Shown here: one piece after another, positions 1 to 64,000 of the stretch
How positions within the stretch are numbered: position 1 is the first letter of the stretch
Layout of the letters: the number at the start of each line of letters is the position of its first letter
From: a virus
UHGV virus genome: UHGV-0371537
DNA: 64,000 nt
Strand: one strand, 5' to 3'
Made by a program: the position numbers and the translations under genes
The notes under the pieces: model-generated
Databases searched by the model: none
Seen by the model: only the letters and a program-made list of their open reading frames with translations
Told to the model about the DNA's origin: nothing

Positions 1-1
1 C

Positions 2-439
2 AAGGGCTACCTCAATGACGATGAATTTAATCGAGGCGGAATGGAGGCTGGCGATTTGATCATGACTGGCCGAATGGGCACCCAAGGCCGAATGACAGTC
101 AGACAGTGCCGTTCGCTTCCTTCTCCGGCATTACAGAAGGGTGTGCAGATAGGCCGCCGTCACCTGAACCTCATCAACGATGGCAACCAGTGCATCAAAG
201 TATTCGAATACAGCGCTACACAGACCTCTGATCGCGTCCTGAAGAAGGAATGGCGTACTCGCGCTCTTGGTCTCAGAGCCTGGCTGGTTGAGAACGATCA
301 TTATTTTGAGGATCGTGTTCAGAACGGTCTGAAAGACCTGGCCACGAATCTGAGCGTGAACCTTGATGATCCTCGCATGTCGCGCGAACTTCAGCAGACT
401 CGTGTTGACTGCGACAATATGATGAAGGAGAACGAGTGA
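2..439 (+). CDS. hypothetical protein, 3' portion (gene starts upstream of window)
   Basis: Open frame runs from window edge to stop at 437-439; no family recognised. Confidence 0.4.
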   Translation, partial: KGYLNDDEFNRGGMEAGDLIMTGRMGTQGRMTVRQCRSLPSPALQKGVQIGRRHLNLINDGNQCIKVFEYSATQTSDRVLKKEWRTRALGLRAWLVENDHYFEDRVQNGLKDLATNLSVNLDDPRMSRELQQTRVDCDNMMKENE

Positions 440-753
440 TGAAAGGTAAAATCCTACTCCTGCTGTTACTGATGACCGGGTGTGTAAACGCTACACCACC
501 GTCTAAACTGAATACCTGCGCCGCCTGGATGGAGACGTATCAGCAGTTCCACCCAGATGACAAAGATACATCTATCCTCCTGTCTGACTTCGAGGGGGAG
601 CTGAAGCGCCTTGATCTGTTCAGTGTTGATCAGATAGAGAATGCGCTGGATCTTCCCATGATGCTGACTGCGGCTGATAACAGCCCACAGACGAAGAAAG
701 ATCTGATGTATTGCCGGGGGATTGCCCAAGACTTTGTTGGCGTTTCAAAATAG
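439..753 (+). CDS. putative lipoprotein
   Basis: N-terminus MKGKILLLLLLMTGC = signal peptide with lipobox L-x-G-C; ATG overlaps upstream stop (gTGATGa). Confidence 0.5.
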   Translation: MKGKILLLLLLMTGCVNATPPSKLNTCAAWMETYQQFHPDDKDTSILLSDFEGELKRLDLFSVDQIENALDLPMMLTAADNSPQTKKDLMYCRGIAQDFVGVSK

Positions 754-803
754 ATTTCAGGGTAAAATTTAACCCTCCATTGAAATTGAAGGAATACATT
801 GTG

Positions 804-1751
804 ATGCTCCTGACGAAAACAATCGCTGCGGCGATCATCGAAAAGAATAAATCATTCGCTCCAAACTCAGCGCGGGTGATGCTCGTACATGATGACGCCC
901 GTGTCATCTTCGCCGAGAAGTTCGAGCAAGGCTCTACATTCTGGTTCGCTGACACCATGCGTGAAAGCAAACTGCAGGGCATCATCCACAAACTGACTTT
1001 GGTTGCCAAGCGCAATGATCAGGGCGACTGGGTGGGTGTTTCCGACTTCAGTACGAAGATCACACCAAAGGCTCCGCTTTCTCGTCAAGAGCGCATTCTG
1101 GAAGCCCAGGAAAAGCTGCGTGCGGCTCGGAGCACACCGAAGGCGAAACCAGATGCAAGTCCGGTCATAACTCCTGCCACCAAACTGCCTCCCGTGAGCG
1201 AAAAGTCTGTTGAGCAATATGCGGAGAAGCGCAAGGGTGTGGTTGTGGAATCACAACGTCTGGTGAAAACAGAGAATGGTCACGCAGTTGTCAAGACCGA
1301 AAAGACTGTAGAACCCTTTAAGGATTCTTCAAAATCAGCTGTTGAAGTCGTGTCCGCAGTAACTGAAGTTGTCAGTAAAGTTCGCGAAGACATGATCGCC
1401 TTGGGTGCCTTGAGCGAACCCTCTGAATTCATTTCCCTGCGCGAACTTGAACCGCCTGCCCGCCGCCGGGTTGCCAATGAGATGTTTGTATCATTCAGGC
1501 CGGATGGAAAGATCATTCTGTGTAAAGCCCTGCGCGATGCACTCCCTTGGACAACTCTGAACATGATGGTGACCCGCGACTTCAAACGTTTCGGTGTCTG
1601 TGCTGGAAAGGACTACAACGTCAACCAGAGCGGGACTTATGTCAACCGCGCCATGTGCTCCAAGCTGACCTTCCCAGAAGATTCCGGAACTATCCGTGTC
1701 GTCGTAGAGTGGGATGACAAGCTGAACATGTATGTTGGCGATTTCCAATAA
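804..1751 (+). CDS. hypothetical protein
   Basis: ORF track 711-1751; ATG 804 preceded by aagga; Lys/Glu-rich central region. Confidence 0.5.
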   Translation: MLLTKTIAAAIIEKNKSFAPNSARVMLVHDDARVIFAEKFEQGSTFWFADTMRESKLQGIIHKLTLVAKRNDQGDWVGVSDFSTKITPKAPLSRQERILEAQEKLRAARSTPKAKPDASPVITPATKLPPVSEKSVEQYAEKRKGVVVESQRLVKTENGHAVVKTEKTVEPFKDSSKSAVEVVSAVTEVVSKVREDMIALGALSEPSEFISLRELEPPARRRVANEMFVSFRPDGKIILCKALRDALPWTTLNMMVTRDFKRFGVCAGKDYNVNQSGTYVNRAMCSKLTFPEDSGTIRVVVEWDDKLNMYVGDFQ

Positions 1752-1807
1752 TCAATAACCTCGGGCGGCTTATCATAAAGTCGCCCTTTCATTTGAGAGA
1801 CTATATC

Positions 1808-2470
1808 ATGGAAAAACTTTATTCTATTATCGTCGGTCCTGATCCCGACGGATTATTCTTCGCCCCGTTGTCCTATGTCGCCCACGCCCGTATCGGCAGT
1901 CATTACGCGTATTGCACACATGGTCACGACGGTTCCAATGTGCTCCATTATAGTCGCCTGAACGATTTCCTGGCACTTCAACCAGAAGACGTTGTGCTGG
2001 CGCGTCGCGTGTTCATTGATTTCAACGCGATGCACAACAACGAAATCGACGCTCGCTACCATGCCATGCGTTCTATGGAAGGGCGAGACTGCATTTATCG
2101 TATCGACCATTTTGGTGAGTTTACCCAATCGATCGATTGGTTCGTTTCGGACAAGACATTGGGCGAAAGAATTGTCACGACTCCGTGGGTGCATGCGGAA
2201 CAACTTCGTGTGTCTACCGATGCGTACAAAGAAGTCGACAATCTGTGCAACAAGTTCCGCATCTCGGTGACCTGTAATCAAGACCTGGGAGAAGAGATCC
2301 AATGGACAGCTGAGTCTCCTCATTTCAGTGACCTGGTGATGACAGCAGAAACCCGTTCCCGCGCTGTCGTTCAGTTGGTTCTATGGGCGTTCTACCAGCG
2401 CACCCCGTTCTCCTACATGGGGCAGAAAGCGATTGACGAACTCCTGAAGTCTCACGCGGTGGAGGTATAA
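1808..2470 (+). CDS. hypothetical protein
   Basis: ORF track 1793-2470; ATG 1808 in context ctatatcATG. Confidence 0.5.
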   Translation: MEKLYSIIVGPDPDGLFFAPLSYVAHARIGSHYAYCTHGHDGSNVLHYSRLNDFLALQPEDVVLARRVFIDFNAMHNNEIDARYHAMRSMEGRDCIYRIDHFGEFTQSIDWFVSDKTLGERIVTTPWVHAEQLRVSTDAYKEVDNLCNKFRISVTCNQDLGEEIQWTAESPHFSDLVMTAETRSRAVVQLVLWAFYQRTPFSYMGQKAIDELLKSHAVEV

Positions 2471-2471
2471 C

Positions 2472-2759
2472 ATGGCTGGCGTATGGTGTGATGTCTTGCT
2501 GGTTCGATACAGCGTAAATGGGTGCGCCCAAGTGCGTTCCACCTTCTATCCGGTTCCATTCTCTTCCGGCGGCCTGACAATTCAAAGAGTTCTCGACATA
2601 GAGTCAGAACTGAACAAACGATCTTGGGGTGTGCGTGGTGTACAAGTCCTGGGGTACGATCTTCTGAATGAAATGATGGTTGAAGAAGACAAAGTTGAGA
2701 CTGTCATTGGTCGCCCGGAGATGGAATTGTTAATCTCCAAATCGGAGGTCAAATCATGA
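2472..2759 (+). CDS. hypothetical protein
   Basis: ATG 2472 preceded by ggagg (2461-2465). Confidence 0.45.
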   Translation: MAGVWCDVLLVRYSVNGCAQVRSTFYPVPFSSGGLTIQRVLDIESELNKRSWGVRGVQVLGYDLLNEMMVEEDKVETVIGRPEMELLISKSEVKS

Positions 2760-3004
2760 GTCCCAACATGGCAATAATCTGGGTTGGTGAATCGTCAATA
2801 CGTTGTCTTCACAAGACGATCACCTTCTTGGATGATGAGCGCCTGGCCGAACAACGGGTTGAAGTCCGCGAAATGCAGGTTTCTTCAAAGGCGGTGAACG
2901 TTCCTGTGTCTAATGTTCAGACTTTTAAGCCTTGCGTCAGAGTGATTTGTGAACGCTGTGGATGTTATGGCACGATGACGACTGAAGACGTGGCGAAAGG
3001 CTAA
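2756..3004 (+). CDS. hypothetical protein
   Basis: ATGA overlap with upstream gene; Cys-containing C-terminus. Confidence 0.4.
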   Translation: MSPNMAIIWVGESSIRCLHKTITFLDDERLAEQRVEVREMQVSSKAVNVPVSNVQTFKPCVRVICERCGCYGTMTTEDVAKG

Positions 3005-3097
3005 TAATTTCGCTTTATTCAATATGTTTTGTTAGGTAAGCTGTAGTCCTCTTGTAGTGAACATGAAAGTAAACATTAACCCAACGGAGAAATCCAG

Positions 3098-3376
3098 ATG
3101 AATCGTACTGAATTTGTTGCCCACATTGCTTCGACCCAGAACATCACCAAAGGCGAAGCGGAGAAAGTAGTGGCATCCTTTATCGACGGCGTTAAAACTG
3201 CAGTTGCTGCAGGTGCGTCTGTACAGCTGGTCGGCTTCGGCGCGTTCGAAGTTAAAGCGCAAGAAGCGCGTGAAGGTCGCAACCCTCTGAACGGCCAGAC
3301 CATTCAGATCGCGGCGAAAAACGTTGTGAAATTCAAAGTGGGCGAAGGTCTGAAGAACGCTGCCAACGGCAAGTAA
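3098..3376 (+). CDS. HU/IHF-family DNA-binding protein
   Basis: 92 aa; MNRTEFVAHIA...VQLVGFGAFEV...EGRNPLNGQTIQIAA matches the HU signature (GFGxF, RNPxTG-like arm). Confidence 0.9.
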   Translation: MNRTEFVAHIASTQNITKGEAEKVVASFIDGVKTAVAAGASVQLVGFGAFEVKAQEAREGRNPLNGQTIQIAAKNVVKFKVGEGLKNAANGK

Positions 3377-3427
3377 TTCTATCTGACGCGCGGCCTGGCT
3401 CTGCGACGCAGGGTATGGCAAAAGAGA

Positions 3428-3454
3428 AAGCCGGGGCAAACGCTCCGGCTTTTT
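3428..3454 (+). terminator. rho-independent terminator after HU-like gene
   Basis: 10-bp GC-rich stem, loop aaac, then TTTTT. Confidence 0.7.
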
Positions 3455-3504
3455 CGTTCCTGGGAATCGGTTAAACTAAAGGCGAATCCCATAGGAGGAA
3501 GCAA

Positions 3505-5223
3505 GTGACAGCATTCAATCAATATACCAAGGCGCTTGATGGCGTCGGACCAGTTAGCATAGACCGCATCAAGTCTCTTGCCACTGAGTTCTTCCCATAC
3601 GACACCGCCAACCCCGGCCAGATGGAGTGCATCGTTGAAGCCGTTGATGCCCTTGTGAATAAGAAATTCAAACACGTGATCATCGAGGCTCCAACTGGTG
3701 TGGGCAAATCCCTCATTGGCACGACCATCCATAACGTGCTTCGCCATCTGGTTCTTGAGCGCAACCCATATGGTCAGTTCCGCACGTCTATCACGACGCC
3801 GACCAAAGGGCTACAGGATCAGTATGCGGCGGAGAAAGCCGTGGCGATAGACATCCTGAAGGGTAAGAAAAACTATCGTTGCCATATCAGTCCCGACCTG
3901 TACTACAACGCCATTCAGTGTCGTATGGCATGCCGTGACGGCCACTGTAGTAAGAATCGTTGCCCATATGTTCAGGCTCGTCGTCTTTGGACGGATATCT
4001 CCTCCCTGCGCTGCACCAACGCCGCCATGATGGTGGAGATGTGCACGACGATCTGTATGAAGCCCGAAAACCGCGCCGATATGCTGATCCTTGACGAGTG
4101 CCATAAGATGCCCTCTACGCTCCTAGAGCACACGATCATGGAATACAGTATAAATGCTGTAAGAGGGTTGCTTACAATCCCCGAGGGAGTGCCTATCGTG
4201 GAGACCATCACGGATATCATCAGGCGCACAGAAAACTATGAGCTGGGCAAGCTGTACTCACTAACAGGTGAGATGCATGCGATCTTTGACGACCTGCATG
4301 ACAAGGTTGAAGCCCTCTTAGAAACCCTTGAGGAACTGGTAGAAGACGAGCGCCTGACGGAAGCTCAGGTGATGAAGCTGTCTGACATCATTGACACCCT
4401 TCACAACCTCAGCGACTACTGTGGCATCATGGGTCAGACCAACGCCAGCACCTTCATCGTTCAGGAAAAAGACAAGGGTATGATCCAGTTCAAGCCTGTC
4501 ATCGCATCTGATGTGTCTCAGTTCGGCCTGTTCCGCAAGGGCGATTACCATGTTCACATGTCAGCGACCATCTGCGGGATTGAGTCCTATGCTCGTTCTC
4601 TGGGTATCCGTGAGGGCGAATATCACAAGATTCAAATCGGCAACCCCATCCCGATTGAGAATCGTAAGGTCAACTACATGCCCGTCATGAAGATGTCGGC
4701 CAACATGGGCGACTACGAGATGAAGAAGCTGGCCGAGTACGTGGATGAGATCATTGCATTCCATCCAGGACAGTCTGGCATCATTCACACAGTCAGTTAT
4801 GACCGCGCTCTGGCTCTACAGAAGTTCAGCAAGTACCGGAATATGATTCACGTTCCTCGTACTCGTAAGGCTCTGATGGATATCATGGAGCAGGCGTTCA
4901 GGACGAAGACGCCTTGTGTCATCGCCAGTCCGGCTATGGAAGAGGGGTATGACTTCAAAGGCGATTACAGCCGCTTCCAGATCCTGATCAAGGTTCCATA
5001 CGATTACCTTGGTGACCCGCTTGTGGCTCATGTAAACAGTGTAGACCCTTCGGCATACTTCAGGATGGCGGTACTGCGTATCGTGCAGATGTGCGGGCGC
5101 TCGGTCAGGGGTGTGAATGACTGGGCTGCGACATACATCCTTGATTCTTCATTTGAATCATTAATGATGCGCAACCCAGAGTTCTTCCCCGCATGGTTCA
5201 CCGATGCTGTGTTCGAGGTTTAG
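3505..5223 (+). CDS. SF2 helicase with DinG/XPD-like features (possible Fe-S helicase)
   Basis: GTG start after aggagg; Q-motif PGQM, Walker A EAPTGVGKS, DECH box, cluster of Cys (RCH..QC..AC..HC..RC) between Walker A and B as in XPD/DinG Fe-S domains. Confidence 0.7.
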   Translation: MTAFNQYTKALDGVGPVSIDRIKSLATEFFPYDTANPGQMECIVEAVDALVNKKFKHVIIEAPTGVGKSLIGTTIHNVLRHLVLERNPYGQFRTSITTPTKGLQDQYAAEKAVAIDILKGKKNYRCHISPDLYYNAIQCRMACRDGHCSKNRCPYVQARRLWTDISSLRCTNAAMMVEMCTTICMKPENRADMLILDECHKMPSTLLEHTIMEYSINAVRGLLTIPEGVPIVETITDIIRRTENYELGKLYSLTGEMHAIFDDLHDKVEALLETLEELVEDERLTEAQVMKLSDIIDTLHNLSDYCGIMGQTNASTFIVQEKDKGMIQFKPVIASDVSQFGLFRKGDYHVHMSATICGIESYARSLGIREGEYHKIQIGNPIPIENRKVNYMPVMKMSANMGDYEMKKLAEYVDEIIAFHPGQSGIIHTVSYDRALALQKFSKYRNMIHVPRTRKALMDIMEQAFRTKTPCVIASPAMEEGYDFKGDYSRFQILIKVPYDYLGDPLVAHVNSVDPSAYFRMAVLRIVQMCGRSVRGVNDWAATYILDSSFESLMMRNPEFFPAWFTDAVFEV

Positions 5224-5987
5224 TAACCCGCCACGAAGGACAGATGGCATTTGACATTAGGTTCCAATGATGTCACTGAAATTGTCATGCTGTCCGAATC
5301 TTGGCTGAAACTAATGTTGGCGAGAGGTTTGGTCTGTATGTGATTGTAGATGCTGTAGAACAGATCCTCGCCACGATACCCGACCTTGCCATCGGTGTCC
5401 TGCCAATGCCCCAGGGTTTCATCGTATACATGCACACGAAACTCGATCATGTGGAAGAGTGCCTTGGGGATGTCTTTGAGTATACTGGTGCCAACCACCG
5501 GAATCTCAATAGCTGAATCATTAGAATTCCCTTCATAGACCGAAGCCCATGCGAAGGTAGGATCACCGCCTGCAACAGGTGTACGCTTCCAGTATTGGAA
5601 CTCAGGGTTGCCTGAAGTGTTCTTCTGAAGTAGAATGACTTCGCCACCTGTGAAGTTCGTGGTGTCAATGTCATCTCTCTCAAGTACATCGGCCGGAGAC
5701 CCAATAAATTTCCAGCCTTCGCGATCCAGAAGAGACTTATAATAGTCGGTGAACACGTTGCTATCGCCAGCGGAGTTGATGGCGTCTTTGAGGCCTTGGC
5801 CTGTCACCATCTCATTCAGGCGAAGCCACATGTCCTTGACGGCAGACGCAGCTGCGACCTGCCCGACAGTCCCACCTGCAGTGTAATCATAGATGATATC
5901 TTCGAACTTGATAGCATCATTGATGGACAAGAGCAGTTGCTCAATCTGCGGTGCGGTGAGACTGAAACGATATGCGCGGGGTGCCAT
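5220..5987 (-). CDS. late-expressed protein, probable virion component (unassigned)
   Basis: ATG at 5987 with AGAGGA RBS; TATAAATA late-promoter box 35 nt upstream on minus strand; no family recognised. Confidence 0.55.
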   Translation of the reverse strand: MAPRAYRFSLTAPQIEQLLLSINDAIKFEDIIYDYTAGGTVGQVAAASAVKDMWLRLNEMVTGQGLKDAINSAGDSNVFTDYYKSLLDREGWKFIGSPADVLERDDIDTTNFTGGEVILLQKNTSGNPEFQYWKRTPVAGGDPTFAWASVYEGNSNDSAIEIPVVGTSILKDIPKALFHMIEFRVHVYDETLGHWQDTDGKVGYRGEDLFYSIYNHIQTKPLANISFSQDSDSMTISVTSLEPNVKCHLSFVAGY

Positions 5988-6022
5988 AGTTTCATTCCTC
6001 TTTCTATAAAACCAGTTTGGGA

Positions 6023-6030
6023 TATTTATA
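6023..6030 (-). promoter_or_regulatory. T4-type late promoter box TATAAATA
   Basis: Plus-strand tatttata 6023-6030; 35 nt upstream of minus-strand ATG 5987. Confidence 0.5.
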
Positions 6031-6032
6031 TC

Positions 6033-6560
6033 ATGATAGAAATTTATTCTGACGGGGGTTCTAACCCGAAGACCAACCAGGCCGCAGGCTGGGCATTTGC
6101 CATTAAGCCGATGTCGGGTATGCAATGGAAAGTGTTCTTTGGGCACCTTCCGCCGCCATCGACGAATAATATCGCCGAGTTGTTGGGAGTCACGAACGCA
6201 TTGAAATTACTGTGGGCATTCTCTAGAAAGGGTGAGCGCAGCATACCGGACGTCCGCATCTGGTCCGACAGCCAATACACCATCAATAGCGTACTGGAGT
6301 GGCGAGCGAAGTGGGAGTATCAGGGGTTCCCGGAAAAGAACGTTGAACTCATAAAAGATCTGTTCAGGATCTATGATCTCGTTAGTTCAATTTGTGAAGT
6401 TGAACTAAAATGGGTCAAAGGTCATGCGGGTGTTGAAGGTAACGAACTCGCAGACACGTGGGCTACTGCAGCCAAGAATGACAGCAACTTCCTGATTGAG
6501 AACGACAAGATCTCTGTGAAGAAAGTTGTTGGATCTTTTGATGAATTTATCGGTATCTGA
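6033..6560 (+). CDS. rnhA: ribonuclease HI
   Basis: MIEIYSDGGS...AELLG...KWVKGHAGVEGNELADTWA = RNase H type 1 catalytic motifs; start at internal ATG 6033 of ORF 5796-6560. Confidence 0.85.
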   Translation: MIEIYSDGGSNPKTNQAAGWAFAIKPMSGMQWKVFFGHLPPPSTNNIAELLGVTNALKLLWAFSRKGERSIPDVRIWSDSQYTINSVLEWRAKWEYQGFPEKNVELIKDLFRIYDLVSSICEVELKWVKGHAGVEGNELADTWATAAKNDSNFLIENDKISVKKVVGSFDEFIGI

Positions 6561-6571
6561 GGGTTCCCACA

Positions 6572-7300
6572 ATGGGTATGAATTATGTTGATCGTGGCGA
6601 GAATGTCGTCAAATATTTTACGGACGAAGATAACGAGCGTGTCATCAGTATCCTTCGTGACTGGATCCCCGCCCGTAAGAAAGCACTGGCCGAAGGAACA
6701 AGACTTCCAAAGATCCCCAACTATGTTGCTGTCCAAGTCCAGCGCATCATCACCAAGATGAGCACCCGCTACAATTATCGTGACTATCCCTTCCGTGAGG
6801 ACATGGTCTCTGAAGCCGTCGTGAACATCCTTCGTTACCTCCACACGTTTGACGTCGGCCATGTGGGCAAGAAAGGCAAAATCAATTTCTTTTCCTGGGT
6901 GACCATGTGTGCTGATCGTTCCTTCGCTCGCAAACTGAACATTGAAGAAGAACACACTTACATCAAGTTGCGCTCCTTTGAAGAGGCAGGCGGTTTCGCA
7001 GGGCTGGCTGATGACCCAGATTTCCAACAAGAGGTCTTCGTTGATGCTACTGGGATTGGTATGGACTTCCGCGAGCGCATCGGTAACTTCGAAAACAAGA
7101 AGGACGCCCAAAGACAGCGGGAACGCGAAAAGGTAGAGACCGCCCGAGCCGCTGAATCGAACAAAAAGATAGCGAAAGGCATACTTCAATACATGTCTCA
7201 GGGTAAGAATACCCCAACAGCGCAGGCCGAAGACGATTCAGATCAGGACTTCGGTAATACCCAATTCGATCTGGAAGAAAACGAAGGAGAAACAGAATAA
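6572..7300 (+). CDS. 55: late-transcription sigma factor gp55-like
   Basis: DW..., RYNY, LHTFD, CADRSF align with T4 gp55 (DWK, RFNF, LHNFD, CFNAF); directly upstream of gp47/gp46 as in T4; acidic C-terminal tail. Confidence 0.75.
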   Translation: MGMNYVDRGENVVKYFTDEDNERVISILRDWIPARKKALAEGTRLPKIPNYVAVQVQRIITKMSTRYNYRDYPFREDMVSEAVVNILRYLHTFDVGHVGKKGKINFFSWVTMCADRSFARKLNIEEEHTYIKLRSFEEAGGFAGLADDPDFQQEVFVDATGIGMDFRERIGNFENKKDAQRQREREKVETARAAESNKKIAKGILQYMSQGKNTPTAQAEDDSDQDFGNTQFDLEENEGETE

Positions 7301-8415
7301 TGGCGATTGCTAAAATCGGCGATCTGCATATCGGGAGCCGTAATGGTTCCCGTTACGTTCGCGACTTCATTAAGAACTATCTCATCAATTATTTCATCCC
7401 CGAGCTGGTCGCCTCCGACATCTATGAGGTGTGGCAGTTCGGTGATACGTTTGATGTCCGTAAATTCATGTACGGGCGTGACAAAGACTGGATGAAGGAT
7501 GAACTCACCCCTGCGTTGAAAGCGGCTGGTATCAAGTGGAATGGTATCGTGGGCAACCATGACATCACCCTGGAAGAGTCCAACCGCATCAACTGGCCAT
7601 CCTACCTGAACGAACTCGACCCTGACGTCTACCACTACTACAGTGAACCGACCGAAGTGATGATTGAGGGTGTTAAGACCCTGCTACTGCCGTGGATCAA
7701 CAAGGAGAACTATGATGCGTCTATTAAGGCGATACAAAATACAGACGCCAAGTACTGTTTTGCGCATTTGGAGTTGGCAGGGTTCAAAATGTACCAGTCC
7801 TCTACTTGTGATCACGGTCAGATCGACGTTACTCTCCTTTCCAAGTTTGACCGGGTCGATACGGGGCATTTCCATACCCGTTCGATGGAAGGTAACATTC
7901 AGTATATTGGGACTCCGTATCACCTGAACTGGGAAGACTACAAAGACGGCACCAACCGTGGCTTCTATGTAGACGACATGCGTGGCGGTGAAGTCTTCAT
8001 CCCTAATGCCGAGCACCAGACGCTGTTCCGCTACGTGGAATATGACTACACCAAATTGTCCTCCGATGACGAAGGCAATTGGATCGACCCGGAATGGCTG
8101 AACACAGGCTTGGGTATTGAAGGACAGATCGTTAAGGTAATCGTACAGAACCGCGACAACGCCAAGCATTATGAGAAGTTCTGTGATGCGATGAAGCGTT
8201 GCAAGTGTATTGACTACAACTTCATCGACCGGACGATTACCGTGGCGGCCGAGAAGGTTGAGGTCACCGAAGAGATGGTGGCAACCGATGCGGTGGAAGT
8301 CCTGAAGAAGGATATCCGCGCCGGGAACAACATCCAGCGCCCAGAAAATGTCTGCAAGCTGGCTGAGTACTTCTACAACGCTGCCCAACAACGCCTGAAC
8401 AAACTGGACGCATAA
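7300..8415 (+). CDS. 47: recombination endonuclease subunit gp47 (Mre11/SbcD-like)
   Basis: Calcineurin-like phosphoesterase motifs GDLHIG, GNHD, GHFH; immediately upstream of the Rad50-like gene. Confidence 0.85.
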   Translation: MAIAKIGDLHIGSRNGSRYVRDFIKNYLINYFIPELVASDIYEVWQFGDTFDVRKFMYGRDKDWMKDELTPALKAAGIKWNGIVGNHDITLEESNRINWPSYLNELDPDVYHYYSEPTEVMIEGVKTLLLPWINKENYDASIKAIQNTDAKYCFAHLELAGFKMYQSSTCDHGQIDVTLLSKFDRVDTGHFHTRSMEGNIQYIGTPYHLNWEDYKDGTNRGFYVDDMRGGEVFIPNAEHQTLFRYVEYDYTKLSSDDEGNWIDPEWLNTGLGIEGQIVKVIVQNRDNAKHYEKFCDAMKRCKCIDYNFIDRTITVAAEKVEVTEEMVATDAVEVLKKDIRAGNNIQRPENVCKLAEYFYNAAQQRLNKLDA

Positions 8416-8416
8416 C

Positions 8417-10753
8417 ATGACCCAAAGTACAGATATCCTGGCCAAATTTGGCAATCTTCTGAAGGAAGCTGACACCCCGGTAGAGGTGGAAGTCCCATTC
8501 GAAGTGCGTGATAACATTACGCACAAACTGACCTTCCGCAAAGGCCGCGCCAAGAACTTCCGCTCCATCGGCAATCAGTTCATGGAGATTGATTACCAGC
8601 GCAACCCGGCTACCCTCGTCACGTCCGATGACAACGGCGCGGGTAAATCCACGATGCTGGTGTGGCTGTTGTTCTTCGTATTGTACAACGACACGTACAG
8701 CAAGAAGGAGAAGAAGGCAGGTCTGGTGAACTCACAGAGCCGCAAGGAATGTGTGGGCGAGGTGGAGTTTGCCTGTCGCGGCAGCGAATGGAAGGTTCGC
8801 CGTGGCATTAAACCTGACTTTGTTGAAGTCTACCAGATGGCGGACGGCAAATGGATGCAGATCGATAATGAAGCAGCCAAGGCCGACATGAACAAGTACA
8901 TCGTGAACCTCATCGGCGTGGACCAGAAGATGTTTGAGAACTCTCTGGTTCTGGGTAAAGAGAAGTTCATTCCGTTTACGGAGATGTACACTGCCGACCG
9001 CCGCGCCATGGTGGAGACGATTTGGGACTTGGGCTTCTTCAGCCTGATGAACGAAGATGTCAAGGCCGCCATCAAGAAAGCAAACGAAAAGCTGGACACA
9101 ATCGCAAATGAATGTGCTTTGAAGGTTGTTGACCACACCAACAAGAAGACGCAGCTGCAGCAGATAGAGCAGTCCAATGCCCTTATCCAACAGCAGTCGG
9201 CTGATATTCTTGTGCAGCAACAGGAAGCACTGACTTCCCTGGACGCTGACATCGCCACCCAGAATGAAGAGCGCACCCGCCTCACAGCTGTGGAGTTTGA
9301 AGCCACCCAGGAAATGAAGACGGTGGAAAGCCGCCTGCATGATGAATCCATGGTTGAGATCGAGGCTGTGAAGAAAGACTTTGAAGCCAAGATCCAAACC
9401 GTGAAGAATGCTGCTCAGGACAAGGCTGACGATTATGAACGCATCGAAGTGTCTACCGCCGAGCATGATCTTCAGGTCTTGCGTGACCGCGCCTTTACAG
9501 TGGCCGAAAGCAAGAACACTCTACTCACCGAGCGCAATGCAAACCTGGATGCCCTGAACGCTGCTATCCAACGCCGCCAGCAGGGTGAGAACTTCCGCAT
9601 CAAGTTCCAGACCGAAATGGACGGACATCAGTCGGCCATCAAGCGCTTCCACGACATGGGGACTTGCCCTACCTGTACCCAACTGGTCTCCGATGACACC
9701 AAGGCGCGGATTGAGAGTGAGTACAATCCTCAGATCCAGGAACTGCAGTCGAAGTTAGATCAACTGGACAAAGTTACCGCCGATATCAATGTCCTGATCG
9801 ATGACCACAAGGCTCAGGACGATAAGTTGGTTGCCGATATTGCTGTGTTGGACGCTGAACTGGATGCAATGCGCAAGCAGGCCGACGAAATCGTTGACAA
9901 CATCAAACAGCTGCGCCGTGACATTCAGGGGTTCCATGACGCCGCCACGATCGAGTGTAACTCTCTGAACCGTGAATGTCAGCAGAAGATCCTTGACATC
10001 CGTAAGGCGTTGAACGTTCGTTTTGAAGACATCACTGCATCGCTGCAACAGACGCGGGAGAACGCCGTTAGCGGGATTAAAGCCGTCGATGATAAGATCG
10101 CCGAGCTGAAAGCCCGTCGTGCTCCTCTCGTGGCGTCGATTGCCGATCTGGAGCGTAAACTGTCTATACAGCCGACACCCACAGCCGACCTGGAGAATGC
10201 CATCTCCTCGATTGAGGGTGAACTGGAAGATCTATACCAGCGCCGCGAGGATGCTGACCAGGAACTTCAAGACTTACAGCACCTGTTGTTCTTCCTGAAG
10301 GATGACCAGACCAAGGCGCGCATCATCGCCCTGTACCTGCCATTCCTCAATAGCAAGATCAACGAGTATCTTGAAGCCCTTAACATGTTCCTGGACATCG
10401 TTGTTGACGATACCTTTGAGATCACCATGAGTGCAGCAGGTCGCAAGGGGCAGAGCATCTTTTCCTTGTCTACTGGCCAACGCAGTCGTCTGAACCTGGC
10501 TGTGACATTAGCCCTGCGTGATGTGGCTAACCTCAAGGCATCAGTGCAGTGCAACCTGTTCGTGCTGGATGAAATCCTTGAGAACATGAGCGAGCGCGGG
10601 GTGCAGGAATCGGTTGAGATGCTGAAGCATAAGTTCGGCGGGAACAACCTGTTTGTCATCAGTCAGCGTGAGCAGGAGTTCCAGGAATACTTCCAACACA
10701 ACATCCGTTATGGCCTGCGAAACGGCCTGACCGAAGTTATCAAGAAGGATTGA
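8417..10753 (+). CDS. 46: recombination ATPase gp46 (Rad50/SbcC-like)
   Basis: Walker A GAGKST, long coiled-coil, CPTC zinc-hook motif, ABC signature SGQRSR, Walker B LFVLDE. Confidence 0.85.
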   Translation: MTQSTDILAKFGNLLKEADTPVEVEVPFEVRDNITHKLTFRKGRAKNFRSIGNQFMEIDYQRNPATLVTSDDNGAGKSTMLVWLLFFVLYNDTYSKKEKKAGLVNSQSRKECVGEVEFACRGSEWKVRRGIKPDFVEVYQMADGKWMQIDNEAAKADMNKYIVNLIGVDQKMFENSLVLGKEKFIPFTEMYTADRRAMVETIWDLGFFSLMNEDVKAAIKKANEKLDTIANECALKVVDHTNKKTQLQQIEQSNALIQQQSADILVQQQEALTSLDADIATQNEERTRLTAVEFEATQEMKTVESRLHDESMVEIEAVKKDFEAKIQTVKNAAQDKADDYERIEVSTAEHDLQVLRDRAFTVAESKNTLLTERNANLDALNAAIQRRQQGENFRIKFQTEMDGHQSAIKRFHDMGTCPTCTQLVSDDTKARIESEYNPQIQELQSKLDQLDKVTADINVLIDDHKAQDDKLVADIAVLDAELDAMRKQADEIVDNIKQLRRDIQGFHDAATIECNSLNRECQQKILDIRKALNVRFEDITASLQQTRENAVSGIKAVDDKIAELKARRAPLVASIADLERKLSIQPTPTADLENAISSIEGELEDLYQRREDADQELQDLQHLLFFLKDDQTKARIIALYLPFLNSKINEYLEALNMFLDIVVDDTFEITMSAAGRKGQSIFSLSTGQRSRLNLAVTLALRDVANLKASVQCNLFVLDEILENMSERGVQESVEMLKHKFGGNNLFVISQREQEFQEYFQHNIRYGLRNGLTEVIKKD

Positions 10754-10755
10754 TT

Positions 10756-10920
10756 ATGAACTACGAACAAATTAAACTGGCTATTCTGATCTTTGCATGC
10801 ATCATTGACATCATTGCATTTTCTCGTGAAACCGAAAGGAAAAACTACCTGAAAGCACTGGGGTATCTCGGGTTCTCTGCCTGGTTCTGTTATCTACTTG
10901 CAGGTCAAATCCTGAAATGA
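10756..10920 (+). CDS. small hydrophobic protein (54 aa)
   Basis: Unlisted ORF MNYEQIKLAILIFACIIDIIAF...; two hydrophobic segments; stop overlaps next ATG. Confidence 0.3.
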   Translation: MNYEQIKLAILIFACIIDIIAFSRETERKNYLKALGYLGFSAWFCYLLAGQILK

Positions 10921-11246
10921 AAGTCGTCCACTTCAAGAAGGAGCCATATGACGTCTACATCGGGCGTCCCGGGAAATGGGGAAACCCGTTCGAGGTCAAA
11001 GACCACGGGCGGGGGAACTGCATCGAGTTGTTTGAAGACTACTTGTATGTGCGCCTGATTGAAGGGGATATCACCGAGGATGAACTCCTTGAGCTTGATG
11101 GGAAGATCTTGGGGTGTTGGTGTAAGCCGCGCCCCTGTCACGGAGATGTTTACGTCAAAGTCATTGGTCGTATTAAACTATTCCGCAAGCTGGGTAAATC
11201 CTTTACTGAACACCTGAGACAAACATATGTCAGAATCAAAAGATGA
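10917..11246 (+). CDS. DUF4326-like protein
   Basis: YDVYIGRPGKWGNPF ... GKILGCWCKPRPCHGDV pattern as I recall for DUF4326. Confidence 0.55.
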   Translation: MKVVHFKKEPYDVYIGRPGKWGNPFEVKDHGRGNCIELFEDYLYVRLIEGDITEDELLELDGKILGCWCKPRPCHGDVYVKVIGRIKLFRKLGKSFTEHLRQTYVRIKR

Positions 11247-11511
11247 AATCCAAGACTCCTGTGACATTGCGGTTGAAATCTGGAACCGTCGGAACCCGCA
11301 TTACCAGGTGACCGTCACGCCAAATCGCTACCTTGAGCAGGGTGGTTTGATTGTTGTTGATGCTGTGGTTGCGTTCAACAAGTACGCCGACATGCAAATC
11401 CTGGACGGCAACTTCACTGTCGCGACCAAGACGGCTTGGGATGACCCGATGGAGTTTGTCTACGGCTGGCTGGAGTGTATCGAAGAATCCTACCACCTCA
11501 TCTACGAATGA
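11227..11511 (+). CDS. hypothetical protein
   Basis: ORF track; followed by hairpin gggcac...gtgccc plus T-run. Confidence 0.4.
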   Translation: MSESKDEIQDSCDIAVEIWNRRNPHYQVTVTPNRYLEQGGLIVVDAVVAFNKYADMQILDGNFTVATKTAWDDPMEFVYGWLECIEESYHLIYE

Positions 11512-11610
11512 GGCTGAAGGGCACTAAATATCACGTGCCCTTTATCTTTTAACCCCTGTCAGGAGGCTCAATCGAGCTGCAAGTCGACAAACCACATAAG
11601 GAACGCCATC

Positions 11611-12225
11611 ATGACGATGACAACGTTGAAGGCCATGGCCTTGTCCGTGACCTTTACCATTGCCAGCGGGAATGTGCACGCTTCCCAAAATACAAGTCAA
11701 TGTGTTTATGATTTCTCTGAGCAACAACTTAATACGCTGGCAACTGCCTATCACATAGGCAAGACACAAGATCTTGGTTACACTCTGGCCGCCATATCTT
11801 GGCGAGAGAGCCGCGCTGGTGAAGATGTAGTGTCAATGCGCTATGGACTCAAGGCGGCCAACATGGGAGCCTTTCAGAACAAGGTGAAGACAGTTGGTGA
11901 TCGCGAAGGTTGTAAGAATCGCAAGTGCTATGCCAATGTCGCCATAAAGTTGCTGACCGACCAAGAATATGCCGCGCAAGCCGCCCTCGAAGAGATGCAG
12001 TTCTGGCTGACCTATCACAAGCAGAATGTACGCAAATCCCTCTCCTCTTACAATGCTGGCTTCGCCCGTAATCCCGCATCGAACGCTTATGCCGCTGACG
12101 TCGTGAAGAAAGCTAAATATCTTCAGAAATGTGTGTCCTTCAAAGGCCGGACCATCTCCGAGGTAGATCCTCAGGTGATCGCCATGAACAAGCGCACGAT
12201 AGAGAAACTGAAGAGGACAAGATAA
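11611..12225 (+). CDS. secreted lytic transglycosylase-like protein (SLT domain)
   Basis: N-terminal signal-peptide-like MTMTTLKAMALSVTFTIASGNVHA; AISWRESRAGE...GAFQ...YNAG resemble SLT catalytic motifs (E-S, GLMQ, AYNAG). Confidence 0.55.
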   Translation: MTMTTLKAMALSVTFTIASGNVHASQNTSQCVYDFSEQQLNTLATAYHIGKTQDLGYTLAAISWRESRAGEDVVSMRYGLKAANMGAFQNKVKTVGDREGCKNRKCYANVAIKLLTDQEYAAQAALEEMQFWLTYHKQNVRKSLSSYNAGFARNPASNAYAADVVKKAKYLQKCVSFKGRTISEVDPQVIAMNKRTIEKLKRTR

Positions 12226-12863
12226 TGAACATCACTCCATCTCAGACCGGATATGAACATATCTTGGTCTTCATCGCTCTACAGGGCGCGAAGGAAGGCA
12301 TCATCGTATCCGAGTACTCGGGGACTGTGCGCCTTGCCGATTACGTCGCACCCGAGGCGTTCATTAAGAAGTGTATTGATGCGTGGTGCCTCTATGCCCT
12401 CGGCACGTATCCTGCCCCTCCTGAGGGCGAGCTGTTGTTTACTGTACCGACTCCGGCTGCTGGCGATACGGACGCGATCTTTGCCGATATGCTGGCCAAG
12501 GGGTATCTGGTGTATGATATCACTCACGATGTCTACTCCTTCACCTCGCTGAACACCGTGTTTGGGTTCACCATCACGTCTGAAGCCAACATCCCTGACT
12601 GGGGCATCTTGGCGTGGGGCGTTGACGGCCTGGGCGCAACCTATGCATCGTCCGATGTCGGTCCTGTGTTGATTGATGAGGGTGTAACCATGGAGCAGTA
12701 CCTTGCTCAGTTCCCTCAGCACAATATCACAGGCAGCGACATCATTTTAGTTCAGCCTGGTGCTATCGCTCTCCCCCGTTTGGTGGATGGATGGAAGCCT
12801 CAGCTGAAGGATATCATCGCCGGGATCAGATTCCATATTCCTGTGGTGAACCCAACGCCGTAA
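12225..12863 (+). CDS. hypothetical protein
   Basis: ATG 12225 with gaagagga RBS; TAATG overlap with upstream gene. Confidence 0.45.
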   Translation: MNITPSQTGYEHILVFIALQGAKEGIIVSEYSGTVRLADYVAPEAFIKKCIDAWCLYALGTYPAPPEGELLFTVPTPAAGDTDAIFADMLAKGYLVYDITHDVYSFTSLNTVFGFTITSEANIPDWGILAWGVDGLGATYASSDVGPVLIDEGVTMEQYLAQFPQHNITGSDIILVQPGAIALPRLVDGWKPQLKDIIAGIRFHIPVVNPTP

Positions 12864-12879
12864 AAATAATTCAATAAAA

Positions 12880-12899
12880 GGGGCTTTCGCCCCTTTACT
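12880..12899 (+). terminator. rho-independent terminator (hairpin ggggc-tttc-gcccc plus T-run)
   Basis: Read directly; T-run overlaps the -35 of the following promoter. Confidence 0.5.
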
Positions 12900-12922
12900 T
12901 CTTCAATATCCTTCCCTATACT
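12894..12922 (+). promoter_or_regulatory. early-type promoter TTTACT-N17-TATACT
   Basis: Immediately follows terminator hairpin; identical architecture at 26635-26663. Confidence 0.5.
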
Positions 12923-12970
12923 TCATTCCATAAGCAGTACGACACCAACTTGAAACGAAGGAACTATATT

Positions 12971-13330
12971 ATGGCTATCACCACAAAAACTGAATTGAAC
13001 GCGATCCTGAAAGAAGCTGGCTTCGGTAGTATCAAACGCCAGGGCAAGGTTTTACGCGATGGCGGTAAAATCGTAAAGGGCATCATGTTGGGAAGTACTG
13101 GCCCGTTGAGCATCAGCTCCCCTCAGTATGACAATCTTCGTAAACTGGCGCGTGAACTTCTCCAAGAAGACCTCCATATCACGACGCAAGAAACCAATTA
13201 TGTGGTTTTGGAATGCAACAAATTCATCGTCAGCCTTTACATCTGCAGCACCCGCTCATATCCGGTGTCTGAAGGTTATGACCCAATGTATCTGACCCAT
13301 TATGCTCAGGTTACTGTCAAAGCAAAATAA
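12971..13330 (+). CDS. hypothetical protein
   Basis: ATG 12971 in context ggaactatattATG downstream of promoter cassette; terminator follows. Confidence 0.5.
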   Translation: MAITTKTELNAILKEAGFGSIKRQGKVLRDGGKIVKGIMLGSTGPLSISSPQYDNLRKLARELLQEDLHITTQETNYVVLECNKFIVSLYICSTRSYPVSEGYDPMYLTHYAQVTVKAK

Positions 13331-13341
13331 TCAAATTCAAC

Positions 13342-13368
13342 GGGGAGCTTCGGCTCCTCTTTTGTTTT
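13342..13368 (+). terminator. rho-independent terminator
   Basis: Stem with ttcg loop followed by ttttgtttt. Confidence 0.6.
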
Positions 13369-13414
13369 CGCTAATTAAGGAAAACCGCACCGATTTATTA
13401 TCAGGAGAATTACA

Positions 13415-15403
13415 ATGGCCACCCCATCTTTCTTAAATTTCCTTGAAGAGTCTAAACAATTAGACGAAGCGTTCAACTCCGCTCCGTATGAGCTGACCAT
13501 GGGTAAGAAGAACGCAGGCGATGTGTTCTTCACCTTCATCGACGAAGATGAAAAGGAATACCGTATTCAGTTCTATACCCCACAGGGGCTGGGCAAGAAC
13601 GTTCGTCAGGTCTTCATCGGCCAGAAGCGCGGCTCCGTCTACCCTGATGCCATCGCTCGCTTCAAAAACCCAATGCGCGTCATCGCCTCCATGATCGAAG
13701 CGACCAAGCAGTTCCTGGCGACCCCTCTGGGCAAGACCATCGATGGTTATGCTGTCAACTTCTCTAAGAAAGCGCTGGAACGCGGGATGACCCTGATTCC
13801 TAAGATCATCCGCCAGTCCGGCCTGAAGCAGAAACTGAACGTCATGGACCTGACTTACGCGCCTGTCCCTGACCGTGGTTATGTGTGGTTGGTCCGCAAG
13901 GGCAAAGATCCGGCTCAGGTATTCGACGGTCCGAAGATGCAGGGCATCACCTGGGATGATCCAGACAAGGTCGGTGACGTTCCGGTTCAGAACAATACCC
14001 CAGATGTGGGGACTTCATCTTCTGTTGATGATTCCAACGGATGGAAATTAACTTCAAACGGGGATCAGCCTATGTTGATCTGGGTTGGCAAAGAGAGAGG
14101 CCGCATGAACACGGCAAATATCGCTCCCCACTACAATGAGCCAGGCGTGTATGTTGGCGCATACATGAATGAGAAATCTGTGCGTGGGCAAAGTGCTGAT
14201 TTCATTGCTCGTCAGTTGAAATTACCGCAAGTCCCTATCAGTATCCTGAATGATTTCACCACGGCGTCCACAAAATTTTGGAAAGGTTCTCAGCAGAAGT
14301 CTGCGCCAGCTGACTCCAACACCACTATTGGTGCTCGGGGTGTGGGAACTGGGTCTGGTTCTTCTGAAATCGAAATCAACCGCGACTGGTACAACAGCTC
14401 AGACACTGGTCTGGTGTTGAAGAGCGGGCGCGACCCGATTCGCGGAAACTACACCCGCTTGATGAGCGGTTCGAGAGAAGTAGCCACATTCTATGGCTAT
14501 GATTTTGACAAATACCCAGACGGAACTGAAGTATCTTGGAATATGAAGCGCGGCTTCACCAACCAAGACTTGGTCGGTGCGTCCATGACCAAACAGAAGA
14601 AAGGCATGTACGATCAGTACACTTTCAAGAAAGGTGCTCAGTTAATTCTGGTGGTGGACGTTGATACCAGCAACAATACCAACACCCTCAGTTCTAACGA
14701 CCTAAAAATCCCGCGCAACGCCGAAGTATTCGGTGAAACTGGTAGTGGTTTCTCCGTTCGGTGGGCTGTCAATTTCCCCGAAACGGGAAAATATGCCGGT
14801 ACTTCTATGATAACCAACGTAACCTATTATCATGACAAAGGCAAAGTTGCATTCACCCCAATTGTCTCTCAGAAAGGGCGTACCCTGAACAATCCGAAGA
14901 CATATGAACTTCCTTTGAACAAAGATTTGGTCCAGAGTGTGATTGATGAGATTTCATCAAAAATGGTATATCTTTCCAGAAACCTCCAACAGTTGAAAAG
15001 TCAGACATACAACCCAAACCAGGTTTTCTTGAATGATATAACCATCACGGATAAAGGTGAAGTGATTTGGAACGATTACAACTTGTCTGACGGCAAAGTT
15101 ACACAAATTATGCTGTCCATGATAAGCGCAGAAAATAAACGCTTGGAGAAAGTGACAAACAGGCCGGATATCACATTACCAAAGAAACAAGCCGAAGTAG
15201 TAGAATTTATAAACCGGATGATTGATATTGATCTCGGACCTTATTTGAGAGAACCCAAAAAACGTGATGTGGTATTATTCGACTCTTCTGAATTGTCGAT
15301 AAACCAACTCAACAACATAGAACGCCTGGGAAGAGAAACAGGAAAATGGTCTCTTCAGTCAAACGGCGGTATGGGTCATGCACTATTTCTGAATGTTTGG
15401 TGA
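13415..15403 (+). CDS. large protein with capsid-targeting-like N-terminus (candidate encapsidated effector)
   Basis: aggag RBS; N-terminus MATPSFLNFLEE resembles T4 internal-protein/Alt targeting sequence; 3' part markedly A+T-richer. Confidence 0.65.
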   Translation: MATPSFLNFLEESKQLDEAFNSAPYELTMGKKNAGDVFFTFIDEDEKEYRIQFYTPQGLGKNVRQVFIGQKRGSVYPDAIARFKNPMRVIASMIEATKQFLATPLGKTIDGYAVNFSKKALERGMTLIPKIIRQSGLKQKLNVMDLTYAPVPDRGYVWLVRKGKDPAQVFDGPKMQGITWDDPDKVGDVPVQNNTPDVGTSSSVDDSNGWKLTSNGDQPMLIWVGKERGRMNTANIAPHYNEPGVYVGAYMNEKSVRGQSADFIARQLKLPQVPISILNDFTTASTKFWKGSQQKSAPADSNTTIGARGVGTGSGSSEIEINRDWYNSSDTGLVLKSGRDPIRGNYTRLMSGSREVATFYGYDFDKYPDGTEVSWNMKRGFTNQDLVGASMTKQKKGMYDQYTFKKGAQLILVVDVDTSNNTNTLSSNDLKIPRNAEVFGETGSGFSVRWAVNFPETGKYAGTSMITNVTYYHDKGKVAFTPIVSQKGRTLNNPKTYELPLNKDLVQSVIDEISSKMVYLSRNLQQLKSQTYNPNQVFLNDITITDKGEVIWNDYNLSDGKVTQIMLSMISAENKRLEKVTNRPDITLPKKQAEVVEFINRMIDIDLGPYLREPKKRDVVLFDSSELSINQLNNIERLGRETGKWSLQSNGGMGHALFLNVW

Positions 15404-15475
15404 AACAAGCTGAACTTGAACAGAATAAAGCCCCTCCGGGGGCTAATTACATCTAAATCCCCGAGGAGAGATCCA

Positions 15476-16048
15476 ATGAAACCTTTTATCGAATATTTTA
15501 AAGAGCAAGCTGCACAGCCTCAGACCCATGCTGGTGTCCAGGGTAAGACCGTATCCATCACCAAGCAAGCTGACGGCACCCAGTGGTGTTCCGGCGCTAC
15601 CGTGACCCAGATCACTCCTGACAATCAGGCGGATGTCTACAACCTGGAGTTAACCAACGGCAACACCATCAAGGTGAAGCTGACCCCAGACCAGACTCAC
15701 GGTATCTCCCAAGGTCAGGAAGTTGTTGCTGTCCACGATGGCTTCGAATTCTTCTTCTTCGGCAAGTCCGCCGACAAAGGCCAGGTGACTGAAGCCTATG
15801 CCCAGGAACTGGCGAACATGGACAAGATGATCGGTAAAGCACTGGGTGTTGGCAAGTCCCGCAAGAGTGGTCGCACTGAGTTCGAATACTCTGGCATCCC
15901 TGGCATCGGCAAGGCGATCACCGTGAACTTCGGCGGCGAAGATGACCCATATGTGATCGTCACCTGCAACGGCAAAGAGCAGGACATCAGCAAGGGTAAA
16001 AACCTGGCTGCTGACATTGCCAAGTTCCTCGGTGTTAAGCCTGTGTAG
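15476..16048 (+). CDS. internal-protein-like (capsid-targeting N-terminus)
   Basis: gaggag RBS; N-terminus MKPFIEYFKE resembles T4 CTS MKTYQEFIAE. Confidence 0.6.
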   Translation: MKPFIEYFKEQAAQPQTHAGVQGKTVSITKQADGTQWCSGATVTQITPDNQADVYNLELTNGNTIKVKLTPDQTHGISQGQEVVAVHDGFEFFFFGKSADKGQVTEAYAQELANMDKMIGKALGVGKSRKSGRTEFEYSGIPGIGKAITVNFGGEDDPYVIVTCNGKEQDISKGKNLAADIAKFLGVKPV

Positions 16049-16083
16049 AAGGGTGAACTTTGCAACCGGGTGAGTCGTAAAAT

Positions 16084-16108
16084 AAACCCCGCTTTTCGCG
16101 GGGTTTTG
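16084..16108. terminator. bidirectional rho-independent terminator between convergent internal-protein genes
   Basis: aaaccccgc-ttttc-gcggggttt: 9-bp stem flanked by A-run and T-run. Confidence 0.7.
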
Positions 16109-16714
16109 TTATTTCACATACATACTGACTTGTACTTTCTTACCTTTTTCGTTTTTGACGTCCATCAGCTTGGATGCACCATTCAGTTTCATGACGGTTC
16201 CGCGTTCTTTGCCGCCATTCGGTAACTCGTATTCAATATCTTCCCCAGGAGATGGCATACCCGCATGAGGTCCCATAACCATGGCGATCTTATAACGAGC
16301 CAAGCCGGGGCGACCGCCTTTATACGCATACCAACCACCTTCAGTCATTTCTTTCCATTGCTTGTTACCGTCAATGGAGATAAAGGAATTGCCCATACCT
16401 GATTTGACATCCAACAAGTCAATATATTTGCCTGATTTGTTGTACTTGACAGCGGTGTCAGTATCAACCTTGTCAATCATCTGGGCGCTGGCAAACTGTC
16501 CATCTTTCAATCCAGATGCTGAGATGATGTCTTTGGCATTGGCCAGGATTATCTTGCGACCGTCAGGGGTTTCAAAGGTGGCTTTGTCGCCACTAACACT
16601 AACTCGCAAGAAAGTGCCGATATTGTCTTCGGTGGACTTGCCGATCTTGTCTGACTTGATATGAACAGACATCGGTGGCGCGGCTTCGGTCAAAAAGTCT
16701 TGAAAAGTTTTCAT
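16109..16714 (-). CDS. internal-protein-like (capsid-targeting N-terminus)
   Basis: N-terminus MKTFQDFLTEA nearly identical in pattern to T4 CTS MKTYQEFIAEA; GGAGAA RBS. Confidence 0.65.
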   Translation of the reverse strand: MKTFQDFLTEAAPPMSVHIKSDKIGKSTEDNIGTFLRVSVSGDKATFETPDGRKIILANAKDIISASGLKDGQFASAQMIDKVDTDTAVKYNKSGKYIDLLDVKSGMGNSFISIDGNKQWKEMTEGGWYAYKGGRPGLARYKIAMVMGPHAGMPSPGEDIEYELPNGGKERGTVMKLNGASKLMDVKNEKGKKVQVSMYVK

Positions 16715-16803
16715 TTTCGTTCTCCAGTTATATTATTCTATATAGTACCTCATGGACCCATTAACACTAAATACTAGATGGTTCACAATACAGGAAACAA
16801 ATC

Positions 16804-17157
16804 ATGGTTAACGCGAGTATTTTCATCAACCGTGGACTGCTTGCTATAGCCCACTCTCATGCCCTGCACTTCGTTACAACGTCCTATGCCAAGCACAAAG
16901 CTCTCGGGGAGTTCTACGGGGAACTGGAGGACTTGCTGGACACGTTTACCGAAGCATACATCGGTGCGGGTGGCCAGTACGTTCCGTCGTTTGAGAACAT
17001 CAAGCTCTATAACCCAGACCCTATCTCCTATGTCAACAGCGTGGTGATAGACGTCGATGGCATCTACAGGCAGTGCGACTCCCACCTTCAGAACACGCTT
17101 GATGAAATCAAGACGCTGTGCTATCAGACGATCTACAAACTGAAGCAGCTGTCGTAA
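16804..17157 (+). CDS. hypothetical protein
   Basis: ORF track; divergent from 16109-16714. Confidence 0.45.
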   Translation: MVNASIFINRGLLAIAHSHALHFVTTSYAKHKALGEFYGELEDLLDTFTEAYIGAGGQYVPSFENIKLYNPDPISYVNSVVIDVDGIYRQCDSHLQNTLDEIKTLCYQTIYKLKQLS

Positions 17158-17214
17158 GTCAATACGAAATAAAGGCATATAATTTTGCTCATTATTCACC
17201 GAAAGGAAAGGACA

Positions 17215-17826
17215 ATGAGCAAAATCTTTACCCCGACACATCGTGAAGGATGTGAGATCGCGGCCAACTACCTGCGCGGTCGCATGAACTGCGGCGCAGT
17301 CTTCATCGAACCAAACTCCTTCGACAACAAAGAATCGCCAGATGCCATCGGGTTTCGTTCAGGCGGGTGCTCTGTCCTGATGGAAGTGAAGGTGTCCCGC
17401 GCCGACTTCCTCACCGACAAGAAGAAGCCCCATCGGATGGACCCCACAACAGGGATGGGCGCATACCGCTTTTATGTCTGCCCTCAGGATGTGATCAGGG
17501 TTGAAGACCTGCCACCAAAGTGGGGGTTGTTCTACTTCACACCTCGCAAGTCCCTGATGCCCGTTCATGTGCCGGACATGCAATACTCCTCGTTGTCATC
17601 ACCAGAGCATTATCAGAAGTATCTTGATGAACAGATCAAGAGAGGAAGAACCGTCACCCGGCATATGCGCAGCTACATGGAACTTCTCGACGGCTTCGCC
17701 CACTTTGAGCGCAACACGGCTGGAGAACAGAATATCCTGTATGGGGCTTGGCGGCAACTGTGTATAGCTCAAAGTCGTGGTGTAGACTATACTGTGACCG
17801 AAGTGTTCCAGAGGCCGAAGATCTAA
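17215..17826 (+). CDS. PD-(D/E)xK nuclease-like protein
   Basis: ESPDAIGF...VLMEVKVSRADF matches D...E-x-K restriction-endonuclease-fold core; start at internal ATG 17215. Confidence 0.45.
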   Translation: MSKIFTPTHREGCEIAANYLRGRMNCGAVFIEPNSFDNKESPDAIGFRSGGCSVLMEVKVSRADFLTDKKKPHRMDPTTGMGAYRFYVCPQDVIRVEDLPPKWGLFYFTPRKSLMPVHVPDMQYSSLSSPEHYQKYLDEQIKRGRTVTRHMRSYMELLDGFAHFERNTAGEQNILYGAWRQLCIAQSRGVDYTVTEVFQRPKI

Positions 17827-18884
17827 TGAAATTTCTTGACGAGCAATTTATCAACAACGTGTCGCCCCGCCTTGACAAGTTCAAGTGGGAGCGCGTTGGT
17901 ACTGTCGCAAACTTCCGTTGTCCCCTGTGTGGTGACTCCACGAAGTCTGCCAACAAGCGCCGTGGATACTTCTTCTATGATCGGGATCATGACTGCTTCC
18001 GGTTCAAGTGCCACAACTGCAACCAGATGAATGGCTGGTCATTTGAGTTCTGGCTGAAGAAGTTCGATGAGCGCCTCTCAACCGAATACAACATGGAGAA
18101 GTTCCGTCTGCTGGGCGATACATCAGGCAGACCGCTTCCTTCCCTGAAGCCGTTACCAAAGCTGACACAGACCGCCCGTATTGGATCAGTGGCGGCGAAA
18201 CGCGACGAGAGCCTCCTCGGCAATATGCTGCGCCTTGATCTGCTACCGCCTGACCATAAGGCTCGACAGTACGTACAGTGGCGAGGACTACCGGAGAGCA
18301 CGTGGTCTTTGCTGTATTACACGCAGCACTTCCGACAGGATCTAAAACAGTTCGAAACAGATCCTGAAAAGCAGCTGAAGATCCCTGATGATGAACGGCT
18401 GGTGATTCCATTCTGGACGCAAGACGGGCGCATGAAGATCGTCCAGGGGCGCGCATTCGACGAAACAGCCACATTGCGTTATGCAACAGTCAAACCCAAG
18501 GACGAAGACACGAAGGTGTACGGTGAAGACCGGGTTAACTTTCACAAGACCAAGCTGGTCGTGGAAGGTCCGATTGACAGCCTCTTCCTACCCAATTGCA
18601 TGGCATCAGCTGATGCGGATTTGCTGAGTGTGAAGGGTGACATCTATATCCCTGATAACCAGTACCGGAACCCGCAGGTGTGTGACGGCATTCAGAAGAT
18701 GATAGATAAAGGTGTCAAGGTCGTGTTGTTCCCGCCGAGTATGCCATGGAAAGATATCAACGACATGGTCATGCCATCGAAGGGTAACATGGCCATACGA
18801 GACCTCCTGAAGCTGATTGCCCAGAACGTCTACCAGGGGATGGCCGCATCACTGCAATTTGCCGAACTGAGGAAAGTGAAATGA
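17826..18884 (+). CDS. 61: DNA primase gp61
   Basis: Zinc-binding CPLCGDS...RRGYF...CHNC and VVEGPIDSLF match the T4 gp61 pattern. Confidence 0.8.
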   Translation: MKFLDEQFINNVSPRLDKFKWERVGTVANFRCPLCGDSTKSANKRRGYFFYDRDHDCFRFKCHNCNQMNGWSFEFWLKKFDERLSTEYNMEKFRLLGDTSGRPLPSLKPLPKLTQTARIGSVAAKRDESLLGNMLRLDLLPPDHKARQYVQWRGLPESTWSLLYYTQHFRQDLKQFETDPEKQLKIPDDERLVIPFWTQDGRMKIVQGRAFDETATLRYATVKPKDEDTKVYGEDRVNFHKTKLVVEGPIDSLFLPNCMASADADLLSVKGDIYIPDNQYRNPQVCDGIQKMIDKGVKVVLFPPSMPWKDINDMVMPSKGNMAIRDLLKLIAQNVYQGMAASLQFAELRKVK

Positions 18885-19087
18885 CGTTAGAAGAACTGAA
18901 CAAGCTGGACGACGGGGAGATCGTGCGGGGGTACTTGAAATCCCGTGAGGGTTATGTCCTATCTGGGGAAGAGTCTCCGAGTTTCATCCACGGCTGGAAG
19001 AATGGTCAGGTGGACTTCCATGGTGTTCCCATCAGTCCTGAGCAGGCCGAATTGGCTCGCGAGTTTGTAAGATTTCGCCCGAGCTAA
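18881..19087 (+). CDS. hypothetical protein
   Basis: ORF track; overlaps primase stop; terminator follows. Confidence 0.4.
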   Translation: MTLEELNKLDDGEIVRGYLKSREGYVLSGEESPSFIHGWKNGQVDFHGVPISPEQAELAREFVRFRPS

Positions 19088-19116
19088 AACTTTTTACTTC
19101 ACATCACCCTCCCTCC

Positions 19117-19140
19117 AGGCCTCGTCGAATGAGGCCTTTT
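19117..19140 (+). terminator. rho-independent terminator
   Basis: aggcctc-gtcgaat-gaggcct then TTT. Confidence 0.5.
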
Positions 19141-19181
19141 AAAATACTTCAAAAATATTTTAAAAATTTATTGAAAAAGAC

Positions 19182-19210
19182 TTTACTCTTCAATAATGAT
19201 GCACTATTAT
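19182..19210 (+). promoter_or_regulatory. early-type promoter TTTACT-N17-TATTAT followed by stem-loop 19222-19238
   Basis: Read directly; TTCAATAA lies in the spacer. Confidence 0.5.
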
Positions 19211-19283
19211 AGTTCACATAGGGCGGTAACACACCGCCGAATGAAAAGTGAAACGAACCAACTACATTATGAGGAATTACATC

Positions 19284-19772
19284 ATGGCTACTACCAAAAC
19301 TCTGATCACCAACGGCACCATCTCTTTCGAACTGAACACCGAAGTTGCTAAAGTTGAAATGTTCCGCATCGCTCAGGCAGCTGGCTTCACTGGTGGCAAA
19401 ACTTCCTTCATGAACCTGCTGAACGGCAAAGTGGAAGCGACTAACGGCTTCACCCTGGTAGAGCAGACTGTGGTTGACAAAGCCGTGGTTGCTAAGGCTG
19501 CTGACAAAGTTGGCATGCTGAAAGACCTGGGTCACGACATCCACGTTGTCGAAGCGAATACCGAAACTTACGGCACCATCGTAGTCGGTAAAGGTCGCAT
19601 CCAGCTGAACCCACTGAACAACGGTTCCTTCTCTGTGATGGTCTTCCCTAAGAAGGGCTATGACAACACAGACATCGTGAAAGCTGCTGGCGGCGAAGCG
19701 AAAGCTCAGTATGTCAAAATGGGTAAACTGAGCGCCAAAGACGTTCAGACCCTGGTGAGCAAACTGGCTTAA
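19284..19772 (+). CDS. hypothetical protein
   Basis: gagga RBS; sits behind promoter plus stem-loop cassette and before a terminator. Confidence 0.5.
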   Translation: MATTKTLITNGTISFELNTEVAKVEMFRIAQAAGFTGGKTSFMNLLNGKVEATNGFTLVEQTVVDKAVVAKAADKVGMLKDLGHDIHVVEANTETYGTIVVGKGRIQLNPLNNGSFSVMVFPKKGYDNTDIVKAAGGEAKAQYVKMGKLSAKDVQTLVSKLA

Positions 19773-19826
19773 TCGAAAGGGGGAGGAAACTCCCCTCCTT
19801 ATTCAGATTTTTGGTAGGAGACCATC

Positions 19827-20015
19827 ATGTCCCGCGCTGTCATTCAAGCCTCTCCAGGCGCTCTCTGGGTTGTCAACCGCATTCCGAACAAAGTCTTTCC
19901 TCAGTTTCAAGAGGAACTCGAGCAGGCGATGTTAGCAGTCCTGGAAAAATACGGGTACGACACTGAAGTTCGTACGTCCTTCAACGAAGTCATGCCAGTG
20001 GTGGTAGCAAGATGA
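19827..20015 (+). CDS. hypothetical protein
   Basis: ORF track only. Confidence 0.35.
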   Translation: MSRAVIQASPGALWVVNRIPNKVFPQFQEELEQAMLAVLEKYGYDTEVRTSFNEVMPVVVAR

Positions 20016-20311
20016 AACTGAGCAGCTCAGAAGCGACCAAGATTGCGGAAGAATCAGCACAACTGCTGGCTTCACATACTTCAAAACCCTGGGTAATAGA
20101 CACATGTTCTTTCTCCCAAGTTATCCTTTCTTGCGGGGATGTTTACGTTCAGCATCTACTAACCACGGGATCTTGGTTTGCTGGTTTTAAAGAATATGAT
20201 GATAGTATTACCAGTCGTTATGTTGGTTCTGCAATAATGGCATATGAAGGTTTAAAGTCCGCTGTCGAAGATTACATTACCCAGTTGAAAGAAATCCACG
20301 ATAATATGTGA
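20012..20311 (+). CDS. hypothetical protein
   Basis: ORF track; A+T-rich. Confidence 0.35.
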   Translation: MKLSSSEATKIAEESAQLLASHTSKPWVIDTCSFSQVILSCGDVYVQHLLTTGSWFAGFKEYDDSITSRYVGSAIMAYEGLKSAVEDYITQLKEIHDNM

Positions 20312-20380
20312 CACGGCAGTTCCTCAAGTAGTTCACTTTCACTTTAAATACCTTCGCATTCATTGCGGAGGTATTTTCTT

Positions 20381-21175
20381 ATGGCCATTCTAAAACTTGG
20401 CAACCGTGGCACTGAAGTGAAGGCACTTCAGGATAGCCTCAACAAAATCGGCTTCACCCTCGTCGCCGACGGCATCTTTGGTAAGGCAACAGAGAACGCT
20501 GTCAAGACTGTTCAGGCGGGTGCGGGGCTTGTCATCGACGGTATCGTGGGTCCAAAGACCTCCTATGCTATTCGCAACGCTGGAGACGCCCATCAAGATC
20601 ACCTGACCGAGGCTGACCTTATCGATGCGGCTAATCAGCTTGGAGTTGATCTCGCCTCTGTAAAGGCGGTCAACCAGGTGGAATCCCGTGGCACTGGCTT
20701 CACCAAGTCAGGTAAGATCAAGACATTGTTCGAACGCCACATCATGTACAAGAAGCTCATGGCGAAGTTCGGCCAGGCTCGGGCGAATGCTATAGGGCAG
20801 ATGTACCCGACGTTGGTCAGTCCTTCTGCAGGTGGGTACACGGGCGGCGATGCAGAACTGGATCGACTTCATGCGGCCATCAACATCGACGAGGATTGTG
20901 CGTACGAGAGTGCCTCATACGGTCTCTTCCAGATCATGGGCTTCAACTGCCAGGTCTGTGGGTATGCCAATGCCAAGGAGATGTTCAATGACTTCCTGAC
21001 AGGCGAACGTGCTCATCTGATGGCATTCGTGAAGTTCATCAAGGCCGATGCCAAGCTCTGGCAGGCTCTGAAGGACAAGAACTGGGCTGAGTTTGCGCGG
21101 CGCTATAATGGTCCGGCGTATGCCAAGAACCAGTACGACACGAAGCTCGCTGCTGCATACAAGAGTTTCAGTTAA
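20381..21175 (+). CDS. endolysin: peptidoglycan-binding domain plus N-acetylmuramidase-like domain
   Basis: N-terminus LKLGNRGTEVKALQDSLNKIGF...DGIFGKAT...GIVGPKT = PG_binding_1-like; C-terminus WAEFARRYNGPAYAKNQYDTKL typical of the DUF3380/muramidase family; ggagg RBS. Confidence 0.8.
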   Translation: MAILKLGNRGTEVKALQDSLNKIGFTLVADGIFGKATENAVKTVQAGAGLVIDGIVGPKTSYAIRNAGDAHQDHLTEADLIDAANQLGVDLASVKAVNQVESRGTGFTKSGKIKTLFERHIMYKKLMAKFGQARANAIGQMYPTLVSPSAGGYTGGDAELDRLHAAINIDEDCAYESASYGLFQIMGFNCQVCGYANAKEMFNDFLTGERAHLMAFVKFIKADAKLWQALKDKNWAEFARRYNGPAYAKNQYDTKLAAAYKSFS

Positions 21176-21178
21176 CTC

Positions 21179-21204
21179 AAAGGCCGGAAACGGCCTTTTT
21201 CTTT
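21179..21204 (+). terminator. rho-independent terminator after endolysin
   Basis: aggccg-gaaa-cggcct followed by tttttcttt. Confidence 0.75.
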
Positions 21205-21279
21205 ATCCGCCCCTCGGGTATGCTGGGTGTGTCGCCTTAATTAAGGTTGATGACACCCCTGAGATATAGGAAGGTTCCC

Positions 21280-22122
21280 ATGCAATCTGCCACCAAAGTT
21301 GTAAGTATGAAGCCAGCGGGCAAGACCAAGTCAGCACGTAAGAAGGAGACTGTTCAGAAAGAAGATGACTGGATGAAGTTCTCCAAAGGCGACTTTAGAA
21401 TCGCTCCGTTCAATGGCCTCTCAGAGAATCAGAACCTCGCATATCAATCTGCTCTTGAAGAAAACCTCACCATCGCGATTGGTCCGGCAGGCACGGGTAA
21501 ATCGTACTGCGGTGCCTCAGCCGCCGCCAAGCTCCTGATCGATAAAGTTGTCAGTAAGATCGTCATCACACGCTCTCCGCTGCCAACAGGCCAGACAGCA
21601 GGCTTCCGTCCTGGCGACACTTACGAAAAGCTCATGCCATACCTGATGCCCCTGATTCAGACGCTGAAAAAGGTGCTGAAGACCGATACTGGCAGCGACG
21701 GGTTCTTCAACTATCTGTGGGAGAAACGGATCATCGAGATCCAGGATCTGGAGACCATCAAGGGGATGACCTTTGACGACACCTTCCTGATTATCGAAGA
21801 AGCGCAGGAATGCGATATGGAGCAGCTGAAGAACCTGCTGACCCGCGCATCCGACTCGACTTACATCTTTGTCAACGGTGACATCAAGCAATCCAACAAG
21901 CGCCTGCGCGACAGCGCTCTGGAAAAGTACGTCGGTTCCTTCCGCGACTTCAACGCCAAGCTGGAGGCCGGAACTCTGAAGATCGATGGTGTTGGAGTCG
22001 GTGATGAATACCCTGAATGGGTACAACCGTTCAGTATCATCGAATTCAACAAGACCGACCGCAACGGGCGCGGCGACTTCACTCGCCTGATGCTGGAAGT
22101 CAACGATCTGTACGACATTTAA
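21280..22122 (+). CDS. phoH: PhoH-like ATPase
   Basis: Walker A GPAGTGKSY and PhoH-like Walker B region FLIIEEAQ. Confidence 0.8.
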   Translation: MQSATKVVSMKPAGKTKSARKKETVQKEDDWMKFSKGDFRIAPFNGLSENQNLAYQSALEENLTIAIGPAGTGKSYCGASAAAKLLIDKVVSKIVITRSPLPTGQTAGFRPGDTYEKLMPYLMPLIQTLKKVLKTDTGSDGFFNYLWEKRIIEIQDLETIKGMTFDDTFLIIEEAQECDMEQLKNLLTRASDSTYIFVNGDIKQSNKRLRDSALEKYVGSFRDFNAKLEAGTLKIDGVGVGDEYPEWVQPFSIIEFNKTDRNGRGDFTRLMLEVNDLYDI

Positions 22123-22191
22123 GTAACTCACCAACACTCCCCGCCGCCTTCAATCTACGAGGGCGGCGTATAATATGTTCCGAGACTAATC

Positions 22192-22851
22192 ATGAATTAT
22201 CAAAATATCTATGACTCTCTGATACAAAGAGCCAAGACCCGTTCATTGGTTGGTTATTCTGAAACCCACCATATTATCCCTAGATGTATGGGAGGGAAAG
22301 ATGACAAACATAATCTGGTGGAGTTGACACCAGAAGAACATTATTTAGCACATCAATTGTTAGTCAAAATATATCCCAAAAATTTCAAATTAGCATTTGC
22401 AGCTAATGCTATGTGCGTAAACAATGAATTCTCCGGTAGATCTTGTAACAAATTATTCGGTTGGTTGCGGAGAAAACTTTCTCATTCCAATAAACAGATG
22501 TACAAAGACAACCCTAATTTGAGGAAAATTCGTTCCGATCAAATGAAACAGACACATGTAAAGTATTCTCATTTGCGGGAAATACAGTCTAAACGTTTGA
22601 AGGAAAACAATATATGCGTGATAAAACAACCTTGGGAAAGTAACCATGCCACCAAAGAGTCTTTGGATATATGGAAACGCGCCGACGAATATTATGATTG
22701 GTGGTTGTGCAACCAAAAAGGTTGCACGTTCATGGCGAAAGCGTTTGGGTTCAAAAACAAGACGACTCCGCATTTCACAATGATTAATAAATTTAAATCT
22801 GGGTGGAATCCCAAAGCCGACCCAGAGTGGTTAGAGTTTGTAAGTCAATAA
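22192..22851 (+). CDS. HNH homing endonuclease (free-standing)
   Basis: ETHHIIPRCMGGKDDKHNLVELTPEEHYLAH = HNH motif; A+T-rich island between phoH and nrdA. Confidence 0.75.
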   Translation: MNYQNIYDSLIQRAKTRSLVGYSETHHIIPRCMGGKDDKHNLVELTPEEHYLAHQLLVKIYPKNFKLAFAANAMCVNNEFSGRSCNKLFGWLRRKLSHSNKQMYKDNPNLRKIRSDQMKQTHVKYSHLREIQSKRLKENNICVIKQPWESNHATKESLDIWKRADEYYDWWLCNQKGCTFMAKAFGFKNKTTPHFTMINKFKSGWNPKADPEWLEFVSQ

Positions 22852-22910
22852 GCCCCGAAGAGTTTATTATTGGGGTGGAGTTCATTCACCAATAAATCCA
22901 GGAAATATAA

Positions 22911-25199
22911 ATGAGCGAAATTAACGTCATTAAGCGGGACGGATCTTCTGTCCCCTTTGATATTGAGAAACTACACGCAGTCGTAGACCGCGCATGTGAC
23001 GGCCTGCCTGGTGTATCAATGTCAGAGGTGATCGCTGCATCGAAGATTCAGTTCACCGACAACATGAGAACAGATCGCATTCAGGATATCCTCATCCAGG
23101 CTGCGGCTTCGCTGATCTCTGTAGACAAACCCAATTACCAGTATGTGGCTGCTCGCCTGAAGTCATATGATCTGCGCAAGGCTGTCTATGGCCAGTACAA
23201 GCCGCCTCACCTGCTGGATATCTTCGTCAAGAACATCAAACAGCGTGTGTATGATCGTGAGTTCCTTGATCTCTACACGACCGAAGAGTTCAACGAGCTG
23301 AACGATGTTATCAACCACAAACGTGACAAGAACTTCACCTGGGCGGCCATGGGTCAGCTGACAGAGAAGTATCTGCTGCGTGACCGTTCCAAGAAGGACA
23401 GCAAGATCTTCTATGAAACCCCACAGGTCATGTACATGGGCATCGCCATGGCGTTGTTCTCCAACTGGGACAAAGACAGCCGCCTGGATATGGTGAAGAA
23501 GTTCTATGAATATGCCAGCACAGGCAAGTTCAGTCTTCCAACCCCGATTATGGCAGGCGTTCGTACTCCTACCCGTCAGTTCAGTTCCTGCGTGTTGATC
23601 AAAACTGGTGACACCCTGGACTCTATCAACGCAACAGCCAAGACCATCGTTGACTATGTGTCCAAACGTGCGGGTATCGGCTTCGACATCGGGGCGATAC
23701 GTGGGATTGGTAGTCCTATTCGCGGCGGAGAGATGGTTCACACAGGCCTGATCCCATTCATCAAGTATCTCACTGGGGCGCTCAAGTCTTGCTCCCAGGG
23801 CGGCATTCGTGGTGGTGCAGCAACAGCTTATATCCCTCTGTGGCATTACCAGTTCGATGACGTCGTTGTACTGAAGAATAACCGTGGCACTGAAGAAAAC
23901 CGCGAACGCCGTATCGACTACGGTATTCAGATCAACCGCGTGATGTTTGAGCGCCTGGTTGCCAAGCAGCCTCTGTATCTGTTCGACCCGAAAGACAACC
24001 GCGAAATGTACGAAGCATACTTCTCCGACGTCGACAAGTTCCGTACTCTGTATGAGAACATGATCAAGGCCGCCGATGCTGGTCTGGTACGTTCTAAGAA
24101 GCTGCAGGCTGAAGAAGTGTTCCAGATGCTGTTAGACCAGCGTTCAGACACAGGCCGCATCTACATCGCATTTGTCGATCACATGAATGAATACAGCCCA
24201 TTCAACCTCGACACGATCTACAGCTCCAACCTGTGTCTTGAAATCGCCCTGCCGACCCGTGAGTTTGAGCAGTACAACGATGAAAACGGGCGCGTGGCTC
24301 TGTGCACCCTGGCTTCCTTTAACCTGACGGCGTTCGAAGACCCGACTGAGATGGAAGACGTGGCGTTTGTGTTGGTGTCTGCGCTGGACATGCTGTTGGA
24401 ATATCAGGACTATCCGGCAATCCAGGCTCGTAAGGCTGTTGAGGATTATCGCCCTCTGGGTGTTGGTATCGTGAACGTGGCTCACTTCTTGGCCAAGAAC
24501 TTCACAGGCTATGGTTCTCCGGCTGGTCTTGAGATGTTGGATGCGTGGATGGCACACCTGCACTACTATCTGGTCAAGGCATCCAACCGTCTGGCGATGA
24601 AGTTCGGTGCATGCAAACGTGGAACCATCCACAATAATGGGCAGGTCACTGCCGATCTTCAGCCGCTTCCACTTGATATCCTGCCGAATGGTAAGAAACC
24701 GGAAGGCATGGCATACGGCCTGGATTGGGAAGAACTGAAGGATGATCTGAAGACCTATGGTATCCGCAATGCCACCCTGCTGGCAGTAGCCCCTACCGAA
24801 AGCTCCTCACAAGTCCTCAACGCAACGAACGGCATTGAGCCACCGAAGGGCTTGGTAAGCATTAAGGGCAGCAAGGACGGCACGTACAAGCAGGTCGTTC
24901 CGGATGTAGAGACCCTTGGACCGCTGTATGACCTGAAGTGGGACCTGGAATGCATCGAGTACCTGAAGACCGCTGCTGTCATCCAGCGCTGGGTTGACCA
25001 GTCCATCAGTACCAACACATGGTATGACCCAGAGAAGTACCCTGACGGCAAGATCCCTCGTGCTAAGATGATGCAGGATATCCTGTCGTTCTATATGTGG
25101 GGTGGTAAGACTCTGTATTACAACACGAACAAGGACGCCAAGGAAGACGAAGAGCTGAAACAGGCTGATGCCGTGGAATGTGAAAGTTGTATCGTGTAG
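22911..25199 (+). CDS. nrdA: ribonucleotide reductase class Ia alpha subunit
   Basis: 762 aa; N-terminal ATP-cone VIKRDGSSVPFDIEKL; active-site region NLCLEIALP; C-terminal CESC redox pair. Confidence 0.95.
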   Translation: MSEINVIKRDGSSVPFDIEKLHAVVDRACDGLPGVSMSEVIAASKIQFTDNMRTDRIQDILIQAAASLISVDKPNYQYVAARLKSYDLRKAVYGQYKPPHLLDIFVKNIKQRVYDREFLDLYTTEEFNELNDVINHKRDKNFTWAAMGQLTEKYLLRDRSKKDSKIFYETPQVMYMGIAMALFSNWDKDSRLDMVKKFYEYASTGKFSLPTPIMAGVRTPTRQFSSCVLIKTGDTLDSINATAKTIVDYVSKRAGIGFDIGAIRGIGSPIRGGEMVHTGLIPFIKYLTGALKSCSQGGIRGGAATAYIPLWHYQFDDVVVLKNNRGTEENRERRIDYGIQINRVMFERLVAKQPLYLFDPKDNREMYEAYFSDVDKFRTLYENMIKAADAGLVRSKKLQAEEVFQMLLDQRSDTGRIYIAFVDHMNEYSPFNLDTIYSSNLCLEIALPTREFEQYNDENGRVALCTLASFNLTAFEDPTEMEDVAFVLVSALDMLLEYQDYPAIQARKAVEDYRPLGVGIVNVAHFLAKNFTGYGSPAGLEMLDAWMAHLHYYLVKASNRLAMKFGACKRGTIHNNGQVTADLQPLPLDILPNGKKPEGMAYGLDWEELKDDLKTYGIRNATLLAVAPTESSSQVLNATNGIEPPKGLVSIKGSKDGTYKQVVPDVETLGPLYDLKWDLECIEYLKTAAVIQRWVDQSISTNTWYDPEKYPDGKIPRAKMMQDILSFYMWGGKTLYYNTNKDAKEDEELKQADAVECESCIV

Positions 25200-25270
25200 G
25201 TTAGGTCTAAACCTGCTACCGTTATATCATCAGGGGTGAGAGATCACCCCTTATTCATCAGGAAAGAAAC

Positions 25271-26374
25271 ATGAGCGAACAGAAACAATTTTCCGTATTC
25301 GACCCAAGCTCGGACAACACTGGCCTGCCGTTCTTCGGCGACCCAGTGAGCATCCAGCGCTATGACATCGTGGCTTGGCCATTCGTACAGAAGTGGTATG
25401 AGAAAGGCCTCAGCCAGTTCTGGCGTCCGGAAGAAGTAGACATCACCAAGGACAAGGCCGACTATGCCACCCTCACACCTGCTGAAAAGCGCATCTATGA
25501 GAGCAACCTGAAGCGCCAGACCATGCTGGATTCTATCCAGGGCGCGGCTCCGTTCGAGGCGTTTGGTCCATGGGCGTCTACCCCTGAAATGCAGTTCGCC
25601 GTCCTTGAGTGGACGCGCCAGGAAGCCATTCACTCCCTGTCGTACACCCACATCCTGCGAAACACTGTGAACGATCCTGGTATCGTGTTTGACCACGTGT
25701 TGGACGTTGCAGAGATCGTGGATTGTGCTCATCAGATTAGTACTCACTATGACGATATGGTTCGTTACAGTGGCATGCGTATGGCTGGTCGCGCCTTTAC
25801 CCGTGAAGACATGATGAATGCCAAACGTGCATTCTGGCGTGCTCTGTTTGCTGCCAACACACTGGAAGGCATCCGCTTCTACGTGTCCTTTGCATGCTCT
25901 TGGGCGTTCACGCAGTTCCAGAAGAAGATGGAAGGTAATGCTAAAATCATTCGCCAGATCGCCCGTGATGAGCAAGATCACCTGATCCTGACTCAGACGC
26001 TGCTGAACCGTCTGCCTGGCATGGACCCTGACTTCGAAATCATCCGTGAGGAACTGCGTGGTGAGATGACCCAGATGTTCTTGGACGTGGGTAATCAGGA
26101 GAAGCAATGGGCTGACTATCTGTTCCAGGACGGCTCCATGCTTGGCCTGAACGCGAAGATCCTACACCATATGGTAGACTGGTTGCTCACCCACCGCATG
26201 GGCGCTATCGGACACCCATATCCTGGGGAACCACGTAAGGAATGCCCAGTGCCATGGATCAACGAGTGGCTAAATAATAAGACAATGCAGTACGCGTTGC
26301 AGGAAGCTGAAGCTCCTGATTATCTTATGGGTGTACTGACTGGTTCAGTATCCGACGGCCTCAAATTCGCTTAA
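25271..26374 (+). CDS. nrdB: ribonucleotide reductase class Ia beta subunit
   Basis: 367 aa; ferritin-like di-iron motifs (EAIHSLSY, EGIRFYVSF); adjacent to nrdA. Confidence 0.9.
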   Translation: MSEQKQFSVFDPSSDNTGLPFFGDPVSIQRYDIVAWPFVQKWYEKGLSQFWRPEEVDITKDKADYATLTPAEKRIYESNLKRQTMLDSIQGAAPFEAFGPWASTPEMQFAVLEWTRQEAIHSLSYTHILRNTVNDPGIVFDHVLDVAEIVDCAHQISTHYDDMVRYSGMRMAGRAFTREDMMNAKRAFWRALFAANTLEGIRFYVSFACSWAFTQFQKKMEGNAKIIRQIARDEQDHLILTQTLLNRLPGMDPDFEIIREELRGEMTQMFLDVGNQEKQWADYLFQDGSMLGLNAKILHHMVDWLLTHRMGAIGHPYPGEPRKECPVPWINEWLNNKTMQYALQEAEAPDYLMGVLTGSVSDGLKFA

Positions 26375-26383
26375 AGGTGAGAA

Positions 26384-26608
26384 ATGATTACGATCTATTC
26401 CAAACAAGGTTGCGCTCAGTGTGTTACAGCTGAAAATCTGTGTAAGATGAAAGGGCTGGAACACAAGATCCTCAAGCTGGACAAAGACTACCAGCTGGAA
26501 GAACTTCAGAAGTTGACGGGTAAGCAGCGCATGTCTATGCCTGTAATCGTCCTCGCTGACCAGACCGTGACCGACGTTACTGGACTCGCCGCCAGCCTCA
26601 AGCGCTGA
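26384..26608 (+). CDS. glutaredoxin-like redoxin (NrdC/NrdH-like)
   Basis: 74 aa; CAQC active-site motif near N-terminus; immediately downstream of nrdB. Confidence 0.7.
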   Translation: MITIYSKQGCAQCVTAENLCKMKGLEHKILKLDKDYQLEELQKLTGKQRMSMPVIVLADQTVTDVTGLAASLKR

Positions 26609-26616
26609 TCTGTCAA

Positions 26617-26640
26617 AGCCCCTCAATGAGGGGCTTTACT
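26617..26640 (+). terminator. rho-independent terminator after nrdC-like gene
   Basis: agcccctc-aatg-gaggggct then tttactttt. Confidence 0.55.
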
Positions 26641-26663
26641 TTTGAAACACCCTCCCCTATACT
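26635..26663 (+). promoter_or_regulatory. early-type promoter TTTACT-N17-TATACT
   Basis: Overlaps 3' arm of the nrdC terminator hairpin; paralogous to 12894-12922. Confidence 0.5.
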
Positions 26664-26713
26664 TCCCAATAATTCATTGGCATTCGCCACAAATTGAAAG
26701 CGGGAACTATATC

Positions 26714-27175
26714 ATGACAAACAAAGTGCTCACCAACCCACTGCACAACTTCGGTTACATTCAGCTTCCTCTGGTGATTGATACCCTATACGCTGATGAC
26801 AAAGAGGAGATCTGTTGGTCTCCAACCGCTCTGATTGAACGCGAAATCTTCAAGTCTGTTGTTGATGTTATGTTCCGTATCGGTCGCAATGCACCTCTGG
26901 TCTACCTCGGCAAAGCAACTGAACTGAAGACAAGCCACAACGAACGCTTCCTGCGCATTGATACTACCGGGTGCTCCCAGCAAGACTTCAACACACTGCG
27001 CAATTATGTTCTGGTCAACCGCCCGGTATCCCAGCATCGTCCTTACCTGACGTCAATGCACATAGACAGTTTCATCACTGACGTACACCTGCAGGCTGAA
27101 ACCCTCCATGAAGAGGAAACAGGCCGAGCTATCGACACTGTCTTAAATATGGTTGTGATCACCCTCGCGGAGTAG
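26714..27175 (+). CDS. hypothetical protein
   Basis: ATG 26714 in context ggaactatatcATG behind promoter cassette. Confidence 0.5.
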   Translation: MTNKVLTNPLHNFGYIQLPLVIDTLYADDKEEICWSPTALIEREIFKSVVDVMFRIGRNAPLVYLGKATELKTSHNERFLRIDTTGCSQQDFNTLRNYVLVNRPVSQHRPYLTSMHIDSFITDVHLQAETLHEEETGRAIDTVLNMVVITLAE

Positions 27176-27180
27176 CCATC

Positions 27181-27570
27181 ATGAACTATCCTCTTGACGC
27201 GAAATTTATTCTTCCAAGGAAGGAACTAGACACCTTCCGGGTTCTGCATCAACTTTTGGCCGCCGGGGAAACAATCCCGCTATACGAAGGTGGAAAGAAG
27301 GTAGGAAAAGGAATTTCGTGTGCGATCGATGACAGTGAATACTGGGCATTTGATTTCAATCGCACCGAGAATTTCAAGCCAAGGGATTCATCAATGATGA
27401 TGAGGTTCATGATTGACAAACCAATTGACCTACAGAAGTATGATCTGTTCTTGGACGCGATCCCATACGAATTCAGGGAGGAGGGTCTGAAGTACAGATT
27501 TGCGTTGTTGGTGTGCTTCAAAATGACTATCGTCCTGAAGCCTATGTTCACACCGCCCAACGCAAGTTAA
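27181..27570 (+). CDS. hypothetical protein
   Basis: ORF track. Confidence 0.45.
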   Translation: MNYPLDAKFILPRKELDTFRVLHQLLAAGETIPLYEGGKKVGKGISCAIDDSEYWAFDFNRTENFKPRDSSMMMRFMIDKPIDLQKYDLFLDAIPYEFREEGLKYRFALLVCFKMTIVLKPMFTPPNAS

Positions 27571-27951
27571 TCAGTTCGTCCTTTTCAACCACACGGTGTC
27601 TGTTATTGGATCTGGGTTGTTGACCACATAGAAAGTGATGGTCACGCCCAGAGAGTGGTAATCTTCCGACAGACTGACCGTGACTTCCTCCACCTCGGCT
27701 CGTGGTTCATACAGAGCAATAGCATCTTCAACTTTGTTCTTCACATCTACCTGAATCGTCGGGTTCGTGTTCTCCCCGAGTAGATTGTAAAGCCCCGCTC
27801 CGATCCCAGGGTATGTCGGCCAATCTCCAACCGACGACATGACGATATTCCTCACAGATTGTAGGACAGCGTAAATCCCAGATTTCATGGTGACATCTTT
27901 GGTCACAGGGTGCATGCCGAACTTCAGATCGACATCTTTGTATTCTTTCAT
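27571..27951 (-). CDS. 25: baseplate wedge protein gp25-like
   Basis: 126 aa; size and YEPR-containing central segment as in T4 gp25; adjacent to gp5-like gene; gagaggag RBS. Confidence 0.65.
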   Translation of the reverse strand: MKEYKDVDLKFGMHPVTKDVTMKSGIYAVLQSVRNIVMSSVGDWPTYPGIGAGLYNLLGENTNPTIQVDVKNKVEDAIALYEPRAEVEEVTVSLSEDYHSLGVTITFYVVNNPDPITDTVWLKRTN

Positions 27952-28025
27952 TACAACACTCCTCTCAGGGTGCCTAGAAGGAGCAGAGAGGAGCGTTGCC
28001 CCTCTGCCACTAAACTTATACCAAC

Positions 28026-29636
28026 TTACTCTTCGGTGCCGAAATTACCACCATTGTCTTTTAATTCTGCCTTGATATCAATCTCACCTGGACCCGTAGG
28101 GGATGCAGGGGTTGCACCTGACAGAGAAGAGGCGCGACCAGCACCTTCCGCATATTTGATGTTGCCATTAATCGTCTGGGCCACAGTCAGTTTGTCGGCG
28201 ATGATCTCTGTTGCCAGAATCTTAGGAACCTTCAACGTCCCGCCGACCTCCAGAGTCTCACAGATAATACGCAAAATATTCTGCGCCTGCAACTCAGCCA
28301 GGTTGCTGAATTTCATCAACGCTGTGCCAGCAACAACATTAGAATAGTTGTTGGAATGCAAATGATAGACTTCACCAGTCTTGCGCTGCACTTCCGTTCC
28401 TTTGATCGTCAGGTTGTGATCGCCGCCAACATAATAACGTTTGTTGAACATCGTCAGATCATAATGATCTTTCACAGACTTGTTCACAACGTCACCGTCT
28501 GGCAGCATTTGTTTGTACGACCCGGACATGTGCATCCAGTGAAGACGTTCGCCCCCCGGTGTGTCATCCACTTCCATGATGTGGCCAGCCCGAGAAGCCA
28601 TGACGTTGTTGTACGGATACTTGGACCCACCCGCAGCCGGAACCATAGTTTCGCCAGTGTTGTCAATGTCCTGAACACGGCCTGTTGGTGCTGGCGTTGC
28701 CTGCTCTTTCGGAGTCCGATCTGGAATTGGTTCTGACCATTTACCGTTCTGTTGGGCGGGGGCAGCCGCAGCTGTGTTTGCAGGTCCAGGCCAGCGATAG
28801 CCCAAGACCGAAGAACGGCTGAAACGACTGACCTTCACTGAATCGGATTGGTTGCCCCCGATACACCAGACATAGTTGGCATCGAACTTCTGCACGAACG
28901 CCACATGGCCGAATGTCGGGTTGTTACCGCGCCGGAAGACCACGATAGCGCCATACTGAGGTGCCGACAATGGACTACCCCACGTCAGGTAAGATCGGGC
29001 AAGAGCGGAGCGTGTGGAAGTGTATCCGGCCTTTAACATAACCCAACCAACAAACGCAGCGCACCAGGATACTTCATCTTCAGATGCACCAAGCGAGGTT
29101 GTCTTGTGATACTCAACGATGCGGGGGTTGTTGTTGAACTTGCCAGCATATTCTTTGACGCCAAGTTCACCACGGGCGATAGTCATCCATTTTTCAGGAT
29201 CATACCCACCCACAGGAGGCTGAGGGTCTGGCTGAGGTTCGTCTTCTTGCTTTACAGGTACATCAGTGACAGCATTGTACGCCTGACGTTCAACAGACAT
29301 GACGACCTGCCCCAGAGCCAGGGGGTTTGTGTCCGCCCCATCAGTCGGGGTCGCACCCGGCCAGGTCCATGCGATTCTGAGATTCTGGTATGCGTCATCC
29401 AGCGCGAACCCCATGACTTCCGTGCCGACAATGATACCCGTAGGGGACCAACCTAAACCTGCCGAGGAGGCATTCGACGCAGGCATCATCACTTTTGCCC
29501 ATGGGAGTTTATCCGTAGGCAAGAGGACGGGATCATCTGTATGTATGCCGTGTATGCGAACGGCCACGCGCCCGTTTTCATCAGGATCATTGACGTCTTC
29601 AACGGTGCCATAAAACCATCTCATTTTGTCTAACAT
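28026..29636 (-). CDS. 5: baseplate central spike/hub protein gp5-like carrying a CHAP peptidase domain
   Basis: N-terminal OB-like RWFYGTVEDVNDPDENGRVAVRIHG; central Cys/His pair SWCAAFVGW...GHVAFV (CHAP-like); C-terminal repetitive region. Confidence 0.65.
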   Translation of the reverse strand: MLDKMRWFYGTVEDVNDPDENGRVAVRIHGIHTDDPVLLPTDKLPWAKVMMPASNASSAGLGWSPTGIIVGTEVMGFALDDAYQNLRIAWTWPGATPTDGADTNPLALGQVVMSVERQAYNAVTDVPVKQEDEPQPDPQPPVGGYDPEKWMTIARGELGVKEYAGKFNNNPRIVEYHKTTSLGASEDEVSWCAAFVGWVMLKAGYTSTRSALARSYLTWGSPLSAPQYGAIVVFRRGNNPTFGHVAFVQKFDANYVWCIGGNQSDSVKVSRFSRSSVLGYRWPGPANTAAAAPAQQNGKWSEPIPDRTPKEQATPAPTGRVQDIDNTGETMVPAAGGSKYPYNNVMASRAGHIMEVDDTPGGERLHWMHMSGSYKQMLPDGDVVNKSVKDHYDLTMFNKRYYVGGDHNLTIKGTEVQRKTGEVYHLHSNNYSNVVAGTALMKFSNLAELQAQNILRIICETLEVGGTLKVPKILATEIIADKLTVAQTINGNIKYAEGAGRASSLSGATPASPTGPGEIDIKAELKDNGGNFGTEE

Positions 29637-29670
29637 ATTGAGTTCCGGTTGTCAAACAAGGATTTGAAGG

Positions 29671-29678
29671 TATTTATG
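29671..29678 (-). promoter_or_regulatory. late-promoter-like box CATAAATA upstream of gp5-like gene
   Basis: One mismatch to TATAAATA; 35 nt upstream of ATG 29636. Confidence 0.3.
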
Positions 29679-29972
29679 CGCAGCGGATTTTGCCTTATAT
29701 ACTATAGGAAGCTCTGCTTCCGTTCAGTTATTGTCTTATTCGATCTTATTCGCTTCGCTCATCACACCGCCTTATGCAGGCAGCACCATTCCAATGCCAT
29801 GGAGGCATAAGGGCGAGGCAATAACTGTACACCTCAGAACATCCCTTGAAAAATGGTTTTTAATTGACAATCTGATTCAAAATAGACGATCCCCAACAAT
29901 GACTCAGGAACAAGCCCATTATAACAATTTCAGGTAAAGAGAGCGCGTGTTAACCTGTTTTGCAGTTAAGCC

Positions 29973-29997
29973 AATAAAAATCCCGCCGAAGCGGGAT
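29973..29997 (-). terminator. rho-independent terminator on minus strand
   Basis: atcccgc-cgaa-gcgggat; on minus strand the hairpin is followed by TTTTTATT. Confidence 0.6.
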
Positions 29998-30145
29998 TAT
30001 GGTTTCTTAGACAACCTGACCTTGAGGGCTTCAGTTAACAAGTCAAGGTGCCATGGCATCGATTCATTGATTTCAAATATGTTATAGCCGTGTAACTTCA
30101 ATTCATCACACATCACGAAATAGGATAATAAATCAGTTTCAAACA

Positions 30146-30952
30146 TTAAATGAAAATTTCATTAATGCTATTGAACTCAATAGGATGCTCTTTACCACAT
30201 TTAGGGCATTTGATTTTGTTCTTGTAGTGGATGCGAGGAATTTTATGGAAGAAGTTCTTCGTAATATCCTCGATAACATCCGATTCAAGATTGTCTTTTA
30301 CCCATTCAATGAAAGCGTCTTTGACACGACGACGCTCAATAGATTCTTCGGGCGTGATGCCCGGTTCATCCGGGTTCTCTACACGCCATACTTGTCCATC
30401 GTCATCATACAGACAATCAATGAAAGTCGCCAGCATTTCTTCAATGCTAGATGATTCAGACAGAGCCGTGGCATCGGCAAAGGAGGGCTGGCGCATCTTC
30501 AGATGATAACCACCCGGCAGGTCAAAGATTTCTTTAAACCCTTCCTTCGCTACACACTTGACATTCAGTAGAGGGATAGGCAGCACCAGTTCCTGCTTAC
30601 AAGGAACCATGGTTTTCTTCTCGATTCCTTCCCCGACGTCTGTCGTTTCTTCGATTTGGTTGTTGCATTCATAGCGGATTTTCATCAATTCGCCAATAGC
30701 GATGCTACGCATGCGGATGAACACTTCTTCAACAACACCGATCGGCAGTTTGTTAAACGGTGCCCCGGCTTCAACACAATCTGCAAACAGGCTTTCCATA
30801 ATCGCAGCACGCTCTTCAACCGGAGTCTGAGGATCCGCGACCTGTAGCATGAGAGTTTGTTGCCCGGCAGTGAAAGCGCGATATCTGATGACACTCGGCC
30901 AAAAATCGCTTTTGAATGTCTTTTCTGTTCTGGGCAATGAAGGTAATTTCAT
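30146..30952 (-). CDS. late protein with C-terminal zinc ribbon (baseplate-associated?)
   Basis: ATG 30952 with GGAG RBS; TATAAATA late-promoter box at 30981-30988 (minus); C-terminal CPKCGKEH. Confidence 0.5.
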   Translation of the reverse strand: MKLPSLPRTEKTFKSDFWPSVIRYRAFTAGQQTLMLQVADPQTPVEERAAIMESLFADCVEAGAPFNKLPIGVVEEVFIRMRSIAIGELMKIRYECNNQIEETTDVGEGIEKKTMVPCKQELVLPIPLLNVKCVAKEGFKEIFDLPGGYHLKMRQPSFADATALSESSSIEEMLATFIDCLYDDDGQVWRVENPDEPGITPEESIERRRVKDAFIEWVKDNLESDVIEDITKNFFHKIPRIHYKNKIKCPKCGKEHPIEFNSINEIFI

Positions 30953-30980
30953 AATGTATCTCCATGGTATATTGTAAGGA

Positions 30981-30988
30981 TATTTATA
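30981..30988 (-). promoter_or_regulatory. T4-type late promoter box TATAAATA
   Basis: Plus-strand tatttata 30981-30988; 29 nt upstream of minus-strand ATG 30952. Confidence 0.5.
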
Positions 30989-31001
30989 ACGAGGAATGAA
31001 A

Positions 31002-31526
31002 ATGCGCGGATTCTGTTTTAGCGAAATTGGCAAAGAACTGTCGATACAATATCCAGACCCCAATACAGACTTCTTTATTTTCTTGTCTGACTATGCCCAG
31101 AAAGAGAATATTAGTCACATTGCGATGAAGTACGAAGATTATAAATTTTGTCGATTGGGTGTTAAGGATCTCTTGCGCTTCGGACTGTGTGTCATTATCG
31201 TAGATCAAACCTATAGCCCCATTGATGATGAAGAAGTCCTTCCTGTTTTCGTACATCGCAATATCAACACTCTGGATACACATTTTCCTGGGTGTGTGGT
31301 CGTTGGTGAGCTGGTTCCTTATTTCCACCGTTTGCGGAAGTTGGAACAAATTAAAAGTTATTTTCAAGATGGCGTGGGTCAATATAAGATGAACGTCCTC
31401 GGTAGTGGATGGAAAGTGTTGTCAACAGCTGGTGGCACCGACTATATCAAAATGCGGGTCTATGGTTATGACGTGGACCGCGATTATGAACTGGAGAAAA
31501 GTAATGCAAAAAGAAAACGCCGTTGA
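31002..31526 (+). CDS. hypothetical protein
   Basis: Second ATG chosen for RBS spacing (gagga); divergent from 30146-30952. Confidence 0.45.
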   Translation: MRGFCFSEIGKELSIQYPDPNTDFFIFLSDYAQKENISHIAMKYEDYKFCRLGVKDLLRFGLCVIIVDQTYSPIDDEEVLPVFVHRNINTLDTHFPGCVVVGELVPYFHRLRKLEQIKSYFQDGVGQYKMNVLGSGWKVLSTAGGTDYIKMRVYGYDVDRDYELEKSNAKRKRR

Positions 31527-31995
31527 ACGTACTCCTATTGAGGAAGTACAACAATATGTGTTGGATCTGTTGAAACACACCGTATCCGACGCCGACGGTA
31601 AAGTACCGGATGAGTTTGTCGGTGCATTCGAAGAAGTCGCTCACGATACCGAAGGTGTTCCTCTGATCCAGACGATTGGTGGCCTGTTAATGTTTGATGA
31701 AAAAGCACTGGCTGATGGCGCTGTGCTGTACTCTGCAAACATTGGGGTTGATGGTGAGTCATTGTCTATCGAAGTGTGTAACCTCGCCAAGTACCTGCTG
31801 CAATGCGGCTATGATCTGCGTGTCGTTACAGCTCATTACATCGATCCTCAGGGGCAGATCTCATATGGCGATGAAGGTCGCAAAGTAAAACGTCATATCG
31901 AAACGTCGTTCATTTTGCAGAACATTCAGCAAATGCAGAAGAATTTGGACCACCCGGCGTTGATCCTGCCTGAAGGCAAAATCATCACCCGTTAA
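31504..31995 (+). CDS. hypothetical protein
   Basis: Internal ATG 31504 preceded by ggag. Confidence 0.45.
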   Translation: MQKENAVERTPIEEVQQYVLDLLKHTVSDADGKVPDEFVGAFEEVAHDTEGVPLIQTIGGLLMFDEKALADGAVLYSANIGVDGESLSIEVCNLAKYLLQCGYDLRVVTAHYIDPQGQISYGDEGRKVKRHIETSFILQNIQQMQKNLDHPALILPEGKIITR

Positions 31996-32046
31996 TCCGG
32001 CGTAAATAGCCCATACACCAATGAAACTTCGTTATGGGCTATTTAC

Positions 32047-32637
32047 ATGAAATATTGCGGAATCGACTACTCATATGGTTGTCCATCCCTGTGCTTCTGG
32101 GATGACAAAGACCCTCTTGATTTTGACCACCTGCGCTTCTACGCATATTACACTGTGGAGAAGTACTGCTCTCAAATCCGTCAGAACATCCTTATCATGA
32201 AACAGCCGAAGTGGGAGACTCCAGAAGAGCGCTTCTACAACATCTGTAAATGGGCTGAGGCTGTCCTGTTGACCGAGAAACCGGATGTGATCACTCTTGA
32301 GGGGTATGCTATGGGCAACTCCAAGAACTCCAACAACATCTGCCAGACAGCAGAGAACACTTCTCTATTGAAGCAAGTTCTGCGTCGCCATAACCTGGAG
32401 TTTCAGATTGTGACACCTTCTCATGTTAAGAAGATGTTTACAGACAAAGGCAACGCCGATAAGATCGCCATGATCGCCCACTTCGAAACCCTGTTCAATG
32501 TTAATATGCGCGGTATAATGGATATGTTGGAAGTTAAGGATCCCAAGCCTATCGATGACCTCGTGGATTCGTTTGCAATCATGTCTTGCGGTTCTTACTT
32601 CATTGAGAATAATCCAGACTTCAACAGAGGTGTATGA
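32047..32637 (+). CDS. RuvC-like (RNase H-fold) nuclease, candidate Holliday junction resolvase
   Basis: N-terminal MKYCGIDYSYG (GID catalytic Asp), ITLEGY, DDLVDSFAIM resemble RuvC/YqgF catalytic arrangement. Confidence 0.45.
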   Translation: MKYCGIDYSYGCPSLCFWDDKDPLDFDHLRFYAYYTVEKYCSQIRQNILIMKQPKWETPEERFYNICKWAEAVLLTEKPDVITLEGYAMGNSKNSNNICQTAENTSLLKQVLRRHNLEFQIVTPSHVKKMFTDKGNADKIAMIAHFETLFNVNMRGIMDMLEVKDPKPIDDLVDSFAIMSCGSYFIENNPDFNRGV

Positions 32638-32948
32638 TGGTCGATTACTGGTTGTTGGCGAATTTCTTCACATTCGCTTTGTTGTTGGTGTTTGTACTGA
32701 TATGGGTGAAGTCATTGTTGACTCTCGTCCATGCGTACATGTATCAGATCAACTTCTATACGTTGTCTCCCCACCGGGACACAAACGTCCGTGCGGATCA
32801 ACAGGCCGAAGCCATCATTTCATACCAGTTCATTCACATTCGCGATAAAATGATCAAGCGAGTTGTGTTTTCTACAGCAGTGTTACTGGCTATCATTATG
32901 GTTCGTTTTGTGCTGACAACTGTGGGGGTGTTCCATGCCGCTGTATGA
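32634..32948 (+). CDS. small membrane protein
   Basis: Hydrophobic segments LLANFFTFALLLVFVLIW and VVFSTAVLLAIIMV. Confidence 0.4.
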   Translation: MMVDYWLLANFFTFALLLVFVLIWVKSLLTLVHAYMYQINFYTLSPHRDTNVRADQQAEAIISYQFIHIRDKMIKRVVFSTAVLLAIIMVRFVLTTVGVFHAAV

Positions 32949-33180
32949 TTATCAGTGCGGGGAATGCGGGAATGCGATGACGCTGCGGAAATCAATTGCA
33001 GACCGCCATGAACCAGAATCTAACCCTTGCGCTGAGTGCGGAGGGGAGATTAAAATGGTGGTGGGCGCTCCTAAGATCGTGTCTGGGGTTAAGGGACCAC
33101 AATCTGCACCGGATGGTTTCAAGGACGTTCTGCGCACGATTAAGAAAGGCTCTGGTAAGGGGAACACAATCGATGTCTGA
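32935..33180 (+). CDS. FmdB-family zinc-ribbon protein
   Basis: MPLYDYQCGECG...CAECGG: two CxxC pairs with the MP(L/I)YEY start typical of the family. Confidence 0.5.
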   Translation: MPLYDYQCGECGNAMTLRKSIADRHEPESNPCAECGGEIKMVVGAPKIVSGVKGPQSAPDGFKDVLRTIKKGSGKGNTIDV

Positions 33181-33418
33181 TGATAAATCACCCACACAGG
33201 TGCTGACTGCAGACTCCTTCTCAGAAGCCGTTCTGCTCCGCGCCGCCCGTACCAGAGAAACTATCCTTGAGACACTCGTGGCTGTCTGTGAAGAAAACGA
33301 CATAGATGAAACGAAGGTCAGAAAAATGATCACAGCACCTCTACTGTCCCGACTAACAGCAGAGTGCTCCGATGCGCGTCTTATCAAAGACGTTCTGAAG
33401 TCGAAGAAATTAGTGTAG
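33173..33418 (+). CDS. hypothetical protein
   Basis: Internal ATG 33173 of ORF 32996-33418. Confidence 0.4.
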   Translation: MSDDKSPTQVLTADSFSEAVLLRAARTRETILETLVAVCEENDIDETKVRKMITAPLLSRLTAECSDARLIKDVLKSKKLV

Positions 33419-33425
33419 GTCTATT

Positions 33426-33665
33426 ATGAGCAAAGAATCAATTTACAGTGCAATGAAAGCCCAAGAGTTTCTGCCAGGCTCAATGCGCTGGCGTGTGGGT
33501 AGTCTGAACGAACATGCCGATCAGACGGATCGTATTCGTTATGTCACCCCTGATGGTCGCTCATATGTTGTTGAGTACCACACCCACGTAGAGAGCAAGA
33601 AGACGTTCTCCGACGTGTACGATATTATTGAAATTGACCCAGCATTACAAATGCTTAAAGGTTAA
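33426..33665 (+). CDS. hypothetical protein
   Basis: ORF track. Confidence 0.4.
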   Translation: MSKESIYSAMKAQEFLPGSMRWRVGSLNEHADQTDRIRYVTPDGRSYVVEYHTHVESKKTFSDVYDIIEIDPALQMLKG

Positions 33666-33762
33666 TTCAGTGCAGTAACGGGGTATAATTACCCCGCTTT
33701 AAAGTAAATCGATAATACATGCAACAGAATAGCCCTGAGGGGCGGAAACAGAGGAATTAGAA

Positions 33763-34800
33763 ATGGGTAATTTATTTGATCGTCTGAAGCAGTCCCGTGG
33801 TCAACAGGCCGACGCAATGCAGGCGCGTCTGGCACAGCAAGGCCAGAAGTCCGGCTTCCAGAAGGATCCTCGCATCTGGAAATGGACTTGGAATAAGGAA
33901 GGTATTTCTCAGAACACCATCCGCTTCCTGCCAGTTCCGCTGGTAGACGTCAAGGCACAAGAAGAAGGAACGATCGATAAAGATCAGATCCTGACTCCTT
34001 GCGCCATGATCATGAAGCATCAGTTCCAGGGACCTGGTGGTTGGTACATCGAAAACTCACCTCAGACGTTCGGCAACGACGACCCGGTGCGTGACCATGA
34101 CCGTCCGCTGTGGGCGCAACAGAAAGAAACGAACGACGAAAAGCTGAAGGACGTGCTGAAGAAACGTCTGCCAGACACCAAATACTACGCCAACATCCTG
34201 GTGATCGAAGATGTCAACGTACCGGAAAACAACGGCAAGGTCTTCCTGCTGGAGTTTGGTAACGCCATCAAGAAAATCTTGGACCAGGCGCAGAATCCTA
34301 AGTTCCCGACCGACCCTAAATTCGACCCGTTCGATCTGTGGGAAGGTGCCAACCTGAACCTCAAGCTCTTCGGTGAGCAGAAGAAGTTCGGCAACTGGGA
34401 AGGTCTGGTGGCTAACTTCTCCAACGTCAGCTGGGCGGCTCCGGCTCCGCTGAGCGAAGACGAAGCCTACATGGAAGACGTGTGGTCTCGTGAACATAGC
34501 CTGTTTGAATTCTTCAACCCGGCGAATTTCAAGAGCTACGATGACCTGGAGAAACGCCTGCGCAAAGTGCTGGCGATTCCTGATGGTCAGCCTCTGGTTG
34601 AAGGTGGTGCGGCTACTATGGCGCATGCCCCTACGAACCAGGCTCCAGCACAACAGCCTGTTAAACAACAGCCAACTGCTCAAGACAGCCTGAACCAACA
34701 GCAATCACAACCTTCGCAGTCTGCTGTTAATCATCAGACGCCGGATCCTAAAGCAACAGGGTCTATCGAAGACTTTGAGCAGTTCCTCAAAGATAACTGA
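33763..34800 (+). CDS. 32: single-stranded DNA-binding protein gp32
   Basis: IRFLP, YYANILVIEDVNVPENNGKVF, LWEGANLNLK match T4 gp32 (VIRFLP, YWANILVV...PENEGKVF, PWEGANF); acidic/Gln-rich C-terminus. Confidence 0.9.
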   Translation: MGNLFDRLKQSRGQQADAMQARLAQQGQKSGFQKDPRIWKWTWNKEGISQNTIRFLPVPLVDVKAQEEGTIDKDQILTPCAMIMKHQFQGPGGWYIENSPQTFGNDDPVRDHDRPLWAQQKETNDEKLKDVLKKRLPDTKYYANILVIEDVNVPENNGKVFLLEFGNAIKKILDQAQNPKFPTDPKFDPFDLWEGANLNLKLFGEQKKFGNWEGLVANFSNVSWAAPAPLSEDEAYMEDVWSREHSLFEFFNPANFKSYDDLEKRLRKVLAIPDGQPLVEGGAATMAHAPTNQAPAQQPVKQQPTAQDSLNQQQSQPSQSAVNHQTPDPKATGSIEDFEQFLKDN

Positions 34801-34804
34801 TTCA

Positions 34805-34828
34805 AAAGCCCTCTTCGGAGGGCTTTTT
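34805..34828. terminator. bidirectional terminator between gene 32 and convergent minus-strand gene
   Basis: aaagccctc-ttcg-gagggcttt: 9-bp stem with A-run and T-run. Confidence 0.7.
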
Positions 34829-35771
34829 ATTTCCCCATCACGTCGCGCAAAATGCCGAGCAGATTTGTCTTTTCGGCTGCTGTCAAATTGTCATTTCCCA
34901 TGATGTCTCGTGAGATACCAACTGAGATGCGCTCGAAGTCCTGGAGACTGATTCCAGCAAGGTTGTTCACCAATTGGTCCAGTTGTTTGTAAGCCAGGAG
35001 AGCCTCTCCTGTGAAGTTCCCTTCCTTCACCTTGCGATAAAGCTGTCCGGCTTTGGAGGCCGCAGTTTCCCAGTCACCACTGGCAAGAGCATCAGCAATC
35101 CCAAGAGGAAGAAAATCGCTGGCAAGGCTGCGTGTTTCATATTCTGTCTCCGATAAGACTTTGTTGTAAGAGAATGTGATGTTGTATTGGTTGAACTGGT
35201 CTGTGGCTCCCTTGTCCAGTTCGATTGTACTGAAGTTGATCGGATGCGCTTCAACGATGTAGACGCGATGGACAACCTGATCTTCCGTATCCATCTGCTC
35301 GATACAGATATCGGTTACGAAATCTTCGTAATAACCCATCTTGGTCGTGTACGGATCAAAGATCAGATTCTTCCACTTGTCCATCACAGACTTTTCATAA
35401 TAATCGTTTGCCAAGAGGAATGTCAGATCCAAGTCCACGTTGGACTTGTTGTTCGGCATCTTGATGTGGTTGCCGTTGTTGGTCATTGGAGTCGTGTCGA
35501 TACCAACCCCTGGCATTCCAGCAACCATACACATCATTTGCAAGGAACGGGACGTTTGGTTTGTCCCTCCAAAGAAAGCGTTTACAATACGGGCTGTCTG
35601 TTTGAACAAATCACCAAACGAAGATCCGGTTGCATATGCCTTCCCGTCGTTGGCGAGAGTGGCATTGCTGTCGAATATGCCTGGTGGCAGGGGGATGGTG
35701 ACCCGGAATCGGTTCTTCCGTGATATCCCGCGCTGTAATAATTCGGTGATGAAATTGCGATAGTCTTCCAC
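34827..35771 (-). CDS. putative virion structural protein (tail/baseplate-associated, unassigned)
   Basis: GTG start with GGAG RBS; shares bidirectional terminator with gene 32; weak resemblance to tail-tube-family N-termini. Confidence 0.4.
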   Translation of the reverse strand: MEDYRNFITELLQRGISRKNRFRVTIPLPPGIFDSNATLANDGKAYATGSSFGDLFKQTARIVNAFFGGTNQTSRSLQMMCMVAGMPGVGIDTTPMTNNGNHIKMPNNKSNVDLDLTFLLANDYYEKSVMDKWKNLIFDPYTTKMGYYEDFVTDICIEQMDTEDQVVHRVYIVEAHPINFSTIELDKGATDQFNQYNITFSYNKVLSETEYETRSLASDFLPLGIADALASGDWETAASKAGQLYRKVKEGNFTGEALLAYKQLDQLVNNLAGISLQDFERISVGISRDIMGNDNLTAAEKTNLLGILRDVMGK

Positions 35772-35825
35772 GATGAGGACTCCACTTAAATATGATATCT
35801 GTTGTTACTTATAAGGAGTTGACAA

Positions 35826-36527
35826 ATGGCAAAGAACACAGCTGGTGAAGAAGATCCGTTGCTGTTCCCGGCCGAGATGGACGCCCCCGAGCTGGTCAAG
35901 CGTTACATCCGCAAGTACCGTCAACACTTCGGTCCAGAGGCGAAGCGTAACATTCGTCGTTCCCATACGTGGTTCATGGAGCGTGTGTCCAAAGACGCCA
36001 ACTTGTCTCCGAACCATATGAAGCAGGCGTTTGCCGACCATAAACGCCCGGTACAGGGTGTGAGATATGTGGTGGGGCGTATGTTCTATTTCAAATATGA
36101 CGCCCTGACCAAGAATGAACTTCCGTACTGGGATATGTACCCTCTTGTGTTCTTCTTCAACTTTGCCAAGGGTGATGGTATTACATTCGGGGAGAAGGGT
36201 GTAACTTATCTGTGGGGATTGAACATGCATTACTTGCCACCGAAGCTCAGGCTGCTGGTGTTCGAAGATCTGATTAAGTTACGTAACGAAAGAGCGTATC
36301 GTTCAAAGACGCGCCTGAAACTCACTTGGGCTGCTCTGAAGCGTTTCGCCAACCACCCATTGTACAATCACTGCGTGAAGTTGTACCGTGCTGACCAGTT
36401 CCGTTCACAGTTGTATGAGATCGAACCACAGTACTGGGAAATCGTTCTCTTCATGCGCACTGCCCGCTTCCAGAAACAGAGTCAGATGTCTGTCTGGAAA
36501 GATGCCCGCCGAGTACACAAGAAATAG
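35826..36527 (+). CDS. hypothetical protein
   Basis: aaggag RBS; basic protein. Confidence 0.5.
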   Translation: MAKNTAGEEDPLLFPAEMDAPELVKRYIRKYRQHFGPEAKRNIRRSHTWFMERVSKDANLSPNHMKQAFADHKRPVQGVRYVVGRMFYFKYDALTKNELPYWDMYPLVFFFNFAKGDGITFGEKGVTYLWGLNMHYLPPKLRLLVFEDLIKLRNERAYRSKTRLKLTWAALKRFANHPLYNHCVKLYRADQFRSQLYEIEPQYWEIVLFMRTARFQKQSQMSVWKDARRVHKK

Positions 36528-36591
36528 TTCTATAACCCGTTCCGGGTGATAATTCGCGAACGGGTAATTCCTTCAACAATGAGGCTATATC

Positions 36592-37335
36592 ATGTCACAA
36601 ATCTATCGTCTGTTTGGGCTGGATTTCACACCAGCTCGTCTTGATGTGAAACTGACCACCTTCGAACCAACCGGATTTGAAGTGGGGTGCGCTCTGGGGT
36701 TTAATCGCCAGGGTAAATCTGTCCGTGAACAAAACATCTTGGATGTCTTGGGCGTTGAGTGGGATAGCCCTACCGCCTTGGATTTAGAAGATCAGGTCAA
36801 GTATGGGAATCAAGAAATCGCAGACTTCTTGCGTGATGTCTTGGCTGGCTACGAACACGCAAAATCCCATGTGAAAATGGCACAAGAAGCGTGTCTCAGA
36901 CTATCACATTGCCTGTATTACCTTGGCCGCCACCGCAGTGATATGCAAATCGATTTCCCTGTCAATGTTCTGGAGCAATTCTCCAAGACTGAGTTTTACC
37001 TGGCGCAGGCTGATGGTGTGGTCATGAAAGCGAGTGATGTGTTCAAGCACACCGCGAACGTGTCCAACGGGCATTTGCTGGTTGGGTGTGATCAGGTTGA
37101 ACTGAAGATTGACCCAGACATGGAATATGACCAGAACACCTGTCGGGCGATTCACAATTACATCAGCGTGATTGTTGAAACTCTGTACAGTGCGATTGAA
37201 GAAGTCATGGCCACTGAACAAAGGGAAGAAGTGATTCGCAGAGTTCGGGAAAACGTCGAAGCCAGAGTGAAACTGCAGTTCACACCATCTGAATATTCAG
37301 AAGACATCCCCAACTTCTACTTGCTGGATAAGTGA
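36592..37335 (+). CDS. hypothetical protein
   Basis: ATG in context ctatatcATG. Confidence 0.5.
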   Translation: MSQIYRLFGLDFTPARLDVKLTTFEPTGFEVGCALGFNRQGKSVREQNILDVLGVEWDSPTALDLEDQVKYGNQEIADFLRDVLAGYEHAKSHVKMAQEACLRLSHCLYYLGRHRSDMQIDFPVNVLEQFSKTEFYLAQADGVVMKASDVFKHTANVSNGHLLVGCDQVELKIDPDMEYDQNTCRAIHNYISVIVETLYSAIEEVMATEQREEVIRRVRENVEARVKLQFTPSEYSEDIPNFYLLDK

Positions 37336-37448
37336 ATAAAACTTGTTTTCAATACTGACGTTGAAAGTTAATATTCACGCAAGTTCGCGCTCCGCTTGGC
37401 GGGGCGCTGTTTAACATGAAGGTGTTAACTTCTTTTCAATAAAAAGTG

Positions 37449-37477
37449 GTTTACATCTATGAAAAATGCAGTATATT
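37449..37477 (+). promoter_or_regulatory. T4-early/sigma70-type promoter GTTTAC-N17-TATATT
   Basis: Read directly: GTTTAC 37449-37454, 17-nt spacer, TATATT 37472-37477; about 70 nt upstream of ATG 37548. Confidence 0.55.
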
Positions 37478-37547
37478 ATGTTCTCACTACACAGTCAGAA
37501 CAGCAATATGCCGCGAAGACGGTCTTAATAACGAAAGGGTTTTTATT

Positions 37548-38444
37548 ATGTCATATATTCTTCATGTAGAATCTGGTTCTAAATTTGATATTGAAGGCAA
37601 AGACGTTGCGGCTATCCAGGCCGAGATCAAGGCCGCAGGCCTGCTGATTGGCAACGTTACCCTGCGCCGTATGGTTGAAGGTGCTCTTGAATCTGCTAAC
37701 GGCTTCGAACTCATCGAAGGTCTGAGCGAAGAAGAGCGACAGGAAACTCAGGAAGCTCTGGCGCAAGCACAAGAGCAGGCTGAAGCCGTGGAAGCACTGA
37801 ACGTAGCCGACACCGTAGCCGATGAAGCGCCGATTTCTGCTGACGCCACTTCTGGTATCGTTGTCGATTCTCAGGACGTGAAACCTGCCGAAGGTGATCA
37901 GGCGGCTGACACTGGCGCAACCACCGCATCCTCCGATGCTATCAAAGATGCCGTTGCCGAAGCCCTGAAAGAAGGCGATCAACCGTCCGACGCGAAAGTG
38001 AGTTCCCTGGCGTCTTCTATGCTGAAAGAAGCGGCGAAGGGTAAAACCCTGACACCTATGGCATCACAGGAAGAGCGTAAGCGCCGTCACACCAAACGCG
38101 AAGAAATGGTAGAAGCCGCTCGTGCGTCCAACCACGGTCCAATCCTGGCTGCCATTGAAGCAGGCGTCGTGCCGGGTGTGTTCCTCAGCTATGTTAACCC
38201 TGATATGCGCTGGTTCCAATTCCCAGTCACAGAACTGGCAGACCCAGAGAACCTGCATGCCCGCACTAACACATACGTTGACGTCGCGCCTATCGTTTCC
38301 GGCGGCTGGGGCTTCAGTCTGTACGTGAACGGCAAATCCTTCACTAAGCGTCAGAAAATCAAAGAGGCCGATGCCGAGTCTCTGGTGAACGCAATCAATG
38401 CCTGGTTGCCTCAGGCGCTGGCCGAAGCGAAAGCTGCTGCTTAA
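37548..38444 (+). CDS. acidic early protein (unknown function)
   Basis: Behind strong promoter GTTTAC-N17-TATATT; long Asp/Glu/Ala-rich low-complexity linker; terminator follows. Confidence 0.55.
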   Translation: MSYILHVESGSKFDIEGKDVAAIQAEIKAAGLLIGNVTLRRMVEGALESANGFELIEGLSEEERQETQEALAQAQEQAEAVEALNVADTVADEAPISADATSGIVVDSQDVKPAEGDQAADTGATTASSDAIKDAVAEALKEGDQPSDAKVSSLASSMLKEAAKGKTLTPMASQEERKRRHTKREEMVEAARASNHGPILAAIEAGVVPGVFLSYVNPDMRWFQFPVTELADPENLHARTNTYVDVAPIVSGGWGFSLYVNGKSFTKRQKIKEADAESLVNAINAWLPQALAEAKAAA

Positions 38445-38474
38445 TTTAAGTTCAGAATCTGTTCAATAGATGAA

Positions 38475-38505
38475 GGGGCTGCTATAATAGCAGCTCCTTT
38501 TGTTT
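38475..38505 (+). terminator. rho-independent terminator whose loop contains TATAAT
   Basis: 8-bp stem (one G-U), loop tataata, then ttttgtttatt. Confidence 0.6.
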
Positions 38506-38518
38506 ATTGGAGCAGTCT

Positions 38519-39184
38519 ATGTCCTACTCCCTCAAGGGGTTGCTCAAGCGCCCCGTCCACACATTCATTAAACCGCCTGTCGTAAAGGGGATATACCCGG
38601 CACGAGGGCAAATCTATTACGTCAAAGGCTCGAATGGTAGCGGTAAATCTACCGTGCCTTCCCAGCTGGCGGAGAGGGATCCTCAGGCGTATGTCGTGAC
38701 GCATGATAGCAAGATCATGCTGACGGTCTGTCCGTCATTCAACGTGGTCTGCATTGGCAAATATGATAAGTCAAAGTCCAAGGGGGTTGATTCTCTGAAG
38801 GATACTGAACAAATGCTATTCGCCCTGAGCATCGCCGATCTACCTGAATATCAGGTATACGATGTGATCTTTGAAGGCATCATCCCGTCAACACTGCTGA
38901 GTTCCTGGATTCCCCGCCTGACGCGCCCACCGCGCGAACTGGTTGTCCTCTTCATGGACACCCCTCTTGAAACCTGCATCGCCCGTGTTAAATCACGTAA
39001 CGGCGGTGCGGACTTCAATGAGAGCCTCGTGGTAGAGAAGTGGGGGCGCGTTCAAGACCACCGCCAGCGCCATAAGGGCTTGTTCCCTACGGTGGCCGCA
39101 GGTATGATGAAGTCTCACGGTCTAACAGTAGACCAGGCTGTAATGGCATTCCTCTGTCGTGATTTTGGGGATATTGATGACTAA
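38519..39184 (+). CDS. P-loop NTPase, kinase-like
   Basis: Walker A YVKGSNGSGKST (close to polynucleotide-kinase-type GxxGSGKST); ggag RBS. Confidence 0.55.
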   Translation: MSYSLKGLLKRPVHTFIKPPVVKGIYPARGQIYYVKGSNGSGKSTVPSQLAERDPQAYVVTHDSKIMLTVCPSFNVVCIGKYDKSKSKGVDSLKDTEQMLFALSIADLPEYQVYDVIFEGIIPSTLLSSWIPRLTRPPRELVVLFMDTPLETCIARVKSRNGGADFNESLVVEKWGRVQDHRQRHKGLFPTVAAGMMKSHGLTVDQAVMAFLCRDFGDIDD

Positions 39185-39749
39185 GAAATTGGTCTATGGG
39201 GTTGGTCACAACGACATGCCCTATGGCACAGCTACGGTAAATGGAAAGGCAACCGACGAATATTCTGCTTGGTCGGGGTTGTTACAAAGGGCGTATGATC
39301 CAAAATACCATGCCAGAAATCCGACTTATGTTGGTTGCTCTGTCGTGGAAGAGTGGCATTTTCGATCGAAATTCGTTAAGTGGTTTGGTGTGAACTACGT
39401 TAAAGGATGGTGTCTAGACAAGGATATTTTGAATCCTGGAAACAAAGTTTATGGCCCAGACACATGCATCTATGTGCCCGTTTGGATCAATACATTTGCC
39501 AATGATAGCGGCGCAATAAGGGGTGGTCTCCCAATAGGAGTTTCATTAAACAAGACAACCGGAAAATATCTTTCTCAGTGTAAATCCGGTGGTAAAGTGA
39601 TAAATCTGGGTTATTACGACGACCCCAAAGAAGCGCACGAGGTTTGGTTGAGATTTAAGCTAAACCTGGTTTTGGAAAGGAAGAAAGACATGGATAGTAT
39701 AGACCATCGTATTTATCCAAATCTGGTTCATATTTTGCAAAGTAAATGA
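39177..39749 (+). CDS. homing-endonuclease-like protein with AP2-like DNA-binding motif
   Basis: A+T-rich gene; KVINLGYYDDPKEAHEVWL resembles AP2/HNH_3-associated DNA-binding motif. Confidence 0.4.
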   Translation: MTKKLVYGVGHNDMPYGTATVNGKATDEYSAWSGLLQRAYDPKYHARNPTYVGCSVVEEWHFRSKFVKWFGVNYVKGWCLDKDILNPGNKVYGPDTCIYVPVWINTFANDSGAIRGGLPIGVSLNKTTGKYLSQCKSGGKVINLGYYDDPKEAHEVWLRFKLNLVLERKKDMDSIDHRIYPNLVHILQSK

Positions 39750-39765
39750 TTATTGGAGACCAATT

Positions 39766-40812
39766 ATGGAAATCAAAGCAATTAACAACAATGACATGCT
39801 GAAAAAGGCTGTCTTGGCTATCCGCGAATACGGGATTGAGTCAGACCCTGGCAACGCGGAGATTAACACGGACGGCACCCGCTTCCTTGATGGTGTGACG
39901 ATTACCGTGGATGATATCCGTGACCGCTGGCTGTCTGTTGAAGGTCGTAACTCATCGGCTATCGCTGCCATCGGCGAGACCTTCTGGGTTCTGTCCGGGC
40001 GCGATGACGTTCGCTTCCTGTCCCGTGTGTTGCCCCGCGCCGCCAACTTTTCCGACAACGGCCACACATGGCGAGCCGCTTATGGTCCGCGTCTGTACGC
40101 CCATGGCCAGCTGGATAGCGTCATCAACCGCCTGCGTAAGAACCCAAACACTCGCCAGGCGTACCTCACCATCTATGACCCGGCTCTGGATTCAGATGCT
40201 GGCCTGGCGAAGTTCAGCGAGAGTGGCGAAGCGAAGACTAAAGACATGGTGTGTAACCTGGCTCTGTTGTTCGCCATCGTTGAAGGTCGTCTGAACCTGA
40301 CGGTCATCAACCGCTCGCAAGATGTTCTGTGGGGTATGAGTTCAATCAATTTCATTGAGTTCTCTATCCTTCAGGAAGTGATTGCTCAGGTGCTGGATGT
40401 TGATGTCGGTCAGTACAAGCTCTTCTCCAACAATCTTCATTACTACAACAATGAAGTCAGCCAGAAGCAGCTGGGCAAGATCACGAAGGACACCAAAGTA
40501 GAAGCTGGGTTCATCAACTCCATGATTCACTTCAAGAACGTGACCAACCAGAACCATATCCGGAATCTGTTCACTGGTGTGCTTCATCATTGTGATATCG
40601 GTAGCCCTTGGGAAACTGTGGTCGCCCACCTGAAGGAATATGATGCTGATCGCGGCCTGATTGTACAGATGGCATACTGCCTGTATTGTAAGCTGAACGA
40701 CAAGCTCATCAACATGAACCTGATTCAGGATCATGGTCTGAACATCGCGCTCACCCATTCCCCGGTTGACCGCAAGATCGTTGATCCTAAGTTCCTGGAA
40801 GGTGCAGCATGA
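39766..40812 (+). CDS. thymidylate-synthase-superfamily enzyme, probable pyrimidine-nucleotide hydroxymethylase (gene-42 position)
   Basis: TDGTRF, catalytic-Cys region DMVCNLALLF, INRSQDVLWGMSSINF align to TS motifs (PCH..., YQRSxDVFLGxPFNIASY) but lack the PCH His; about 80-aa C-terminal extension. Confidence 0.65.
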   Translation: MEIKAINNNDMLKKAVLAIREYGIESDPGNAEINTDGTRFLDGVTITVDDIRDRWLSVEGRNSSAIAAIGETFWVLSGRDDVRFLSRVLPRAANFSDNGHTWRAAYGPRLYAHGQLDSVINRLRKNPNTRQAYLTIYDPALDSDAGLAKFSESGEAKTKDMVCNLALLFAIVEGRLNLTVINRSQDVLWGMSSINFIEFSILQEVIAQVLDVDVGQYKLFSNNLHYYNNEVSQKQLGKITKDTKVEAGFINSMIHFKNVTNQNHIRNLFTGVLHHCDIGSPWETVVAHLKEYDADRGLIVQMAYCLYCKLNDKLINMNLIQDHGLNIALTHSPVDRKIVDPKFLEGAA

Positions 40813-41378
40813 TGTACCCAAACCTTGAATTCTTTACGGGGCGCAAGCGCTCTGGTAAGGACTTCTGTTTGGAGTCCCTCATCAGCTATCACCATCTACA
40901 GGGCGATATGGATATCCAACGCCTTTCGTTCTCGGACGAACTGCGCCGGGTTGCCAACTACATCTACCCATGGCTGCCAGCGGAGGTAGAGGATGCCGTG
41001 AAGGACGTTCCTTACGTCCACCCTGATAACCCCAAGGGCTTAACCCCAAGGCAGATCTGGCTCCATCTCGGCAGCGATACGGGCTTGCGTTACGTACAGC
41101 CTGATCTGTTCCTGGCGTTCTTCAAGCGCTTCCAGCTTCCTCTGGTAGAGCAGAACCCTCACGTCCATTATATCGTGAGTGATCTGCGCACCCCTCAGGA
41201 ATATGAATGGGCGCTGAGTACGAAATGTCCTATCACCCGCATTTCAAAGGCCGACCGCGCTGGTATCATAGAGGACGATATAGAGGCTTTCATTGACAAG
41301 ATGGAAGTCGACTACGAATTCCTCAATCCATTTGATGGTTGGGCACCGTTCGTTAAATTCTACGGAGAACGTAAATGA
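40809..41378 (+). CDS. 1: deoxynucleoside monophosphate kinase (gp1-like)
   Basis: N-terminal FFTGRKRSGKD matches T4 gp1 FLSGVKRSGKD. Confidence 0.7.
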   Translation: MMYPNLEFFTGRKRSGKDFCLESLISYHHLQGDMDIQRLSFSDELRRVANYIYPWLPAEVEDAVKDVPYVHPDNPKGLTPRQIWLHLGSDTGLRYVQPDLFLAFFKRFQLPLVEQNPHVHYIVSDLRTPQEYEWALSTKCPITRISKADRAGIIEDDIEAFIDKMEVDYEFLNPFDGWAPFVKFYGERK

Positions 41379-41914
41379 TCACAGCAGGGCATATCAAAAG
41401 CCTGCTCGAACTCCAAAAGGCCACTAATGTGGCCTACTTTGGCGACGAGTGGCGAAACCACTGGACTGAAGTCGCGGTGGTGAACTCTGTATACCGCGAG
41501 TGGGCTGAGTTCCTTGACGAAGTATCCAGCAGCTGGAAGATATATGGCAGCGACCAGAAATGGCACCAGGTGAACGCGATTTACGAATTGGTGGACGTTG
41601 TTCACTTCATGCTGTCGCGTTTGCTACTGTCCAATCAGGCCATAGAAATTGAAATGCGTGACGAATACTTTGGTGTGGAAATTACTAAAGTCAATAACTT
41701 CAATGTCGTCACCACTATGTTCACAACGTTCATGACAGCACCGACCTGTCAGAATCTGGCGTACTTTATTGCGTATGCTTGTCCCTATTTGGGTATCGAC
41801 TTTGAAACCTACATGCTGGCACACAAGCGCAAGAACGATCGCAATCGTCTGCGTGCTGCTGGCGGTGCGGATTACGATAAGTCCGCCGAAACCCCTCTGA
41901 CCCTGGAGTTCTAA
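41375..41914 (+). CDS. 56: dCTP/dUTP pyrophosphatase gp56-like (all-alpha NTP-PPase)
   Basis: AIYELVDVVHFMLSRL resembles T4 gp56 FELVDIFHFVLNMF. Confidence 0.6.
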   Translation: MITAGHIKSLLELQKATNVAYFGDEWRNHWTEVAVVNSVYREWAEFLDEVSSSWKIYGSDQKWHQVNAIYELVDVVHFMLSRLLLSNQAIEIEMRDEYFGVEITKVNNFNVVTTMFTTFMTAPTCQNLAYFIAYACPYLGIDFETYMLAHKRKNDRNRLRAAGGADYDKSAETPLTLEF

Positions 41915-42456
41915 TGTTTACAGTCGTCGTTTCATATCATGCAGACAACGCGGCGAACGCATCCGCTAATTTCACCGAGCACATCATCGGCGGCGGCCAT
42001 AATGTATTCCTCACCGAATACACCAGGCCTGTTAAACCGGGCGACGGTCTTTCGGCGACTGTTACACACAAGATCGCCAGCGAAGAACCTGAATCTCTGT
42101 TCCGGATGATCGAAGAGTATGCAGGCGGCGGGGTAGAAATACCCGAAGCGCTGCTGGACGTGTACTTCGAAGGAGCGATCTATTACATCCACGCCATACC
42201 GAAGGATGTATCTACGGAGCAGTTGATGTATATCCTGAACATTGCGCTGAATTGTGCCTGCATCAACCGCACGAACTACAACAATCTGCGCAATATGTAC
42301 CTAACCGACCGACATAATGAAGCGGCTTCGCCTGTTGAGATGATGTCTCTGAAGAGCATCCAAGAGGCGGTCAACATTTTGTCCCAGAAGGTTATGGGTG
42401 TAGAATTATTAACGACGATCAACAATAAAGAGGAAGTGAAATGGCCAGTTCATTAA
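41914..42456 (+). CDS. hypothetical protein (occupies the position of beta-glucosyltransferase in T4)
   Basis: 180 aa; no recognisable motif; too short for a GT-B glycosyltransferase. Confidence 0.5.
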   Translation: MFTVVVSYHADNAANASANFTEHIIGGGHNVFLTEYTRPVKPGDGLSATVTHKIASEEPESLFRMIEEYAGGGVEIPEALLDVYFEGAIYYIHAIPKDVSTEQLMYILNIALNCACINRTNYNNLRNMYLTDRHNEAASPVEMMSLKSIQEAVNILSQKVMGVELLTTINNKEEVKWPVH

Positions 42457-43526
42457 TGGACCGCATGCTGAAGGTTGCCAAGAAACATGACGACCAGGCT
42501 TCAGTGCTGTCTCAATCCGAAGCCCTGGAACCAAAGATCATTTGTTCAACTGGTATTCCCCTGATTGACATCGCCTGGTCTGGACGCGTCGATGGTGGGC
42601 TGATCTCCGGCATCAAGATGATGGTGGGCGACTCCCGTACATTTAAAACGATGTTTGGTCTGGTAGACGTCAAGGCGTATATGGACAAGTTCTCTGATGC
42701 CCTGTGTATCTTCGCGGACTCCGAGAAGGGTGCCAACGCCGACTACTGGACGTCCATGGGGATCGATATGGACCGCGTACTGTACGTGCCGATTGACAAC
42801 GTTGAGCAGACCAAGATCCGCCTGCTGCAAATCCTTCAAGAAGTTAAGAAGGGTGACCATGTCATCATCTTTATTGACTCTATCAGTCAGCTTCCCTCCA
42901 CCAAGGAAGTTGAAGATGCGATCAAAGGCAATGACACCCAAGACATGACCCGCGCCCGTGCCCTCAACAGCTTCTGGCGCGTTATGACTCCTGAAATCAA
43001 CAGCAAAGAACTCGTGTGTGTTTGGATCAACTCATATTACGACGAGATCGGAAACCAGTATGCCGAGCCTAACATCAAAGGCGGCAAGCAGGGCTTCTTA
43101 TCCTCCAACCTGATCTGGTTCATCACCCGTTCGCAGGTGAAGGAAGACAAAGATCTGCTAGGTTGGAACTTCAACATCGGCATCATGAAAGGCCGCCATG
43201 TGAAAGAGAAAGCCAAGCTCCCTGTGACAGTGCTGTACGACGGTGGTATCGACCGTTGGAGTGGCTTGCTTGAGATCGCTCGTGCTCTGGGTTACGTTGA
43301 TATGCCGTCTTCCGGCTGGTATGTGCGTACAGCCAAGGGTGGCTTCGATCCTGAGAAGGAAAAGAAATACCAGAAGCGTCAGATGGATGATGATTTCTGG
43401 TATCCACTTCTGGAGAATGCCGACTTCGCCGATGACGTGAAGAAGATGTTTGGTGTTTCTAACGGTACTGTTATGCCTGCAAACATGCTGGAGCAGATGG
43501 ACCATGTTATCAACACATCCGAGTGA
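42441..43526 (+). CDS. uvsX: recombinase UvsX (RecA-like)
   Basis: IPLIDIAWSGRVDGGL, FIDSISQLPSTKEVEDA, DMTRARALNSFWRV, LYDGGIDRWSGLLEIA match T4 UvsX segments. Confidence 0.9.
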   Translation: MASSLMDRMLKVAKKHDDQASVLSQSEALEPKIICSTGIPLIDIAWSGRVDGGLISGIKMMVGDSRTFKTMFGLVDVKAYMDKFSDALCIFADSEKGANADYWTSMGIDMDRVLYVPIDNVEQTKIRLLQILQEVKKGDHVIIFIDSISQLPSTKEVEDAIKGNDTQDMTRARALNSFWRVMTPEINSKELVCVWINSYYDEIGNQYAEPNIKGGKQGFLSSNLIWFITRSQVKEDKDLLGWNFNIGIMKGRHVKEKAKLPVTVLYDGGIDRWSGLLEIARALGYVDMPSSGWYVRTAKGGFDPEKEKKYQKRQMDDDFWYPLLENADFADDVKKMFGVSNGTVMPANMLEQMDHVINTSE

Positions 43527-43528
43527 CA

Positions 43529-43833
43529 ATGGAGGGGGAGGCAACTCCCCCAATAACTACACACTCATCGACCTTGGTCCTGATCAGCTGGCGATCGTCA
43601 AGATCACTTCTGGCAAATTCCGTGGTGTTCAATTCCGGTTCGGCAAGGTTGCCATCAACGAAGTGGACGGTGAACCCCGTTTGTCTTTCGTGACTGATAT
43701 ATTGAAGAAACCATTGCGTCTGATGTTTGTGAATTTGAAAGAAAATGACTTGTTCACTGAGGTGTCAGGGGATATCCTTGTAGACCTTATGCAGCGTAAT
43801 GCTCAGGAATACAATAAATTTTTGGTGGGGTAG
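43529..43833 (+). CDS. hypothetical protein in gene-40 position; start/frame unresolved
   Basis: ATG 43529 two nt after UvsX stop is in a different frame from the long coding frame that ends at 43833; G5 and C5 runs in between. Confidence 0.3.
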
Positions 43834-43838
43834 TGCCA

Positions 43839-45263
43839 ATGTTACTCGAATCTGTCGTGCTTTCACAGTTGATTTACAATGAAGATTACCAAAGAAAGAT
43901 CCTGCCGTATCTGAAAGCCGATTATTTTGACAACGAAGGCGAAAAGGTCATATTTGGCCTGATTGACAGTTATGCCGCAGAGTACAATGCCCGCCCGTCT
44001 ATCGAAGCGCTGTCTATCATTCTTGAACGGACAAAGCTGAACGAATATGTGTTTGACCAGGCAGTATCTGCCCTGGAGAACATCAACGACAACACCTTCA
44101 ATGAAGAGTGGCTGGCGAAGGAAACGGAGACCTGGGCGCGGCAAAAGGCCGTACACAATGCTATCAAGACCGCCGTCAACATCTATGGGGACGAAAAGCG
44201 CAAGGATGAGATGAACAACATCCCGACCTTGTTGCAGGAAGCCCTGGCTATCCGGTTCGATTCATACCTCGGACACATCTATTGGGAGATGGCGGCTGAG
44301 CAGTATGACCATATGAACTCCAACGAGGCCAAGATCCCGTTTGCTGTTGAGATATTCAACAAGGCGACCCGTGGTGGTGTTGGCAAGAAGACCCTGAACA
44401 TCGTGACAGGTGCGATCAACGCAGGTAAGACAACAACTCTGATCGACCTGACTGCAGGATATGCTGAGCAGGGTTTAAACGTCTTTGTATTCACGCTCGA
44501 AGTGGCCGAGAACGTCTGGCGTCATCGCCTTGATGCCCGTATCATGCGCAGAGACTTTGAGTCCTTGGAGAAGCTCCCAAGGCACGAGTACATCGCCACG
44601 ATAGAGAAGCTCCGACACAAACAGGACGGCTCTCCCAAGGGTGATATCGTCATCAAGGAATATCCGTCTGGCGCAGGCCATACAGGTTTGTTCCGCCGCG
44701 ACATCCTTGAGTACATTCAGGCAACCGGGCGCTCCCCAGATGTTATCGTTATCGACTATCTTGGTGAAGCTGCTTCCTCGCGCTTGCCTGCTCACCTGAT
44801 GCAGAACACGAACGTCTATTACACGTCTGTGGCTCGTGAGTTTCGCGCTCTGGGTTTCGAATTTGACGTTCCTGTTTGGACTGGTATGCAGTTCAATCGC
44901 GAGAACCAGAACACAACAGATGGTAGTATCAGTGACCTGGCAGATGCTATCGGTATCCCAAAGGTCGCAGATTTCATCATGGCATTTTATGCTCCTGATG
45001 AATTGGCGGCGGTCAAGAAAGCCCGAGCCTCAATCCTCAAGAACCGTTATGCCAACAAGCAGAAGCTCAAGTCATTCCTGTTTGGTATGGACCAAGACAA
45101 GCAGATCCTGTTTGATCTTGACTGGAACGAAGTGAAGAAGGACCTGACTGAAACCGAGGCGAAGTATGTTGAGAATGTCCATATCAAACATGACCTCAAC
45201 AAGTCCGGGTCCACTGTCAGTGATGAGCAGAAAGCCCAAACAGTTAATAACTGGAAATTCTAA
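43839..45263 (+). CDS. 41: replicative DNA helicase gp41 (DnaB-like)
   Basis: 475 aa; Walker A GAINAGKTT; T4-like order uvsX-40-41. Confidence 0.85.
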   Translation: MLLESVVLSQLIYNEDYQRKILPYLKADYFDNEGEKVIFGLIDSYAAEYNARPSIEALSIILERTKLNEYVFDQAVSALENINDNTFNEEWLAKETETWARQKAVHNAIKTAVNIYGDEKRKDEMNNIPTLLQEALAIRFDSYLGHIYWEMAAEQYDHMNSNEAKIPFAVEIFNKATRGGVGKKTLNIVTGAINAGKTTTLIDLTAGYAEQGLNVFVFTLEVAENVWRHRLDARIMRRDFESLEKLPRHEYIATIEKLRHKQDGSPKGDIVIKEYPSGAGHTGLFRRDILEYIQATGRSPDVIVIDYLGEAASSRLPAHLMQNTNVYYTSVAREFRALGFEFDVPVWTGMQFNRENQNTTDGSISDLADAIGIPKVADFIMAFYAPDELAAVKKARASILKNRYANKQKLKSFLFGMDQDKQILFDLDWNEVKKDLTETEAKYVENVHIKHDLNKSGSTVSDEQKAQTVNNWKF

Positions 45264-45277
45264 GTAATTCAATAAAG

Positions 45278-45306
45278 CAGATCATAGGGTATAATTCTAT
45301 GATCTG
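45278..45306 (+). promoter_or_regulatory. perfect 10-bp stem-loop with TATAAT in the loop
   Basis: cagatcatag / ctatgatctg; loop ggtataatt; not followed by a T-run. Confidence 0.4.
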
Positions 45307-45328
45307 AATGTTAAACCAGGAGCACATC

Positions 45329-45664
45329 ATGTTACACAATGATTTTATGGCTGGCCTGGTGCAGGCCGCCAAACAGGTGTGCCACACCAAACAAGCGATT
45401 GAGCTGAGTCCGGAGCAGACTCTGGAGTTCTTTGACAATCGTAAAATCTGGGAGGAATATGGCATCGGCATGATCTGCCAAGAGGGTGAACTCGTACAGC
45501 TGGATCTGCCGTCATTCCCCCTTCCAGTGCGCACCAACACAGTGGAATGGTATACGACGGAAGACGGTGTTGAGATCATCCCGAAGTTCCAGTATCACTC
45601 CATCGTAAACTTCTTTTTACGCCGTCGTGGGGCTAATCTGATCCCACAAGGCATGAGATCTTAA
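45329..45664 (+). CDS. hypothetical protein
   Basis: ATG 45329 with aggag RBS (ATG 45308 lies just after a hairpin and lacks an RBS). Confidence 0.45.
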   Translation: MLHNDFMAGLVQAAKQVCHTKQAIELSPEQTLEFFDNRKIWEEYGIGMICQEGELVQLDLPSFPLPVRTNTVEWYTTEDGVEIIPKFQYHSIVNFFLRRRGANLIPQGMRS

Positions 45665-45679
45665 CAAGAGGAACAACAA

Positions 45680-46000
45680 ATGTCTGTAGAACAAATCGGC
45701 TTTTATGCACTACCGTCTGATCCTGAGTCTCGCCGCAAGCTGATGGGCGCGATTGAAAACTGCCGCGCCGCCCAGGTCCGCATCAAATCGGAACAGACCT
45801 TCATTACAGAAACCCTGGCCGAACTGGCGAAAGATACTGGCATCAAAGCCTCCGACCTGCGCAAGGTTGTGTCTGACCGTGCCAATGGCACCTACCAGAA
45901 AACGATCGAAACGAGCGAGAAGTATCAGGATCTTTACGAATCCCTGTTCCCGAACGCCAAGCCTGATCGTGATCCAAACGTTACAACGTCTGACGAATAA
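45680..46000 (+). CDS. hypothetical protein
   Basis: agagga RBS; terminator follows. Confidence 0.45.
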   Translation: MSVEQIGFYALPSDPESRRKLMGAIENCRAAQVRIKSEQTFITETLAELAKDTGIKASDLRKVVSDRANGTYQKTIETSEKYQDLYESLFPNAKPDRDPNVTTSDE

Positions 46001-46017
46001 GTTGACCAAACACCAAG

Positions 46018-46045
46018 AAGCCCAGTCAAGTACTGGGCTTTTTAA
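46018..46045 (+). terminator. rho-independent terminator
   Basis: aagcccagt-caagt-actgggctt then tttaattt. Confidence 0.6.
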
Positions 46046-46055
46046 TTTCAATAAC

Positions 46056-46084
46056 TTTACTTTCAAGAATAAAGCGCCTATTAT
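46056..46084 (+). promoter_or_regulatory. early-type promoter TTTACT-N17-TATTAT
   Basis: Flanked by TTCAATAA (46047-46054) and TATTGAAG (46093-46100). Confidence 0.5.
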
Positions 46085-46115
46085 TTAATCTCTATTGAAG
46101 AGTTGTTACTAAATC

Positions 46116-47321
46116 ATGAGGCTGGAAATGAACGCCAAAACATTCAACATTCCGATCGACAATGAAGGGCTAGTGGTTGAGCGACTGAAAAAGCTCGAGC
46201 GCACTGCTGTCCGTCTGGGTGTACCATTCCCGACTGTGACTTATGGTGAACCCTTCAAGACCCACACCCGTGACTTCACTGGTGAGATCCTCACTCACTG
46301 GTGGAAGCCCGTCACCCTCGAAGGTGAAGGCATTGACCGCCCGGTGTCATACGGTGGTTGGAAAATCATTGGTCAGTTCAATCACGAATACCCAAAGGTC
46401 ATTCTGAACCGACTGTCCGACAATATCAATGCTGACTTCATCCGTCGCTTCGAGACAGAGAATGTCTCTTGGTGCCAGCATTGCAACCTGCTCATCAATC
46501 GCAAGAACACATATGTGATTGAAAACGAGGAAACGCACACTCAGATGCTGATCGGCAGCACCTGCATGCATCATTATGTGCCTCATCAGAAGTCCCTTGA
46601 CGCGATCATGTCTTACTATCTGGGAATCCAGGAGTTCTTCATGCCGGATGAAGATGATCCAGAGGGCATCTATCGCGTTCGTAACGAACAATTCACAGAT
46701 ACCCACAATTACCTGCGTGCGTGCTTCCAGGTGATGCTGTCTGGCGTAGACATCAAGTCTGAACTATTTGACAAAGTCCTGGGCTATGTCCGGTCTTATC
46801 AGAAACCAAAAGCAGGTTCCGATGAAGAGCATTTCGTATACAAGGCACACGAGTACCGTGAAGACGCCGAGTCAGAAATGTACCACATGAAGCTCTTCAT
46901 CAGTGCGCTGTCTGAATCCAATGAATTCAACGTTCGCCTGAAACGCATGTGTGAACCGGGCTACCACCTGATCAAGGACGATAACACAGTCCGCTGGGGT
47001 GCCAAGAAGTATTACGATTACATCCATCGCCCTCGCGCCGACCGCAAGACAGAGAACAAATGGGTGGGCGAAGTCGGGGAGATGCTGGAAGTACAAGTCA
47101 GGTTCGACAAGCGCGTCTTCCTCTTCTCCAATGAATACGGTGACAGCTACCTGTTTACTTTCAAAACAGTAGAAGGCAATACAATTACCTGGAAGACCTC
47201 TTGTATGGATACAGAGTTCTTGCAGGGCGATATGATCATCCGTGGTCGTGTCAAAGAACTGACTGAGTACAACGGTGTTAAACAAACTCAGGTCACCCGA
47301 GCCAAATTGAGGAAATTATGA
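46116..47321 (+). CDS. hypothetical protein with Cys/His cluster and C-terminal OB-fold-like domain
   Basis: WCQHC...STCMHH cluster; C-terminal VGEVGEMLEVQV...ITWKT...GDMIIRGRVKE resembles OB-fold; alternative start 46128. Confidence 0.5.
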   Translation: MRLEMNAKTFNIPIDNEGLVVERLKKLERTAVRLGVPFPTVTYGEPFKTHTRDFTGEILTHWWKPVTLEGEGIDRPVSYGGWKIIGQFNHEYPKVILNRLSDNINADFIRRFETENVSWCQHCNLLINRKNTYVIENEETHTQMLIGSTCMHHYVPHQKSLDAIMSYYLGIQEFFMPDEDDPEGIYRVRNEQFTDTHNYLRACFQVMLSGVDIKSELFDKVLGYVRSYQKPKAGSDEEHFVYKAHEYREDAESEMYHMKLFISALSESNEFNVRLKRMCEPGYHLIKDDNTVRWGAKKYYDYIHRPRADRKTENKWVGEVGEMLEVQVRFDKRVFLFSNEYGDSYLFTFKTVEGNTITWKTSCMDTEFLQGDMIIRGRVKELTEYNGVKQTQVTRAKLRKL

Positions 47322-47431
47322 ATTTGATTGAGTTTGTTCTGAAGTCGTTCGCCTTTGGTCTGATAGCATGCGGAGTGATTACAGCTATGCTTGTCATCAT
47401 AGCTCTGATCATCCCCTTTAAGAGGAAATAG
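47318..47431 (+). CDS. small hydrophobic peptide (37 aa)
   Basis: Unlisted ORF MNLIEFVLKSFAFGLIACGVITAMLVIIALIIPFKRK; ATGA overlap with upstream stop. Confidence 0.3.
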   Translation: MNLIEFVLKSFAFGLIACGVITAMLVIIALIIPFKRK

Positions 47432-47433
47432 AG

Positions 47434-47595
47434 ATGAAACGTGAAATCATGGATGTGTATGATCCAGGGTCTTGTTGTCCCGGTCATGACAAGTATCCAT
47501 CCGATACTTACAAGAATCGACGTTCCAAAGCGCAACGCTCCAAGAGTATTAAGAAGGAGCATCGCCACGCTCGTCGTGTAAGCGTCTGGGGCTGA
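47434..47595 (+). CDS. small basic protein (53 aa)
   Basis: Unlisted ORF MKREIMDVYDPGSCCPGHDKY...; aagagga RBS; Arg/Lys-rich C-terminus. Confidence 0.35.
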   Translation: MKREIMDVYDPGSCCPGHDKYPSDTYKNRRSKAQRSKSIKKEHRHARRVSVWG

Positions 47596-47632
47596 AAGCT
47601 GGCCTGAATACCATTACGTGGGAGGACTTTTG

Positions 47633-47845
47633 ATGGAATGTTCATGCGGAGGGCAGGGCACAAGTGCTTACCTGCCATTTACCACCGTGAAGGAAGCCGA
47701 AGCCGCCGGGTTTGCCGTGGACAAGGCTCCCTGTGTAATCGCCACGAAGGATTGCCCGTGCTGTAAGAGGCACTCTCAGGACGTCTTCTACGCCCCTGAC
47801 GCGCGCCCAGCTACGGTCAACCTGCTTTCACTGATGAGGAAGTGA
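47633..47845 (+). CDS. small Cys-rich protein (70 aa)
   Basis: MECSCGGQG...CVIATKDCPCCKRH; gggagga RBS. Confidence 0.4.
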   Translation: MECSCGGQGTSAYLPFTTVKEAEAAGFAVDKAPCVIATKDCPCCKRHSQDVFYAPDARPATVNLLSLMRK

Positions 47846-47907
47846 AATGCGCAAGTATTTCAACTGGTTGTTGGCAAGATCCCGCAGCCAATAATCTATT
47901 GAAGTCC

Positions 47908-47940
47908 CCAGGGTTATAATAGCAACACATATAACCCTGG
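47908..47940 (+). promoter_or_regulatory. stem-loop with embedded TATAAT that pairs the ligase Shine-Dalgarno
   Basis: 11-bp stem ccagggttata/tataaccctgg; TATAAT 47915-47920; GGAG 47939-47942 half inside the 3' arm; ATG 47950. Confidence 0.45.
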
Positions 47941-47949
47941 AGACATTAC

Positions 47950-49374
47950 ATGATCCCTATCCTTGCAACAGTTCACCGACTTCGAGAAGCCAAAGGCAGC
48001 AATGCGAAGAAATCTGTGTTGACCGAAGCGTTCAAGAATTGTCCAGACATGGCAGACTTCCTGCAATACGTCTATGACCCAATGACGTCGTTCTATCGGA
48101 CCGAGTTGAAGCTCAGCGCGTATCCTCGCATGCTCGTCCGTGAGAAGACTGATGACATCAGCGAAGTCTATGACGTCCTCGATCAGATGGCGCAGCGTCT
48201 TGTCGGTGGTCAAAAGGCTGATGCCCTGCTGGCCTCTGTTGCTCTGAAGATGGACCCACAGTACCACGAACTCATTCAGATGATCCTGGACCGTGATATC
48301 AAGGCGGGTATTGCTGAGAAGGGCATCAACGCTGCATTCAACGCTGCTGGGGGTACAGGTCGCCTGATCAACATTCTTCCGTATCATCGTTATGACAACA
48401 TGACGATTGACCTGCTGAAGAAGATGGACTTCAAGCGCGGTGTCTACAGCCAGCTGAAGTCAGACGGTATGTTCGCCAACATCATCTGTCGGTACAACAA
48501 AGAGCCTGAGATTCGCTCACGCTCCGGTTCCCTTATCGCAGGCGGTTCGGTCGACAATCTGTCACTGGTGTTCAAGGACATCATCTATGATACGGGGATT
48601 GGTGAGAGTGTATTCCATGGTGAACTGCTCGTTGTTGACCTCAAGTCGAATTCTATCCTACCTCGCGCTGTCGGCAACGGTAAACTCAATAGCGTGATTC
48701 AGACTGGCGAACCCCTGGAAGATCGTTATCAGGTGATCTACCGGGTGTGGGATGTCGTACCTTATGAGAAGTGGTTCAACGCCGAGCGCGTGGGCACCCC
48801 GTATGAGCGCCGCTTCGATATCATCCAGCAACTGTTTTACGAAGACGATGGTCTGGTGCAGGTGCAGGAAACTCGTGTTGTTCACTCATTTGCCGAAGCC
48901 GTCGACCACTTCAAAGACGCGCTGGCTCGTAAAGAAGAAGGCACGATCTGTAAGGCTGCTGACATGCCGTGGGAAGACGGGACTTCCTCGGAAGGTCTGA
49001 AGCTGAAGATGGAAGTGGAGTGCGACCTTGAAATTGTTGGTTTCAACGAGGCCGACAAGAAAGGCAAACACGCCAAGACCTTTGGCTCACTGCTTTGTAA
49101 GACTTCCGATGGCTTGCTTGTTGTTGGCGTCTCAGGGATCTCAGATGAGCTGAGACTCCGTATGTGGGAGAACCAAGGCGACTACATTGGCAAGATCGCC
49201 GCAGTGCTCTCCAATGGCGTGCAGGATAAGACAGACGATGCACTGAAGTCGCTGTTCCTGCCTCGCCTTGCTGAAATTCGTATTGACAAGAAAGTGGCCA
49301 ACACGCTGGATGAAGTCTATGCGATTCAGAAAGCATACATCGAAAACATCGTATTCCTGTTGGAGTCTGCATAA
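47950..49374 (+). CDS. 30: ATP-dependent DNA ligase (gp30-like)
   Basis: 474 aa; adenylation motif I YSQLKSDGMF (KxDG); size as T4 ligase. Confidence 0.85.
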   Translation: MIPILATVHRLREAKGSNAKKSVLTEAFKNCPDMADFLQYVYDPMTSFYRTELKLSAYPRMLVREKTDDISEVYDVLDQMAQRLVGGQKADALLASVALKMDPQYHELIQMILDRDIKAGIAEKGINAAFNAAGGTGRLINILPYHRYDNMTIDLLKKMDFKRGVYSQLKSDGMFANIICRYNKEPEIRSRSGSLIAGGSVDNLSLVFKDIIYDTGIGESVFHGELLVVDLKSNSILPRAVGNGKLNSVIQTGEPLEDRYQVIYRVWDVVPYEKWFNAERVGTPYERRFDIIQQLFYEDDGLVQVQETRVVHSFAEAVDHFKDALARKEEGTICKAADMPWEDGTSSEGLKLKMEVECDLEIVGFNEADKKGKHAKTFGSLLCKTSDGLLVVGVSGISDELRLRMWENQGDYIGKIAAVLSNGVQDKTDDALKSLFLPRLAEIRIDKKVANTLDEVYAIQKAYIENIVFLLESA

Positions 49375-49589
49375 TGAAAGTGTATTTGCTGCAGTATCAT
49401 GATGGGTGTGACGGTCTACAGGTTCAATCCGTGTCCGGGACGCCAGAGGCCGCCCAAAACTCCTTTCTTGAGAAAGCAGAGGCCTGGGGATTTACCCCAA
49501 AAGTGGCGACCCAGCATTTCAGTATTGAGATCTGGGACACAGAGACGGGTTGTTATGTTGATGACCTGAAAATCGAACTGAAGGGGTGA
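49374..49589 (+). CDS. hypothetical protein
   Basis: ORF track; ATGA overlap with ligase stop. Confidence 0.4.
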   Translation: MKVYLLQYHDGCDGLQVQSVSGTPEAAQNSFLEKAEAWGFTPKVATQHFSIEIWDTETGCYVDDLKIELKG

Positions 49590-49593
49590 TCTG

Positions 49594-49851
49594 ATGGACG
49601 AGCTATTCGCATTGGTGTGGTCATTAACGTTCTTGCTGTCCCTGGTTGTCAGCTCGCTTGTGATGGTGCTGGTGTGGATAGCTATTCCCGACATTAAGAA
49701 CCACAGGGTGCTCATTGCCGTGATGATCCTCGGCCTGAGCACTTCCCTTACTCTTCACTATTCCAAACAGGAGTATAATCCTGACAAACATTACAAGACA
49801 TTAGCGGAACGATATCATGATTTCAAAACTTCGAGAAGTCAAGGAAAATAA
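49594..49851 (+). CDS. small membrane protein
   Basis: Two hydrophobic segments (LVWSLTFLLSLVVSSLVMVLVWIAI; VLIAVMILGLSTSL); aagggg RBS. Confidence 0.4.
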   Translation: MDELFALVWSLTFLLSLVVSSLVMVLVWIAIPDIKNHRVLIAVMILGLSTSLTLHYSKQEYNPDKHYKTLAERYHDFKTSRSQGK

Positions 49852-50158
49852 TGACTCTCTGTTCCTATTGAAATTCTTGAAGATGATGGGGATGAACCAG
49901 AGCGCATTGACCAGGGCGTTGTCGTGCTCTAACGTGGTGAACCATTGGGCGATGGGTTATCGCCAGATTCCTGTTTCCTTCAAGCGGTTCATGCTGGTGT
50001 TGCGGTTTATTCACGAACTGGACCTCATGCCAGAGTTGATGAAATACATCAAACACCATGAATCCGAGGGCTGGGGGTCTTCTGATATCAAGGAGACCAA
50101 CTGGCTGAAACTAAACGATGTAGACACTGGGCGAAATAAGAGGAAGCGCGAATGCTGA
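49817..50158 (+). CDS. helix-turn-helix (XRE-like) DNA-binding protein
   Basis: GMNQSALTRALSCSNVVNHWAMGYRQIP resembles Cro/CI-type HTH; overlaps upstream gene. Confidence 0.45.
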   Translation: MISKLREVKENNDSLFLLKFLKMMGMNQSALTRALSCSNVVNHWAMGYRQIPVSFKRFMLVLRFIHELDLMPELMKYIKHHESEGWGSSDIKETNWLKLNDVDTGRNKRKREC

Positions 50159-50811
50159 CAGAGTGGCAGAAGATGGAATATGAACGGGCATTCAACGTTT
50201 ACTGCGTCTTCATGGCGATCAAGCTACACTTCACCACCAAGGACTTCGACTACAGCTTGTATGGACCGATGAACTACAAGTTCGAGACGTTCTTGGCGAA
50301 GGAAGCCGTGTGCAAACAGTTTGCTCGCCTTGCCCGTCGGTTCGAGTCATCACAGGGTGAGGTGGTGGAGAACTACATCATTGCCAACTTCATCAAATCA
50401 CCCAAGACCTGGGTCACGACATTGCTTACCCGCCAGGCGCAATCGAATTATGATGAATACCGCAAGTTGTATGAAAACTTCACGTATAACTTCCTTGAGG
50501 AGTTCGAGCGGGAGATGATCCCGGCTATCAAAGAGCGCAACCTGACGTTCATTGATTATGTAAAGGGTACAGGCCAGGGGCACCCGGCGCTGCTAACAGA
50601 CATCATCACCAAGCGATTCCCGATGTGGTTCCTGGTAGGGCTGAATAAGATCGTGGGGTTCATCCATCTGTATGACACAAATCTGCGGGAGGATATCTAC
50701 TGGAACTCTAAGGCATTCCTGCTCAGGAAGACTAATGCTGTGGTTCCTGATGATGACACAACATACTCGAAAGTGAAACTCCGTGAGCTAATCCAAGCCC
50801 ACGGAATCTAA
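50152..50811 (+). CDS. 59: helicase loader gp59-like
   Basis: N-terminal VYCVFMAIKLHFTTKDFD and IIANFIKSPKTW resemble T4 gp59 (VYKLYLMIKQHMNGKYD; ISNLVANQDAW). Confidence 0.5.
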   Translation: MLTEWQKMEYERAFNVYCVFMAIKLHFTTKDFDYSLYGPMNYKFETFLAKEAVCKQFARLARRFESSQGEVVENYIIANFIKSPKTWVTTLLTRQAQSNYDEYRKLYENFTYNFLEEFEREMIPAIKERNLTFIDYVKGTGQGHPALLTDIITKRFPMWFLVGLNKIVGFIHLYDTNLREDIYWNSKAFLLRKTNAVVPDDDTTYSKVKLRELIQAHGI

Positions 50812-52764
50812 TCACCATTCCCAGAGGATTCGACCAGTGTCTGTCTTATTGGTCGGCTCCAGGCTGTTGCTGTTGAAGTTGTTTGTCGTGCTGACCTTCT
50901 TGGATGCATCGACGTTCTGTTGCACAGGCATGACAACGCTTGCCGGAGGCGGAGCGTATCCACCCTGAACCTGCTCAATGTTGGATAGCGCTCTGCCTTG
51001 TGTTGGCATGGCCGCCCCCAGGGAACCCCCGCCGATGGACCCATACGCTTCTTTCAACTGCGAGGTGCGATCATCAGTCACATTCTTGTAATCTGAGGAC
51101 ACAACAGATGGCATCGGGGTCAGCGTTTGTGGATCGATGTTTGGCTGAGGCGGAATTTGCGGCTGGCTCTCAGCAGGTGTGTTCGGTGAAGGATTTTCAT
51201 CCACACCAATCTGCATCGACTTGCGCGCTTCATCCATCTTCTGCTTCGCCGCCTGGCCGCCGAGAGCGTCTGGAATAATACCGACAAACTTGTCCACTAT
51301 GTCAAACATGGCGTTTGTGATAGCATTCAGCATATTGAAGAACGGTTTCTTCACGTTCTCGGCGAATCCTTTTTTGATATCATCAATCACTTTGTTGGCG
51401 ACACCGATACCTTCGTCAACAAAAGAACTGATACCTCCAGATATCCAATCCACGAGTTTCATCAGTTCTGATTGAAGATTGTCCGCCAGTTTACCAGGAA
51501 TATCCGTGAGCGACGTATTCCTGGTAATACCCGCAAAGAGATCGTTACTAATCCAGTCTACAATACCATTCAGCCAGCGAGCGGGAGCCTCAGTAAGCAT
51601 GAGAGTGTATTTCCGCAGGGTTTCTCCAGCCTCTGTGTCGAAGCCAAAGATCTTGGACACCCAATCAAATAGGTCACCAAATCCGCCCACCAGTTCTGAT
51701 ATCCCAGCCCGGACGCGGTCAACTATGGTCACAGCACCCTTACCCAAGATCTCTTTAGCATTGATGAACCCTTTGCCGAAGTCCCAGATCATAGAGAGTA
51801 GAGCTAATGGACCAACTTTCAGGAATTTGAACACCTTCCCAAATGGACCCAGCAGTTTGGTGATACCTTCTCCCAGCTTGCCAAACATGCCGAAGAACAC
51901 TCCGAGAACTTTGCCGATAGCCGAGAATGGCTTTAGCAGAAATCCTTTCAGAGCGTTCAGGCCGAGCATTGCGGCCACTGCCGCGCCAATCCCGGAAGAA
52001 TCATCTTTCTGGTCATCATCTTTCGGGATGACGGATCCAGCCTGTGGATGCCCGCCAATCTCTTTATCTGTTTCACCCCGGCGCATTTCTTCTTTTTCTC
52101 GTGACTTCTCATCACCTTCAAAAATGCGAGTCAGAGCGCTAACGATGTGACCGCCGACGCGACCGATTTTACTCTCAATGCTGGATAAGCGGACGAGACT
52201 CTCTTCAGAATTCTTCTTGACATCGGCAGTGTCATCTCGTATCTCTATGAGTACGCCGTCCATCATATTCAAGAATGAACCCACACGTACCAAAGACAAC
52301 CCCTGTTCATCCATACGCTTCAAAGAATCGTCATTCGCCGACTTGAGCTGGTCTGAAATCAGGTTCAGGTATTCCAGAGACGTGTCATCCGTAGGCATGC
52401 GTGTGATATCACCCAGGCGATCAATCTTGCCTGCAATGTTCTCCAGTTCGCGATTACCTTCGGCACTGAGGTCTGTGGTGTCTTTCATCCACACACCGAA
52501 GTCCCTGGTGAAGATAGGAGACATGCGCGAGAAACCCGACACAATCTCAGCGACAGTCGGGATACGGATCTCAAACGGTTTTTCAGCCGCTTTCTTATCC
52601 TGTTTGGAGGCCGACTCCAGCTTGGAGAGATTCTTGTTCATCCTCTCCAGTTGTTTGTTGGTCTCGTTCTGAGCACGGAGTTGCTTGCGCTGCATCATCT
52701 CCGTTTTGATTTTGTCCAGAACTTTGACCACATCGGCCTGTGAGTTCTCTGCCGGATCTGCCAT
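50812..52764 (-). CDS. tail tape-measure / hub protein gp29-like
   Basis: 650 aa; coiled-coil N-terminus; Gly-rich repeats GKVLGVFFGMFGKLGEGITKLLGPFGKVFKFL typical of tape-measure proteins. Confidence 0.5.
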   Translation of the reverse strand: MADPAENSQADVVKVLDKIKTEMMQRKQLRAQNETNKQLERMNKNLSKLESASKQDKKAAEKPFEIRIPTVAEIVSGFSRMSPIFTRDFGVWMKDTTDLSAEGNRELENIAGKIDRLGDITRMPTDDTSLEYLNLISDQLKSANDDSLKRMDEQGLSLVRVGSFLNMMDGVLIEIRDDTADVKKNSEESLVRLSSIESKIGRVGGHIVSALTRIFEGDEKSREKEEMRRGETDKEIGGHPQAGSVIPKDDDQKDDSSGIGAAVAAMLGLNALKGFLLKPFSAIGKVLGVFFGMFGKLGEGITKLLGPFGKVFKFLKVGPLALLSMIWDFGKGFINAKEILGKGAVTIVDRVRAGISELVGGFGDLFDWVSKIFGFDTEAGETLRKYTLMLTEAPARWLNGIVDWISNDLFAGITRNTSLTDIPGKLADNLQSELMKLVDWISGGISSFVDEGIGVANKVIDDIKKGFAENVKKPFFNMLNAITNAMFDIVDKFVGIIPDALGGQAAKQKMDEARKSMQIGVDENPSPNTPAESQPQIPPQPNIDPQTLTPMPSVVSSDYKNVTDDRTSQLKEAYGSIGGGSLGAAMPTQGRALSNIEQVQGGYAPPPASVVMPVQQNVDASKKVSTTNNFNSNSLEPTNKTDTGRILWEW

Positions 52765-52777
52765 GATTCACCTCATA

Positions 52778-54166
52778 TTAAACTTTCTGAGACTGCCCTT
52801 TTTCAATCGGCTTGGGAGTCGTTGTTGAAGCGGTGGTCTGATTTGTTTGTGGTGGTAGCACCTGCTCCAACATACTGTCTTTGGCGATTTCAGCGATGCA
52901 CTGATAATCTTTGGTCAGTCTAGATATCTTGTGACGAACCTTGGTCACGATATAATGACCTGTCGATAGCTTACTTAACTCTGCCAGGTTTTCATTCTTC
53001 TTGGGGCGATTAGACTGGTCTTCGATATAGAATACACGACCAACATTCAGGCGGTTGTCTCCCACTAACAACAGACGCATCGCAGTACTGCCAAGGCTGA
53101 AGTTTATCACCCGGCGCGCATAATCAATCTGCTCTGCGCCGTCCGGTTGGGCTTCAATATAACGAACGTTTTGGCGATCAAATTCGTCAGAGAACATTGG
53201 ATATGGGTCCAGGTGGGCTGTCTCTGCAAACCACTCAGTGTAGATGCGCTGTGTCGGCGTTACTGTCTTGGTCTCAAAATCATAGACGCGTTCGTTTACC
53301 GCCAAGATGTCGCGGTAGTTGGCCATGTACTGGTCACGCGCCAGCTTCTTCTCTGCCTTGATGATCGTGCGCATGAAGCGCTCAGAGTTGAAGTTGTTAT
53401 CCTGCATGAGTGGGGCGTCTTGAGGATCACGGAATAATTTGTTCTGTTGAGCCAGCTCTTGCTTCTCTTCGGCCGTCAATGACTGGCTGCCCTGATTGAA
53501 CAGAGTGGTCAGGCTCTTGAAGTGGTAGCCGTTGAAGTCTTCATAGAACACAAATGGCATGAACAACTCATCATAGGAACGGCTGGCCATGTAGTCGATA
53601 GAACGTAGCACAGGCCAGAGAGGGGTTGCGAATCTCTCTTGAATACCATATGTTGGGTCTATGTCTTCGAACTTCGTGCGCGACTCCAGCTGATTGAAGA
53701 TGGTGAGCGCCATCTCGGAGTAGGAACCACTCAGCCCAATAGAACAACGGATCATGCTGTCCTTGTAGGCATCAGTTGTCACGAGGTGAAGCCAGAATGC
53801 CTTCTTGGACGAACTGTTGGATTCATCGGCCACGCGCCCTACCCGGCTGACTCGCAGGGAGAGAGTAGTGTACTCGGAAGCTGCTGGGCTCTTGAACGAC
53901 ACCACAACTTCTTCCCCACCCAGGATAGGCATTGTGTCCAGGATATCCCAACCTTCTTTGATCAGAATGTTGGCTGTCAGAGAAGGAGAGGCCTGACCCT
54001 CAAGACCCAGATCCTGGAAGACGTTGAATTCTTCAAACAGCGCCGTCAGGTCATACGGCGTGGGTGTGCCGCCCTGTGGGGTGTGAGGAAGGATCGCCAT
54101 GTACTTCAGGTCAAATGTTGTCGACGGTGTTACGATACCGTCTTGGGTCTCTCTGTTTTCGATCAT
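52778..54166 (-). CDS. baseplate hub subunit, gp27-like (tentative)
   Basis: 462 aa; weak segment similarity to T4 gp27 as I recall it (FVFYEDFNGYHFKSL vs FVFVWQDIMGVNMMDY); context in hub block. Confidence 0.4.
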   Translation of the reverse strand: MIENRETQDGIVTPSTTFDLKYMAILPHTPQGGTPTPYDLTALFEEFNVFQDLGLEGQASPSLTANILIKEGWDILDTMPILGGEEVVVSFKSPAASEYTTLSLRVSRVGRVADESNSSSKKAFWLHLVTTDAYKDSMIRCSIGLSGSYSEMALTIFNQLESRTKFEDIDPTYGIQERFATPLWPVLRSIDYMASRSYDELFMPFVFYEDFNGYHFKSLTTLFNQGSQSLTAEEKQELAQQNKLFRDPQDAPLMQDNNFNSERFMRTIIKAEKKLARDQYMANYRDILAVNERVYDFETKTVTPTQRIYTEWFAETAHLDPYPMFSDEFDRQNVRYIEAQPDGAEQIDYARRVINFSLGSTAMRLLLVGDNRLNVGRVFYIEDQSNRPKKNENLAELSKLSTGHYIVTKVRHKISRLTKDYQCIAEIAKDSMLEQVLPPQTNQTTASTTTPKPIEKGQSQKV

Positions 54167-54717
54167 TTCGCCAACTCCTGCTCAAGCTGATTCACGAAGC
54201 TGGATACATAATCCGGATCCAGAACTTTGATGGATCTCTTGGCTTCGTTCTTGCTGATTGCGTCATCATGATATGAAACTGCCGTCAGACCATAGTTAGC
54301 AATGATGGACGGCTCATCCAGATCAAGTCCATATGCGAATTTGATCGCTCGAGCGTCAGTTACGTTGTTGAACTGGTCTACATAATAGGCAGTATCCCAC
54401 ATTCCATCAATGCCATAATCTGCCATCAATTCTTCAACGATGCGCTGTTCTGGTTTTGGCCAATCCTTGTTGATATCCATAATGCCATTGATCAGGCATG
54501 GTATCCAAAACAGCTCGAAGGAACCGTAGACACGCTCTGCAAATGACCTTGGGGTTTCCCCCTCTTGGACAGTATAAGGCAGGAGAAGTCCTTCGATGTC
54601 CTTAATTTTCTGTATGATCATGACCCGCCGAGTTAAGTTCTGCAGCAGTATAGTGTCTTGTTTCTGTGCATCCACCAACTGATGCCATACGAGCGGGAAT
54701 TTCTCAAAATATTTCAT
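54163..54717 (-). CDS. baseplate-associated protein (unassigned)
   Basis: ORF track; within late hub block. Confidence 0.35.
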   Translation of the reverse strand: MKYFEKFPLVWHQLVDAQKQDTILLQNLTRRVMIIQKIKDIEGLLLPYTVQEGETPRSFAERVYGSFELFWIPCLINGIMDINKDWPKPEQRIVEELMADYGIDGMWDTAYYVDQFNNVTDARAIKFAYGLDLDEPSIIANYGLTAVSYHDDAISKNEAKRSIKVLDPDYVSSFVNQLEQELAK

Positions 54718-54728
54718 GGCATCCTCTC

Positions 54729-55697
54729 TTAGAAGCTATCACCTTCGGTGTCAAAGCGCCCTTTGTGCAGAGGCTCCAGTTCGATGAACGTCATGTCAAC
54801 CTGTGTGGACACGATTCCATCGTCCTTGTGAACGGCGTATGAACTGTCTGGTGTTTCGTTCACAAACATGTTCGACAGAACGCAGGTAGAAATGCGATGC
54901 AGCCATTGGTTACGTTCGCCATTGACCATGAAGGTGATGTCAAATGTCGATGGGTGCAGATAGAACGCGCTGGAGTTCTTGTTGTACTTGTACTCTGGGT
55001 ACATGTGCATCTTGAACAACCGGATGATCTCACGGACCATCTTGGCTTCCTTTTGAGAGCGCGGTGTGAATTTAAACGTGAATGGGATCTCACGGTTGCG
55101 AACCCCCTGGAAGATCATCTCAACATAGGGGTTGGTCATCGTGCCCGTGAACAACTCAAGGGTGTCATGGGCGTTAATGGTCGGTAGGAACGGGATAGAC
55201 TCCGAAGCGGACTGGATTGCCTTGGTTGCCGCGAATCGACCCATCTCCTTTCCGACGTTCAGAGCATCACCCAGCTTGAACTGAGTCATGTCCTGGGCGG
55301 CACGTGAAAGGAATTGTGCTCCCATACCAGCCAGTCCCAGCTCGCTGCCGTTCCAGCCAACACCATAGTTGGTTGTAATAGACTCTGGCATACACAGGAC
55401 TATGGATTCGTTTGAACGAACGTGACGCGCCCAGGCATACTTGGTGATAGAACCGGACTTGGCTCCATAGACCACAGGAGTGTTCCCAATCGGGTTCTTG
55501 ATCGGGTTCTCAACAGTCTGGGTAGCCGTGTCACCGTAAGATGAACCGGAGATGCGGTTGATGTTGAATAGGACATAGTGTCCGAGCGTTTTACCGCCCG
55601 TGACGTCCAGGGGATAAGCCAATTGCTTCTGAGCCTGGGACAATCCCTTCGTGTTCAGAACTTTGATCTTATCGATTGTCTTCTTGAAGTCGGCCAT
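54729..55697 (-). CDS. virion structural protein, tail-tube-family-like (tentative)
   Basis: 322 aa; first gene of the minus-strand hub block. Confidence 0.4.
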   Translation of the reverse strand: MADFKKTIDKIKVLNTKGLSQAQKQLAYPLDVTGGKTLGHYVLFNINRISGSSYGDTATQTVENPIKNPIGNTPVVYGAKSGSITKYAWARHVRSNESIVLCMPESITTNYGVGWNGSELGLAGMGAQFLSRAAQDMTQFKLGDALNVGKEMGRFAATKAIQSASESIPFLPTINAHDTLELFTGTMTNPYVEMIFQGVRNREIPFTFKFTPRSQKEAKMVREIIRLFKMHMYPEYKYNKNSSAFYLHPSTFDITFMVNGERNQWLHRISTCVLSNMFVNETPDSSYAVHKDDGIVSTQVDMTFIELEPLHKGRFDTEGDSF

Positions 55698-55747
55698 GGT
55701 CTCAGCCCTTAAATAGATAGAGTGTTATGGCTATTTAGGACTAAATT

Positions 55748-56362
55748 ATGAGCAACTATCTTCAGGGGAAATACACCCCGGTTAATCCCAAGAAGTACCA
55801 GGGGAATGTGAACAACATCATCTTCCGCTCTTCGCTGGAGTTGGTGGCTTTCAAGTTCTGTGATATGAACTCCGCGATAGTGAAGTGGTCGTCTGAAGAG
55901 ACTGTAATCCCTTACGTGTCTCCGGTTGACGGTCGGACCCATCGTTACTTCATGGACCTCAAGGTGTGGACACACCGTGAAGGACAGGAAGAACTCCAGG
56001 TCACCCTCATTGAGATCAAGCCCAAAGACCAGATTAAGCAGCCGAAGAAGACTCCGTCTATGAAGGAATCAACCTTCAACAATGCGATGCGAACCTGGCT
56101 GGTCAACTCCGCCAAATGGGAAGCCACCCGCGAACTGTGTGCCAAGAAGAACTGGAAGTTCATTATCTGGACTGAAGAGCATCTTGTCCCAGGCGAAGAT
56201 CCCGATGTTCGCAAACAGTTCGAACTGAAGTCGAAGAAGAAACGGGATATGGAGATGGAAGACCGCCGTCGTGCCGAACGCGTCAGATTCTTGAAAGAAC
56301 AGATGCGGAAGGAGATTCATCCCGCCCCAACGGAACGGGATGATGGGCTGTTGCTTCCCTAA
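55748..56362 (+). CDS. 4: head completion protein gp4-like
   Basis: FRSSLELVAFKFCD...VKWSSEETVIPYVSPVDGRTHRYFMD...IEIKP matches the gp4 family pattern (YRSSWEL...WSSEE.VIPY...RYF.DF...EIKP) as recalled. Confidence 0.55.
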   Translation: MSNYLQGKYTPVNPKKYQGNVNNIIFRSSLELVAFKFCDMNSAIVKWSSEETVIPYVSPVDGRTHRYFMDLKVWTHREGQEELQVTLIEIKPKDQIKQPKKTPSMKESTFNNAMRTWLVNSAKWEATRELCAKKNWKFIIWTEEHLVPGEDPDVRKQFELKSKKKRDMEMEDRRRAERVRFLKEQMRKEIHPAPTERDDGLLLP

Positions 56363-56571
56363 CTTCTTTTGTGCCCAGGGGCGTAACAGGTATGTCTGTC
56401 GCGCCCAATTTGCCAACCATCAGCCCGAGCCAATCTGACACACTCACCCCAAGTCTCACCAGTGTACTGTTTGAATCCACATTTGGGGTGATGCTCTTCC
56501 CAAGCCCAACTGCATGATTTACAGTCAGAGCATTCACAATACAGGTCGATGGTGTAGCCTGAAGTAATCAT
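56359..56571 (-). CDS. small Cys-rich protein
   Basis: CECSDCKSC...HPKCG...CYAPGH. Confidence 0.4.
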   Translation of the reverse strand: MITSGYTIDLYCECSDCKSCSWAWEEHHPKCGFKQYTGETWGECVRLARADGWQIGRDRHTCYAPGHKRS

Positions 56572-56573
56572 GA

Positions 56574-56933
56574 TCAGTCACCAACCAAATGAAGGTCCGG
56601 GGGTAATTTCTTCAACATGGACTCCACATCTTCCACTTTAAAGAAATCCGTTTTCTCTCCATCTTGAATTCTTATCATTTCCCCTCTGATGTTGGGCACA
56701 TTGATATAAACATCAGATCCTTCTATTTTGAAAGCCACGGTGTAGAATATAGCATCTGCATCGAATCTGGCTCCGGTGATGATGCCCTTCAACCACACGT
56801 CTTCTTCAGAATCGGAGGTTGGGTCACCCAATTTCAGTTTGATGGCGTCACCAGGGTTAAATTGGGTGCTTGGGACTTCGTTCCGGCGTCTGGCTTCCAT
56901 TTCCGTGAGGAATGTTCTATTTTGCCAGCTCAT
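56574..56933 (-). CDS. hypothetical protein
   Basis: ORF track. Confidence 0.45.
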   Translation of the reverse strand: MSWQNRTFLTEMEARRRNEVPSTQFNPGDAIKLKLGDPTSDSEEDVWLKGIITGARFDADAIFYTVAFKIEGSDVYINVPNIRGEMIRIQDGEKTDFFKVEDVESMLKKLPPDLHLVGD

Positions 56934-56935
56934 GA

Positions 56936-57343
56936 TCAGTCGTCCAGGTGGTCGTAGATCTTCTGACGGAATGCATTACCGCCAGCACAGCCCGTGGCCA
57001 GCAGGCGAGTGCCGCCTGTACCGATGACACTGATGGTAGAGAAGCCCAGGATGCGGCCTGTGATGGACTGGTCGACCTTCACTGTTTCCACCTTGCCGAT
57101 GCGCAACTCATCAGCATCACGACGGATGAATCCGCGCTTGACGATGACACGTTTGTTGGTCACAGCGAATTCAGTGGTCAACACGTTCAGCACAGTCGGG
57201 ATCAGGAACAACAGACTGACACCGAAGGTCGGAACAAACAGCAGTACAACCAGCACATACATCCAGAAACCACTCCACCAGGTCGGGCGGGTGAAGGCAA
57301 TAACGTGCTCGTCTTTGCCGAGCATACGATCTACATAACGCAT
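56936..57343 (-). CDS. membrane protein with bacterial PH-like (bPH_2) domain
   Basis: Two N-terminal TM helices then NKRVIVKRGFIRRDADELRIGKVETVKV pattern. Confidence 0.5.
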   Translation of the reverse strand: MRYVDRMLGKDEHVIAFTRPTWWSGFWMYVLVVLLFVPTFGVSLLFLIPTVLNVLTTEFAVTNKRVIVKRGFIRRDADELRIGKVETVKVDQSITGRILGFSTISVIGTGGTRLLATGCAGGNAFRQKIYDHLDD

Positions 57344-57353
57344 GATAAATTCC

Positions 57354-57863
57354 TTACTTGTCAGGGTTCACTAAAACAGGGTTAGATACCAGTTCGCCGT
57401 TCTTCACAGAATGCTGAACCACAGCAAACTGATCGACCATGCGATACACTTCAATCCCAGCAGCCAACATTTCAATAATACCGTCTGTGATCCGGTACGG
57501 TACATTGTATATGACCTTACCAATCTTGCCACTGTCGATAATACGACGGGTGCATTCCGGACACGGACTGTGGGTGACAAACATCACCAGACCACACCAG
57601 TCTTCAGCCCACTGGGGGAGTTTGTTTAAGGCATTCTCCTCAGCGTGGATAACGCCCACCGATACCAGTTGACCGTCCACTTCTTTCTCGCAAACATTTG
57701 GAGCGCCGGGGGCTGTCCCGTTCCAGCCGATAGATAGGGGCTGGTCAACACGTGGGTCAACGATAACACAGCCGACCTTCAGGCGCTGGGCATAGCTGGA
57801 CAGAGCGTATGCATGAGCAGAGCGCATATGCGCAAACATCATACGGGGTTTGATAGCCATCAC
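57354..57863 (-). CDS. cd: dCMP deaminase
   Basis: Zinc-binding HAEENAL and PCPEC motifs of cytidine/deoxycytidylate deaminases. Confidence 0.85.
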   Translation of the reverse strand: MMAIKPRMMFAHMRSAHAYALSSYAQRLKVGCVIVDPRVDQPLSIGWNGTAPGAPNVCEKEVDGQLVSVGVIHAEENALNKLPQWAEDWCGLVMFVTHSPCPECTRRIIDSGKIGKVIYNVPYRITDGIIEMLAAGIEVYRMVDQFAVVQHSVKNGELVSNPVLVNPDK

Positions 57864-58174
57864 ATCACCAGTTTCTTTTCAAGGAGGAAGATCATGTCGT
57901 CCTGGTCTGCGCGACCGAAGATCTGACCCATGGCGACCATCTGGTGAACTTCTCTGGTAATGATTTCTTTGCCAGGAGTAACTTCATCCAGGTCCATGAT
58001 AGTGCTGACGCGGTCTACCATGCGCGGCGGGTGATTAATGTAGCGCTGCAGGTACTTCTCACGAGTGGCAATCAGGTTGTTCAGCTCGGCGATTTCAGAC
58101 TCTTCTTCTGAGAAGCGCTTTTCCTTCGCCTGTAGTTCAGCCAGACGCTCATACATTTCTTTTAATGGGGTCAT
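57860..58174 (-). CDS. hypothetical protein
   Basis: ORF track; AAGAGGAA RBS. Confidence 0.45.
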   Translation of the reverse strand: MTPLKEMYERLAELQAKEKRFSEEESEIAELNNLIATREKYLQRYINHPPRMVDRVSTIMDLDEVTPGKEIITREVHQMVAMGQIFGRADQDDMIFLLEKKLVM

Positions 58175-58244
58175 TTCCGGTTCCTCTTAATAAACTAAGG
58201 GGAAGTATATACTCCCCCTTCTTCAATAACCGCTGAATCTTTAT

Positions 58245-58583
58245 TCAGAGATAAGATTTACCGAGTTCGGTCAGGCGATAGAACGTCACCTCAGTGTTCG
58301 GCCAGTTCACGTAAGAACCGTCATGAACCATTGAGCCAGCTGGTTCGATCAACCCCTTGGCGAGCAGGGAAGCCCCTGTGCGGGTGTCCCATGGGTCGCC
58401 TTTGACGGAGGTGAAACCACCAGCGTTCGGGCATACCTGGAACGTCCAGACGGTGTTGCCCTTGTCATTTGTCCAGGATTTGGGTTGCAAGTACCGTTCA
58501 CCATAACGGCAATGACCTTTCTCAAAGTTCTCTATCCCGTAGAGAACTAAGAGTTGGTGTCCTGTAATACGCGGCTTTTTCAT
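58245..58583 (-). CDS. hypothetical protein
   Basis: Internal ATG 58583 with AAGGAG RBS; ATGA overlap with upstream gene. Confidence 0.4.
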   Translation of the reverse strand: MKKPRITGHQLLVLYGIENFEKGHCRYGERYLQPKSWTNDKGNTVWTFQVCPNAGGFTSVKGDPWDTRTGASLLAKGLIEPAGSMVHDGSYVNWPNTEVTFYRLTELGKSYL

Positions 58584-58897
58584 GACAATACTCCTTTCAG
58601 AGCTAAAACGGAAAGCACACCAATAATCAACCATGTCGGGATAATCGGCTTGCAGTTCATGTGGGTTTCTCCACCTTCGATGTTTGGACTTCCTTGTATA
58701 AGAACGTGTTCACAGGAAGCTCTGAACGTCATTACACAGCCCATCAACACAATCGGCCTGATATAATAACCCGTTTTAGTTTGCTTCACGATACATGGAG
58801 AGGAGAAGCGCAGATATGGATCCCCTTTCCGGTAGCCTGTGATTGTGACCTTCTGCACTTCAGAAGGCACCTTTTGGCCAGGAAAATAAATTTTCAT
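58580..58897 (-). CDS. hypothetical protein with C-terminal hydrophobic segment
   Basis: ORF track; C-terminal TM-like [20 protein letters not shown]. Confidence 0.4.
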
Positions 58898-59454
58898 ATT
58901 TCAATCCCCAGATTGGTGTATAACAACTCAGACAGGGTTACAGGACGCTTGAATTGTTCCCAACTACAGTTCAGGTATTCACGTTCTTCACGCATTTCAC
59001 TGTGAAGATGACCATGGATATTATACGCCCAGCGGTCCAATTGATAAGGAACGTGAGTGGTCAGCACACGACCAACCGGAGTATCACGCTCATACATCGC
59101 ACCAAAGGAGCTAATCCATCCCTCTTGATACAGCTGCATCAACATCTTGAATCTGTCATGGTTGCCTTGCGCCACCCTGATGATAAAGTTCGGTCGCCAG
59201 TCATCGGGAACCGGGCGGCGCTTGAACTCATCAATATTCCTCTTGGCACCCTCGCGCATCAGGCGAATGAACCCCTCAGCCCCGATGAAGCAGATGTCCC
59301 CAGCCAGTTCAAGGACGTCTCGGGACTTCAGCCCCTGAAAGATACTGTCGATAACTGCAGCATCATGCGCCTCTTGGGTATCGAACCCACGGGGCTTGAA
59401 GACCTTCTTGTGTCCGAGGTGGGTGTCGCCCAGATATTTTACAATTCCTGCCAT
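58894..59454 (-). CDS. calcineurin-like metallophosphoesterase
   Basis: GDTHLGH, GNHD, GHLH metal-ligand motifs; ATG 59454 with GAGGAG RBS. Confidence 0.6.
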
Positions 59455-59882
59455 TATGGTCTCCTCAACCATTCTAAAATCGATACGTTCACAAACCCCT
59501 TATGCCAGCGATGGGGTTTATGGCCTCTGTTGTGTTCGAGCAAACACGTGTCCGGTGGGACACTGAAGTGGATGCCGTCGATGTCGTAGTAATGCCCATC
59601 AATCAGAGTATACACATGACCTTCGGTCTGACTGTAATGGATCTCTGCTTGAGGGTACACGTGCTTCAACAACAGAGCGACCTGGTAACACTTCCCGTTC
59701 TTCCCCACGTACTCGACATCCACCTGTTGTGGAAACACATCTTTGACAAGGTTTATCAATCTCGTGATGTCATTTACAACAACCGAACGTTTCATATCGC
59801 CTCTCCCGAGGATTCGTTGGTGAACCAATGATACTCTATCCCGGATATAGAAAAGCCCCTCACGGGGCTTGATCATCTTCAT
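59454..59882 (-). CDS. hypothetical protein
   Basis: ORF track. Confidence 0.45.
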
Positions 59883-60162
59883 CAGGGAATATACGCCATC
59901 GACCTATTCCATACCACTCACCGATAGAGTTCCATGTCCTTTCCCCAGGCCAGCCACCGACCGAGTAGTAATGCGCCACCAGCCGCCAGTAAGGAAGAGA
60001 GGCCGTGTTCACGCCGCCGTCGGCCTTTAGGCAGGCCAAGTACCAATTCGTGAGACTGAACGCCTGAAATAACGGATGAAGGAACATGAAGTACAGGTAG
60101 CCCAATATGGCTGTGAACACCCCAGCTGTTACGATCACACCGATGACAGTGAATACAATCAT
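59860..60162 (-). CDS. small membrane protein
   Basis: N-terminal TM MIVFTVIGVIVTAGVFTAILGYLYFMF. Confidence 0.4.
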   Translation of the reverse strand: MIVFTVIGVIVTAGVFTAILGYLYFMFLHPLFQAFSLTNWYLACLKADGGVNTASLPYWRLVAHYYSVGGWPGERTWNSIGEWYGIGRWRIFPDEDDQAP

Positions 60163-60791
60163 CCCACAACCTCCAGCCCCATCAGATCTTCCATGGTCTT
60201 CTGAATACGCAGCCAGTCAAGCGCAGCGTCATAACGAGGGTCATGATAGACCATACCTTCCAGTTCCCACGCCTTGATACCAGCATACCGATCCTGCTGT
60301 CCAACACCCTTCAGCCAACTCACGATGTCGAAGGTGTGGTGGTAATCCCAAGGCTCGTTGGAATCCTGCTTACACGTCACCTCAATGATGTGCTGAGCCT
60401 TGCGCAGATCGAACAGGTTGCGATCACACCAGTCAACCGAGCGCGGGTCTACCCCAAGACGATGACAACCCTTGCGGATTTCATCGGCCAGCTGGAAGAT
60501 AGAGATGTCATCTTCCTTGGGGTACAGACTGACTGCGCGAGCCGCATCACACGGGTTACGTTTACCCGCCCCCAACCACCATTCTACCGTCCCAGCGTCC
60601 TTCACGCGACCAAGTTCGAGCTGCTCTTTGACATTCAGCTTAATGAACGTCGTGTGCTCCTCAACCAGCTGCTGAAGAGTATAACGCTTGGTCAGGTCGG
60701 CGATGGTGTGCGCCCAAGACAGCATGACTGCATCATCCCAGCGCCCCAAGGTTTCACTGTCGGCCACAGCCAAAAAATTTGATTTATACAT
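60159..60791 (-). CDS. 3'-5' exonuclease-like protein (DexA-like, tentative)
   Basis: N-terminal FLAVADSETLG (D-x-E) suggests DEDD-type exonuclease. Confidence 0.45.
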   Translation of the reverse strand: MYKSNFLAVADSETLGRWDDAVMLSWAHTIADLTKRYTLQQLVEEHTTFIKLNVKEQLELGRVKDAGTVEWWLGAGKRNPCDAARAVSLYPKEDDISIFQLADEIRKGCHRLGVDPRSVDWCDRNLFDLRKAQHIIEVTCKQDSNEPWDYHHTFDIVSWLKGVGQQDRYAGIKAWELEGMVYHDPRYDAALDWLRIQKTMEDLMGLEVVG

Positions 60792-61035
60792 GCTTATTCT
60801 CCCAACACTTTATTTTGGCTTTTACTGTATAATAATTTTCATCAATGAACTTTTTGTTGACGCGCTTAATTTCTATCTCTGGGCAAAGTAACCCTATAGT
60901 TTCCCTCAAAATCTGGCTCACCCTGGCCTGTGAAATACAATAAATTTCTGATACTTCTTTCGAACTAGTTCCAGACATGACAAGTTTTAGAATATTGACC
61001 TTTTTATAAAATTCTTGATCAAACGCGCATATCAT
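60784..61035 (-). CDS. small HTH protein (sigma-70 region-4-like)
   Basis: SKEVSEIYCISQARVSQILRE resembles region-4/LuxR-type HTH; strongly A+T-rich gene. Confidence 0.45.
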   Translation of the reverse strand: MICAFDQEFYKKVNILKLVMSGTSSKEVSEIYCISQARVSQILRETIGLLCPEIEIKRVNKKFIDENYYTVKAKIKCWENKHV

Positions 61036-61038
61036 TAT

Positions 61039-61638
61039 TCACCCCTCCTCGTCGATGATTTCTTGCTCATCTTCGACAATCATGATACCTTCTGTGTCCA
61101 GATGAGAAAGTTCCATCAGATCATCATCGAATCCGTCTCCTTCCCTGATATAGAAGACTGGGACGACACGACGGCGGGTCTCTTCATACACGCTTTCAGA
61201 GATTCGATTGATATGGCGCACTACACTGTAGAGGTTCAGGCCACCAATACCACAGCCGATAGCAGGCAGGCCGACATAGACAGTTTCGTCTTTAGTTGCT
61301 TCCACAATTTCATGCACCTGCTCAAACAGGGTCTGAACAGAACTGATGACTGACGGCATGCGAGCGTTCGGACCTGGATAAAACTGAGTGTAGAGATTCG
61401 CACCCCAAACGCCCTTGCTGTGGTCAAATGCATAGGACATACCACCCAGGCGTTGCTCTGGACCACGAGGGTCGTTCGCATCGACTTCGCGCAGCGCTGG
61501 GAAGTTGTTGCCGATGTGCAGGGCAATACCCGCGCCCATGGTGGACCAGCAGTTGGCACCGTGGGCAAAGATGTTTATCAGATTGAAGCTGCAGGCGGCT
61601 TTCAGTAAATCACCGCCATTGATTACATAAGTGGTCAT
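61039..61638 (-). CDS. macro-domain-like protein (ADP-ribose binding/processing)
   Basis: VINGGDLL...INIFAHGANCWSTMGAGIALHI...GLPAIGCGIGGL parallels macro domain motifs (GDIT...NAAN...GGGV..AI...FPAISTG); internal ATG with GGAG RBS. Confidence 0.55.
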   Translation of the reverse strand: MTTYVINGGDLLKAACSFNLINIFAHGANCWSTMGAGIALHIGNNFPALREVDANDPRGPEQRLGGMSYAFDHSKGVWGANLYTQFYPGPNARMPSVISSVQTLFEQVHEIVEATKDETVYVGLPAIGCGIGGLNLYSVVRHINRISESVYEETRRRVVPVFYIREGDGFDDDLMELSHLDTEGIMIVEDEQEIIDEEG

Positions 61639-61877
61639 GCGTACTGTCTCCATTCAATAATGCTGTTGTCAACACACAACACCTGAAAGATGCCCGTGCG
61701 GTGGCGATAATCGGTTATCTGCAGGATAAAGTTGTTCCCATTGCGGATAATGGTGTTGACAACGATACCCTTGGCAGCAAGGCGTGTTACTATCTCAGTG
61801 CAAAGGCGGTCCATATAACCGGACACAGAACCTGGTTCAAAGCAGCGCTCGAACAGATTTTCAAATTCTGGATTCAT
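61635..61877 (-). CDS. hypothetical protein
   Basis: ORF track; candidate promoter hairpin upstream. Confidence 0.4.
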   Translation of the reverse strand: MNPEFENLFERCFEPGSVSGYMDRLCTEIVTRLAAKGIVVNTIIRNGNNFILQITDYRHRTGIFQVLCVDNSIIEWRQYA

Positions 61878-61927
61878 TTGTTGTTACCAAACAAGGGGTC
61901 GAGGCGGTAATAATACCGCCTTTTTCT

Positions 61928-62311
61928 TCAATAGAGGTCTTCGGAAAAGAGTTCACGGAAAGGATTGGTTTTGAGGCGGACCTGGTTGATCTGTCCGGCT
62001 TCACGGGCTACGACGCAAGCCTCTTCACGAGTGAGGAAGTTCCCCTGATTGTCGATGAAGCCCTGCTCACGAGTATGAGTAGATTTAATGACGCCAGCCT
62101 CCTTCAGAATCTTGAGCTGGCTGTTCATGAATCGGCTATGGTGTCGGTCAGCAACAACGATTACATCACCATATTTGTTTGCAGCAGCGACCACACGGCG
62201 CTCCCAAGCCCCTTCCGCAGGGAGGTCACGGGTGTACAGGGGAATCACAGTATCACCGATGGAGTCGCCATTCACCTGGGAGAATAATTTACCATCAGTG
62301 CCTGTTGGCAT
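61928..62311 (-). CDS. hypothetical protein
   Basis: ORF track. Confidence 0.45.
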   Translation of the reverse strand: MPTGTDGKLFSQVNGDSIGDTVIPLYTRDLPAEGAWERRVVAAANKYGDVIVVADRHHSRFMNSQLKILKEAGVIKSTHTREQGFIDNQGNFLTREEACVVAREAGQINQVRLKTNPFRELFSEDLY

Positions 62312-62340
62312 TCACGAAAATAACCAAGTAATTTCATAAT

Positions 62341-62661
62341 CTAGTCAATCCATATTTCAGGTTCAGGAATGTCGACCATATCCACTGTCTGGTTCTTCAG
62401 ATCATGGAAACAGTCGCCGAGGAATTGTATTTTGCCGTCGGTCAGGAACAGATGGCAACGTGACGCTGGGTCAGATGCATTCACAAGCAGGCTCGGCGTG
62501 AACGTAGGCTCAACAACATTGTTGTTCCACGTCCACACTGGACCTTGTTCTGGAGATCCCTTCACGCGGTATGGGTGAAGCATATCACACCCAGGACAAT
62601 GAAAATACAGGGAATCACCCATGGACAGAAGTTTAGGACTCAGAAGATGCGACATGATCAA
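62341..62661 (-). CDS. hypothetical Cys-containing protein
   Basis: FHCPGC...WTWN...PTFTPS...CHLFLTDGKIQFLGDC conserved-looking pattern, family not named. Confidence 0.45.
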   Translation of the reverse strand: MIMSHLLSPKLLSMGDSLYFHCPGCDMLHPYRVKGSPEQGPVWTWNNNVVEPTFTPSLLVNASDPASRCHLFLTDGKIQFLGDCFHDLKNQTVDMVDIPEPEIWID

Positions 62662-62945
62662 CCCTCCACGCTTGCTTCAGGATCGTATGGGCGCAGTTCA
62701 CCAATCAGTTTCGGGAAAAGAGCGAACCCAAACAAGTTGAAAGAACGCATGGTGCCGACCATTGCAACATCTTCCCCTTCCTCGATATCTTTCAGGGCGC
62801 ACATTGGGTAATATTCATCGACCTCCGGGTCTTCGGTTTCACCATAGAGGCCAAACGCCACCTCTTCTTTGATAAAGCGAGGAACCAGGAAATCAAATAG
62901 GAAAATGATGAATACCACAGGCGCTGCAGAACGGAGATAGAACAT
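62658..62945 (-). CDS. small membrane protein
   Basis: N-terminal hydrophobic APVVFIIFLFDFLV. Confidence 0.4.
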   Translation of the reverse strand: MFYLRSAAPVVFIIFLFDFLVPRFIKEEVAFGLYGETEDPEVDEYYPMCALKDIEEGEDVAMVGTMRSFNLFGFALFPKLIGELRPYDPEASVEG

Positions 62946-62987
62946 AGCACAATCCTCGCAGGTGAGGAGGGGCGAACCCCTCCGATG

Positions 62988-64000
62988 TTATAGGCCAAGA
63001 GCCTTTTCAAGGTCATCAAGATCTTCAGCGTACAGATCAATGTCCTCTTTCTTACTTAATTCCTTGTGTTGTGCTTCAAGGTTCTCAATCTGCTTGAGTA
63101 GGCGCTCACGGGCATCCAAGGTGATGGATGATAGAGGCATCTTGAACAATTCGTCAAGGTCACCATCAAAGTCTGGGTAGTCTGTCTGGAACAATGCCTT
63201 CAGCTCATCAAGACTGCGTCGTAGGTCAGTCACCACAGCCCATGCAATAAACAGGGCACGATTGTTCAGCTTACGAATTCTGTCGGCCATATCCTTCAAC
63301 AGATACTGGCGACGGTCTTCATACCGTGACAGGCGATAGTTGAAGAACGGCAACAACATATCCTGCCAACCAGCATAACGATGGATTACCCCGTCTTCAT
63401 CCCATGCTGTCCAAACAGGCTTGTTGGCAGAGTACAACTTGAACATCTGCTCAACCTGTTCATCACTCAGCTTAGAGAGTTCACCCCGCTTGAATACAAC
63501 CGTGATATCCCAGCCGTCTTCGGTCGTGTCGTTGGCGTACTCGGTCAGGATACCAGCCTTGTACAGAGGCAGCAACACCTTGGTCTCATAGGTCTTGGCA
63601 AACCAACCCACTGGGACTTCGGTGATATGCAGGGTGGTGGCATTGACGCGACGGAAGATGCCGCGACTGTATGCCCTTCCTTCCTCAGTATAGCCTGTCT
63701 CCCCTTTGTAGCCGTTCCAGTACGGTTTTAAGTCTTTCGGGTCTTCGCCACGGAGAAGCGCTCTCAGGGCACTGAGCACGGACTTAACGCAATGACAAGG
63801 GGTGTCGGTGGAATATCCGGTGCCGATACCATTGATCCCATTCACCAGGAACATGGGTAGGATGGGCAGGAAGAACTTCGGCTCCAGTCTTTCTTCACCA
63901 AGGTAATTGTATTCTAAAATACCCTCATCCTCCTTACGGAAGATCTTGCGGATAACATCAGACACAGCCACCGAAATGTAACGTGCCGACGACGCGTCGC
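62988..64000 (-). CDS. 52: DNA topoisomerase II GyrA-like subunit (gp52-like), partial; N-terminus beyond window
   Basis: FLVNGINGIGTGYSTDTP matches GyrA/ParC motif [21 protein letters not shown]; frame open to window end. Confidence 0.6.
   Translation of the reverse strand, partial: DASSARYISVAVSDVIRKIFRKEDEGILEYNYLGEERLEPKFFLPILPMFLVNGINGIGTGYSTDTPCHCVKSVLSALRALLRGEDPKDLKPYWNGYKGETGYTEEGRAYSRGIFRRVNATTLHITEVPVGWFAKTYETKVLLPLYKAGILTEYANDTTEDGWDITVVFKRGELSKLSDEQVEQMFKLYSANKPVWTAWDEDGVIHRYAGWQDMLLPFFNYRLSRYEDRRQYLLKDMADRIRKLNNRALFIAWAVVTDLRRSLDELKALFQTDYPDFDGDLDELFKMPLSSITLDARERLLKQIENLEAQHKELSKKEDIDLYAEDLDDLEKALGL

What the first reader, a model, noticed from the sequence alone, without database searches (positions are those of the whole stretch)
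28026..29636. gp5-like spike protein carries a CHAP domain instead of a lysozyme
The protein begins with a gp5-like OB domain and ends in a repetitive region, but the central enzymatic part has a Cys/His pair in a CHAP/NlpC-P60-like context (SWCAAFVGW ... GHVAFV) rather than the T4-lysozyme fold of T4 gp5. This implies peptidoglycan peptide-bond cleavage during penetration.
Basis: partly seen in the sequence, partly recalled or inferred. Interest (0 to 1): 0.5.

Follow-up and report, generated by a model that had tools for sequence, protein, structure and literature searches.

The report
Phage tail spike carrying a cysteine peptidase

Summary
ORF 28026-29636 (-), 536 aa, has a gp5-type OB domain (residues 1-97). 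It also has a central TIGR02594/CHAP domain (150-282; NCBIfam E=1.5e-38, Pfam CHAP above its cut-off) and a segment homologous to the start of the T4 gp5C beta-helix (338-~495). No lysozyme domain is detectable. T2/T4 gp5 aligns only with the two ends.

The window comes from an Ackermannviridae phage and also encodes a separate muramidase endolysin. The LIMEstone1 orthologue was found in virions by mass spectrometry.

The best explanation is a central spike that cuts peptidoglycan peptide stems or amide bonds during entry. Enzyme activity and bond specificity are inferred, not shown.

This is not new. At least 282 phage genomes carry the same architecture, Pfam and NCBIfam annotate it, and some GenBank records already say "cell wall-associated hydrolase". 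The papers I could search still call it "tail lysozyme", which is a misnomer. Interest is low to moderate.

The parts
28026..29636 (-). gp5-like central spike gene (536 aa plus stop)
   Evidence: [quoted passage not shown] 94-97% aa identity to Limestonevirus gp5. LIMEstone1 orthologue ORF61 detected in virions (PMC3296691).
29346..29636 (-). N-terminal OB-fold domain (residues 1-97)
   Evidence: Pfam Gp5_OB E=5e-13. 40% identity to T2 gp5 residues 6-102. Five beta-strands in the AF2 model, pLDDT about 76-86.
29190..29345 (-). Linker 1 (residues 98-149), Pro/Asp/Gln-rich, with one short predicted helix
   Evidence: pLDDT below 50 for residues 95-139. Composition.
28791..29189 (-). TIGR02594 / CHAP (NlpC/P60 superfamily) cysteine peptidase domain (residues 150-282)
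29061..29063 (-). Codon of Cys192, the predicted nucleophile
   Evidence: Invariant in 71 of 71 homologues. Lies at the N-terminus of a helix in the model. Coordinates.
28905..28907 (-). Codon of His244, the predicted general base
   Evidence: Invariant in 71 of 71 homologues. Lies at the start of a beta-strand in the model.
28848..28853 (-). Codons of Asn262-Gln263 (GGNQ motif), candidate third catalytic residue
   Evidence: Invariant in 71 of 71 homologues. The spacing His+18 equals that of the phage 812 CHAP triad Cys699-His759-Glu777 (PMC13433997). Its role is inferred, not tested.
28626..28790 (-). Linker 2 (residues 283-337), Ala/Pro/Thr-rich; positional equivalent of the T4 gp5 linker that holds the maturation cleavage site
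   Evidence: pLDDT below 50 for residues 291-340. Composition. T4 background from PMC3004832. Cleavage here was not tested.
28152..28625 (-). gp5C-like beta-helix region (residues 338-495)
   Evidence: Aligns to T4 gp5 385-487, E about 7e-14, and to T2 gp5 386-536. Beta-strands 343-418 in the model. Gly/Asn at every 8th residue from 405 to 453.
28029..28151 (-). C-terminal tail (residues 496-536), Gly/Ala/Ser-rich, conserved in the family, function unknown
   Evidence: Consensus of alignment A1. pLDDT below 50. dS is only 0.065 against LIMEstone1, compared with about 0.9 for the rest of the gene.
29671..29678 (-). CATAAATA, a T4-type late-promoter-like box 35-42 nt upstream of the ATG
   Evidence: Sequence. 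Invariant in six Ackermannviridae genera. LIMEstone1 annotates a late promoter at the same place.
27571..27951 (-). Context: gp25 baseplate wedge gene directly downstream
   Evidence: Pfam GPW_gp25; phrog_261.
30146..30952 (-). Context: gp26 baseplate hub gene upstream. Likely ATG start at 30952, giving 268 aa as in LIMEstone1
   Evidence: Pfam T4_baseplate E=2e-43. LIMEstone1 ORF059 is 807 nt.
52778..54166 (-). Context: candidate gp27 hub partner
   Evidence: Syntenic with LIMEstone1 ORF026 'putative gp27', a virion protein. phrog_350 'tail protein'. No Pfam or PDB sequence match, so this is not confirmed.
20363..21175 (+). Context: the phage's separate endolysin (PG_binding_1 + Muramidase PF11860)
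   Evidence: Pfam E=2e-59.

Best explanation
The gene encodes the central spike (T4 gp5 equivalent) of an Ackermannviridae myovirus.

[quoted passage not shown] The OB domain docks to the hub. The C-terminal part forms the trimeric beta-helix needle that pierces the outer membrane when the sheath contracts. The middle domain, held on two flexible linkers about 50 residues long, reaches the peptidoglycan.

That middle domain is not a lysozyme. It is a TIGR02594-type papain-like cysteine hydrolase of the NlpC/P60-CHAP superfamily with Cys192, His244 and probably Asn262. It most likely cuts the peptide part of peptidoglycan, either a stem or cross-link peptide bond or the MurNAc-L-Ala amide. This would locally open the wall for the tail tube. 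Host lysis at the end of infection is left to a separate muramidase endolysin.

Shown here: domain identities, fold, residue invariance, purifying selection, gene context, and the absence of a lysozyme domain. Shown by others for the orthologue: presence in virions. Inferred: trimeric assembly, catalytic activity, which bond is cut, timing, and any masking of the active site before contraction.
For: Domain assignment:
- Domain hits.
- T4/T2 gp5 aligns only at both ends.
- T2 gp5, run as a control, has Phage_lysozyme and the query does not.

Fold and catalytic residues:
- AF2 domain model pLDDT 89.
- C192, H244, N262 and Q263 are invariant in 71 of 71 homologues. The Cys lies at a helix N-terminus and the His on a strand.

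Selection:
- dN/dS is 0.02 against LIMEstone1, and the CHAP domain has the lowest dN in all five genus comparisons.

The same domain elsewhere:
- It is fused to PG_binding_1, LysM, GH108 and SLT domains.
- It serves as an endolysin next to holin and spanin genes (PMC5418858).
- It appears in T6SS effectors (PMC13055248).

Context:
- LIMEstone1 ORF61 (96% identical) was detected in the virion proteome, as was the Vi01-like homologue.
- The late-promoter box is invariant across genera.
- A separate muramidase endolysin lies in the window.
- The T4 mechanism is described in PMC3004832.
Against: - No enzymatic data exist for this protein. I found none for any TIGR02594 member in the searchable literature.
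- The full-length monomer model is poor for the C-terminal third (pLDDT below 50 from about residue 420).
- Pfam Gp5_C repeats are absent, and sequence periodicity is not significant.
- The gp27 partner is supported only by synteny and annotation.
- No gp5.4/PAAR tip protein was found in the window.
Confidence: 0.78

Rival explanations
1. The architecture is the same, but the domain is specifically an N-acetylmuramoyl-L-alanine amidase. It would strip peptide stems from the glycan, as some CHAP domains do, rather than act as an endopeptidase within stems or cross-links.
For: The Pfam hit is to CHAP, a family that includes amidases. The His-to-third-residue spacing of +18 is CHAP-like. Amidase-type T6SS effectors (Tae3, Tse1, Tae2, Tae4) appear among the structural neighbours.
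Confidence: 0.25
2. The domain is catalytically silent and is kept for a structural or peptidoglycan-binding role. It would resemble the inactive CHAP-fold 'clip' domain of the phage 812 weld protein.
For: Inactive CHAP folds exist in baseplates (PMC13433997). T4 gp5 lysozyme activity is itself largely masked in the assembled trimer.
Against: The inactive 812 domain has lost Cys/His/Glu. Here Cys, His and the GGNQ motif are invariant in 71 of 71 sequences, including free-standing lysins. The domain is also the slowest-evolving part of the protein.
Confidence: 0.07
3. The protein is not a virion spike. It would be a lysis enzyme or other intracellular hydrolase that merely shares domains with gp5.
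For: [quoted passage not shown]
Against: The domain is fused between a gp5 OB domain and a gp5C-like region. The gene lies between gp26 and gp25 behind a late-promoter box. The orthologue is found in purified virions. A separate PG_binding_1+Muramidase endolysin is encoded in the same window.
Confidence: 0.03

Closest known systems
Bacteriophage T4 gp5 (tail-associated lysozyme, PDB 1K28/1PDL)
   Same: [quoted passage not shown] In both, an enzymatic cassette sits at the same place between two long linkers. Both are late structural genes of the baseplate core.
   Different: The cassette is a TIGR02594/NlpC-P60-CHAP cysteine hydrolase instead of a GH24 lysozyme. The helix region is shorter and has no detectable Gp5_C repeats. 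The gene sits between genes 26 and 25 rather than between 53 and 5.1/6. No gp5.4 homologue was found in the window.
[quoted passage not shown]
   Same: This is the same protein family: 66-97% aa identity, the same three-part architecture, the same neighbours and the same late-promoter box.
   Different: Only sequence divergence. The best nucleotide match is about 86%, so the window is a genome not held in the phage collection. The Nezavisimistyvirus and Miltonvirus versions are 70-80 aa longer.
[quoted passage not shown]
   Different: Those domains sit on the gp27-like hub, not on the gp5-like spike, and they target thick Gram-positive walls. Here the carrier is the spike and the hosts are Gram-negative Enterobacterales.
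Short OB-CHAP proteins of Delftia phage PhiW-14 (unannotated ORF), Agrobacterium phage OLIVR5 gp214 and related metagenomic phages
   Same: They share the Gp5_OB + CHAP/TIGR02594 N-terminal two-domain module and lie next to gp25.
   Different: They lack the beta-helix, which is encoded by a separate gene that also carries a GH19-like domain (PhiW-14 gene 82; the 806-aa gene in L005). The CHAP domains are only about 40-44% identical to this one.
T6SS peptidoglycan amidase effectors (Tse1/Tae families) and the VgrG-associated TIGR02594 effector of Stenotrophomonas
   Same: They belong to the same enzyme superfamily (the Stenotrophomonas effector carries the TIGR02594 domain itself) and are delivered into a Gram-negative periplasm by a homologous contractile machine.
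   Different: They are separate cargo proteins with immunity partners, not a domain embedded in the spike polypeptide.

Membership tests
T4 gp5-type central spike (cell-puncturing device) | N-terminal gp5 OB-fold domain | tested here: met
   Pfam Gp5_OB 49.9 bits against a cut-off of 25. BLASTP to T2 gp5 E=9e-17. Five-stranded barrel in the AF2 model.
T4 gp5-type central spike (cell-puncturing device) | C-terminal domain homologous to the gp5C triple-stranded beta-helix | tested here: met
   Residues 338-440 match T4 385-487, E about 7e-14, and the match extends to residue 495. Beta-strands are predicted. Gly/Asn recurs with period 8. Caveats: no Pfam Gp5_C hit, and trimer formation is not testable here.
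T4 gp5-type central spike (cell-puncturing device) | Central GH24 (T4-lysozyme-like) domain | tested here: not met
   No Phage_lysozyme hit at E<=1, while T2 gp5 hits it. No alignment to T4 gp5 residues 103-384.
T4 gp5-type central spike (cell-puncturing device) | Structural component of the virion baseplate, complexed with a gp27-like hub | tested here: inconclusive
   The orthologue and the gp27 candidate were detected in LIMEstone1 virions. The window's gp27 candidate (52778-54166) has no Pfam or PDB sequence match and only phrog 'tail protein'.
T4 gp5-type central spike (cell-puncturing device) | Maturation cleavage in the linker before the beta-helix | not testable with these tools
   Linker 283-337 is present and disordered. 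Virion-protein mass spectrometry or N-terminal sequencing is needed.
CHAP / NlpC-P60 superfamily (TIGR02594 subfamily) | HMM score above curated cut-offs | tested here: met
   TIGR02594 132.1 bits against 70.55, over the full model. PF05257 41.8 bits against 26.
CHAP / NlpC-P60 superfamily (TIGR02594 subfamily) | Conserved catalytic Cys and His | tested here: met
   C192 and H244 are invariant in 71 of 71 aligned homologues.
CHAP / NlpC-P60 superfamily (TIGR02594 subfamily) | Papain-like alpha+beta fold with the Cys at a helix N-terminus and the His on a beta-strand | tested here: met
CHAP / NlpC-P60 superfamily (TIGR02594 subfamily) | Third polar triad residue correctly placed | tested here: inconclusive
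   N262 and Q263 are invariant, and the spacing of +18 matches the phage 812 triad. Model coordinates could not be inspected.
CHAP / NlpC-P60 superfamily (TIGR02594 subfamily) | Peptidoglycan hydrolase activity and bond specificity | not testable with these tools
   Supported only by context: fusions to PG-binding, SLT and GH108 domains and use as an endolysin or T6SS effector.

The most novel reading that the evidence does not exclude
The gp5-type spike may be a general carrier for interchangeable wall-degrading cassettes, and Ackermannviridae may have fixed a cysteine-peptidase-only version.

Cassettes seen here on gp5-type OB proteins:
- GH24 lysozyme in T4.
- CHAP alone in Ackermannviridae.
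- CHAP with a separate GH19-like beta-helix gene in PhiW-14-like phages.
- SLT + CHAP, Amidase_2 + S74, VgrG3-like, or no enzyme at all in metagenomic relatives.

If the domain is an active endopeptidase needed for entry, it would be a rare documented peptidase-type virion lysin in phages of Gram-negative bacteria. A 2017 review lists only phi6 P5 as demonstrated. It might also reflect adaptation to host peptidoglycan that resists lysozymes.
Probability: 0.5. Interest if true: 0.45.

Novelty: new member of a known kind. Interest (0 to 1): 0.3.

Why it matters
- The family-wide label 'tail lysozyme' is chemically wrong for Ackermannviridae, a family widely proposed for biocontrol. The correct description is a spike-borne cysteine peptidase or amidase.
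- Peptidase-type virion lysins are barely documented for phages of Gram-negative bacteria (PMC5380687). This conserved, compact domain of about 135 aa is therefore a reasonable target for biochemistry and enzybiotic work.
- The case illustrates cassette swapping at a fixed position in contractile-machine spikes.
- It does not open a new biological question. The architecture is already visible in Pfam and NCBIfam annotation of hundreds of genomes.

Tried and rejected
- **Lysozyme in the centre:** rejected. There is no Pfam hit and no alignment to T4 gp5 residues 103-384.
- **Full-length AF2 monomer:** only the OB and CHAP parts are usable, and the C-terminal third has low confidence. I therefore modelled the domain alone.
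- **Profile search of the domain alignment against PDB sequences:** it found no NlpC/P60 or CHAP entry. It hit only GH108 and gp5 parts carried in by the full-length rows. No TIGR02594 member appears to have a solved structure detectable by sequence.
- **Sequence autocorrelation for repeats in residues 338-536:** not significant.
- **tblastn of T2 gp5.4 (PAAR) and gp5.1 against the window:** nothing found.
- **PDB and Pfam searches for the gp27 candidate:** nothing found.
- **NJ tree of CHAP domains, asking whether all OB-CHAP spikes share one acquisition:** unresolved. There are no support values, and the bacterial proteins P0024 and P0029 are interspersed.
- **Rfam on the whole window and on the conserved upstream region:** no family found.
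- **'Intergenic region more conserved than genes':** weakened. Nucleotide identity to LIMEstone1 is mosaic (65-100%) in coding regions too.
- **Seven literature searches:** none returned a paper that discusses the CHAP/NlpC-P60 nature of Ackermannviridae gp5. Subscription-only papers are not covered.

Full report
**What is there**

The minus-strand ORF 28026-29636 encodes 536 aa.

Domain searches give these hits:
- Pfam Gp5_OB, residues 39-97, E=5e-13.
- Pfam CHAP PF05257, residues 187-262, 41.8 bits against a gathering score of 26.
- NCBIfam TIGR02594 across its whole model, residues 150-282, 132 bits against 70.55, E=1.5e-38.

No Phage_lysozyme match appears even at E<=1. T2 gp5 run through the same search gives Gp5_OB + Phage_lysozyme + Gp5_C + Gp5_trimer_C.

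Against solved structures and against T2 gp5 directly, only the two ends align. Residues 2-94 match T4 5-102, and residues 338-440 (extending to 495) match T4 385-487 (536). So the roughly 240 residues between the OB domain and the helix occupy the position that the lysozyme and its linkers hold in T4.

**Fold of the central domain**

The full-length AlphaFold monomer was only partly confident (mean pLDDT 60). The OB and central domains scored about 75-90, and the linkers and the last 120 residues were below 50. Even so, its Foldseek hits were T4 gp5 for the ends and NlpC/P60 or CHAP hydrolases for the middle.

I then modelled residues 140-295 alone with a 71-sequence alignment. That model has pLDDT 89 and pTM 0.87.

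- CHAP endolysins follow: LysIME-EF1 12.7, PlyGRCS 11.8, LysGH15 10.7.
- The diffocin baseplate Hub-Hydrolase scores 12.7, the phage 812 hub CHAP domain 7.9, and the T6SS effectors Tae3 and Tse1 score 10.2 and 8.6.

Foldseek agrees.

In the 71-sequence alignment W191, C192, A193, F195, H244, G260, G261, N262 and Q263 are invariant. The Cys opens a helix and the His sits on a strand, which is the papain-like arrangement. The His-to-Asn spacing of +18 equals that of the experimentally supported Cys699-His759-Glu777 triad of the phage 812 CHAP domain (PMC13433997). I could not inspect model coordinates, so the third residue remains a proposal.

**Is the domain functional?**

Codon comparisons with orthologues from five genera show strong purifying selection. 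Overall dN/dS is 0.02 against LIMEstone1 at dS of about 0.9. The CHAP domain is the most conserved segment in every comparison: 80-98% aa identity, against 61-95% for the OB domain and 60-96% for the helix region.

Elsewhere the same domain is fused to PG_binding_1, LysM, GH108/PG_binding_3 and SLT domains. It serves as the endolysin next to holin and spanin genes in Pseudomonas phage ZC01 (PMC5418858). It also occurs in a VgrG-linked T6SS effector (PMC13055248). All of this points to peptidoglycan as the substrate.

I found no biochemical characterisation of any TIGR02594 member.

**Where the window comes from and the gene's context**

The region is about 86% identical at the nucleotide level to Enterobacter phage EspM4VN, Dickeya Limestonevirus phages and Shigella phage Ag3. 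The protein is up to 97% identical to Limestonevirus gp5. The window is therefore an Ackermannviridae (Aglimvirinae-like) genome that the phage collection does not hold.

The gene order is gp26, a 49-aa ORF, a terminator, about 340 nt of non-coding sequence, gp5, then gp25. This matches LIMEstone1, CBA120, a Taipeivirus, phiMAM1 and Bue1. A CATAAATA box 35-42 nt upstream of the ATG is invariant in all six and coincides with a late promoter annotated in LIMEstone1.

LIMEstone1 ORF61 (96% identical) was recovered from purified virions by mass spectrometry with 2 peptides, as were its gp27, gp26, gp25, gp48 and gp54 homologues (PMC3296691). A Vi01-like proteome also lists the 'tail associated lysozyme'.

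The window holds other baseplate and tail genes: the gp54, gp48, gp53 and tape-measure homologues and the gp27 candidate. It also holds a separate endolysin at 20363-21175, which is PG_binding_1 + Muramidase PF11860. The phage therefore uses a glycosidase for lysis and carries a cysteine hydrolase on its spike.

**Mechanism**

In T4, gp5 forms a (gp27-gp5*-gp5C)3 complex. The beta-helix pierces the outer membrane. The three lysozyme domains lie beside the helix on long linkers and are about 90% inhibited until the helix dissociates. They then digest peptidoglycan so the tube can reach the inner membrane (PMC3004832).

The window protein keeps the two docking and piercing modules and the two long linkers, so I infer the same choreography with a different chemistry. 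The difference would be hydrolysis of the peptide moiety of peptidoglycan. The closest structural neighbours suggest gamma-D-Glu-mDAP or mDAP-D-Ala cleavage. MurNAc-L-Ala amidase activity is the main alternative.

Assembly state, activity, specificity, masking and linker processing are all inferred.

**C-terminal part**

Residues 338-495 are homologous to the start of gp5C, and Gly or Asn recurs every eighth residue for seven octads (405-453). The combined Gly+Asn frequency in this region is about 0.16, so this pattern is unlikely by chance (about 3e-4 over the possible start positions, my own estimate).

Overall sequence self-similarity at offset 8 does not beat shuffles, unlike T2 gp5C, and Pfam Gp5_C is not detected. 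The last 41 residues are a conserved Gly/Ala/Ser-rich tail of unknown role. No gp5.4/PAAR homologue was found in the window.

**How new is it?**

It is not new as an architecture. At least 282 phage records carry a full-length homologue. All 23 clusters of 57-94% identity in the protein database have precomputed PF05257 + PF06714, and one is named 'TIGR02594 family protein'. Several GenBank records call it 'cell wall-associated hydrolase' or cite COG0791.

The searchable papers on the family keep the T4-derived name 'tail lysozyme' and do not discuss the domain. None of my seven literature searches found such a discussion.

A 2017 review states that endopeptidase virion lysins are mostly known from Gram-positive phages. 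It names phi6 P5 as the only one demonstrated in a phage of Gram-negative hosts (PMC5380687).

Structural precedents for NlpC/P60 or CHAP domains in the axial core exist in phage 812 and diffocin. There the domain sits on the hub protein and the targets are Gram-positive.

**Wider pattern**

A search of 1.84 billion representative proteins collapses Ackermannviridae gp5 into one 50% cluster but shows many other arrangements:
- Gp5_OB + SLT + CHAP + helix (P0121, P0124).
- Gp5_OB + helix repeat + C-terminal CHAP (P0126).
- Gp5_OB + helix + Amidase_2 + Peptidase_S74 (P0125).
- Gp5_OB + CHAP only (P0128 and others).

Other arrangements seen:
- Gp5_OB + VgrG3-like C (P0027) and an enzyme-less form (P0030).
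- In Delftia phage PhiW-14, an unannotated 328-aa ORF encodes OB + CHAP. It lies immediately before annotated gene 82, which carries a GH19-like domain plus the beta-helix.
- A related JGI contig (L005) and Agrobacterium phage OLIVR5 show the same short OB-CHAP protein.

The enzymatic position of gp5-type spikes therefore behaves as an exchangeable cassette. A rough NJ tree could not decide whether CHAP was captured once or several times.

**Verdict**

What is there is the standard Ackermannviridae central spike, whose 'lysozyme' label is a misnomer. It is a new orthologue of a known, database-annotated but experimentally uncharacterised kind. Interest is low to moderate (0.3).

Noticed in passing
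window 29637-29990 (read on the - strand), between the terminator after the 49-aa ORF and the gp5 ATG: There is about 340 nt of non-coding DNA here. The 120 nt around the gp5 start and promoter (29604-29723) are 100% identical to LIMEstone1, although the region averages about 86%. A hairpin (GGAAGC-AGA-GCTTCC, 29705-29719) keeps pairing through compensatory changes in a Taipeivirus and in Bue1, and is followed by TATAAT/TATAGT. An inverted repeat CGCCCTTATGC...GCATAAGGCG and a TGTTATAAT extended -10-like box are also present. No Rfam family matches. It could be a small RNA, a 5' leader or a regulatory site. The covariation evidence is weak, resting on 6 sequences.
   Followed up: partly
L004 2480-3466 (Delftia phage PhiW-14, GQ357915.1 70152-71138): An unannotated 328-aa ORF encodes Gp5_OB + CHAP/TIGR02594. 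It lies directly upstream of, and abuts, annotated gene 82 (GH19-like domain + gp5C helix). The PhiW-14 spike thus appears split into two genes and would carry two different wall-degrading domains. JGI contig L005 has the same layout (OB-CHAP, gp25, then an 806-aa GH19-like protein).
   Followed up: partly
L006 2779-3495 (Vibrio phage ICP1_2006_C) and about 43-kb siphophage records: [quoted passage not shown] They lie among non-structural or lysis genes, so they are probably endolysins. The label seems to have spread from the CHAP domain of Vi01-type gp5.
   Followed up: partly
window 20363-21175 (+): The phage's own endolysin is here: PG_binding_1 + Muramidase (PF11860), next to PhoH (21247-22122).
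   Followed up: yes
window 22911-25270 compared with L001/LIMEstone1: LIMEstone1 nrdA is 3303 nt against 2289 nt here. LIMEstone1 also has an extra 294-nt ORF067 between nrdA and nrdB that the window lacks (alignment gap at about 25263). This probably reflects differences in mobile-element content (intein or homing endonuclease).
   Followed up: no
window 24800-34000 compared with LIMEstone1: Nucleotide identity is mosaic, 65-100% per 60 nt. Near-identical blocks lie at 27324-27683 and 32600-32659. The last 41 codons of gp5 have dS=0.065 against about 0.9 for the rest of the gene. This suggests recombination patches or local nucleotide-level constraint.
   Followed up: partly
P0121, P0124, P0125, P0126, P0027 (metagenomic proteins): Several gp5-type spikes carry other or multiple enzymatic cassettes. 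These are SLT + CHAP, Amidase_2 + Peptidase_S74 chaperone, a C-terminal CHAP placed after the helix repeats, and a T6SS VgrG3-like C-terminal domain.
   Followed up: partly
window 30146-31063 (-): The mechanical ORF for gp26 starts at a TTG (305 aa). The ATG at 30952 gives 268 aa, which is exactly the annotated length in LIMEstone1, CBA120 and the Taipeivirus.
   Followed up: partly

What the first reader, a model, noticed from the sequence alone, without database searches (positions are those of the whole stretch)
32047..33665. RuvC-like nuclease and zinc-ribbon mini-genes upstream of gene 32
A protein starting MKYCGIDYSYG with later ITLEGY and DDLVDSF resembles RuvC/YqgF-type nucleases, whereas T4 resolves junctions with the unrelated endonuclease VII. 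It is followed by a membrane protein, an FmdB-type zinc ribbon and two orphans.
Basis: partly seen in the sequence, partly recalled or inferred. Interest (0 to 1): 0.4.

Follow-up and report, generated by a model that had tools for sequence, protein, structure and literature searches.

The report
Phage RuvC-type junction resolvase operon
The gene is a genuine RuvC-type DNA junction-cutting enzyme, but it is the standard, already annotated resolvase of the ViI-like (Ackermannviridae) phages to which this window belongs, so the finding is correct but ordinary.

Summary
Five tightly packed genes on the + strand occupy 32047-33665, just upstream of gene 32. The first, of 196 aa, is a RuvC-family nuclease with the RNase H fold. 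It matches PHROG 159 "RuvC-like Holliday junction resolvase" at E=2e-52. Its AlphaFold model (pLDDT 89) has bacterial RuvC as its 12 best PDB matches. The acidic tetrad D7/E85/D171/D174 is invariant in 51 diverse relatives and aligns with D/E/D/D of E. coli RuvC. No YqgF or poxvirus A22 signal was found.

The window is not a T4-type phage. It is an Ackermannviridae phage, about 87-88% identical to Yersinia phage CAU_YEP3 and Dickeya phage LIMEstone1. In those records the same gene is already annotated ruvC, and no endonuclease VII is present.

The other, of 79 aa, is a true family-restricted unknown.

One extra point: a conserved hairpin ends 1 nt before the ruvC start codon and carries the putative late-promoter motif TAAATA in its 5' arm. 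This looks like the T4-style switch that limits translation to late transcripts.

The feature is of a known kind and of low interest.

The parts
32002..32046 (+). Hairpin that ends 1 nt before the ruvC start codon. The 5' arm is 32002-32015 (GTAAATAGCCCATA) and contains the putative late-promoter motif TAAATA at 32003-32008. The 3' arm is 32033-32046 (TATGGGCTATTTAC) and covers the weak GGG Shine-Dalgarno-like stretch.
   Evidence: RNA fold gives -20.9 kcal/mol, z=-4.95, with 0 of 200 shuffles as stable. A hairpin at the same place is seen in all relatives examined, with compensatory changes and a paired G/C insertion. LIMEstone1 annotators mark the same TAAATA as a putative late promoter.
32047..32637 (+). 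RuvC-family junction endonuclease (196 aa) with predicted catalytic residues D7, E85, D171 and D174.
   Evidence: PHROG 159 E=2.2e-52. Pfam RuvC 21.4 bits. NCBIfam RuvC E=2.5e-7. Family profile against PDB gives RuvC at E=6e-7. AF2 pLDDT 89. Foldseek top 12 PDB hits are all RuvC. The tetrad is invariant in 51 relatives.
32634..32948 (+). Small membrane protein (104 aa, two hydrophobic segments), function unknown. Its start overlaps the ruvC stop (ATGA).
   Evidence: PHROG 4696 E=3.5e-39. Hydropathy segments at about residues 5-33 and 74-104. The LIMEstone1 orthologue is noted as having 2 transmembrane domains.
32935..33180 (+). FmdB-type CxxC...CxxC zinc-ribbon protein (81 aa). It overlaps gp33 by 8 nt.
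   Evidence: PF09723 36.5 bits, cut-off 34.4. TIGR02605 40.4 bits, cut-off 31.3. It sits next to gp33 with an 8-nt overlap in every Ackermannviridae locus examined; in the 42%-identity relative L002 a 107-aa ORF lies between them.
33173..33418 (+). Homologue of T4 gp33, the late-transcription coactivator (81 aa).
   Evidence: PF16805 E=1.2e-17, 64 bits, cut-off 25. PHROG 254 E=2.9e-20. Annotated gp33 in LIMEstone1, Ag3 and EspM4VN.
33426..33665 (+). 79-aa conserved protein of unknown function, restricted to Ackermannviridae.
   Evidence: PHROG 4100 E=4.3e-45. Only 15 clusters were found, all at least 65% identical. AF2 pLDDT 81 shows a helix plus a beta sheet. No PDB fold match; best E=0.05.
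33763..34800 (+). Gene 32 single-stranded DNA-binding protein (context; the downstream anchor of the block).
   Evidence: PF08804 E=1.4e-57. PHROG 224 E=2.3e-100.

Best explanation
32047-32637 encodes the RuvC-family structure-specific endonuclease of an Ackermannviridae (ViI-like) phage. Shown: it has the RNase H/RuvC fold and the four metal-binding carboxylates (D7, E85, D171, D174) in the RuvC arrangement. Shown: it belongs to a large phage family already named 'RuvC-like Holliday junction resolvase'. Inferred: by analogy with E. coli RuvC and lactococcal phage bIL67 RuvC, it acts as a homodimer with two Mg2+-dependent active sites. The dimer would nick Holliday junctions and other branched DNA made by the phage's UvsX/UvsY/UvsW/gp46-47/gp32 recombination-dependent replication. 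That would debranch concatemers so they can be packaged. This is the job endonuclease VII (gp49) does in T4, and no gp49 gene is annotated or found in this phage family. Inferred: expression is late. The gene heads a five-gene operon (ruvC, membrane protein, Zn ribbon, gp33, orf79). A hairpin in front of it pairs the putative late-promoter motif TAAATA with the translation-initiation region. Read-through transcripts from upstream would fold the hairpin and hide the ribosome-binding site. Transcripts started at the late promoter would lack the 5' arm and be translated, the logic known for several T4 late genes.
For: Family and fold: PHROG 159 E=2.2e-52 and PHROG 1770 'Holliday junction resolvase' E=3.8e-8. 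Pfam RuvC is the only nuclease family hit (21.4 bits). NCBIfam RuvC E=2.5e-7. 28 of 51 diverse relatives hit Pfam RuvC on their own. The family profile against PDB sequences returns only RuvC, with the best at E=6e-7. The AF2 model has pLDDT 89 and pTM 0.87 with beta1-3/alphaA/beta4/alphaB/beta5 topology. Foldseek PDB ranks 1-12 are all bacterial RuvC (E=4e-8 to 1e-5, TM up to 0.74), followed by Ydc2, MOC1 and phage bIL67 RuvC. In BFVD, 86 viral matches have E<=1e-3, and the named ones are phage RuvC-like resolvases.

Catalytic residues: D7, E85, D171 and D174 are invariant in 22 close and 51 diverse relatives at 25-59% identity. hhalign and hmmsearch place E85 on E66 and D171/D174 on D138/D141 of E. 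coli or P. aeruginosa RuvC. Those are the published tetrads (PMC3864405).

Context: the same gene is annotated ruvC in LIMEstone1, EspM4VN, Ag3 and others. LIMEstone1 carries uvsX, uvsY, uvsW and gp46/47 but nothing annotated as endonuclease VII in 150 of its 152 kb. tblastn with a recalled T4 gp49 sequence found nothing.

Selection: 44 synonymous against 12 non-synonymous codon differences.

Hairpin: z=-3.6 to -7.1 in seven Ackermannviridae-type sequences. It is conserved with compensatory changes. The endolysin gene in the window and many LIMEstone1 late promoters have the same design. A T4 precedent is reviewed in PMC2988022.
Against: No biochemical data exist for any Ackermannviridae RuvC-like protein in the literature searched. 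The protein falls just under Pfam's gathering score (21.4 against 22.2 bits) and far under the NCBIfam RuvC equivalog cut-off (30.7 against 163), so it is not an orthologue of bacterial RuvC. Identity to solved RuvCs is only 13-17%. Residues 89-102 are modelled with pLDDT below 50. Dimerisation, substrate range and metal dependence were not testable. The absence of endonuclease VII rests on annotation plus tblastn with a sequence recalled from memory; no profile search was run. For the hairpin, TAAATA as the late promoter is only a prediction by the LIMEstone1 annotators. The Shine-Dalgarno-like element in this window is weak (GGG). The same hairpin could simply be an intrinsic terminator for the two upstream genes.
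Confidence: 0.8

Rival explanations
1. The protein has the RuvC fold but is not the packaging or recombination resolvase. It could serve another nucleolytic role, for example host-DNA degradation, nicking of replication forks, or processing of the phage's hypermodified DNA. In that case junction resolution would be done by a host enzyme or an unrecognised phage enzyme.
For: Phage RuvCs are promiscuous; bIL67 RuvC nicks forks and is toxic in vivo (PMC3864405). Sequence distance from bacterial RuvC is large, at 13-17% identity. An additional invariant acidic residue, E103, and a disordered loop at 89-102 have no assigned role.
Against: The complete catalytic tetrad is conserved and the fold matches junction resolvases only, namely RuvC, Ydc2 and MOC1. 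No other resolvase candidate is annotated in LIMEstone1. The gene is single-copy and universally syntenic with recombination and replication genes.
Confidence: 0.12
2. The gene encodes a YqgF/RuvX-type or poxvirus A22-type RNase-H-fold nuclease rather than a RuvC proper.
Against: A Pfam scan at E<=1 returned RuvC and no RuvX/YqgF or Pox_A22 family. No YqgF or A22 structure appears among the top 50 PDB matches, and no poxvirus protein is among the named top-50 BFVD matches (many rows carry no name). The D-x-x-D motif in the last helix aligns with RuvC D138/D141.
Confidence: 0.02
3. The hairpin in front of ruvC is only a Rho-independent terminator for the two upstream genes, and the TAAATA in its stem is incidental. 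On this view ruvC is not translationally gated.
For: In Kuttervirus-type relatives the 3' arm is followed by a U run (GGGUAUUUUU). LIMEstone1 annotators label equivalent hairpins at the endolysin and ORF129 starts as terminators.
Against: The 3' arm ends 0-7 nt from the start codon in every relative. In the more distant relatives it contains a clear Shine-Dalgarno sequence, GGAG or AGGAG. The promoter-like motif always lies in the 5' arm. The design recurs at other late genes, including endolysin, as in T4 gene e. The two roles are not mutually exclusive.
Confidence: 0.3

Closest known systems
Ackermannviridae 'RuvC-like Holliday junction resolvase' (e.g. Dickeya phage LIMEstone1 ruvC, YP_007237378.1; PHROG 159)
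   Same: It is the orthologue: 94% amino-acid identity to LIMEstone1 over all 196 residues. It has the same position between the gp26-like baseplate hub gene and the Zn-ribbon/gp33/gp32 genes, and the same upstream hairpin and TAAATA motif.
   Different: Only sequence-level divergence. The best nucleotide match for the block is 88%, so the phage is probably a distinct species. The start codon is the MKYCG ATG, because the upstream ATG used in LIMEstone1 is out of frame here.
Bacterial RuvC (E. coli 1HJR, P. aeruginosa 6LW3, T. thermophilus 4LD0, D. radiodurans 7XHJ)
   Same: Same fold and topology, with TM up to 0.74 normalised on the target. Same D/E/D/D tetrad with D-x-x-D in the last helix. 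Conserved VKK...G.G.A.K segment.
   Different: 13-17% identity. About 35 extra residues, including an extra strand/insert at roughly 20-58 and a disordered loop at 89-102. It is below the NCBIfam equivalog cut-off. There is no RuvAB partner in the phage. Sequence-specific cleavage was not assessable.
Lactococcus phage bIL67 RuvC (PDB 4KTW; the biochemically characterised phage RuvC)
   Same: A phage-encoded, single-domain RuvC-fold resolvase. The tetrad is equivalent (D8/E71/D145/D149 in bIL67 against D7/E85/D171/D174 here). A conserved Ser lies two residues after the first Asp.
   Different: A weaker structural match than bacterial RuvC (E=8e-4 against 4e-8, 13% identity). The acid spacing in the last helix differs: D-x-x-x-D in bIL67 and D-x-x-D here.
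T4 endonuclease VII (gp49)
   Same: Inferred functional analogue: a debranching enzyme of a phage with T4-type recombination-dependent replication. Both are likely late-expressed. An RBS-sequestering hairpin combined with a late promoter is reported for T4 late genes; the review PMC2988022 cites Barth et al. 1988 on gene 49 in that context.
   Different: The fold and family are unrelated; gp49 is an HNH/His-Cys box nuclease. No sequence similarity was found.

Membership tests
RuvC family (Pfam PF02075 / RNase H-like clan) | RNase H-like alpha/beta fold with RuvC topology | tested here: met
   AF2 model pLDDT 89. Foldseek PDB ranks 1-12 are all RuvC, E=4e-8 to 1e-5, probability 1.00.
RuvC family (Pfam PF02075 / RNase H-like clan) | Four catalytic acidic residues (E. 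coli D7, E66, D138, D141) | tested here: met
   D7, E85, D171 and D174 are invariant in 51 relatives. E85, D171 and D174 align to E66, D138 and D141. D7 ends strand beta1 as in RuvC. Published tetrads are in PMC3864405.
RuvC family (Pfam PF02075 / RNase H-like clan) | Score at or above the curated family threshold | tested here: not met
   Pfam gives 21.4 bits against a gathering score of 22.2. NCBIfam RuvC equivalog NF000711 gives 30.7 bits against a cut-off of 163. However, 28 of 51 relatives hit PF02075 at E<=0.01, and the family profile hits PDB RuvC at E=6e-7. It is therefore a distant member of the superfamily and not an orthologue of bacterial RuvC.
RuvC family (Pfam PF02075 / RNase H-like clan) | Homodimer making paired Mg2+-dependent nicks in Holliday junctions | not testable with these tools
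   Only monomer prediction is available. It needs biochemistry.
Phage RuvC-like resolvases (PHROG 159) | Full-length profile match | tested here: met
   E=2.2e-52, residues 1-194. The family is large: 4172 representatives at E<=1e-3.
YqgF/RuvX and poxvirus A22 resolvases | Profile or fold match to those families | tested here: not met
   No such Pfam hit at E<=1. Neither appears among the top 50 PDB matches or the named top-50 BFVD matches.
FmdB-family zinc ribbon (PF09723 / TIGR02605), for 32935-33180 | CxxC...CxxC ribbon scoring above the curated cut-offs | tested here: met
   36.5 bits against 34.4 and 40.4 bits against 31.3. C8-x2-C11 and C32-x2-C35 are visible in the sequence.
T4 gp33 late-transcription coactivator (PF16805), for 33173-33418 | Profile match above threshold, and co-occurrence with gp55-type late sigma and gp45 clamp | tested here: met
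   64 bits against a cut-off of 25. LIMEstone1 encodes a late sigma factor and a gp45 clamp.
T4-type late-promoter/RBS-sequestering hairpin switch | Stable hairpin whose 3' arm covers the translation-initiation region and whose 5' arm holds the late promoter | tested here: met
   Geometry and stability. Conservation with compensatory changes. The identity of the promoter motif is only predicted.
T4-type late-promoter/RBS-sequestering hairpin switch | Late transcripts start inside the stem, and early transcripts are translationally silent | not testable with these tools
   Needs 5'-end mapping and reporter assays.

The most novel reading that the evidence does not exclude
Ackermannviridae may have replaced T4's endonuclease VII with an unrelated RuvC-fold resolvase while keeping the same control logic, convergently or by inheritance. 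In that logic, a late promoter embedded in a hairpin hides the ribosome-binding site on read-through transcripts. The design may be used genome-wide in this family (ruvC, endolysin and several structural genes) and appears not to have been described for it. A second, weaker possibility is that the FmdB zinc-ribbon protein, which overlaps gp33 by 8 nt in all Ackermannviridae relatives examined, is an unrecognised component of the late-transcription apparatus.
Probability: 0.4. Interest if true: 0.35.

Novelty: already known. Interest (0 to 1): 0.15.

Why it matters
It matters little beyond correct annotation. The gene identifies the likely debranching enzyme of ViI-like phages, many of which are used or proposed for biocontrol (Dickeya, Salmonella, E. 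coli O157). These phages carry hypermodified thymidine (from my own knowledge), so a RuvC-fold enzyme that works on such DNA could be a useful reagent. No enzyme of this clade has been characterised biochemically in the literature I could search. The promoter-in-hairpin arrangement, if verified, would extend a classic T4 regulatory device to another phage family and would help annotate late genes there.

Tried and rejected
1. Direct phmmer of the protein against PDB sequences gave only noise. A family profile was needed.

2. YqgF/RuvX and A22 membership was rejected, with no profile or fold support.

3. An IS110/IS621-type transposase RuvC domain appears only at E of about 1e-3 with TM 0.35-0.41, and the protein lacks the second domain. 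Rejected.

4. orf79 led nowhere. The Pfam Prok-JAB hit (E=9e-4, below cut-off) was not supported. Homologues occur only in Ackermannviridae. The AF2 model (pLDDT 81) has no PDB match below E=0.05, and scattered OB-fold hits (RPA32, RMI2) at TM of about 0.3 are not significant. Function remains unknown.

5. A search for endonuclease VII found nothing. tblastn with a T4 gp49 sequence recalled from memory had a best E of 0.37 in the window and in 150 kb of LIMEstone1, and no such product is annotated. This is absence of evidence at BLAST sensitivity only.

6. The exact T4 late-promoter octamer TATAAATA occurs only twice in the window, no more than chance. The family's motif is the shorter TAAATA.

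7. Automatic MAFFT/RNAalifold alignment of the hairpin was partly out of register because of paired indels, giving 3 compensatory pairs of 12 and weak energy. Per-sequence folding was more informative.

8. The paper on T4 gene 49 regulation (Barth et al. 1988, PMC1203513) is not held. I relied on the review PMC2988022, whose text prints '39' but cites that gene 49 paper.
Full report
**What is there.** The interval 32047-33665 holds five co-oriented genes on the + strand that overlap or nearly abut.
- ruvC-like gene, 32047-32637, 196 aa.
- A 104-aa protein with two hydrophobic segments, 32634-32948. Its start overlaps the ruvC stop as ATGA.
- An 81-aa zinc ribbon, 32935-33180, with a 14-nt overlap.
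- An 81-aa protein, 33173-33418, with an 8-nt overlap.
- A 79-aa protein, 33426-33665.

Gene 32 follows at 33763-34800 (PF08804, E=1.4e-57). All five products match PHROG families at E between 3e-20 and 2e-52.

**Where the window comes from.** The block is 87-88% identical at the nucleotide level to Yersinia phage CAU_YEP3, Salmonella phage pSal-SNUABM-02, Enterobacter phage EspM4VN and Dickeya phage LIMEstone1. Weaker matches bring the total to 146 phage records, covering Salmonella, Klebsiella, Dickeya, Escherichia and Shigella ViI-like phages. LIMEstone1 is classified as Ackermannviridae; Aglimvirinae; Limestonevirus. The window is thus a ViI-like phage with T4-type replication and late-transcription genes, not a T-even phage. 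In LIMEstone1 the same block is annotated as ruvC, a protein with 2 transmembrane domains, a putative regulatory protein, gp33, a hypothetical protein and gp32. A 2024 paper on Vi01-like phages also lists a 'RuvC-like Holliday junction resolvase' next to the zinc-ribbon and late-transcription accessory genes (PMC10892097).

**The nuclease: profile evidence.**
- PHROG 159 'RuvC-like Holliday junction resolvase' matches at E=2.2e-52 over residues 1-194, and PHROG 1770 'Holliday junction resolvase' at E=3.8e-8.
- Pfam RuvC (PF02075) is the only nuclease family hit, at 21.4 bits, just under the 22.2-bit gathering score.
- The NCBIfam RuvC equivalog model gives E=2.5e-7 but only 30.7 bits against a cut-off of 163, so this is not an orthologue of bacterial RuvC.
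- An exhaustive profile search found 4172 cluster representatives at E<=1e-3 and 251 at E<=1e-30, so the family is large.
- Of 51 diverse members at 25-59% identity, 28 hit Pfam RuvC individually and no other family.
- A profile of those 51 finds only RuvC chains in the PDB, the best being D. radiodurans RuvC at E=6e-7.

**The nuclease: structure evidence.** An AlphaFold2 model from 22 sequences has mean pLDDT 89 and pTM 0.87, with RuvC/RNase H strand and helix order. Only the loop at 89-102 is unreliable. In Foldseek against the PDB, the top 12 hits are bacterial RuvC from Deinococcus, Thermus, Pseudomonas and E. coli (E=4e-8 to 1e-5, TM up to 0.74). These are followed by the mitochondrial resolvase Ydc2, the chloroplast resolvase MOC1 and lactococcal phage bIL67 RuvC. 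Against BFVD there are 86 matches at E<=1e-3, and the named ones are phage RuvC-like resolvases. No YqgF/RuvX or poxvirus A22 signal appears in any of these searches.

**Catalytic residues.** D7, E85, D171 and D174 are invariant in both alignments. hmmsearch and hhalign place E85 on RuvC E66, and the P-x-D-D-x-x-D-[AS]-x-A segment on the P-x-x-D138-x-x-D141-A-L-A segment of E. coli and P. aeruginosa RuvC. D7 ends strand beta1, as in RuvC. The published tetrads are EcRuvC D7/E66/D138/D141 and bIL67 RuvC D8/E71/D145/D149 (PMC3864405). S9, E103, K128 and K139 are also invariant. The gene is under purifying selection, with 44 synonymous and 12 non-synonymous codon differences against LIMEstone1.

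**Likely role.** LIMEstone1 encodes UvsX, UvsY, UvsW, gp46/47, gp32 and a gp59-like loader. Nothing is annotated as endonuclease VII in 150 of its 152 kb. tblastn with a recalled T4 gp49 sequence found nothing in that genome or in the window, whereas the RuvC-like gene is found once in each. I infer that this protein is the family's branched-DNA resolvase and does the job of T4 gp49. The inference rests on homology and context; no biochemical study of an Ackermannviridae enzyme turned up.

**Synteny.** The order is gp26-like hub (opposite strand), one or two unknown genes, ruvC, a small membrane protein, Zn ribbon, gp33, (orf79), gp32. It holds in relatives down to 61% RuvC identity. In looser form it also holds in a 42%-identity relative that carries a 5-hmdU DNA kinase domain gene nearby.

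**The other four genes.**
- The zinc ribbon passes both curated thresholds, PF09723 and TIGR02605.
This fits the T4 neighbourhood of genes 33 and 32.
- The zinc-ribbon gene overlaps gp33 by 8 nt in every Ackermannviridae relative examined. That suggests co-expression but proves nothing about function.
- The 79-aa ORF is a genuine orphan. It is restricted to Ackermannviridae and models confidently (pLDDT 81), but has no significant fold match.

**Regulation, seen in passing.** A 14-bp hairpin (32002-32015 paired with 32033-32046) ends 1 nt before the ruvC ATG. Its free energy is -20.9 kcal/mol with z=-4.95. Its 5' arm contains TAAATA (32003-32008), the motif that the LIMEstone1 authors annotated as a putative late promoter at this gene and at 32 other sites (PMC3296691).

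A hairpin in the same position occurs in every relative examined, with sequence changes that keep the pairing:
- CCCATAAC/GTTATGGG becomes CCCATATC/GATATGGG, CCCGTAA/TTACGGG or CCCT/AGGG.
- A paired G/C insertion is present in this window.
- Entirely different stems containing GGAG or AGGAG occur in distant relatives.

In the window the endolysin gene has the same design (TAAATACCTTCGCA...TGCGGAGGTATTT, then ATG). Such promoter-complement pairs are far more frequent than at random positions: 3 distinct sites against a mean of 0.135. Many LIMEstone1 late promoters share the design.

This is the architecture reviewed for T4 late genes that lie on long early or middle transcripts, namely e, soc, I-TevI and others, with Barth et al. 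1988 on gene 49 cited in that context (PMC2988022). There the hairpin hides the ribosome-binding site, and late transcripts begin too far downstream to form it. I propose the same switch here, as an inference. The rival reading is that the hairpin is just a terminator for the two upstream genes. Neither the LIMEstone1 paper nor the other papers I searched describe this arrangement for the family.

**Verdict.** The gene is a typical, already annotated member of a large phage RuvC-like family in a phage family where it is universal. Interest is low, and the promoter-in-hairpin arrangement is the only mildly new element.

Noticed in passing
window 32002-32046 (also L001 6103-6147, and the regions just upstream of the ruvC start in L007-L011, L002, L030, L032, L074): A conserved hairpin ends 1 nt before the ruvC start codon. 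The putative late-promoter motif TAAATA lies in its 5' arm and the translation-initiation region in its 3' arm. Compensatory substitutions and a paired indel occur across relatives. It looks like the T4-type switch (genes e, soc, 49, I-TevI) that restricts translation to late transcripts.
   Followed up: partly
window 20345-20385 (+): The gene at the position of LIMEstone1's endolysin has the same design: TAAATACCTTCGCA, a loop, TGCGGAGGTATTT, then ATG 4 nt later, with the GGAGG Shine-Dalgarno inside the 3' arm. T4 lysozyme gene e is regulated this way. At least seven annotated late promoters in LIMEstone1 (record positions 54277, 89729, 92918, 121728, 123292, 135156, 147905) share it.
   Followed up: partly
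window 33679-33696 (+), between orf79 and gene 32: A short GC-rich hairpin, CGGGGTA-TAAT-TACCCCG, has a TATAAT(T)A-like centre. It is conserved in relatives; one relative has TATAAATA at the same place (L009). It could be a terminator/promoter combination or part of a gene 32 leader. The 97-nt AU-rich leader recalls the autoregulated T4 gene 32 leader.
   Followed up: partly
window 32935-33418; L007-L011: The FmdB zinc-ribbon gene overlaps the gp33 gene by exactly 8 nt in every Ackermannviridae relative examined and stays close to it in a 42%-identity relative (L002). This hints at co-expression with the late-transcription coactivator. No functional evidence.
   Followed up: no
window 32035-32046 versus L001 6136-6147: LIMEstone1 and several database entries start the RuvC-like ORF at an upstream ATG inside the hairpin (MGIY-MKYCG...). 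In this window that ATG is out of frame because of the 1-nt insertion in the stem. This supports the MKYCG ATG as the true start across the family.
   Followed up: yes
window 30981-30988 (-): One of only two full T4-type TATAAATA octamers in the window lies about 29 nt upstream of the likely start (about 30952) of the gp26-like baseplate hub gene. That gene diverges from the two unknown genes (30996-31526 and about 31510-31995) that precede ruvC.
   Followed up: no
L002 11654-12561: A distant relative with the same ruvC...Zn ribbon...gp33...gp32 order carries an HMUDK_hel (5-hydroxymethyl-dU DNA kinase) domain gene just downstream of gene 32. This suggests the syntenic block extends to other thymidine-hypermodifying phages.
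   Followed up: no

What the first reader, a model, noticed from the sequence alone, without database searches (positions are those of the whole stretch)
37449..38444. Strongest early promoter drives an acidic low-complexity protein
The best sigma70/T4-early match in the window (GTTTAC-N17-TATATT) precedes a 298-aa protein with a structured N-terminus, a long Asp/Glu/Ala-rich linker and a C-terminal domain, ending at a strong terminator. Highly expressed acidic early proteins in phages are often DNA mimics or host-factor inhibitors.
Basis: inference. Interest (0 to 1): 0.4.

Follow-up and report, generated by a model that had tools for sequence, protein, structure and literature searches.

The report
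Conserved early acidic-linker phage protein
This is a real, self-contained early gene of an Ackermannviridae (ViI-like) phage that encodes a conserved two-domain protein joined by a floppy, negatively charged linker; its function is unknown, and it does not look like a classical rigid DNA mimic.

Summary
GTTTAC-N17-TATATT (37449-37477) is the best intergenic, correctly oriented sigma70/T4-early-type promoter in the window. It drives a 298-aa ORF (37548-38444; pI 4.6, net charge -20), which is followed by a very strong terminator (38472-38500).

The window comes from an Ackermannviridae phage. The gene is the ortholog of LIMEstone1 ORF047, CBA120 orf076 and Sajous1 gp29, where it is already annotated as hypothetical; LIMEstone1 also annotates the promoter and terminator.

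The family is small: 29 representatives among 1.84 billion proteins, with no Pfam, NCBIfam or PDB sequence hit. Its layout is conserved:
- a small N-terminal alpha/beta domain with no convincing known fold;
- a disordered linker of 61-290 aa whose sequence varies but whose negative charge is kept;
- a near-invariant basic helix;

The gene always lies in the replication/recombination/nucleotide module, next to the 5-hmdU DNA kinase where that gene exists. It persists in Vibrio phage VAP7, which lacks the kinase. Sajous1 gp29 gave 10 spectra in purified virions.

My best reading is an abundant early adaptor or regulator of DNA-transaction proteins. The rigid-DNA-mimic idea is not supported, and host-factor inhibition remains open. 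Interest is moderate.

The parts
37387..37407 (+). GC-rich hairpin (GCGCUCCGC-UUG-GCGGGGCGC) after the upstream 247-aa gene. It is the probable terminator that isolates the unit on its 5' side.
   Evidence: -17.9 kcal/mol, z -2.0. The T-tail is weak (UGUUUAAC), so the terminator scan did not list it.
37430..37448 (+). A/T-rich block upstream of the -35 hexamer (TTCTTTTCAATAAAAAGTG), resembling an UP element. It contains a TTCAAT box.
   Evidence: The block is conserved in Aglimvirinae and Kuttervirus orthologs. Its function is inferred.
37449..37477 (+). Sigma70/T4-early-type promoter: GTTTAC(A) -35, 17-nt (16-nt) spacer, TATATT -10.
   Evidence: 10/12. The hexamers are the most conserved intergenic blocks in 7 loci from 5 lineages. 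Sigma70-like sites also lie upstream of distant orthologs. LIMEstone1 annotates it as a 'putative early promoter'.
37478..37547 (+). Stretch between the -10 hexamer and the start codon; roughly its last 64 nt would be the 5' leader. Shine-Dalgarno AAGGG at 37535-37539. No conserved secondary structure.
   Evidence: no consensus pairs; z -0.8. The distance from the -10 hexamer to the ATG is 47-70 nt in the 9 of 13 orthologous loci where the best sigma70-like match lies in the conserved promoter position. The transcription start (~37484) is inferred.
37548..38444 (+). CDS of 298 aa plus stop. Ortholog of LIMEstone1 ORF047, CBA120 orf076 and Sajous1 gp29; member of phrog_3905.
37548..37721 (+). 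N-terminal domain, aa 1-58 (beta-beta-alpha-alpha-beta). Family motif: IG..TLR.L..G....A.GFE.I.
37722..38066 (+). Acidic Asp/Glu/Ala/Ser/Thr-rich linker, aa 59-173 (net charge -16). It is mostly disordered, with two semi-conserved short helices near its C-terminal end (aa 127-141 and 148-163).
   Evidence: pLDDT below 50 for aa 88-129 and 142-147. Hypervariable with many indels. Length is 61-290 aa, yet net charge is -10 to -36 in 32 of 33 members.
38067..38126 (+). Near-invariant basic helix, aa 174-193 (EERKRRHTKREEMVEAARAS).
   Evidence: E176 R177 K178 R179 R180 H181 K183 R184 E185 are invariant in 25 sequences. One of these arginines (R179, by position in the alignment) is the only invariant column in the alignment of distant members.
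38127..38441 (+). C-terminal alpha/beta domain, aa 194-298 (helix, five strands, long C-terminal helix).
38472..38510 (+). Intrinsic terminator: 13-bp stem with 6 G-C pairs, 3-nt loop, then a U-rich tail.
   Evidence: (-27.7 kcal/mol, z -7.5, 0 of 200 shuffles fold as well). LIMEstone1 annotates it as a terminator.
38462..38488 (+). TTCAAT-N15-TATAAT motif embedded in the terminator hairpin. It is a candidate phage-specific promoter, with a box at about -30, for the downstream 5-hmdU DNA kinase operon.
   Evidence: 4 copies in the window against 0.04 expected. This copy is conserved in 5 other loci. The EspM4VN paper, PMC7283392, reports the motif. Its function is inferred.

Best explanation
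The locus is a monocistronic early transcription unit with the layout hairpin, host-type promoter, gene, strong terminator. It belongs to an Ackermannviridae phage.

It encodes an abundant, non-enzymatic, lineage-specific protein that belongs to the phage's DNA replication/recombination/nucleotide-metabolism module.

Proposed mechanism (inferred, not shown): the protein acts stoichiometrically as an adaptor or regulator of DNA-transaction proteins.
- The C-terminal alpha/beta domain has a T3SS-chaperone/YbjN/PsiB-like fold. Together with the invariant basic helix in front of it, it would grip a partner protein or a polyanion.
- The small N-terminal domain would be a second, separable interaction module.
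- The long polyanionic disordered linker would act like the acidic tails of gp32, SSB or gp2.5. That is, it would compete electrostatically with DNA for basic surfaces, either the protein's own basic helix or a partner's DNA-binding site.
- This amounts to a floppy, charge-based 'DNA-like' element, not a rigid DNA mimic.

Candidate partners include phage UvsX, gp32 or gp41, the nucleotide and hypermodification enzymes, and a conserved host protein such as RecA, SSB or RNA polymerase.
For: Shown by tool results:
- Promoter, ORF and terminator are present.
- The promoter is conserved across genera and in distant orthologs.
- The domain plan is conserved across the family.
- Linker length ranges 61-290 aa while net charge stays at -10 to -36 in 32 of 33 members. 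Composition is conserved without sequence conservation, which is typical of functional acidic disordered regions.
- The linker has low pLDDT and both domains have high pLDDT.
- No catalytic family is hit.
- Position in the genome is fixed, always upstream of UvsX, a small ORF and the gp41 helicase: next to the HMUDK and TS-like genes in Aglimvirinae, Kuttervirus and the two Vibrio phages examined (1.244.A, VPALA); between ADDT and a TS-like gene in a metagenomic relative; and between PolB/NT5C and UvsX in Vapseptimavirus.
- Per-genus record counts equal those of the HMUDK gene in enterobacterial Ackermannviridae, consistent with a core gene.
- The protein is made and is abundant: Sajous1 gp29 gave 10 spectra against 5 for the SSB (PMC10892097).
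Against: - No partner is known, and nothing here tests binding.
- T3SS chaperones are usually acidic with hydrophobic grooves, whereas this domain carries many conserved basic residues.
- Conserved synteny may reflect inheritance only, not function.
- The Sajous1 virion signal could mean the protein is packaged.
- No transcriptomic data were found to confirm early timing.
Confidence: 0.4

Rival explanations
1. Host-factor inhibitor. The protein is made at once from a host-type promoter to neutralise a conserved host DNA-binding protein or defence. One version has a PsiB-like C-domain blocking RecA. Another has the polyanionic linker titrating a restriction, nuclease or nucleoid protein.
For: - The promoter is of the early type and is conserved.
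- The protein is strongly acidic.
- In enterobacterial members the gene lies close to gp2, the end protector that blocks RecBCD.
- N-domain relatives occur in early-like regions full of small ORFs in unrelated phage contigs.
Against: - The acidic segment is disordered, hypervariable and not a fixed DNA-shaped surface.
- There is no sequence or profile link to PsiB, Ocr, ArdA, Arn, Ugi or any Pfam family, and no plasmid homolog.
- The gene is core and fixed in position in phages of Enterobacteriaceae, Vibrio and Aeromonas. It does not sit in a variable accessory island.
Confidence: 0.22
2. Early DNA-binding transcription regulator, functionally analogous to T4 MotA but not homologous to it. The C-terminal domain plus basic helix would bind DNA, for example the phage-specific TTCAAT box at about -30. 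The N-domain would contact RNA polymerase, switching transcription from early to the next class.
For: - The protein has two domains joined by a linker and is expressed early, like MotA (established knowledge of T4).
- A TTCAAT-N14-16-TATAAT motif occurs 4 times in the window against 0.04 expected, with the box centred near -30 as in MotA-dependent promoters. One copy sits immediately downstream of this gene and is conserved.
- A TTCAAT box also lies just upstream of the gene's own -35 hexamer.
- In other phages the N-domain is fused to a DUF3489-like winged-helix domain instead of this C-domain. This suggests the C-terminal half is the module that binds nucleic acid.
- Many basic residues are invariant at aa 177-272.
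Against: - The DUF3489 hits are below Pfam's threshold (E about 0.006).
- VAP7 keeps a family member but has no TTCAAT-N13-16-TATAAT motif anywhere in its genome.
- An activator does not obviously need a polyanionic linker of 60-290 aa or SSB-like abundance.
Confidence: 0.12
3. Accessory factor of thymidine hypermodification. It would be a scaffold or DNA-targeting subunit for the 5-hmdU DNA kinase and the downstream transferases.
For: - The gene lies immediately upstream of the 5-hmdU DNA kinase (PF18748, E 1.6e-106) in this window and in all enterobacterial Ackermannviridae, Vibrio 1.244.A, VPALA and a metagenomic contig.
- In another metagenomic phage it is flanked by HMUD2, HMUDK_hel and ADDT on one side and a TS-like gene on the other.
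- Per-genus record counts match those of HMUDK in enterobacterial phages.
Against: - Vibrio phage VAP7 has a family member but no HMUDK, even at tblastn E <= 1. It has a canonical thymidylate synthase, DHFR and thymidylate kinase.
- HMUDK occurs in Pseudomonas, Bordetella, Bacillus and Stenotrophomonas phages whose genera are not among those named in the tallies for this family.
- In vitro reconstitution of the ViI pathway used gp67, gp160, gp226, gp243 and gp247 only (PMC8989533).
- A strong terminator separates the gene from the kinase operon.
Confidence: 0.1
4. Virion-associated internal or ejected protein, packaged with the DNA and delivered into the next host.
For: - Sajous1 gp29 gave 10 spectra from CsCl-purified virions.
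- That is more than the bona fide virion protein gp2 (3 spectra) and several baseplate proteins (6-8 spectra).
Against: - The same preparation contained clearly non-structural proteins: SSB 5, thymidylate synthase 1, dUTPase 1, clamp loader 1.
- LIMEstone1 flags MS-confirmed structural proteins, and ORF047 is not flagged.
- Gel-band MS of EspM4VN found 18 proteins, 16 of them structural and two uncharacterised; I did not check whether the ortholog is among them.
- The promoter is sigma70-type, and no TATAAATA late motif lies upstream.
- The N-terminus forms part of a folded domain. It is not a cleavable capsid-targeting peptide.
Confidence: 0.1

Closest known systems
PsiB (plasmid SOS inhibitor, PDB 3nct) and the wider T3SS-chaperone/YbjN fold class (AvrPphF ORF1 1s28, AmyR 5fr7, DR_1245 4h5b, SicP, Spa15)
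   Different: There is no sequence or profile similarity. This domain is preceded by an invariant basic helix and carries many conserved basic residues. It sits at the end of a 298-aa multi-part protein. Dimerisation and partner binding are untested.
Structured DNA-mimic proteins of phages and plasmids (T7 Ocr, ArdA, T4 Arn, PBS2 Ugi)
   Same: Early expression, strong net negative charge (pI 4.6), no enzymatic motifs.
   Different: Those mimics are compact folds with a fixed array of carboxylates. Here the acidic part is disordered, varies 61-290 aa in length and is not conserved in sequence. No homology was found.
Acidic C-terminal tails of T4 gp32, T7 gp2.5 and bacterial SSB
   Same: A polyanionic disordered segment whose charge rather than sequence is conserved. 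A plausible role is competing with DNA and recruiting partners. The genomic setting is among replication and recombination genes, with gp32 about 3 kb upstream.
   Different: Here the acidic segment is an internal linker between two folded domains. It is much longer, and there is no OB fold.
T4 MotA (middle-promoter activator)
   Same: Early gene. Two domains joined by a flexible linker. The phage has a promoter class with a box at about -30 that needs a recognising factor.
   Different: No sequence or fold similarity was found to either MotA domain. DNA binding is untested.
phrog_3905 and its GenBank entries: LIMEstone1 ORF047 (CCD57608.1), CBA120 orf076 (AEM91792.1), Sajous1 gp29 (QPX74458.1)
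   Same: These are true orthologs: 55-88% identity, the same position, and the same promoter and terminator.
   Different: None of them has an assigned function. The only published experimental datum I found is MS detection of Sajous1 gp29.

Membership tests
Sigma70 / T4-early-type promoter | -35 GTTTAC/TTGACA-like hexamer, 16-18 nt spacer, -10 TATAAT-like hexamer, A/T-rich upstream region, intergenic location and correct orientation | tested here: met
   10/12 match at 37450-37477. Conserved in orthologous loci. Activity and timing were not measured.
Intrinsic (factor-independent) terminator | Stable GC-rich hairpin followed by a U-run | tested here: met
   38472-38500: 13 pairs, -27.7 kcal/mol, z -7.5, then UUUUGUUUAUU.
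Structured DNA-mimic proteins (Ocr/ArdA/Arn/Ugi type) | Compact, conserved fold that presents a fixed pattern of acidic side chains imitating the DNA backbone | tested here: not met
   The acidic segment has pLDDT below 50, many indels and a length of 61-290 aa.
Structured DNA-mimic proteins (Ocr/ArdA/Arn/Ugi type) | Strong net negative charge | tested here: met
   Net charge -20, pI 4.6.
Structured DNA-mimic proteins (Ocr/ArdA/Arn/Ugi type) | Sequence or structure homology to a known mimic | tested here: not met
Structured DNA-mimic proteins (Ocr/ArdA/Arn/Ugi type) | Binds and blocks a DNA-binding protein | not testable with these tools
   Needs pull-down or inhibition assays.
T3SS class I chaperone / YbjN / PsiB fold class | Alpha-beta-alpha sandwich with a five-stranded antiparallel sheet | tested here: inconclusive
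T3SS class I chaperone / YbjN / PsiB fold class | Sequence-family membership (Pfam CesT, YbjN or PsiB models) | tested here: not met
   None of the 27 C-domain sequences hits these models, even at E <= 10.
T3SS class I chaperone / YbjN / PsiB fold class | Homodimer that binds an extended partner polypeptide | not testable with these tools
   No multimer prediction or experiment was available.
T4 MotA-type activator | Homology to the MotA N- or C-terminal domain | tested here: not met
T4 MotA-type activator | Sequence-specific binding to a -30 box and contact with sigma70 | not testable with these tools
   A candidate box (TTCAAT) exists, but binding is untested.
Thymidine hypermodification pathway (5-HMUDK, aGPT-Pplase/AADT, PLP and rSAM enzymes) | Homology to a pathway enzyme | tested here: not met
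   No Pfam or NCBIfam hit. The neighbouring gene, not this one, is PF18748.
Thymidine hypermodification pathway (5-HMUDK, aGPT-Pplase/AADT, PLP and rSAM enzymes) | Strict co-occurrence with 5-HMUDK | tested here: not met
   Present in VAP7, which lacks HMUDK. Not seen in the genus tallies for Pseudomonas, Bordetella and Bacillus phages, which have HMUDK.
T4-like replication accessory proteins (gp59 loader, UvsY) | Homology, or being the only candidate for that role | tested here: not met
   No family hits. Relatives that carry this gene separately annotate a helicase loader and a recombination protein that may correspond to UvsY (Table in PMC10892097).

The most novel reading that the evidence does not exclude
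The protein is the missing sigma-appropriation-type activator of Ackermannviridae. It would be a MotA analogue of unrelated fold: the basic helix plus C-terminal alpha/beta domain would read the phage-specific TTCAAT box at about -30, and the N-terminal domain (with the acidic linker) would engage host RNA polymerase. This would define a new class of phage transcription-switch factor.
Probability: 0.1. Interest if true: 0.7.

Novelty: new variant of a known kind. Interest (0 to 1): 0.38.

Why it matters
Ackermannviridae (ViI, CBA120 and Limestone-type phages) are widely used for biocontrol and therapy, yet half of their genes are unassigned. This gene appears to be a core gene of the family and is strongly expressed. 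It has a conserved early promoter, and it sits at the junction of the replication, recombination and thymidine-hypermodification genes.

Identifying its partner would fill a gap in how these phages organise DNA metabolism or take over the host. It could also show how a disordered polyanionic linker, rather than a rigid DNA mimic, regulates DNA-binding proteins. If the protein turns out to be the factor for the -30 TTCAAT promoters, it would explain the family's unexplored middle-transcription programme.

Tried and rejected
Searches that found nothing:
- Pfam, NCBIfam and PHROG scans of the protein and of each domain alignment. The only result was phrog_3905, unknown function.
- Profile searches of PDB sequences with the whole protein, the N-domain and the C-domain. 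Hits were chance-level S20 and V-ATPase-G matches to Ala/Lys/Glu-rich helices.
- A full HMMER scan of 1.84 billion representatives found 29 proteins, none of them annotated.
- BFVD Foldseek returned only orthologs, all uncharacterised.
- tblastn against plasmids found nothing.
- Literature searches for Ackermannviridae transcriptomes, anti-defence genes or orf076 found no data on this protein.

Ideas rejected:
- A regulatory structure in the 5' leader, in the manner of gp32. There was no consensus structure, and z was -0.8.
- Obligate linkage to thymidine hypermodification, because of the VAP7 counter-example.
- Linker growth by tandem repeats. Only one trivial 9-nt repeat was found.

Technical dead ends:
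- The afdb50 fold library was unavailable.
- The search for related loci with the C-domain alignment failed because no block was conserved enough.
- The word-indexed search with the N-domain profile returned only one fragment.
Full report
**What the window is.** The region around the finding matches Ackermannviridae phages at 87-89% DNA identity. The best hits are Enterobacter phage EspM4VN, the Dickeya Limestonevirus group and Shigella Agtrevirus. The gene order in the window is:
- gp32 SSB (33763-34800);
- a tail-tube-initiator-like gene on the minus strand;
- gp2 DNA end protector (35826-36527);
- a 247-aa hypothetical protein (36592-37335);
- the target (37548-38444);
- a 5-hmdU DNA kinase (38519-39184; PF18748, E 1.6e-106);
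- an inserted HNH endonuclease;
- a thymidylate-synthase-like gene, dNMP kinase, dUTPase, a hypothetical protein, UvsX, a small ORF and the gp41-type helicase.

LIMEstone1, ChubbyThor, CBA120 and Sajous1 have the same order, apart from the inserted HNH gene.

**Check of the observation.**
- GTTTAC-N17-TATATT lies at 37449-37477. Read as TTTACA-N16-TATATT it scores 10/12.
- It is the only GTT[TG]AC-type site in the 64 kb. It is intergenic, correctly oriented and preceded by an A/T-rich block.
- One site scores higher (11/12, 31165 minus strand). It lies antisense inside a gene that matches phrog_3957 over its full length. 'Strongest' therefore holds for plausible sites only.
- Only 0.7% of random 130-nt windows reach 10/12.
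- The real start is ATG 37548, with AAGGG 8 nt upstream. All orthologs begin MSYILH, so the GTG-started 332-aa ORF is an artefact.
- The product is 298 aa, 31.6 kDa, pI 4.6, net charge -20 and 17% Ala.
- The terminator at 38472-38500 is very strong: -27.7 kcal/mol, z -7.5.
- A hairpin at 37387-37407 (-17.9 kcal/mol) follows the upstream gene. The unit is therefore monocistronic.
- LIMEstone1 already annotates the homologous promoter as one of only five 'putative early promoters', and it annotates the terminator too.

**Is the promoter more than chance?**
- In an alignment of the upstream regions from the window, LIMEstone1, CBA120, Sajous1, a Taipeivirus, a Nezavisimistyvirus and a Yersinia phage, the -35 block (AAAGTGGTTTACA) and the -10 block (AGTATATTA) are the best-conserved parts. 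The leader diverges.
- Of 13 orthologous loci, 11 have a match of at least 9/12 upstream and 9 have at least 10/12. In 9 of them the distance from the -10 hexamer to the ATG is 47-70 nt.
- These loci include relatives with only 25-40% protein identity, such as VPALA and the metagenomic contigs L007 and L011.
- The two Vapseptimavirus-type loci lack such a site. Those phages encode their own sigma factor.
- The 5' leader has no conserved structure.
- I found no transcriptome for any member of the family. Early timing is therefore inferred from the promoter type.

**The protein family.**
- Close homologs are numerous but all lie in Ackermannviridae genomes or metagenomes, and all are labelled hypothetical.
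- A profile scan of 1.84 billion cluster representatives found only 29 proteins at E <= 0.001.
- tblastn finds the family in 343 phage records: Salmonella 162, Vibrio 62, Klebsiella 45, Escherichia 29, Dickeya 19, Serratia 10 and others.
- Foldseek against viral models adds Aeromonas phiA8-29 and the Vibrio phages VAP7 and Kuja, all uncharacterised.
- There is no Pfam, NCBIfam or PDB-sequence hit for the whole protein or for either domain, and no plasmid homolog.

**Anatomy.** The alignments and two AlphaFold2 models agree on the following layout.
- aa 1-58 form a beta-beta-alpha-alpha-beta domain (pLDDT 83-90).
- aa 59-173 form an acidic, Ala/Ser/Thr-rich linker. It is disordered at aa 88-129 (pLDDT 30-40), with two semi-conserved short helices near its end.
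- aa 174-193 form a basic helix, ERKRRHTKREEM, with nine invariant residues.
- aa 194-298 form an alpha/beta domain (pLDDT 74-88) that is almost invariant among enterobacterial phages.

Across 33 family members the linker ranges from 61 to 290 aa and shows no sequence conservation. Even so, its net charge is -10 to -36 in 32 of them. Conserved composition without conserved sequence argues that the negative charge itself is functional. It also argues that the segment is a flexible polyanion and not a shaped surface.

**Folds.**
  - T3SS class I chaperones (AvrPphF ORF1, ExsC, Spa15, SicP, SycN);
  - YbjN-family AmyR;
  - Deinococcus DR_1245;
  - the FP domain;
- These are non-enzymatic protein-binding modules. 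The similarity is at fold level only, and no profile links them.
- My visual impression of a MerR/Xis-type winged helix was not borne out.
- Two weak family hits (P0146 and P0147, E 3e-5 and 2e-4) share only the N-domain. They carry a DUF3489-like winged-helix region instead of the C-domain (E about 0.006, below Pfam's cut-off). They lie in regions of small ORFs in unrelated phage contigs. The N-domain therefore appears to be a separable module.

**Context.** The gene is always in the same module.
- In enterobacterial Ackermannviridae, Vibrio phage 1.244.A, VPALA and contig L006, it lies immediately upstream of the 5-hmdU DNA kinase.
- In contigs L007 and L008 it lies between HMUD2/HMUDK_hel/ADDT and a TS-like gene, with PolB upstream and dUTPase, UvsX and DnaB downstream.

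This suggested a link to thymidine hypermodification, but the link is not obligatory.
- The Vapseptimavirus phages VAP7 and VP-1 and contig L012 have the gene between PolB/NT5C and UvsX, with none of these enzymes nearby.
- The whole VAP7 genome has no HMUDK, even at tblastn E <= 1, and encodes a canonical thymidylate synthase, DHFR and thymidylate kinase.
- Conversely, HMUDK occurs in Pseudomonas, Bordetella, Bacillus and Stenotrophomonas phages, genera that are not among those named in the tallies for this family.
- The published in vitro reconstitution of the ViI pathway did not need this protein (PMC8989533).
- The arrangement PolB ... target ... UvsX, small ORF, gp41 parallels the T4 interval 43-42-beta-gt-uvsX-40-41 (my knowledge of the T4 map). 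That interval houses DNA-precursor and modification genes.
- Relatives that carry this gene annotate a helicase loader and a recombination protein that may correspond to UvsY elsewhere in their genomes, so the protein is not filling those roles.

**Expression evidence.**
- Sajous1 gp29 is the positional and sequence ortholog.
- In LC-MS/MS of CsCl-purified Sajous1 virions it gave 10 spectra. For comparison, the major capsid protein gave 924, the SSB 5, gp2 3, several baseplate proteins 6-13, and thymidylate synthase, dUTPase and clamp loader 1 each (PMC10892097).
- This shows the protein is made and is at least as abundant in that preparation as the SSB. It does not show whether the protein is a contaminant bound to DNA or is truly packaged.
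- LIMEstone1's record marks MS-confirmed structural proteins, and ORF047 is not among them.

**Interpretation.**
- The classical DNA-mimic reading is not supported, because the acidic part is a variable disordered linker and no homology exists.
- The robust facts are these: an early-type promoter under selection; abundance; no catalytic signature; two conserved globular modules; a conserved basic helix; a charge-conserved polyanionic linker; and a fixed place among replication, recombination and nucleotide genes in phages of diverse hosts.
- These facts fit best with a stoichiometric adaptor or regulator of DNA-transaction proteins, in which the linker acts like the acidic tails of gp32, SSB or gp2.5 (confidence 0.4).
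- The rivals and their confidences are:
  - inhibitor of a conserved host factor, including a PsiB-like anti-RecA role (0.22);
  - a MotA-like but non-homologous activator for the phage-specific -30 TTCAAT promoters (0.12);
  - a hypermodification accessory (0.10);
  - a packaged internal protein (0.10).

None of these can be decided without experiments.

**Novelty and interest.** The gene, its promoter and its terminator are already annotated in GenBank as hypothetical or putative. What this analysis adds is the following:
- the domain anatomy;
- the charge-conserved linker;
- the fold assignment of the C-domain;
- the family's narrow distribution and invariant synteny;
- the separation from the hypermodification pathway;
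- the link to the Sajous1 proteomic datum.

It is a solid target for experiments but not a surprise in itself, so I score interest at about 0.38.

Noticed in passing
window 22149-22174, 32494-32519, 38462-38488, 45268-45295 (+): TTCAAT-N14-16-TATAAT occurs 4 times on the plus strand, against 0.04 expected. Three copies (22149, 38462, 45268) lie a short distance upstream of a plus-strand ORF start; 32494 lies within or between ORFs. The box is centred near -30, the geometry of T4 MotA-dependent middle promoters. The 38462 copy sits inside the target's terminator hairpin, just before the 5-hmdU DNA kinase gene. It is conserved in CBA120, Sajous1, KP6F1, phiEa2809 and YEP3, and the motif is absent from the whole VAP7 genome. 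The EspM4VN paper lists the motif as a 'unique regulatory motif'. The factor that recognises it is unknown.
   Followed up: partly
window 39159-39749 (+): An HNH endonuclease ORF (phrog_953, E 2.9e-79; weak AP2 domain hit) is inserted between the 5-hmdU DNA kinase gene and the thymidylate-synthase-like gene, overlapping the kinase gene's end. LIMEstone1, ChubbyThor, CBA120 and Sajous1 have no gene at this position, so this looks like a homing-endonuclease insertion.
   Followed up: partly
window 38519-39184 (+) and many public records: The 5-hmdU DNA kinase (PF18748, E 1.6e-106) is annotated as 'terminase small subunit' or 'thymidylate kinase' in many phage records, and in PHROGs as phrog_800. 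This appears to be a propagated mis-annotation.
   Followed up: partly
Enterobacter phage EspM4VN (LC373201.2, 157686-158967): The ortholog is split into two annotated ORFs, of 222 and 112 aa in the BFVD models. This may be a frameshift or a sequencing error in the linker region.
   Followed up: no
P0146, P0147, P0149; loci L009 (5738-6655) and L022 (4322-5185): The N-terminal domain also occurs in roughly 290-305-aa proteins of unrelated phage contigs. There it is joined by a Lys/Ala/Pro-rich linker to a DUF3489-like winged-helix region (E about 0.006, below Pfam's threshold). These genes sit in regions of many small ORFs and have long upstream intergenic gaps.
   Followed up: partly
Erwinia phages phiEa2809 (L020 601-2031) and Bue1; protein P0125: The linker is expanded to about 290 aa, giving proteins of 472-476 aa, while both terminal domains are kept. 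This is the extreme of the length variation.
   Followed up: partly
window 31137-31165 (-): The highest-scoring sigma70 match in the window (TTAACA-N16-TATAAT, 11/12) lies antisense inside the phrog_3957 gene (30996-31526, plus strand). It is probably a chance match, but an antisense promoter is not excluded.
   Followed up: partly
window 30981-30988 (-): A T4-type late promoter, TATAAATA, lies just upstream of the baseplate-hub gene's likely ATG. Only two exact copies exist in the 64 kb (the other at 6023-6030, minus strand). The second motif reported for this phage group, CTAAATAcCcc, is absent from the window even when one mismatch is allowed.
   Followed up: no
Sajous1 virion proteome (PMC10892097, Table 6): CsCl-purified virions yielded many spectra for proteins annotated as non-structural: RegB endonuclease 31, a ParB N-terminal domain protein 11, SSB 5. 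Either the preparation carried abundant contaminants, or some of these proteins are packaged or mis-annotated.
   Followed up: no
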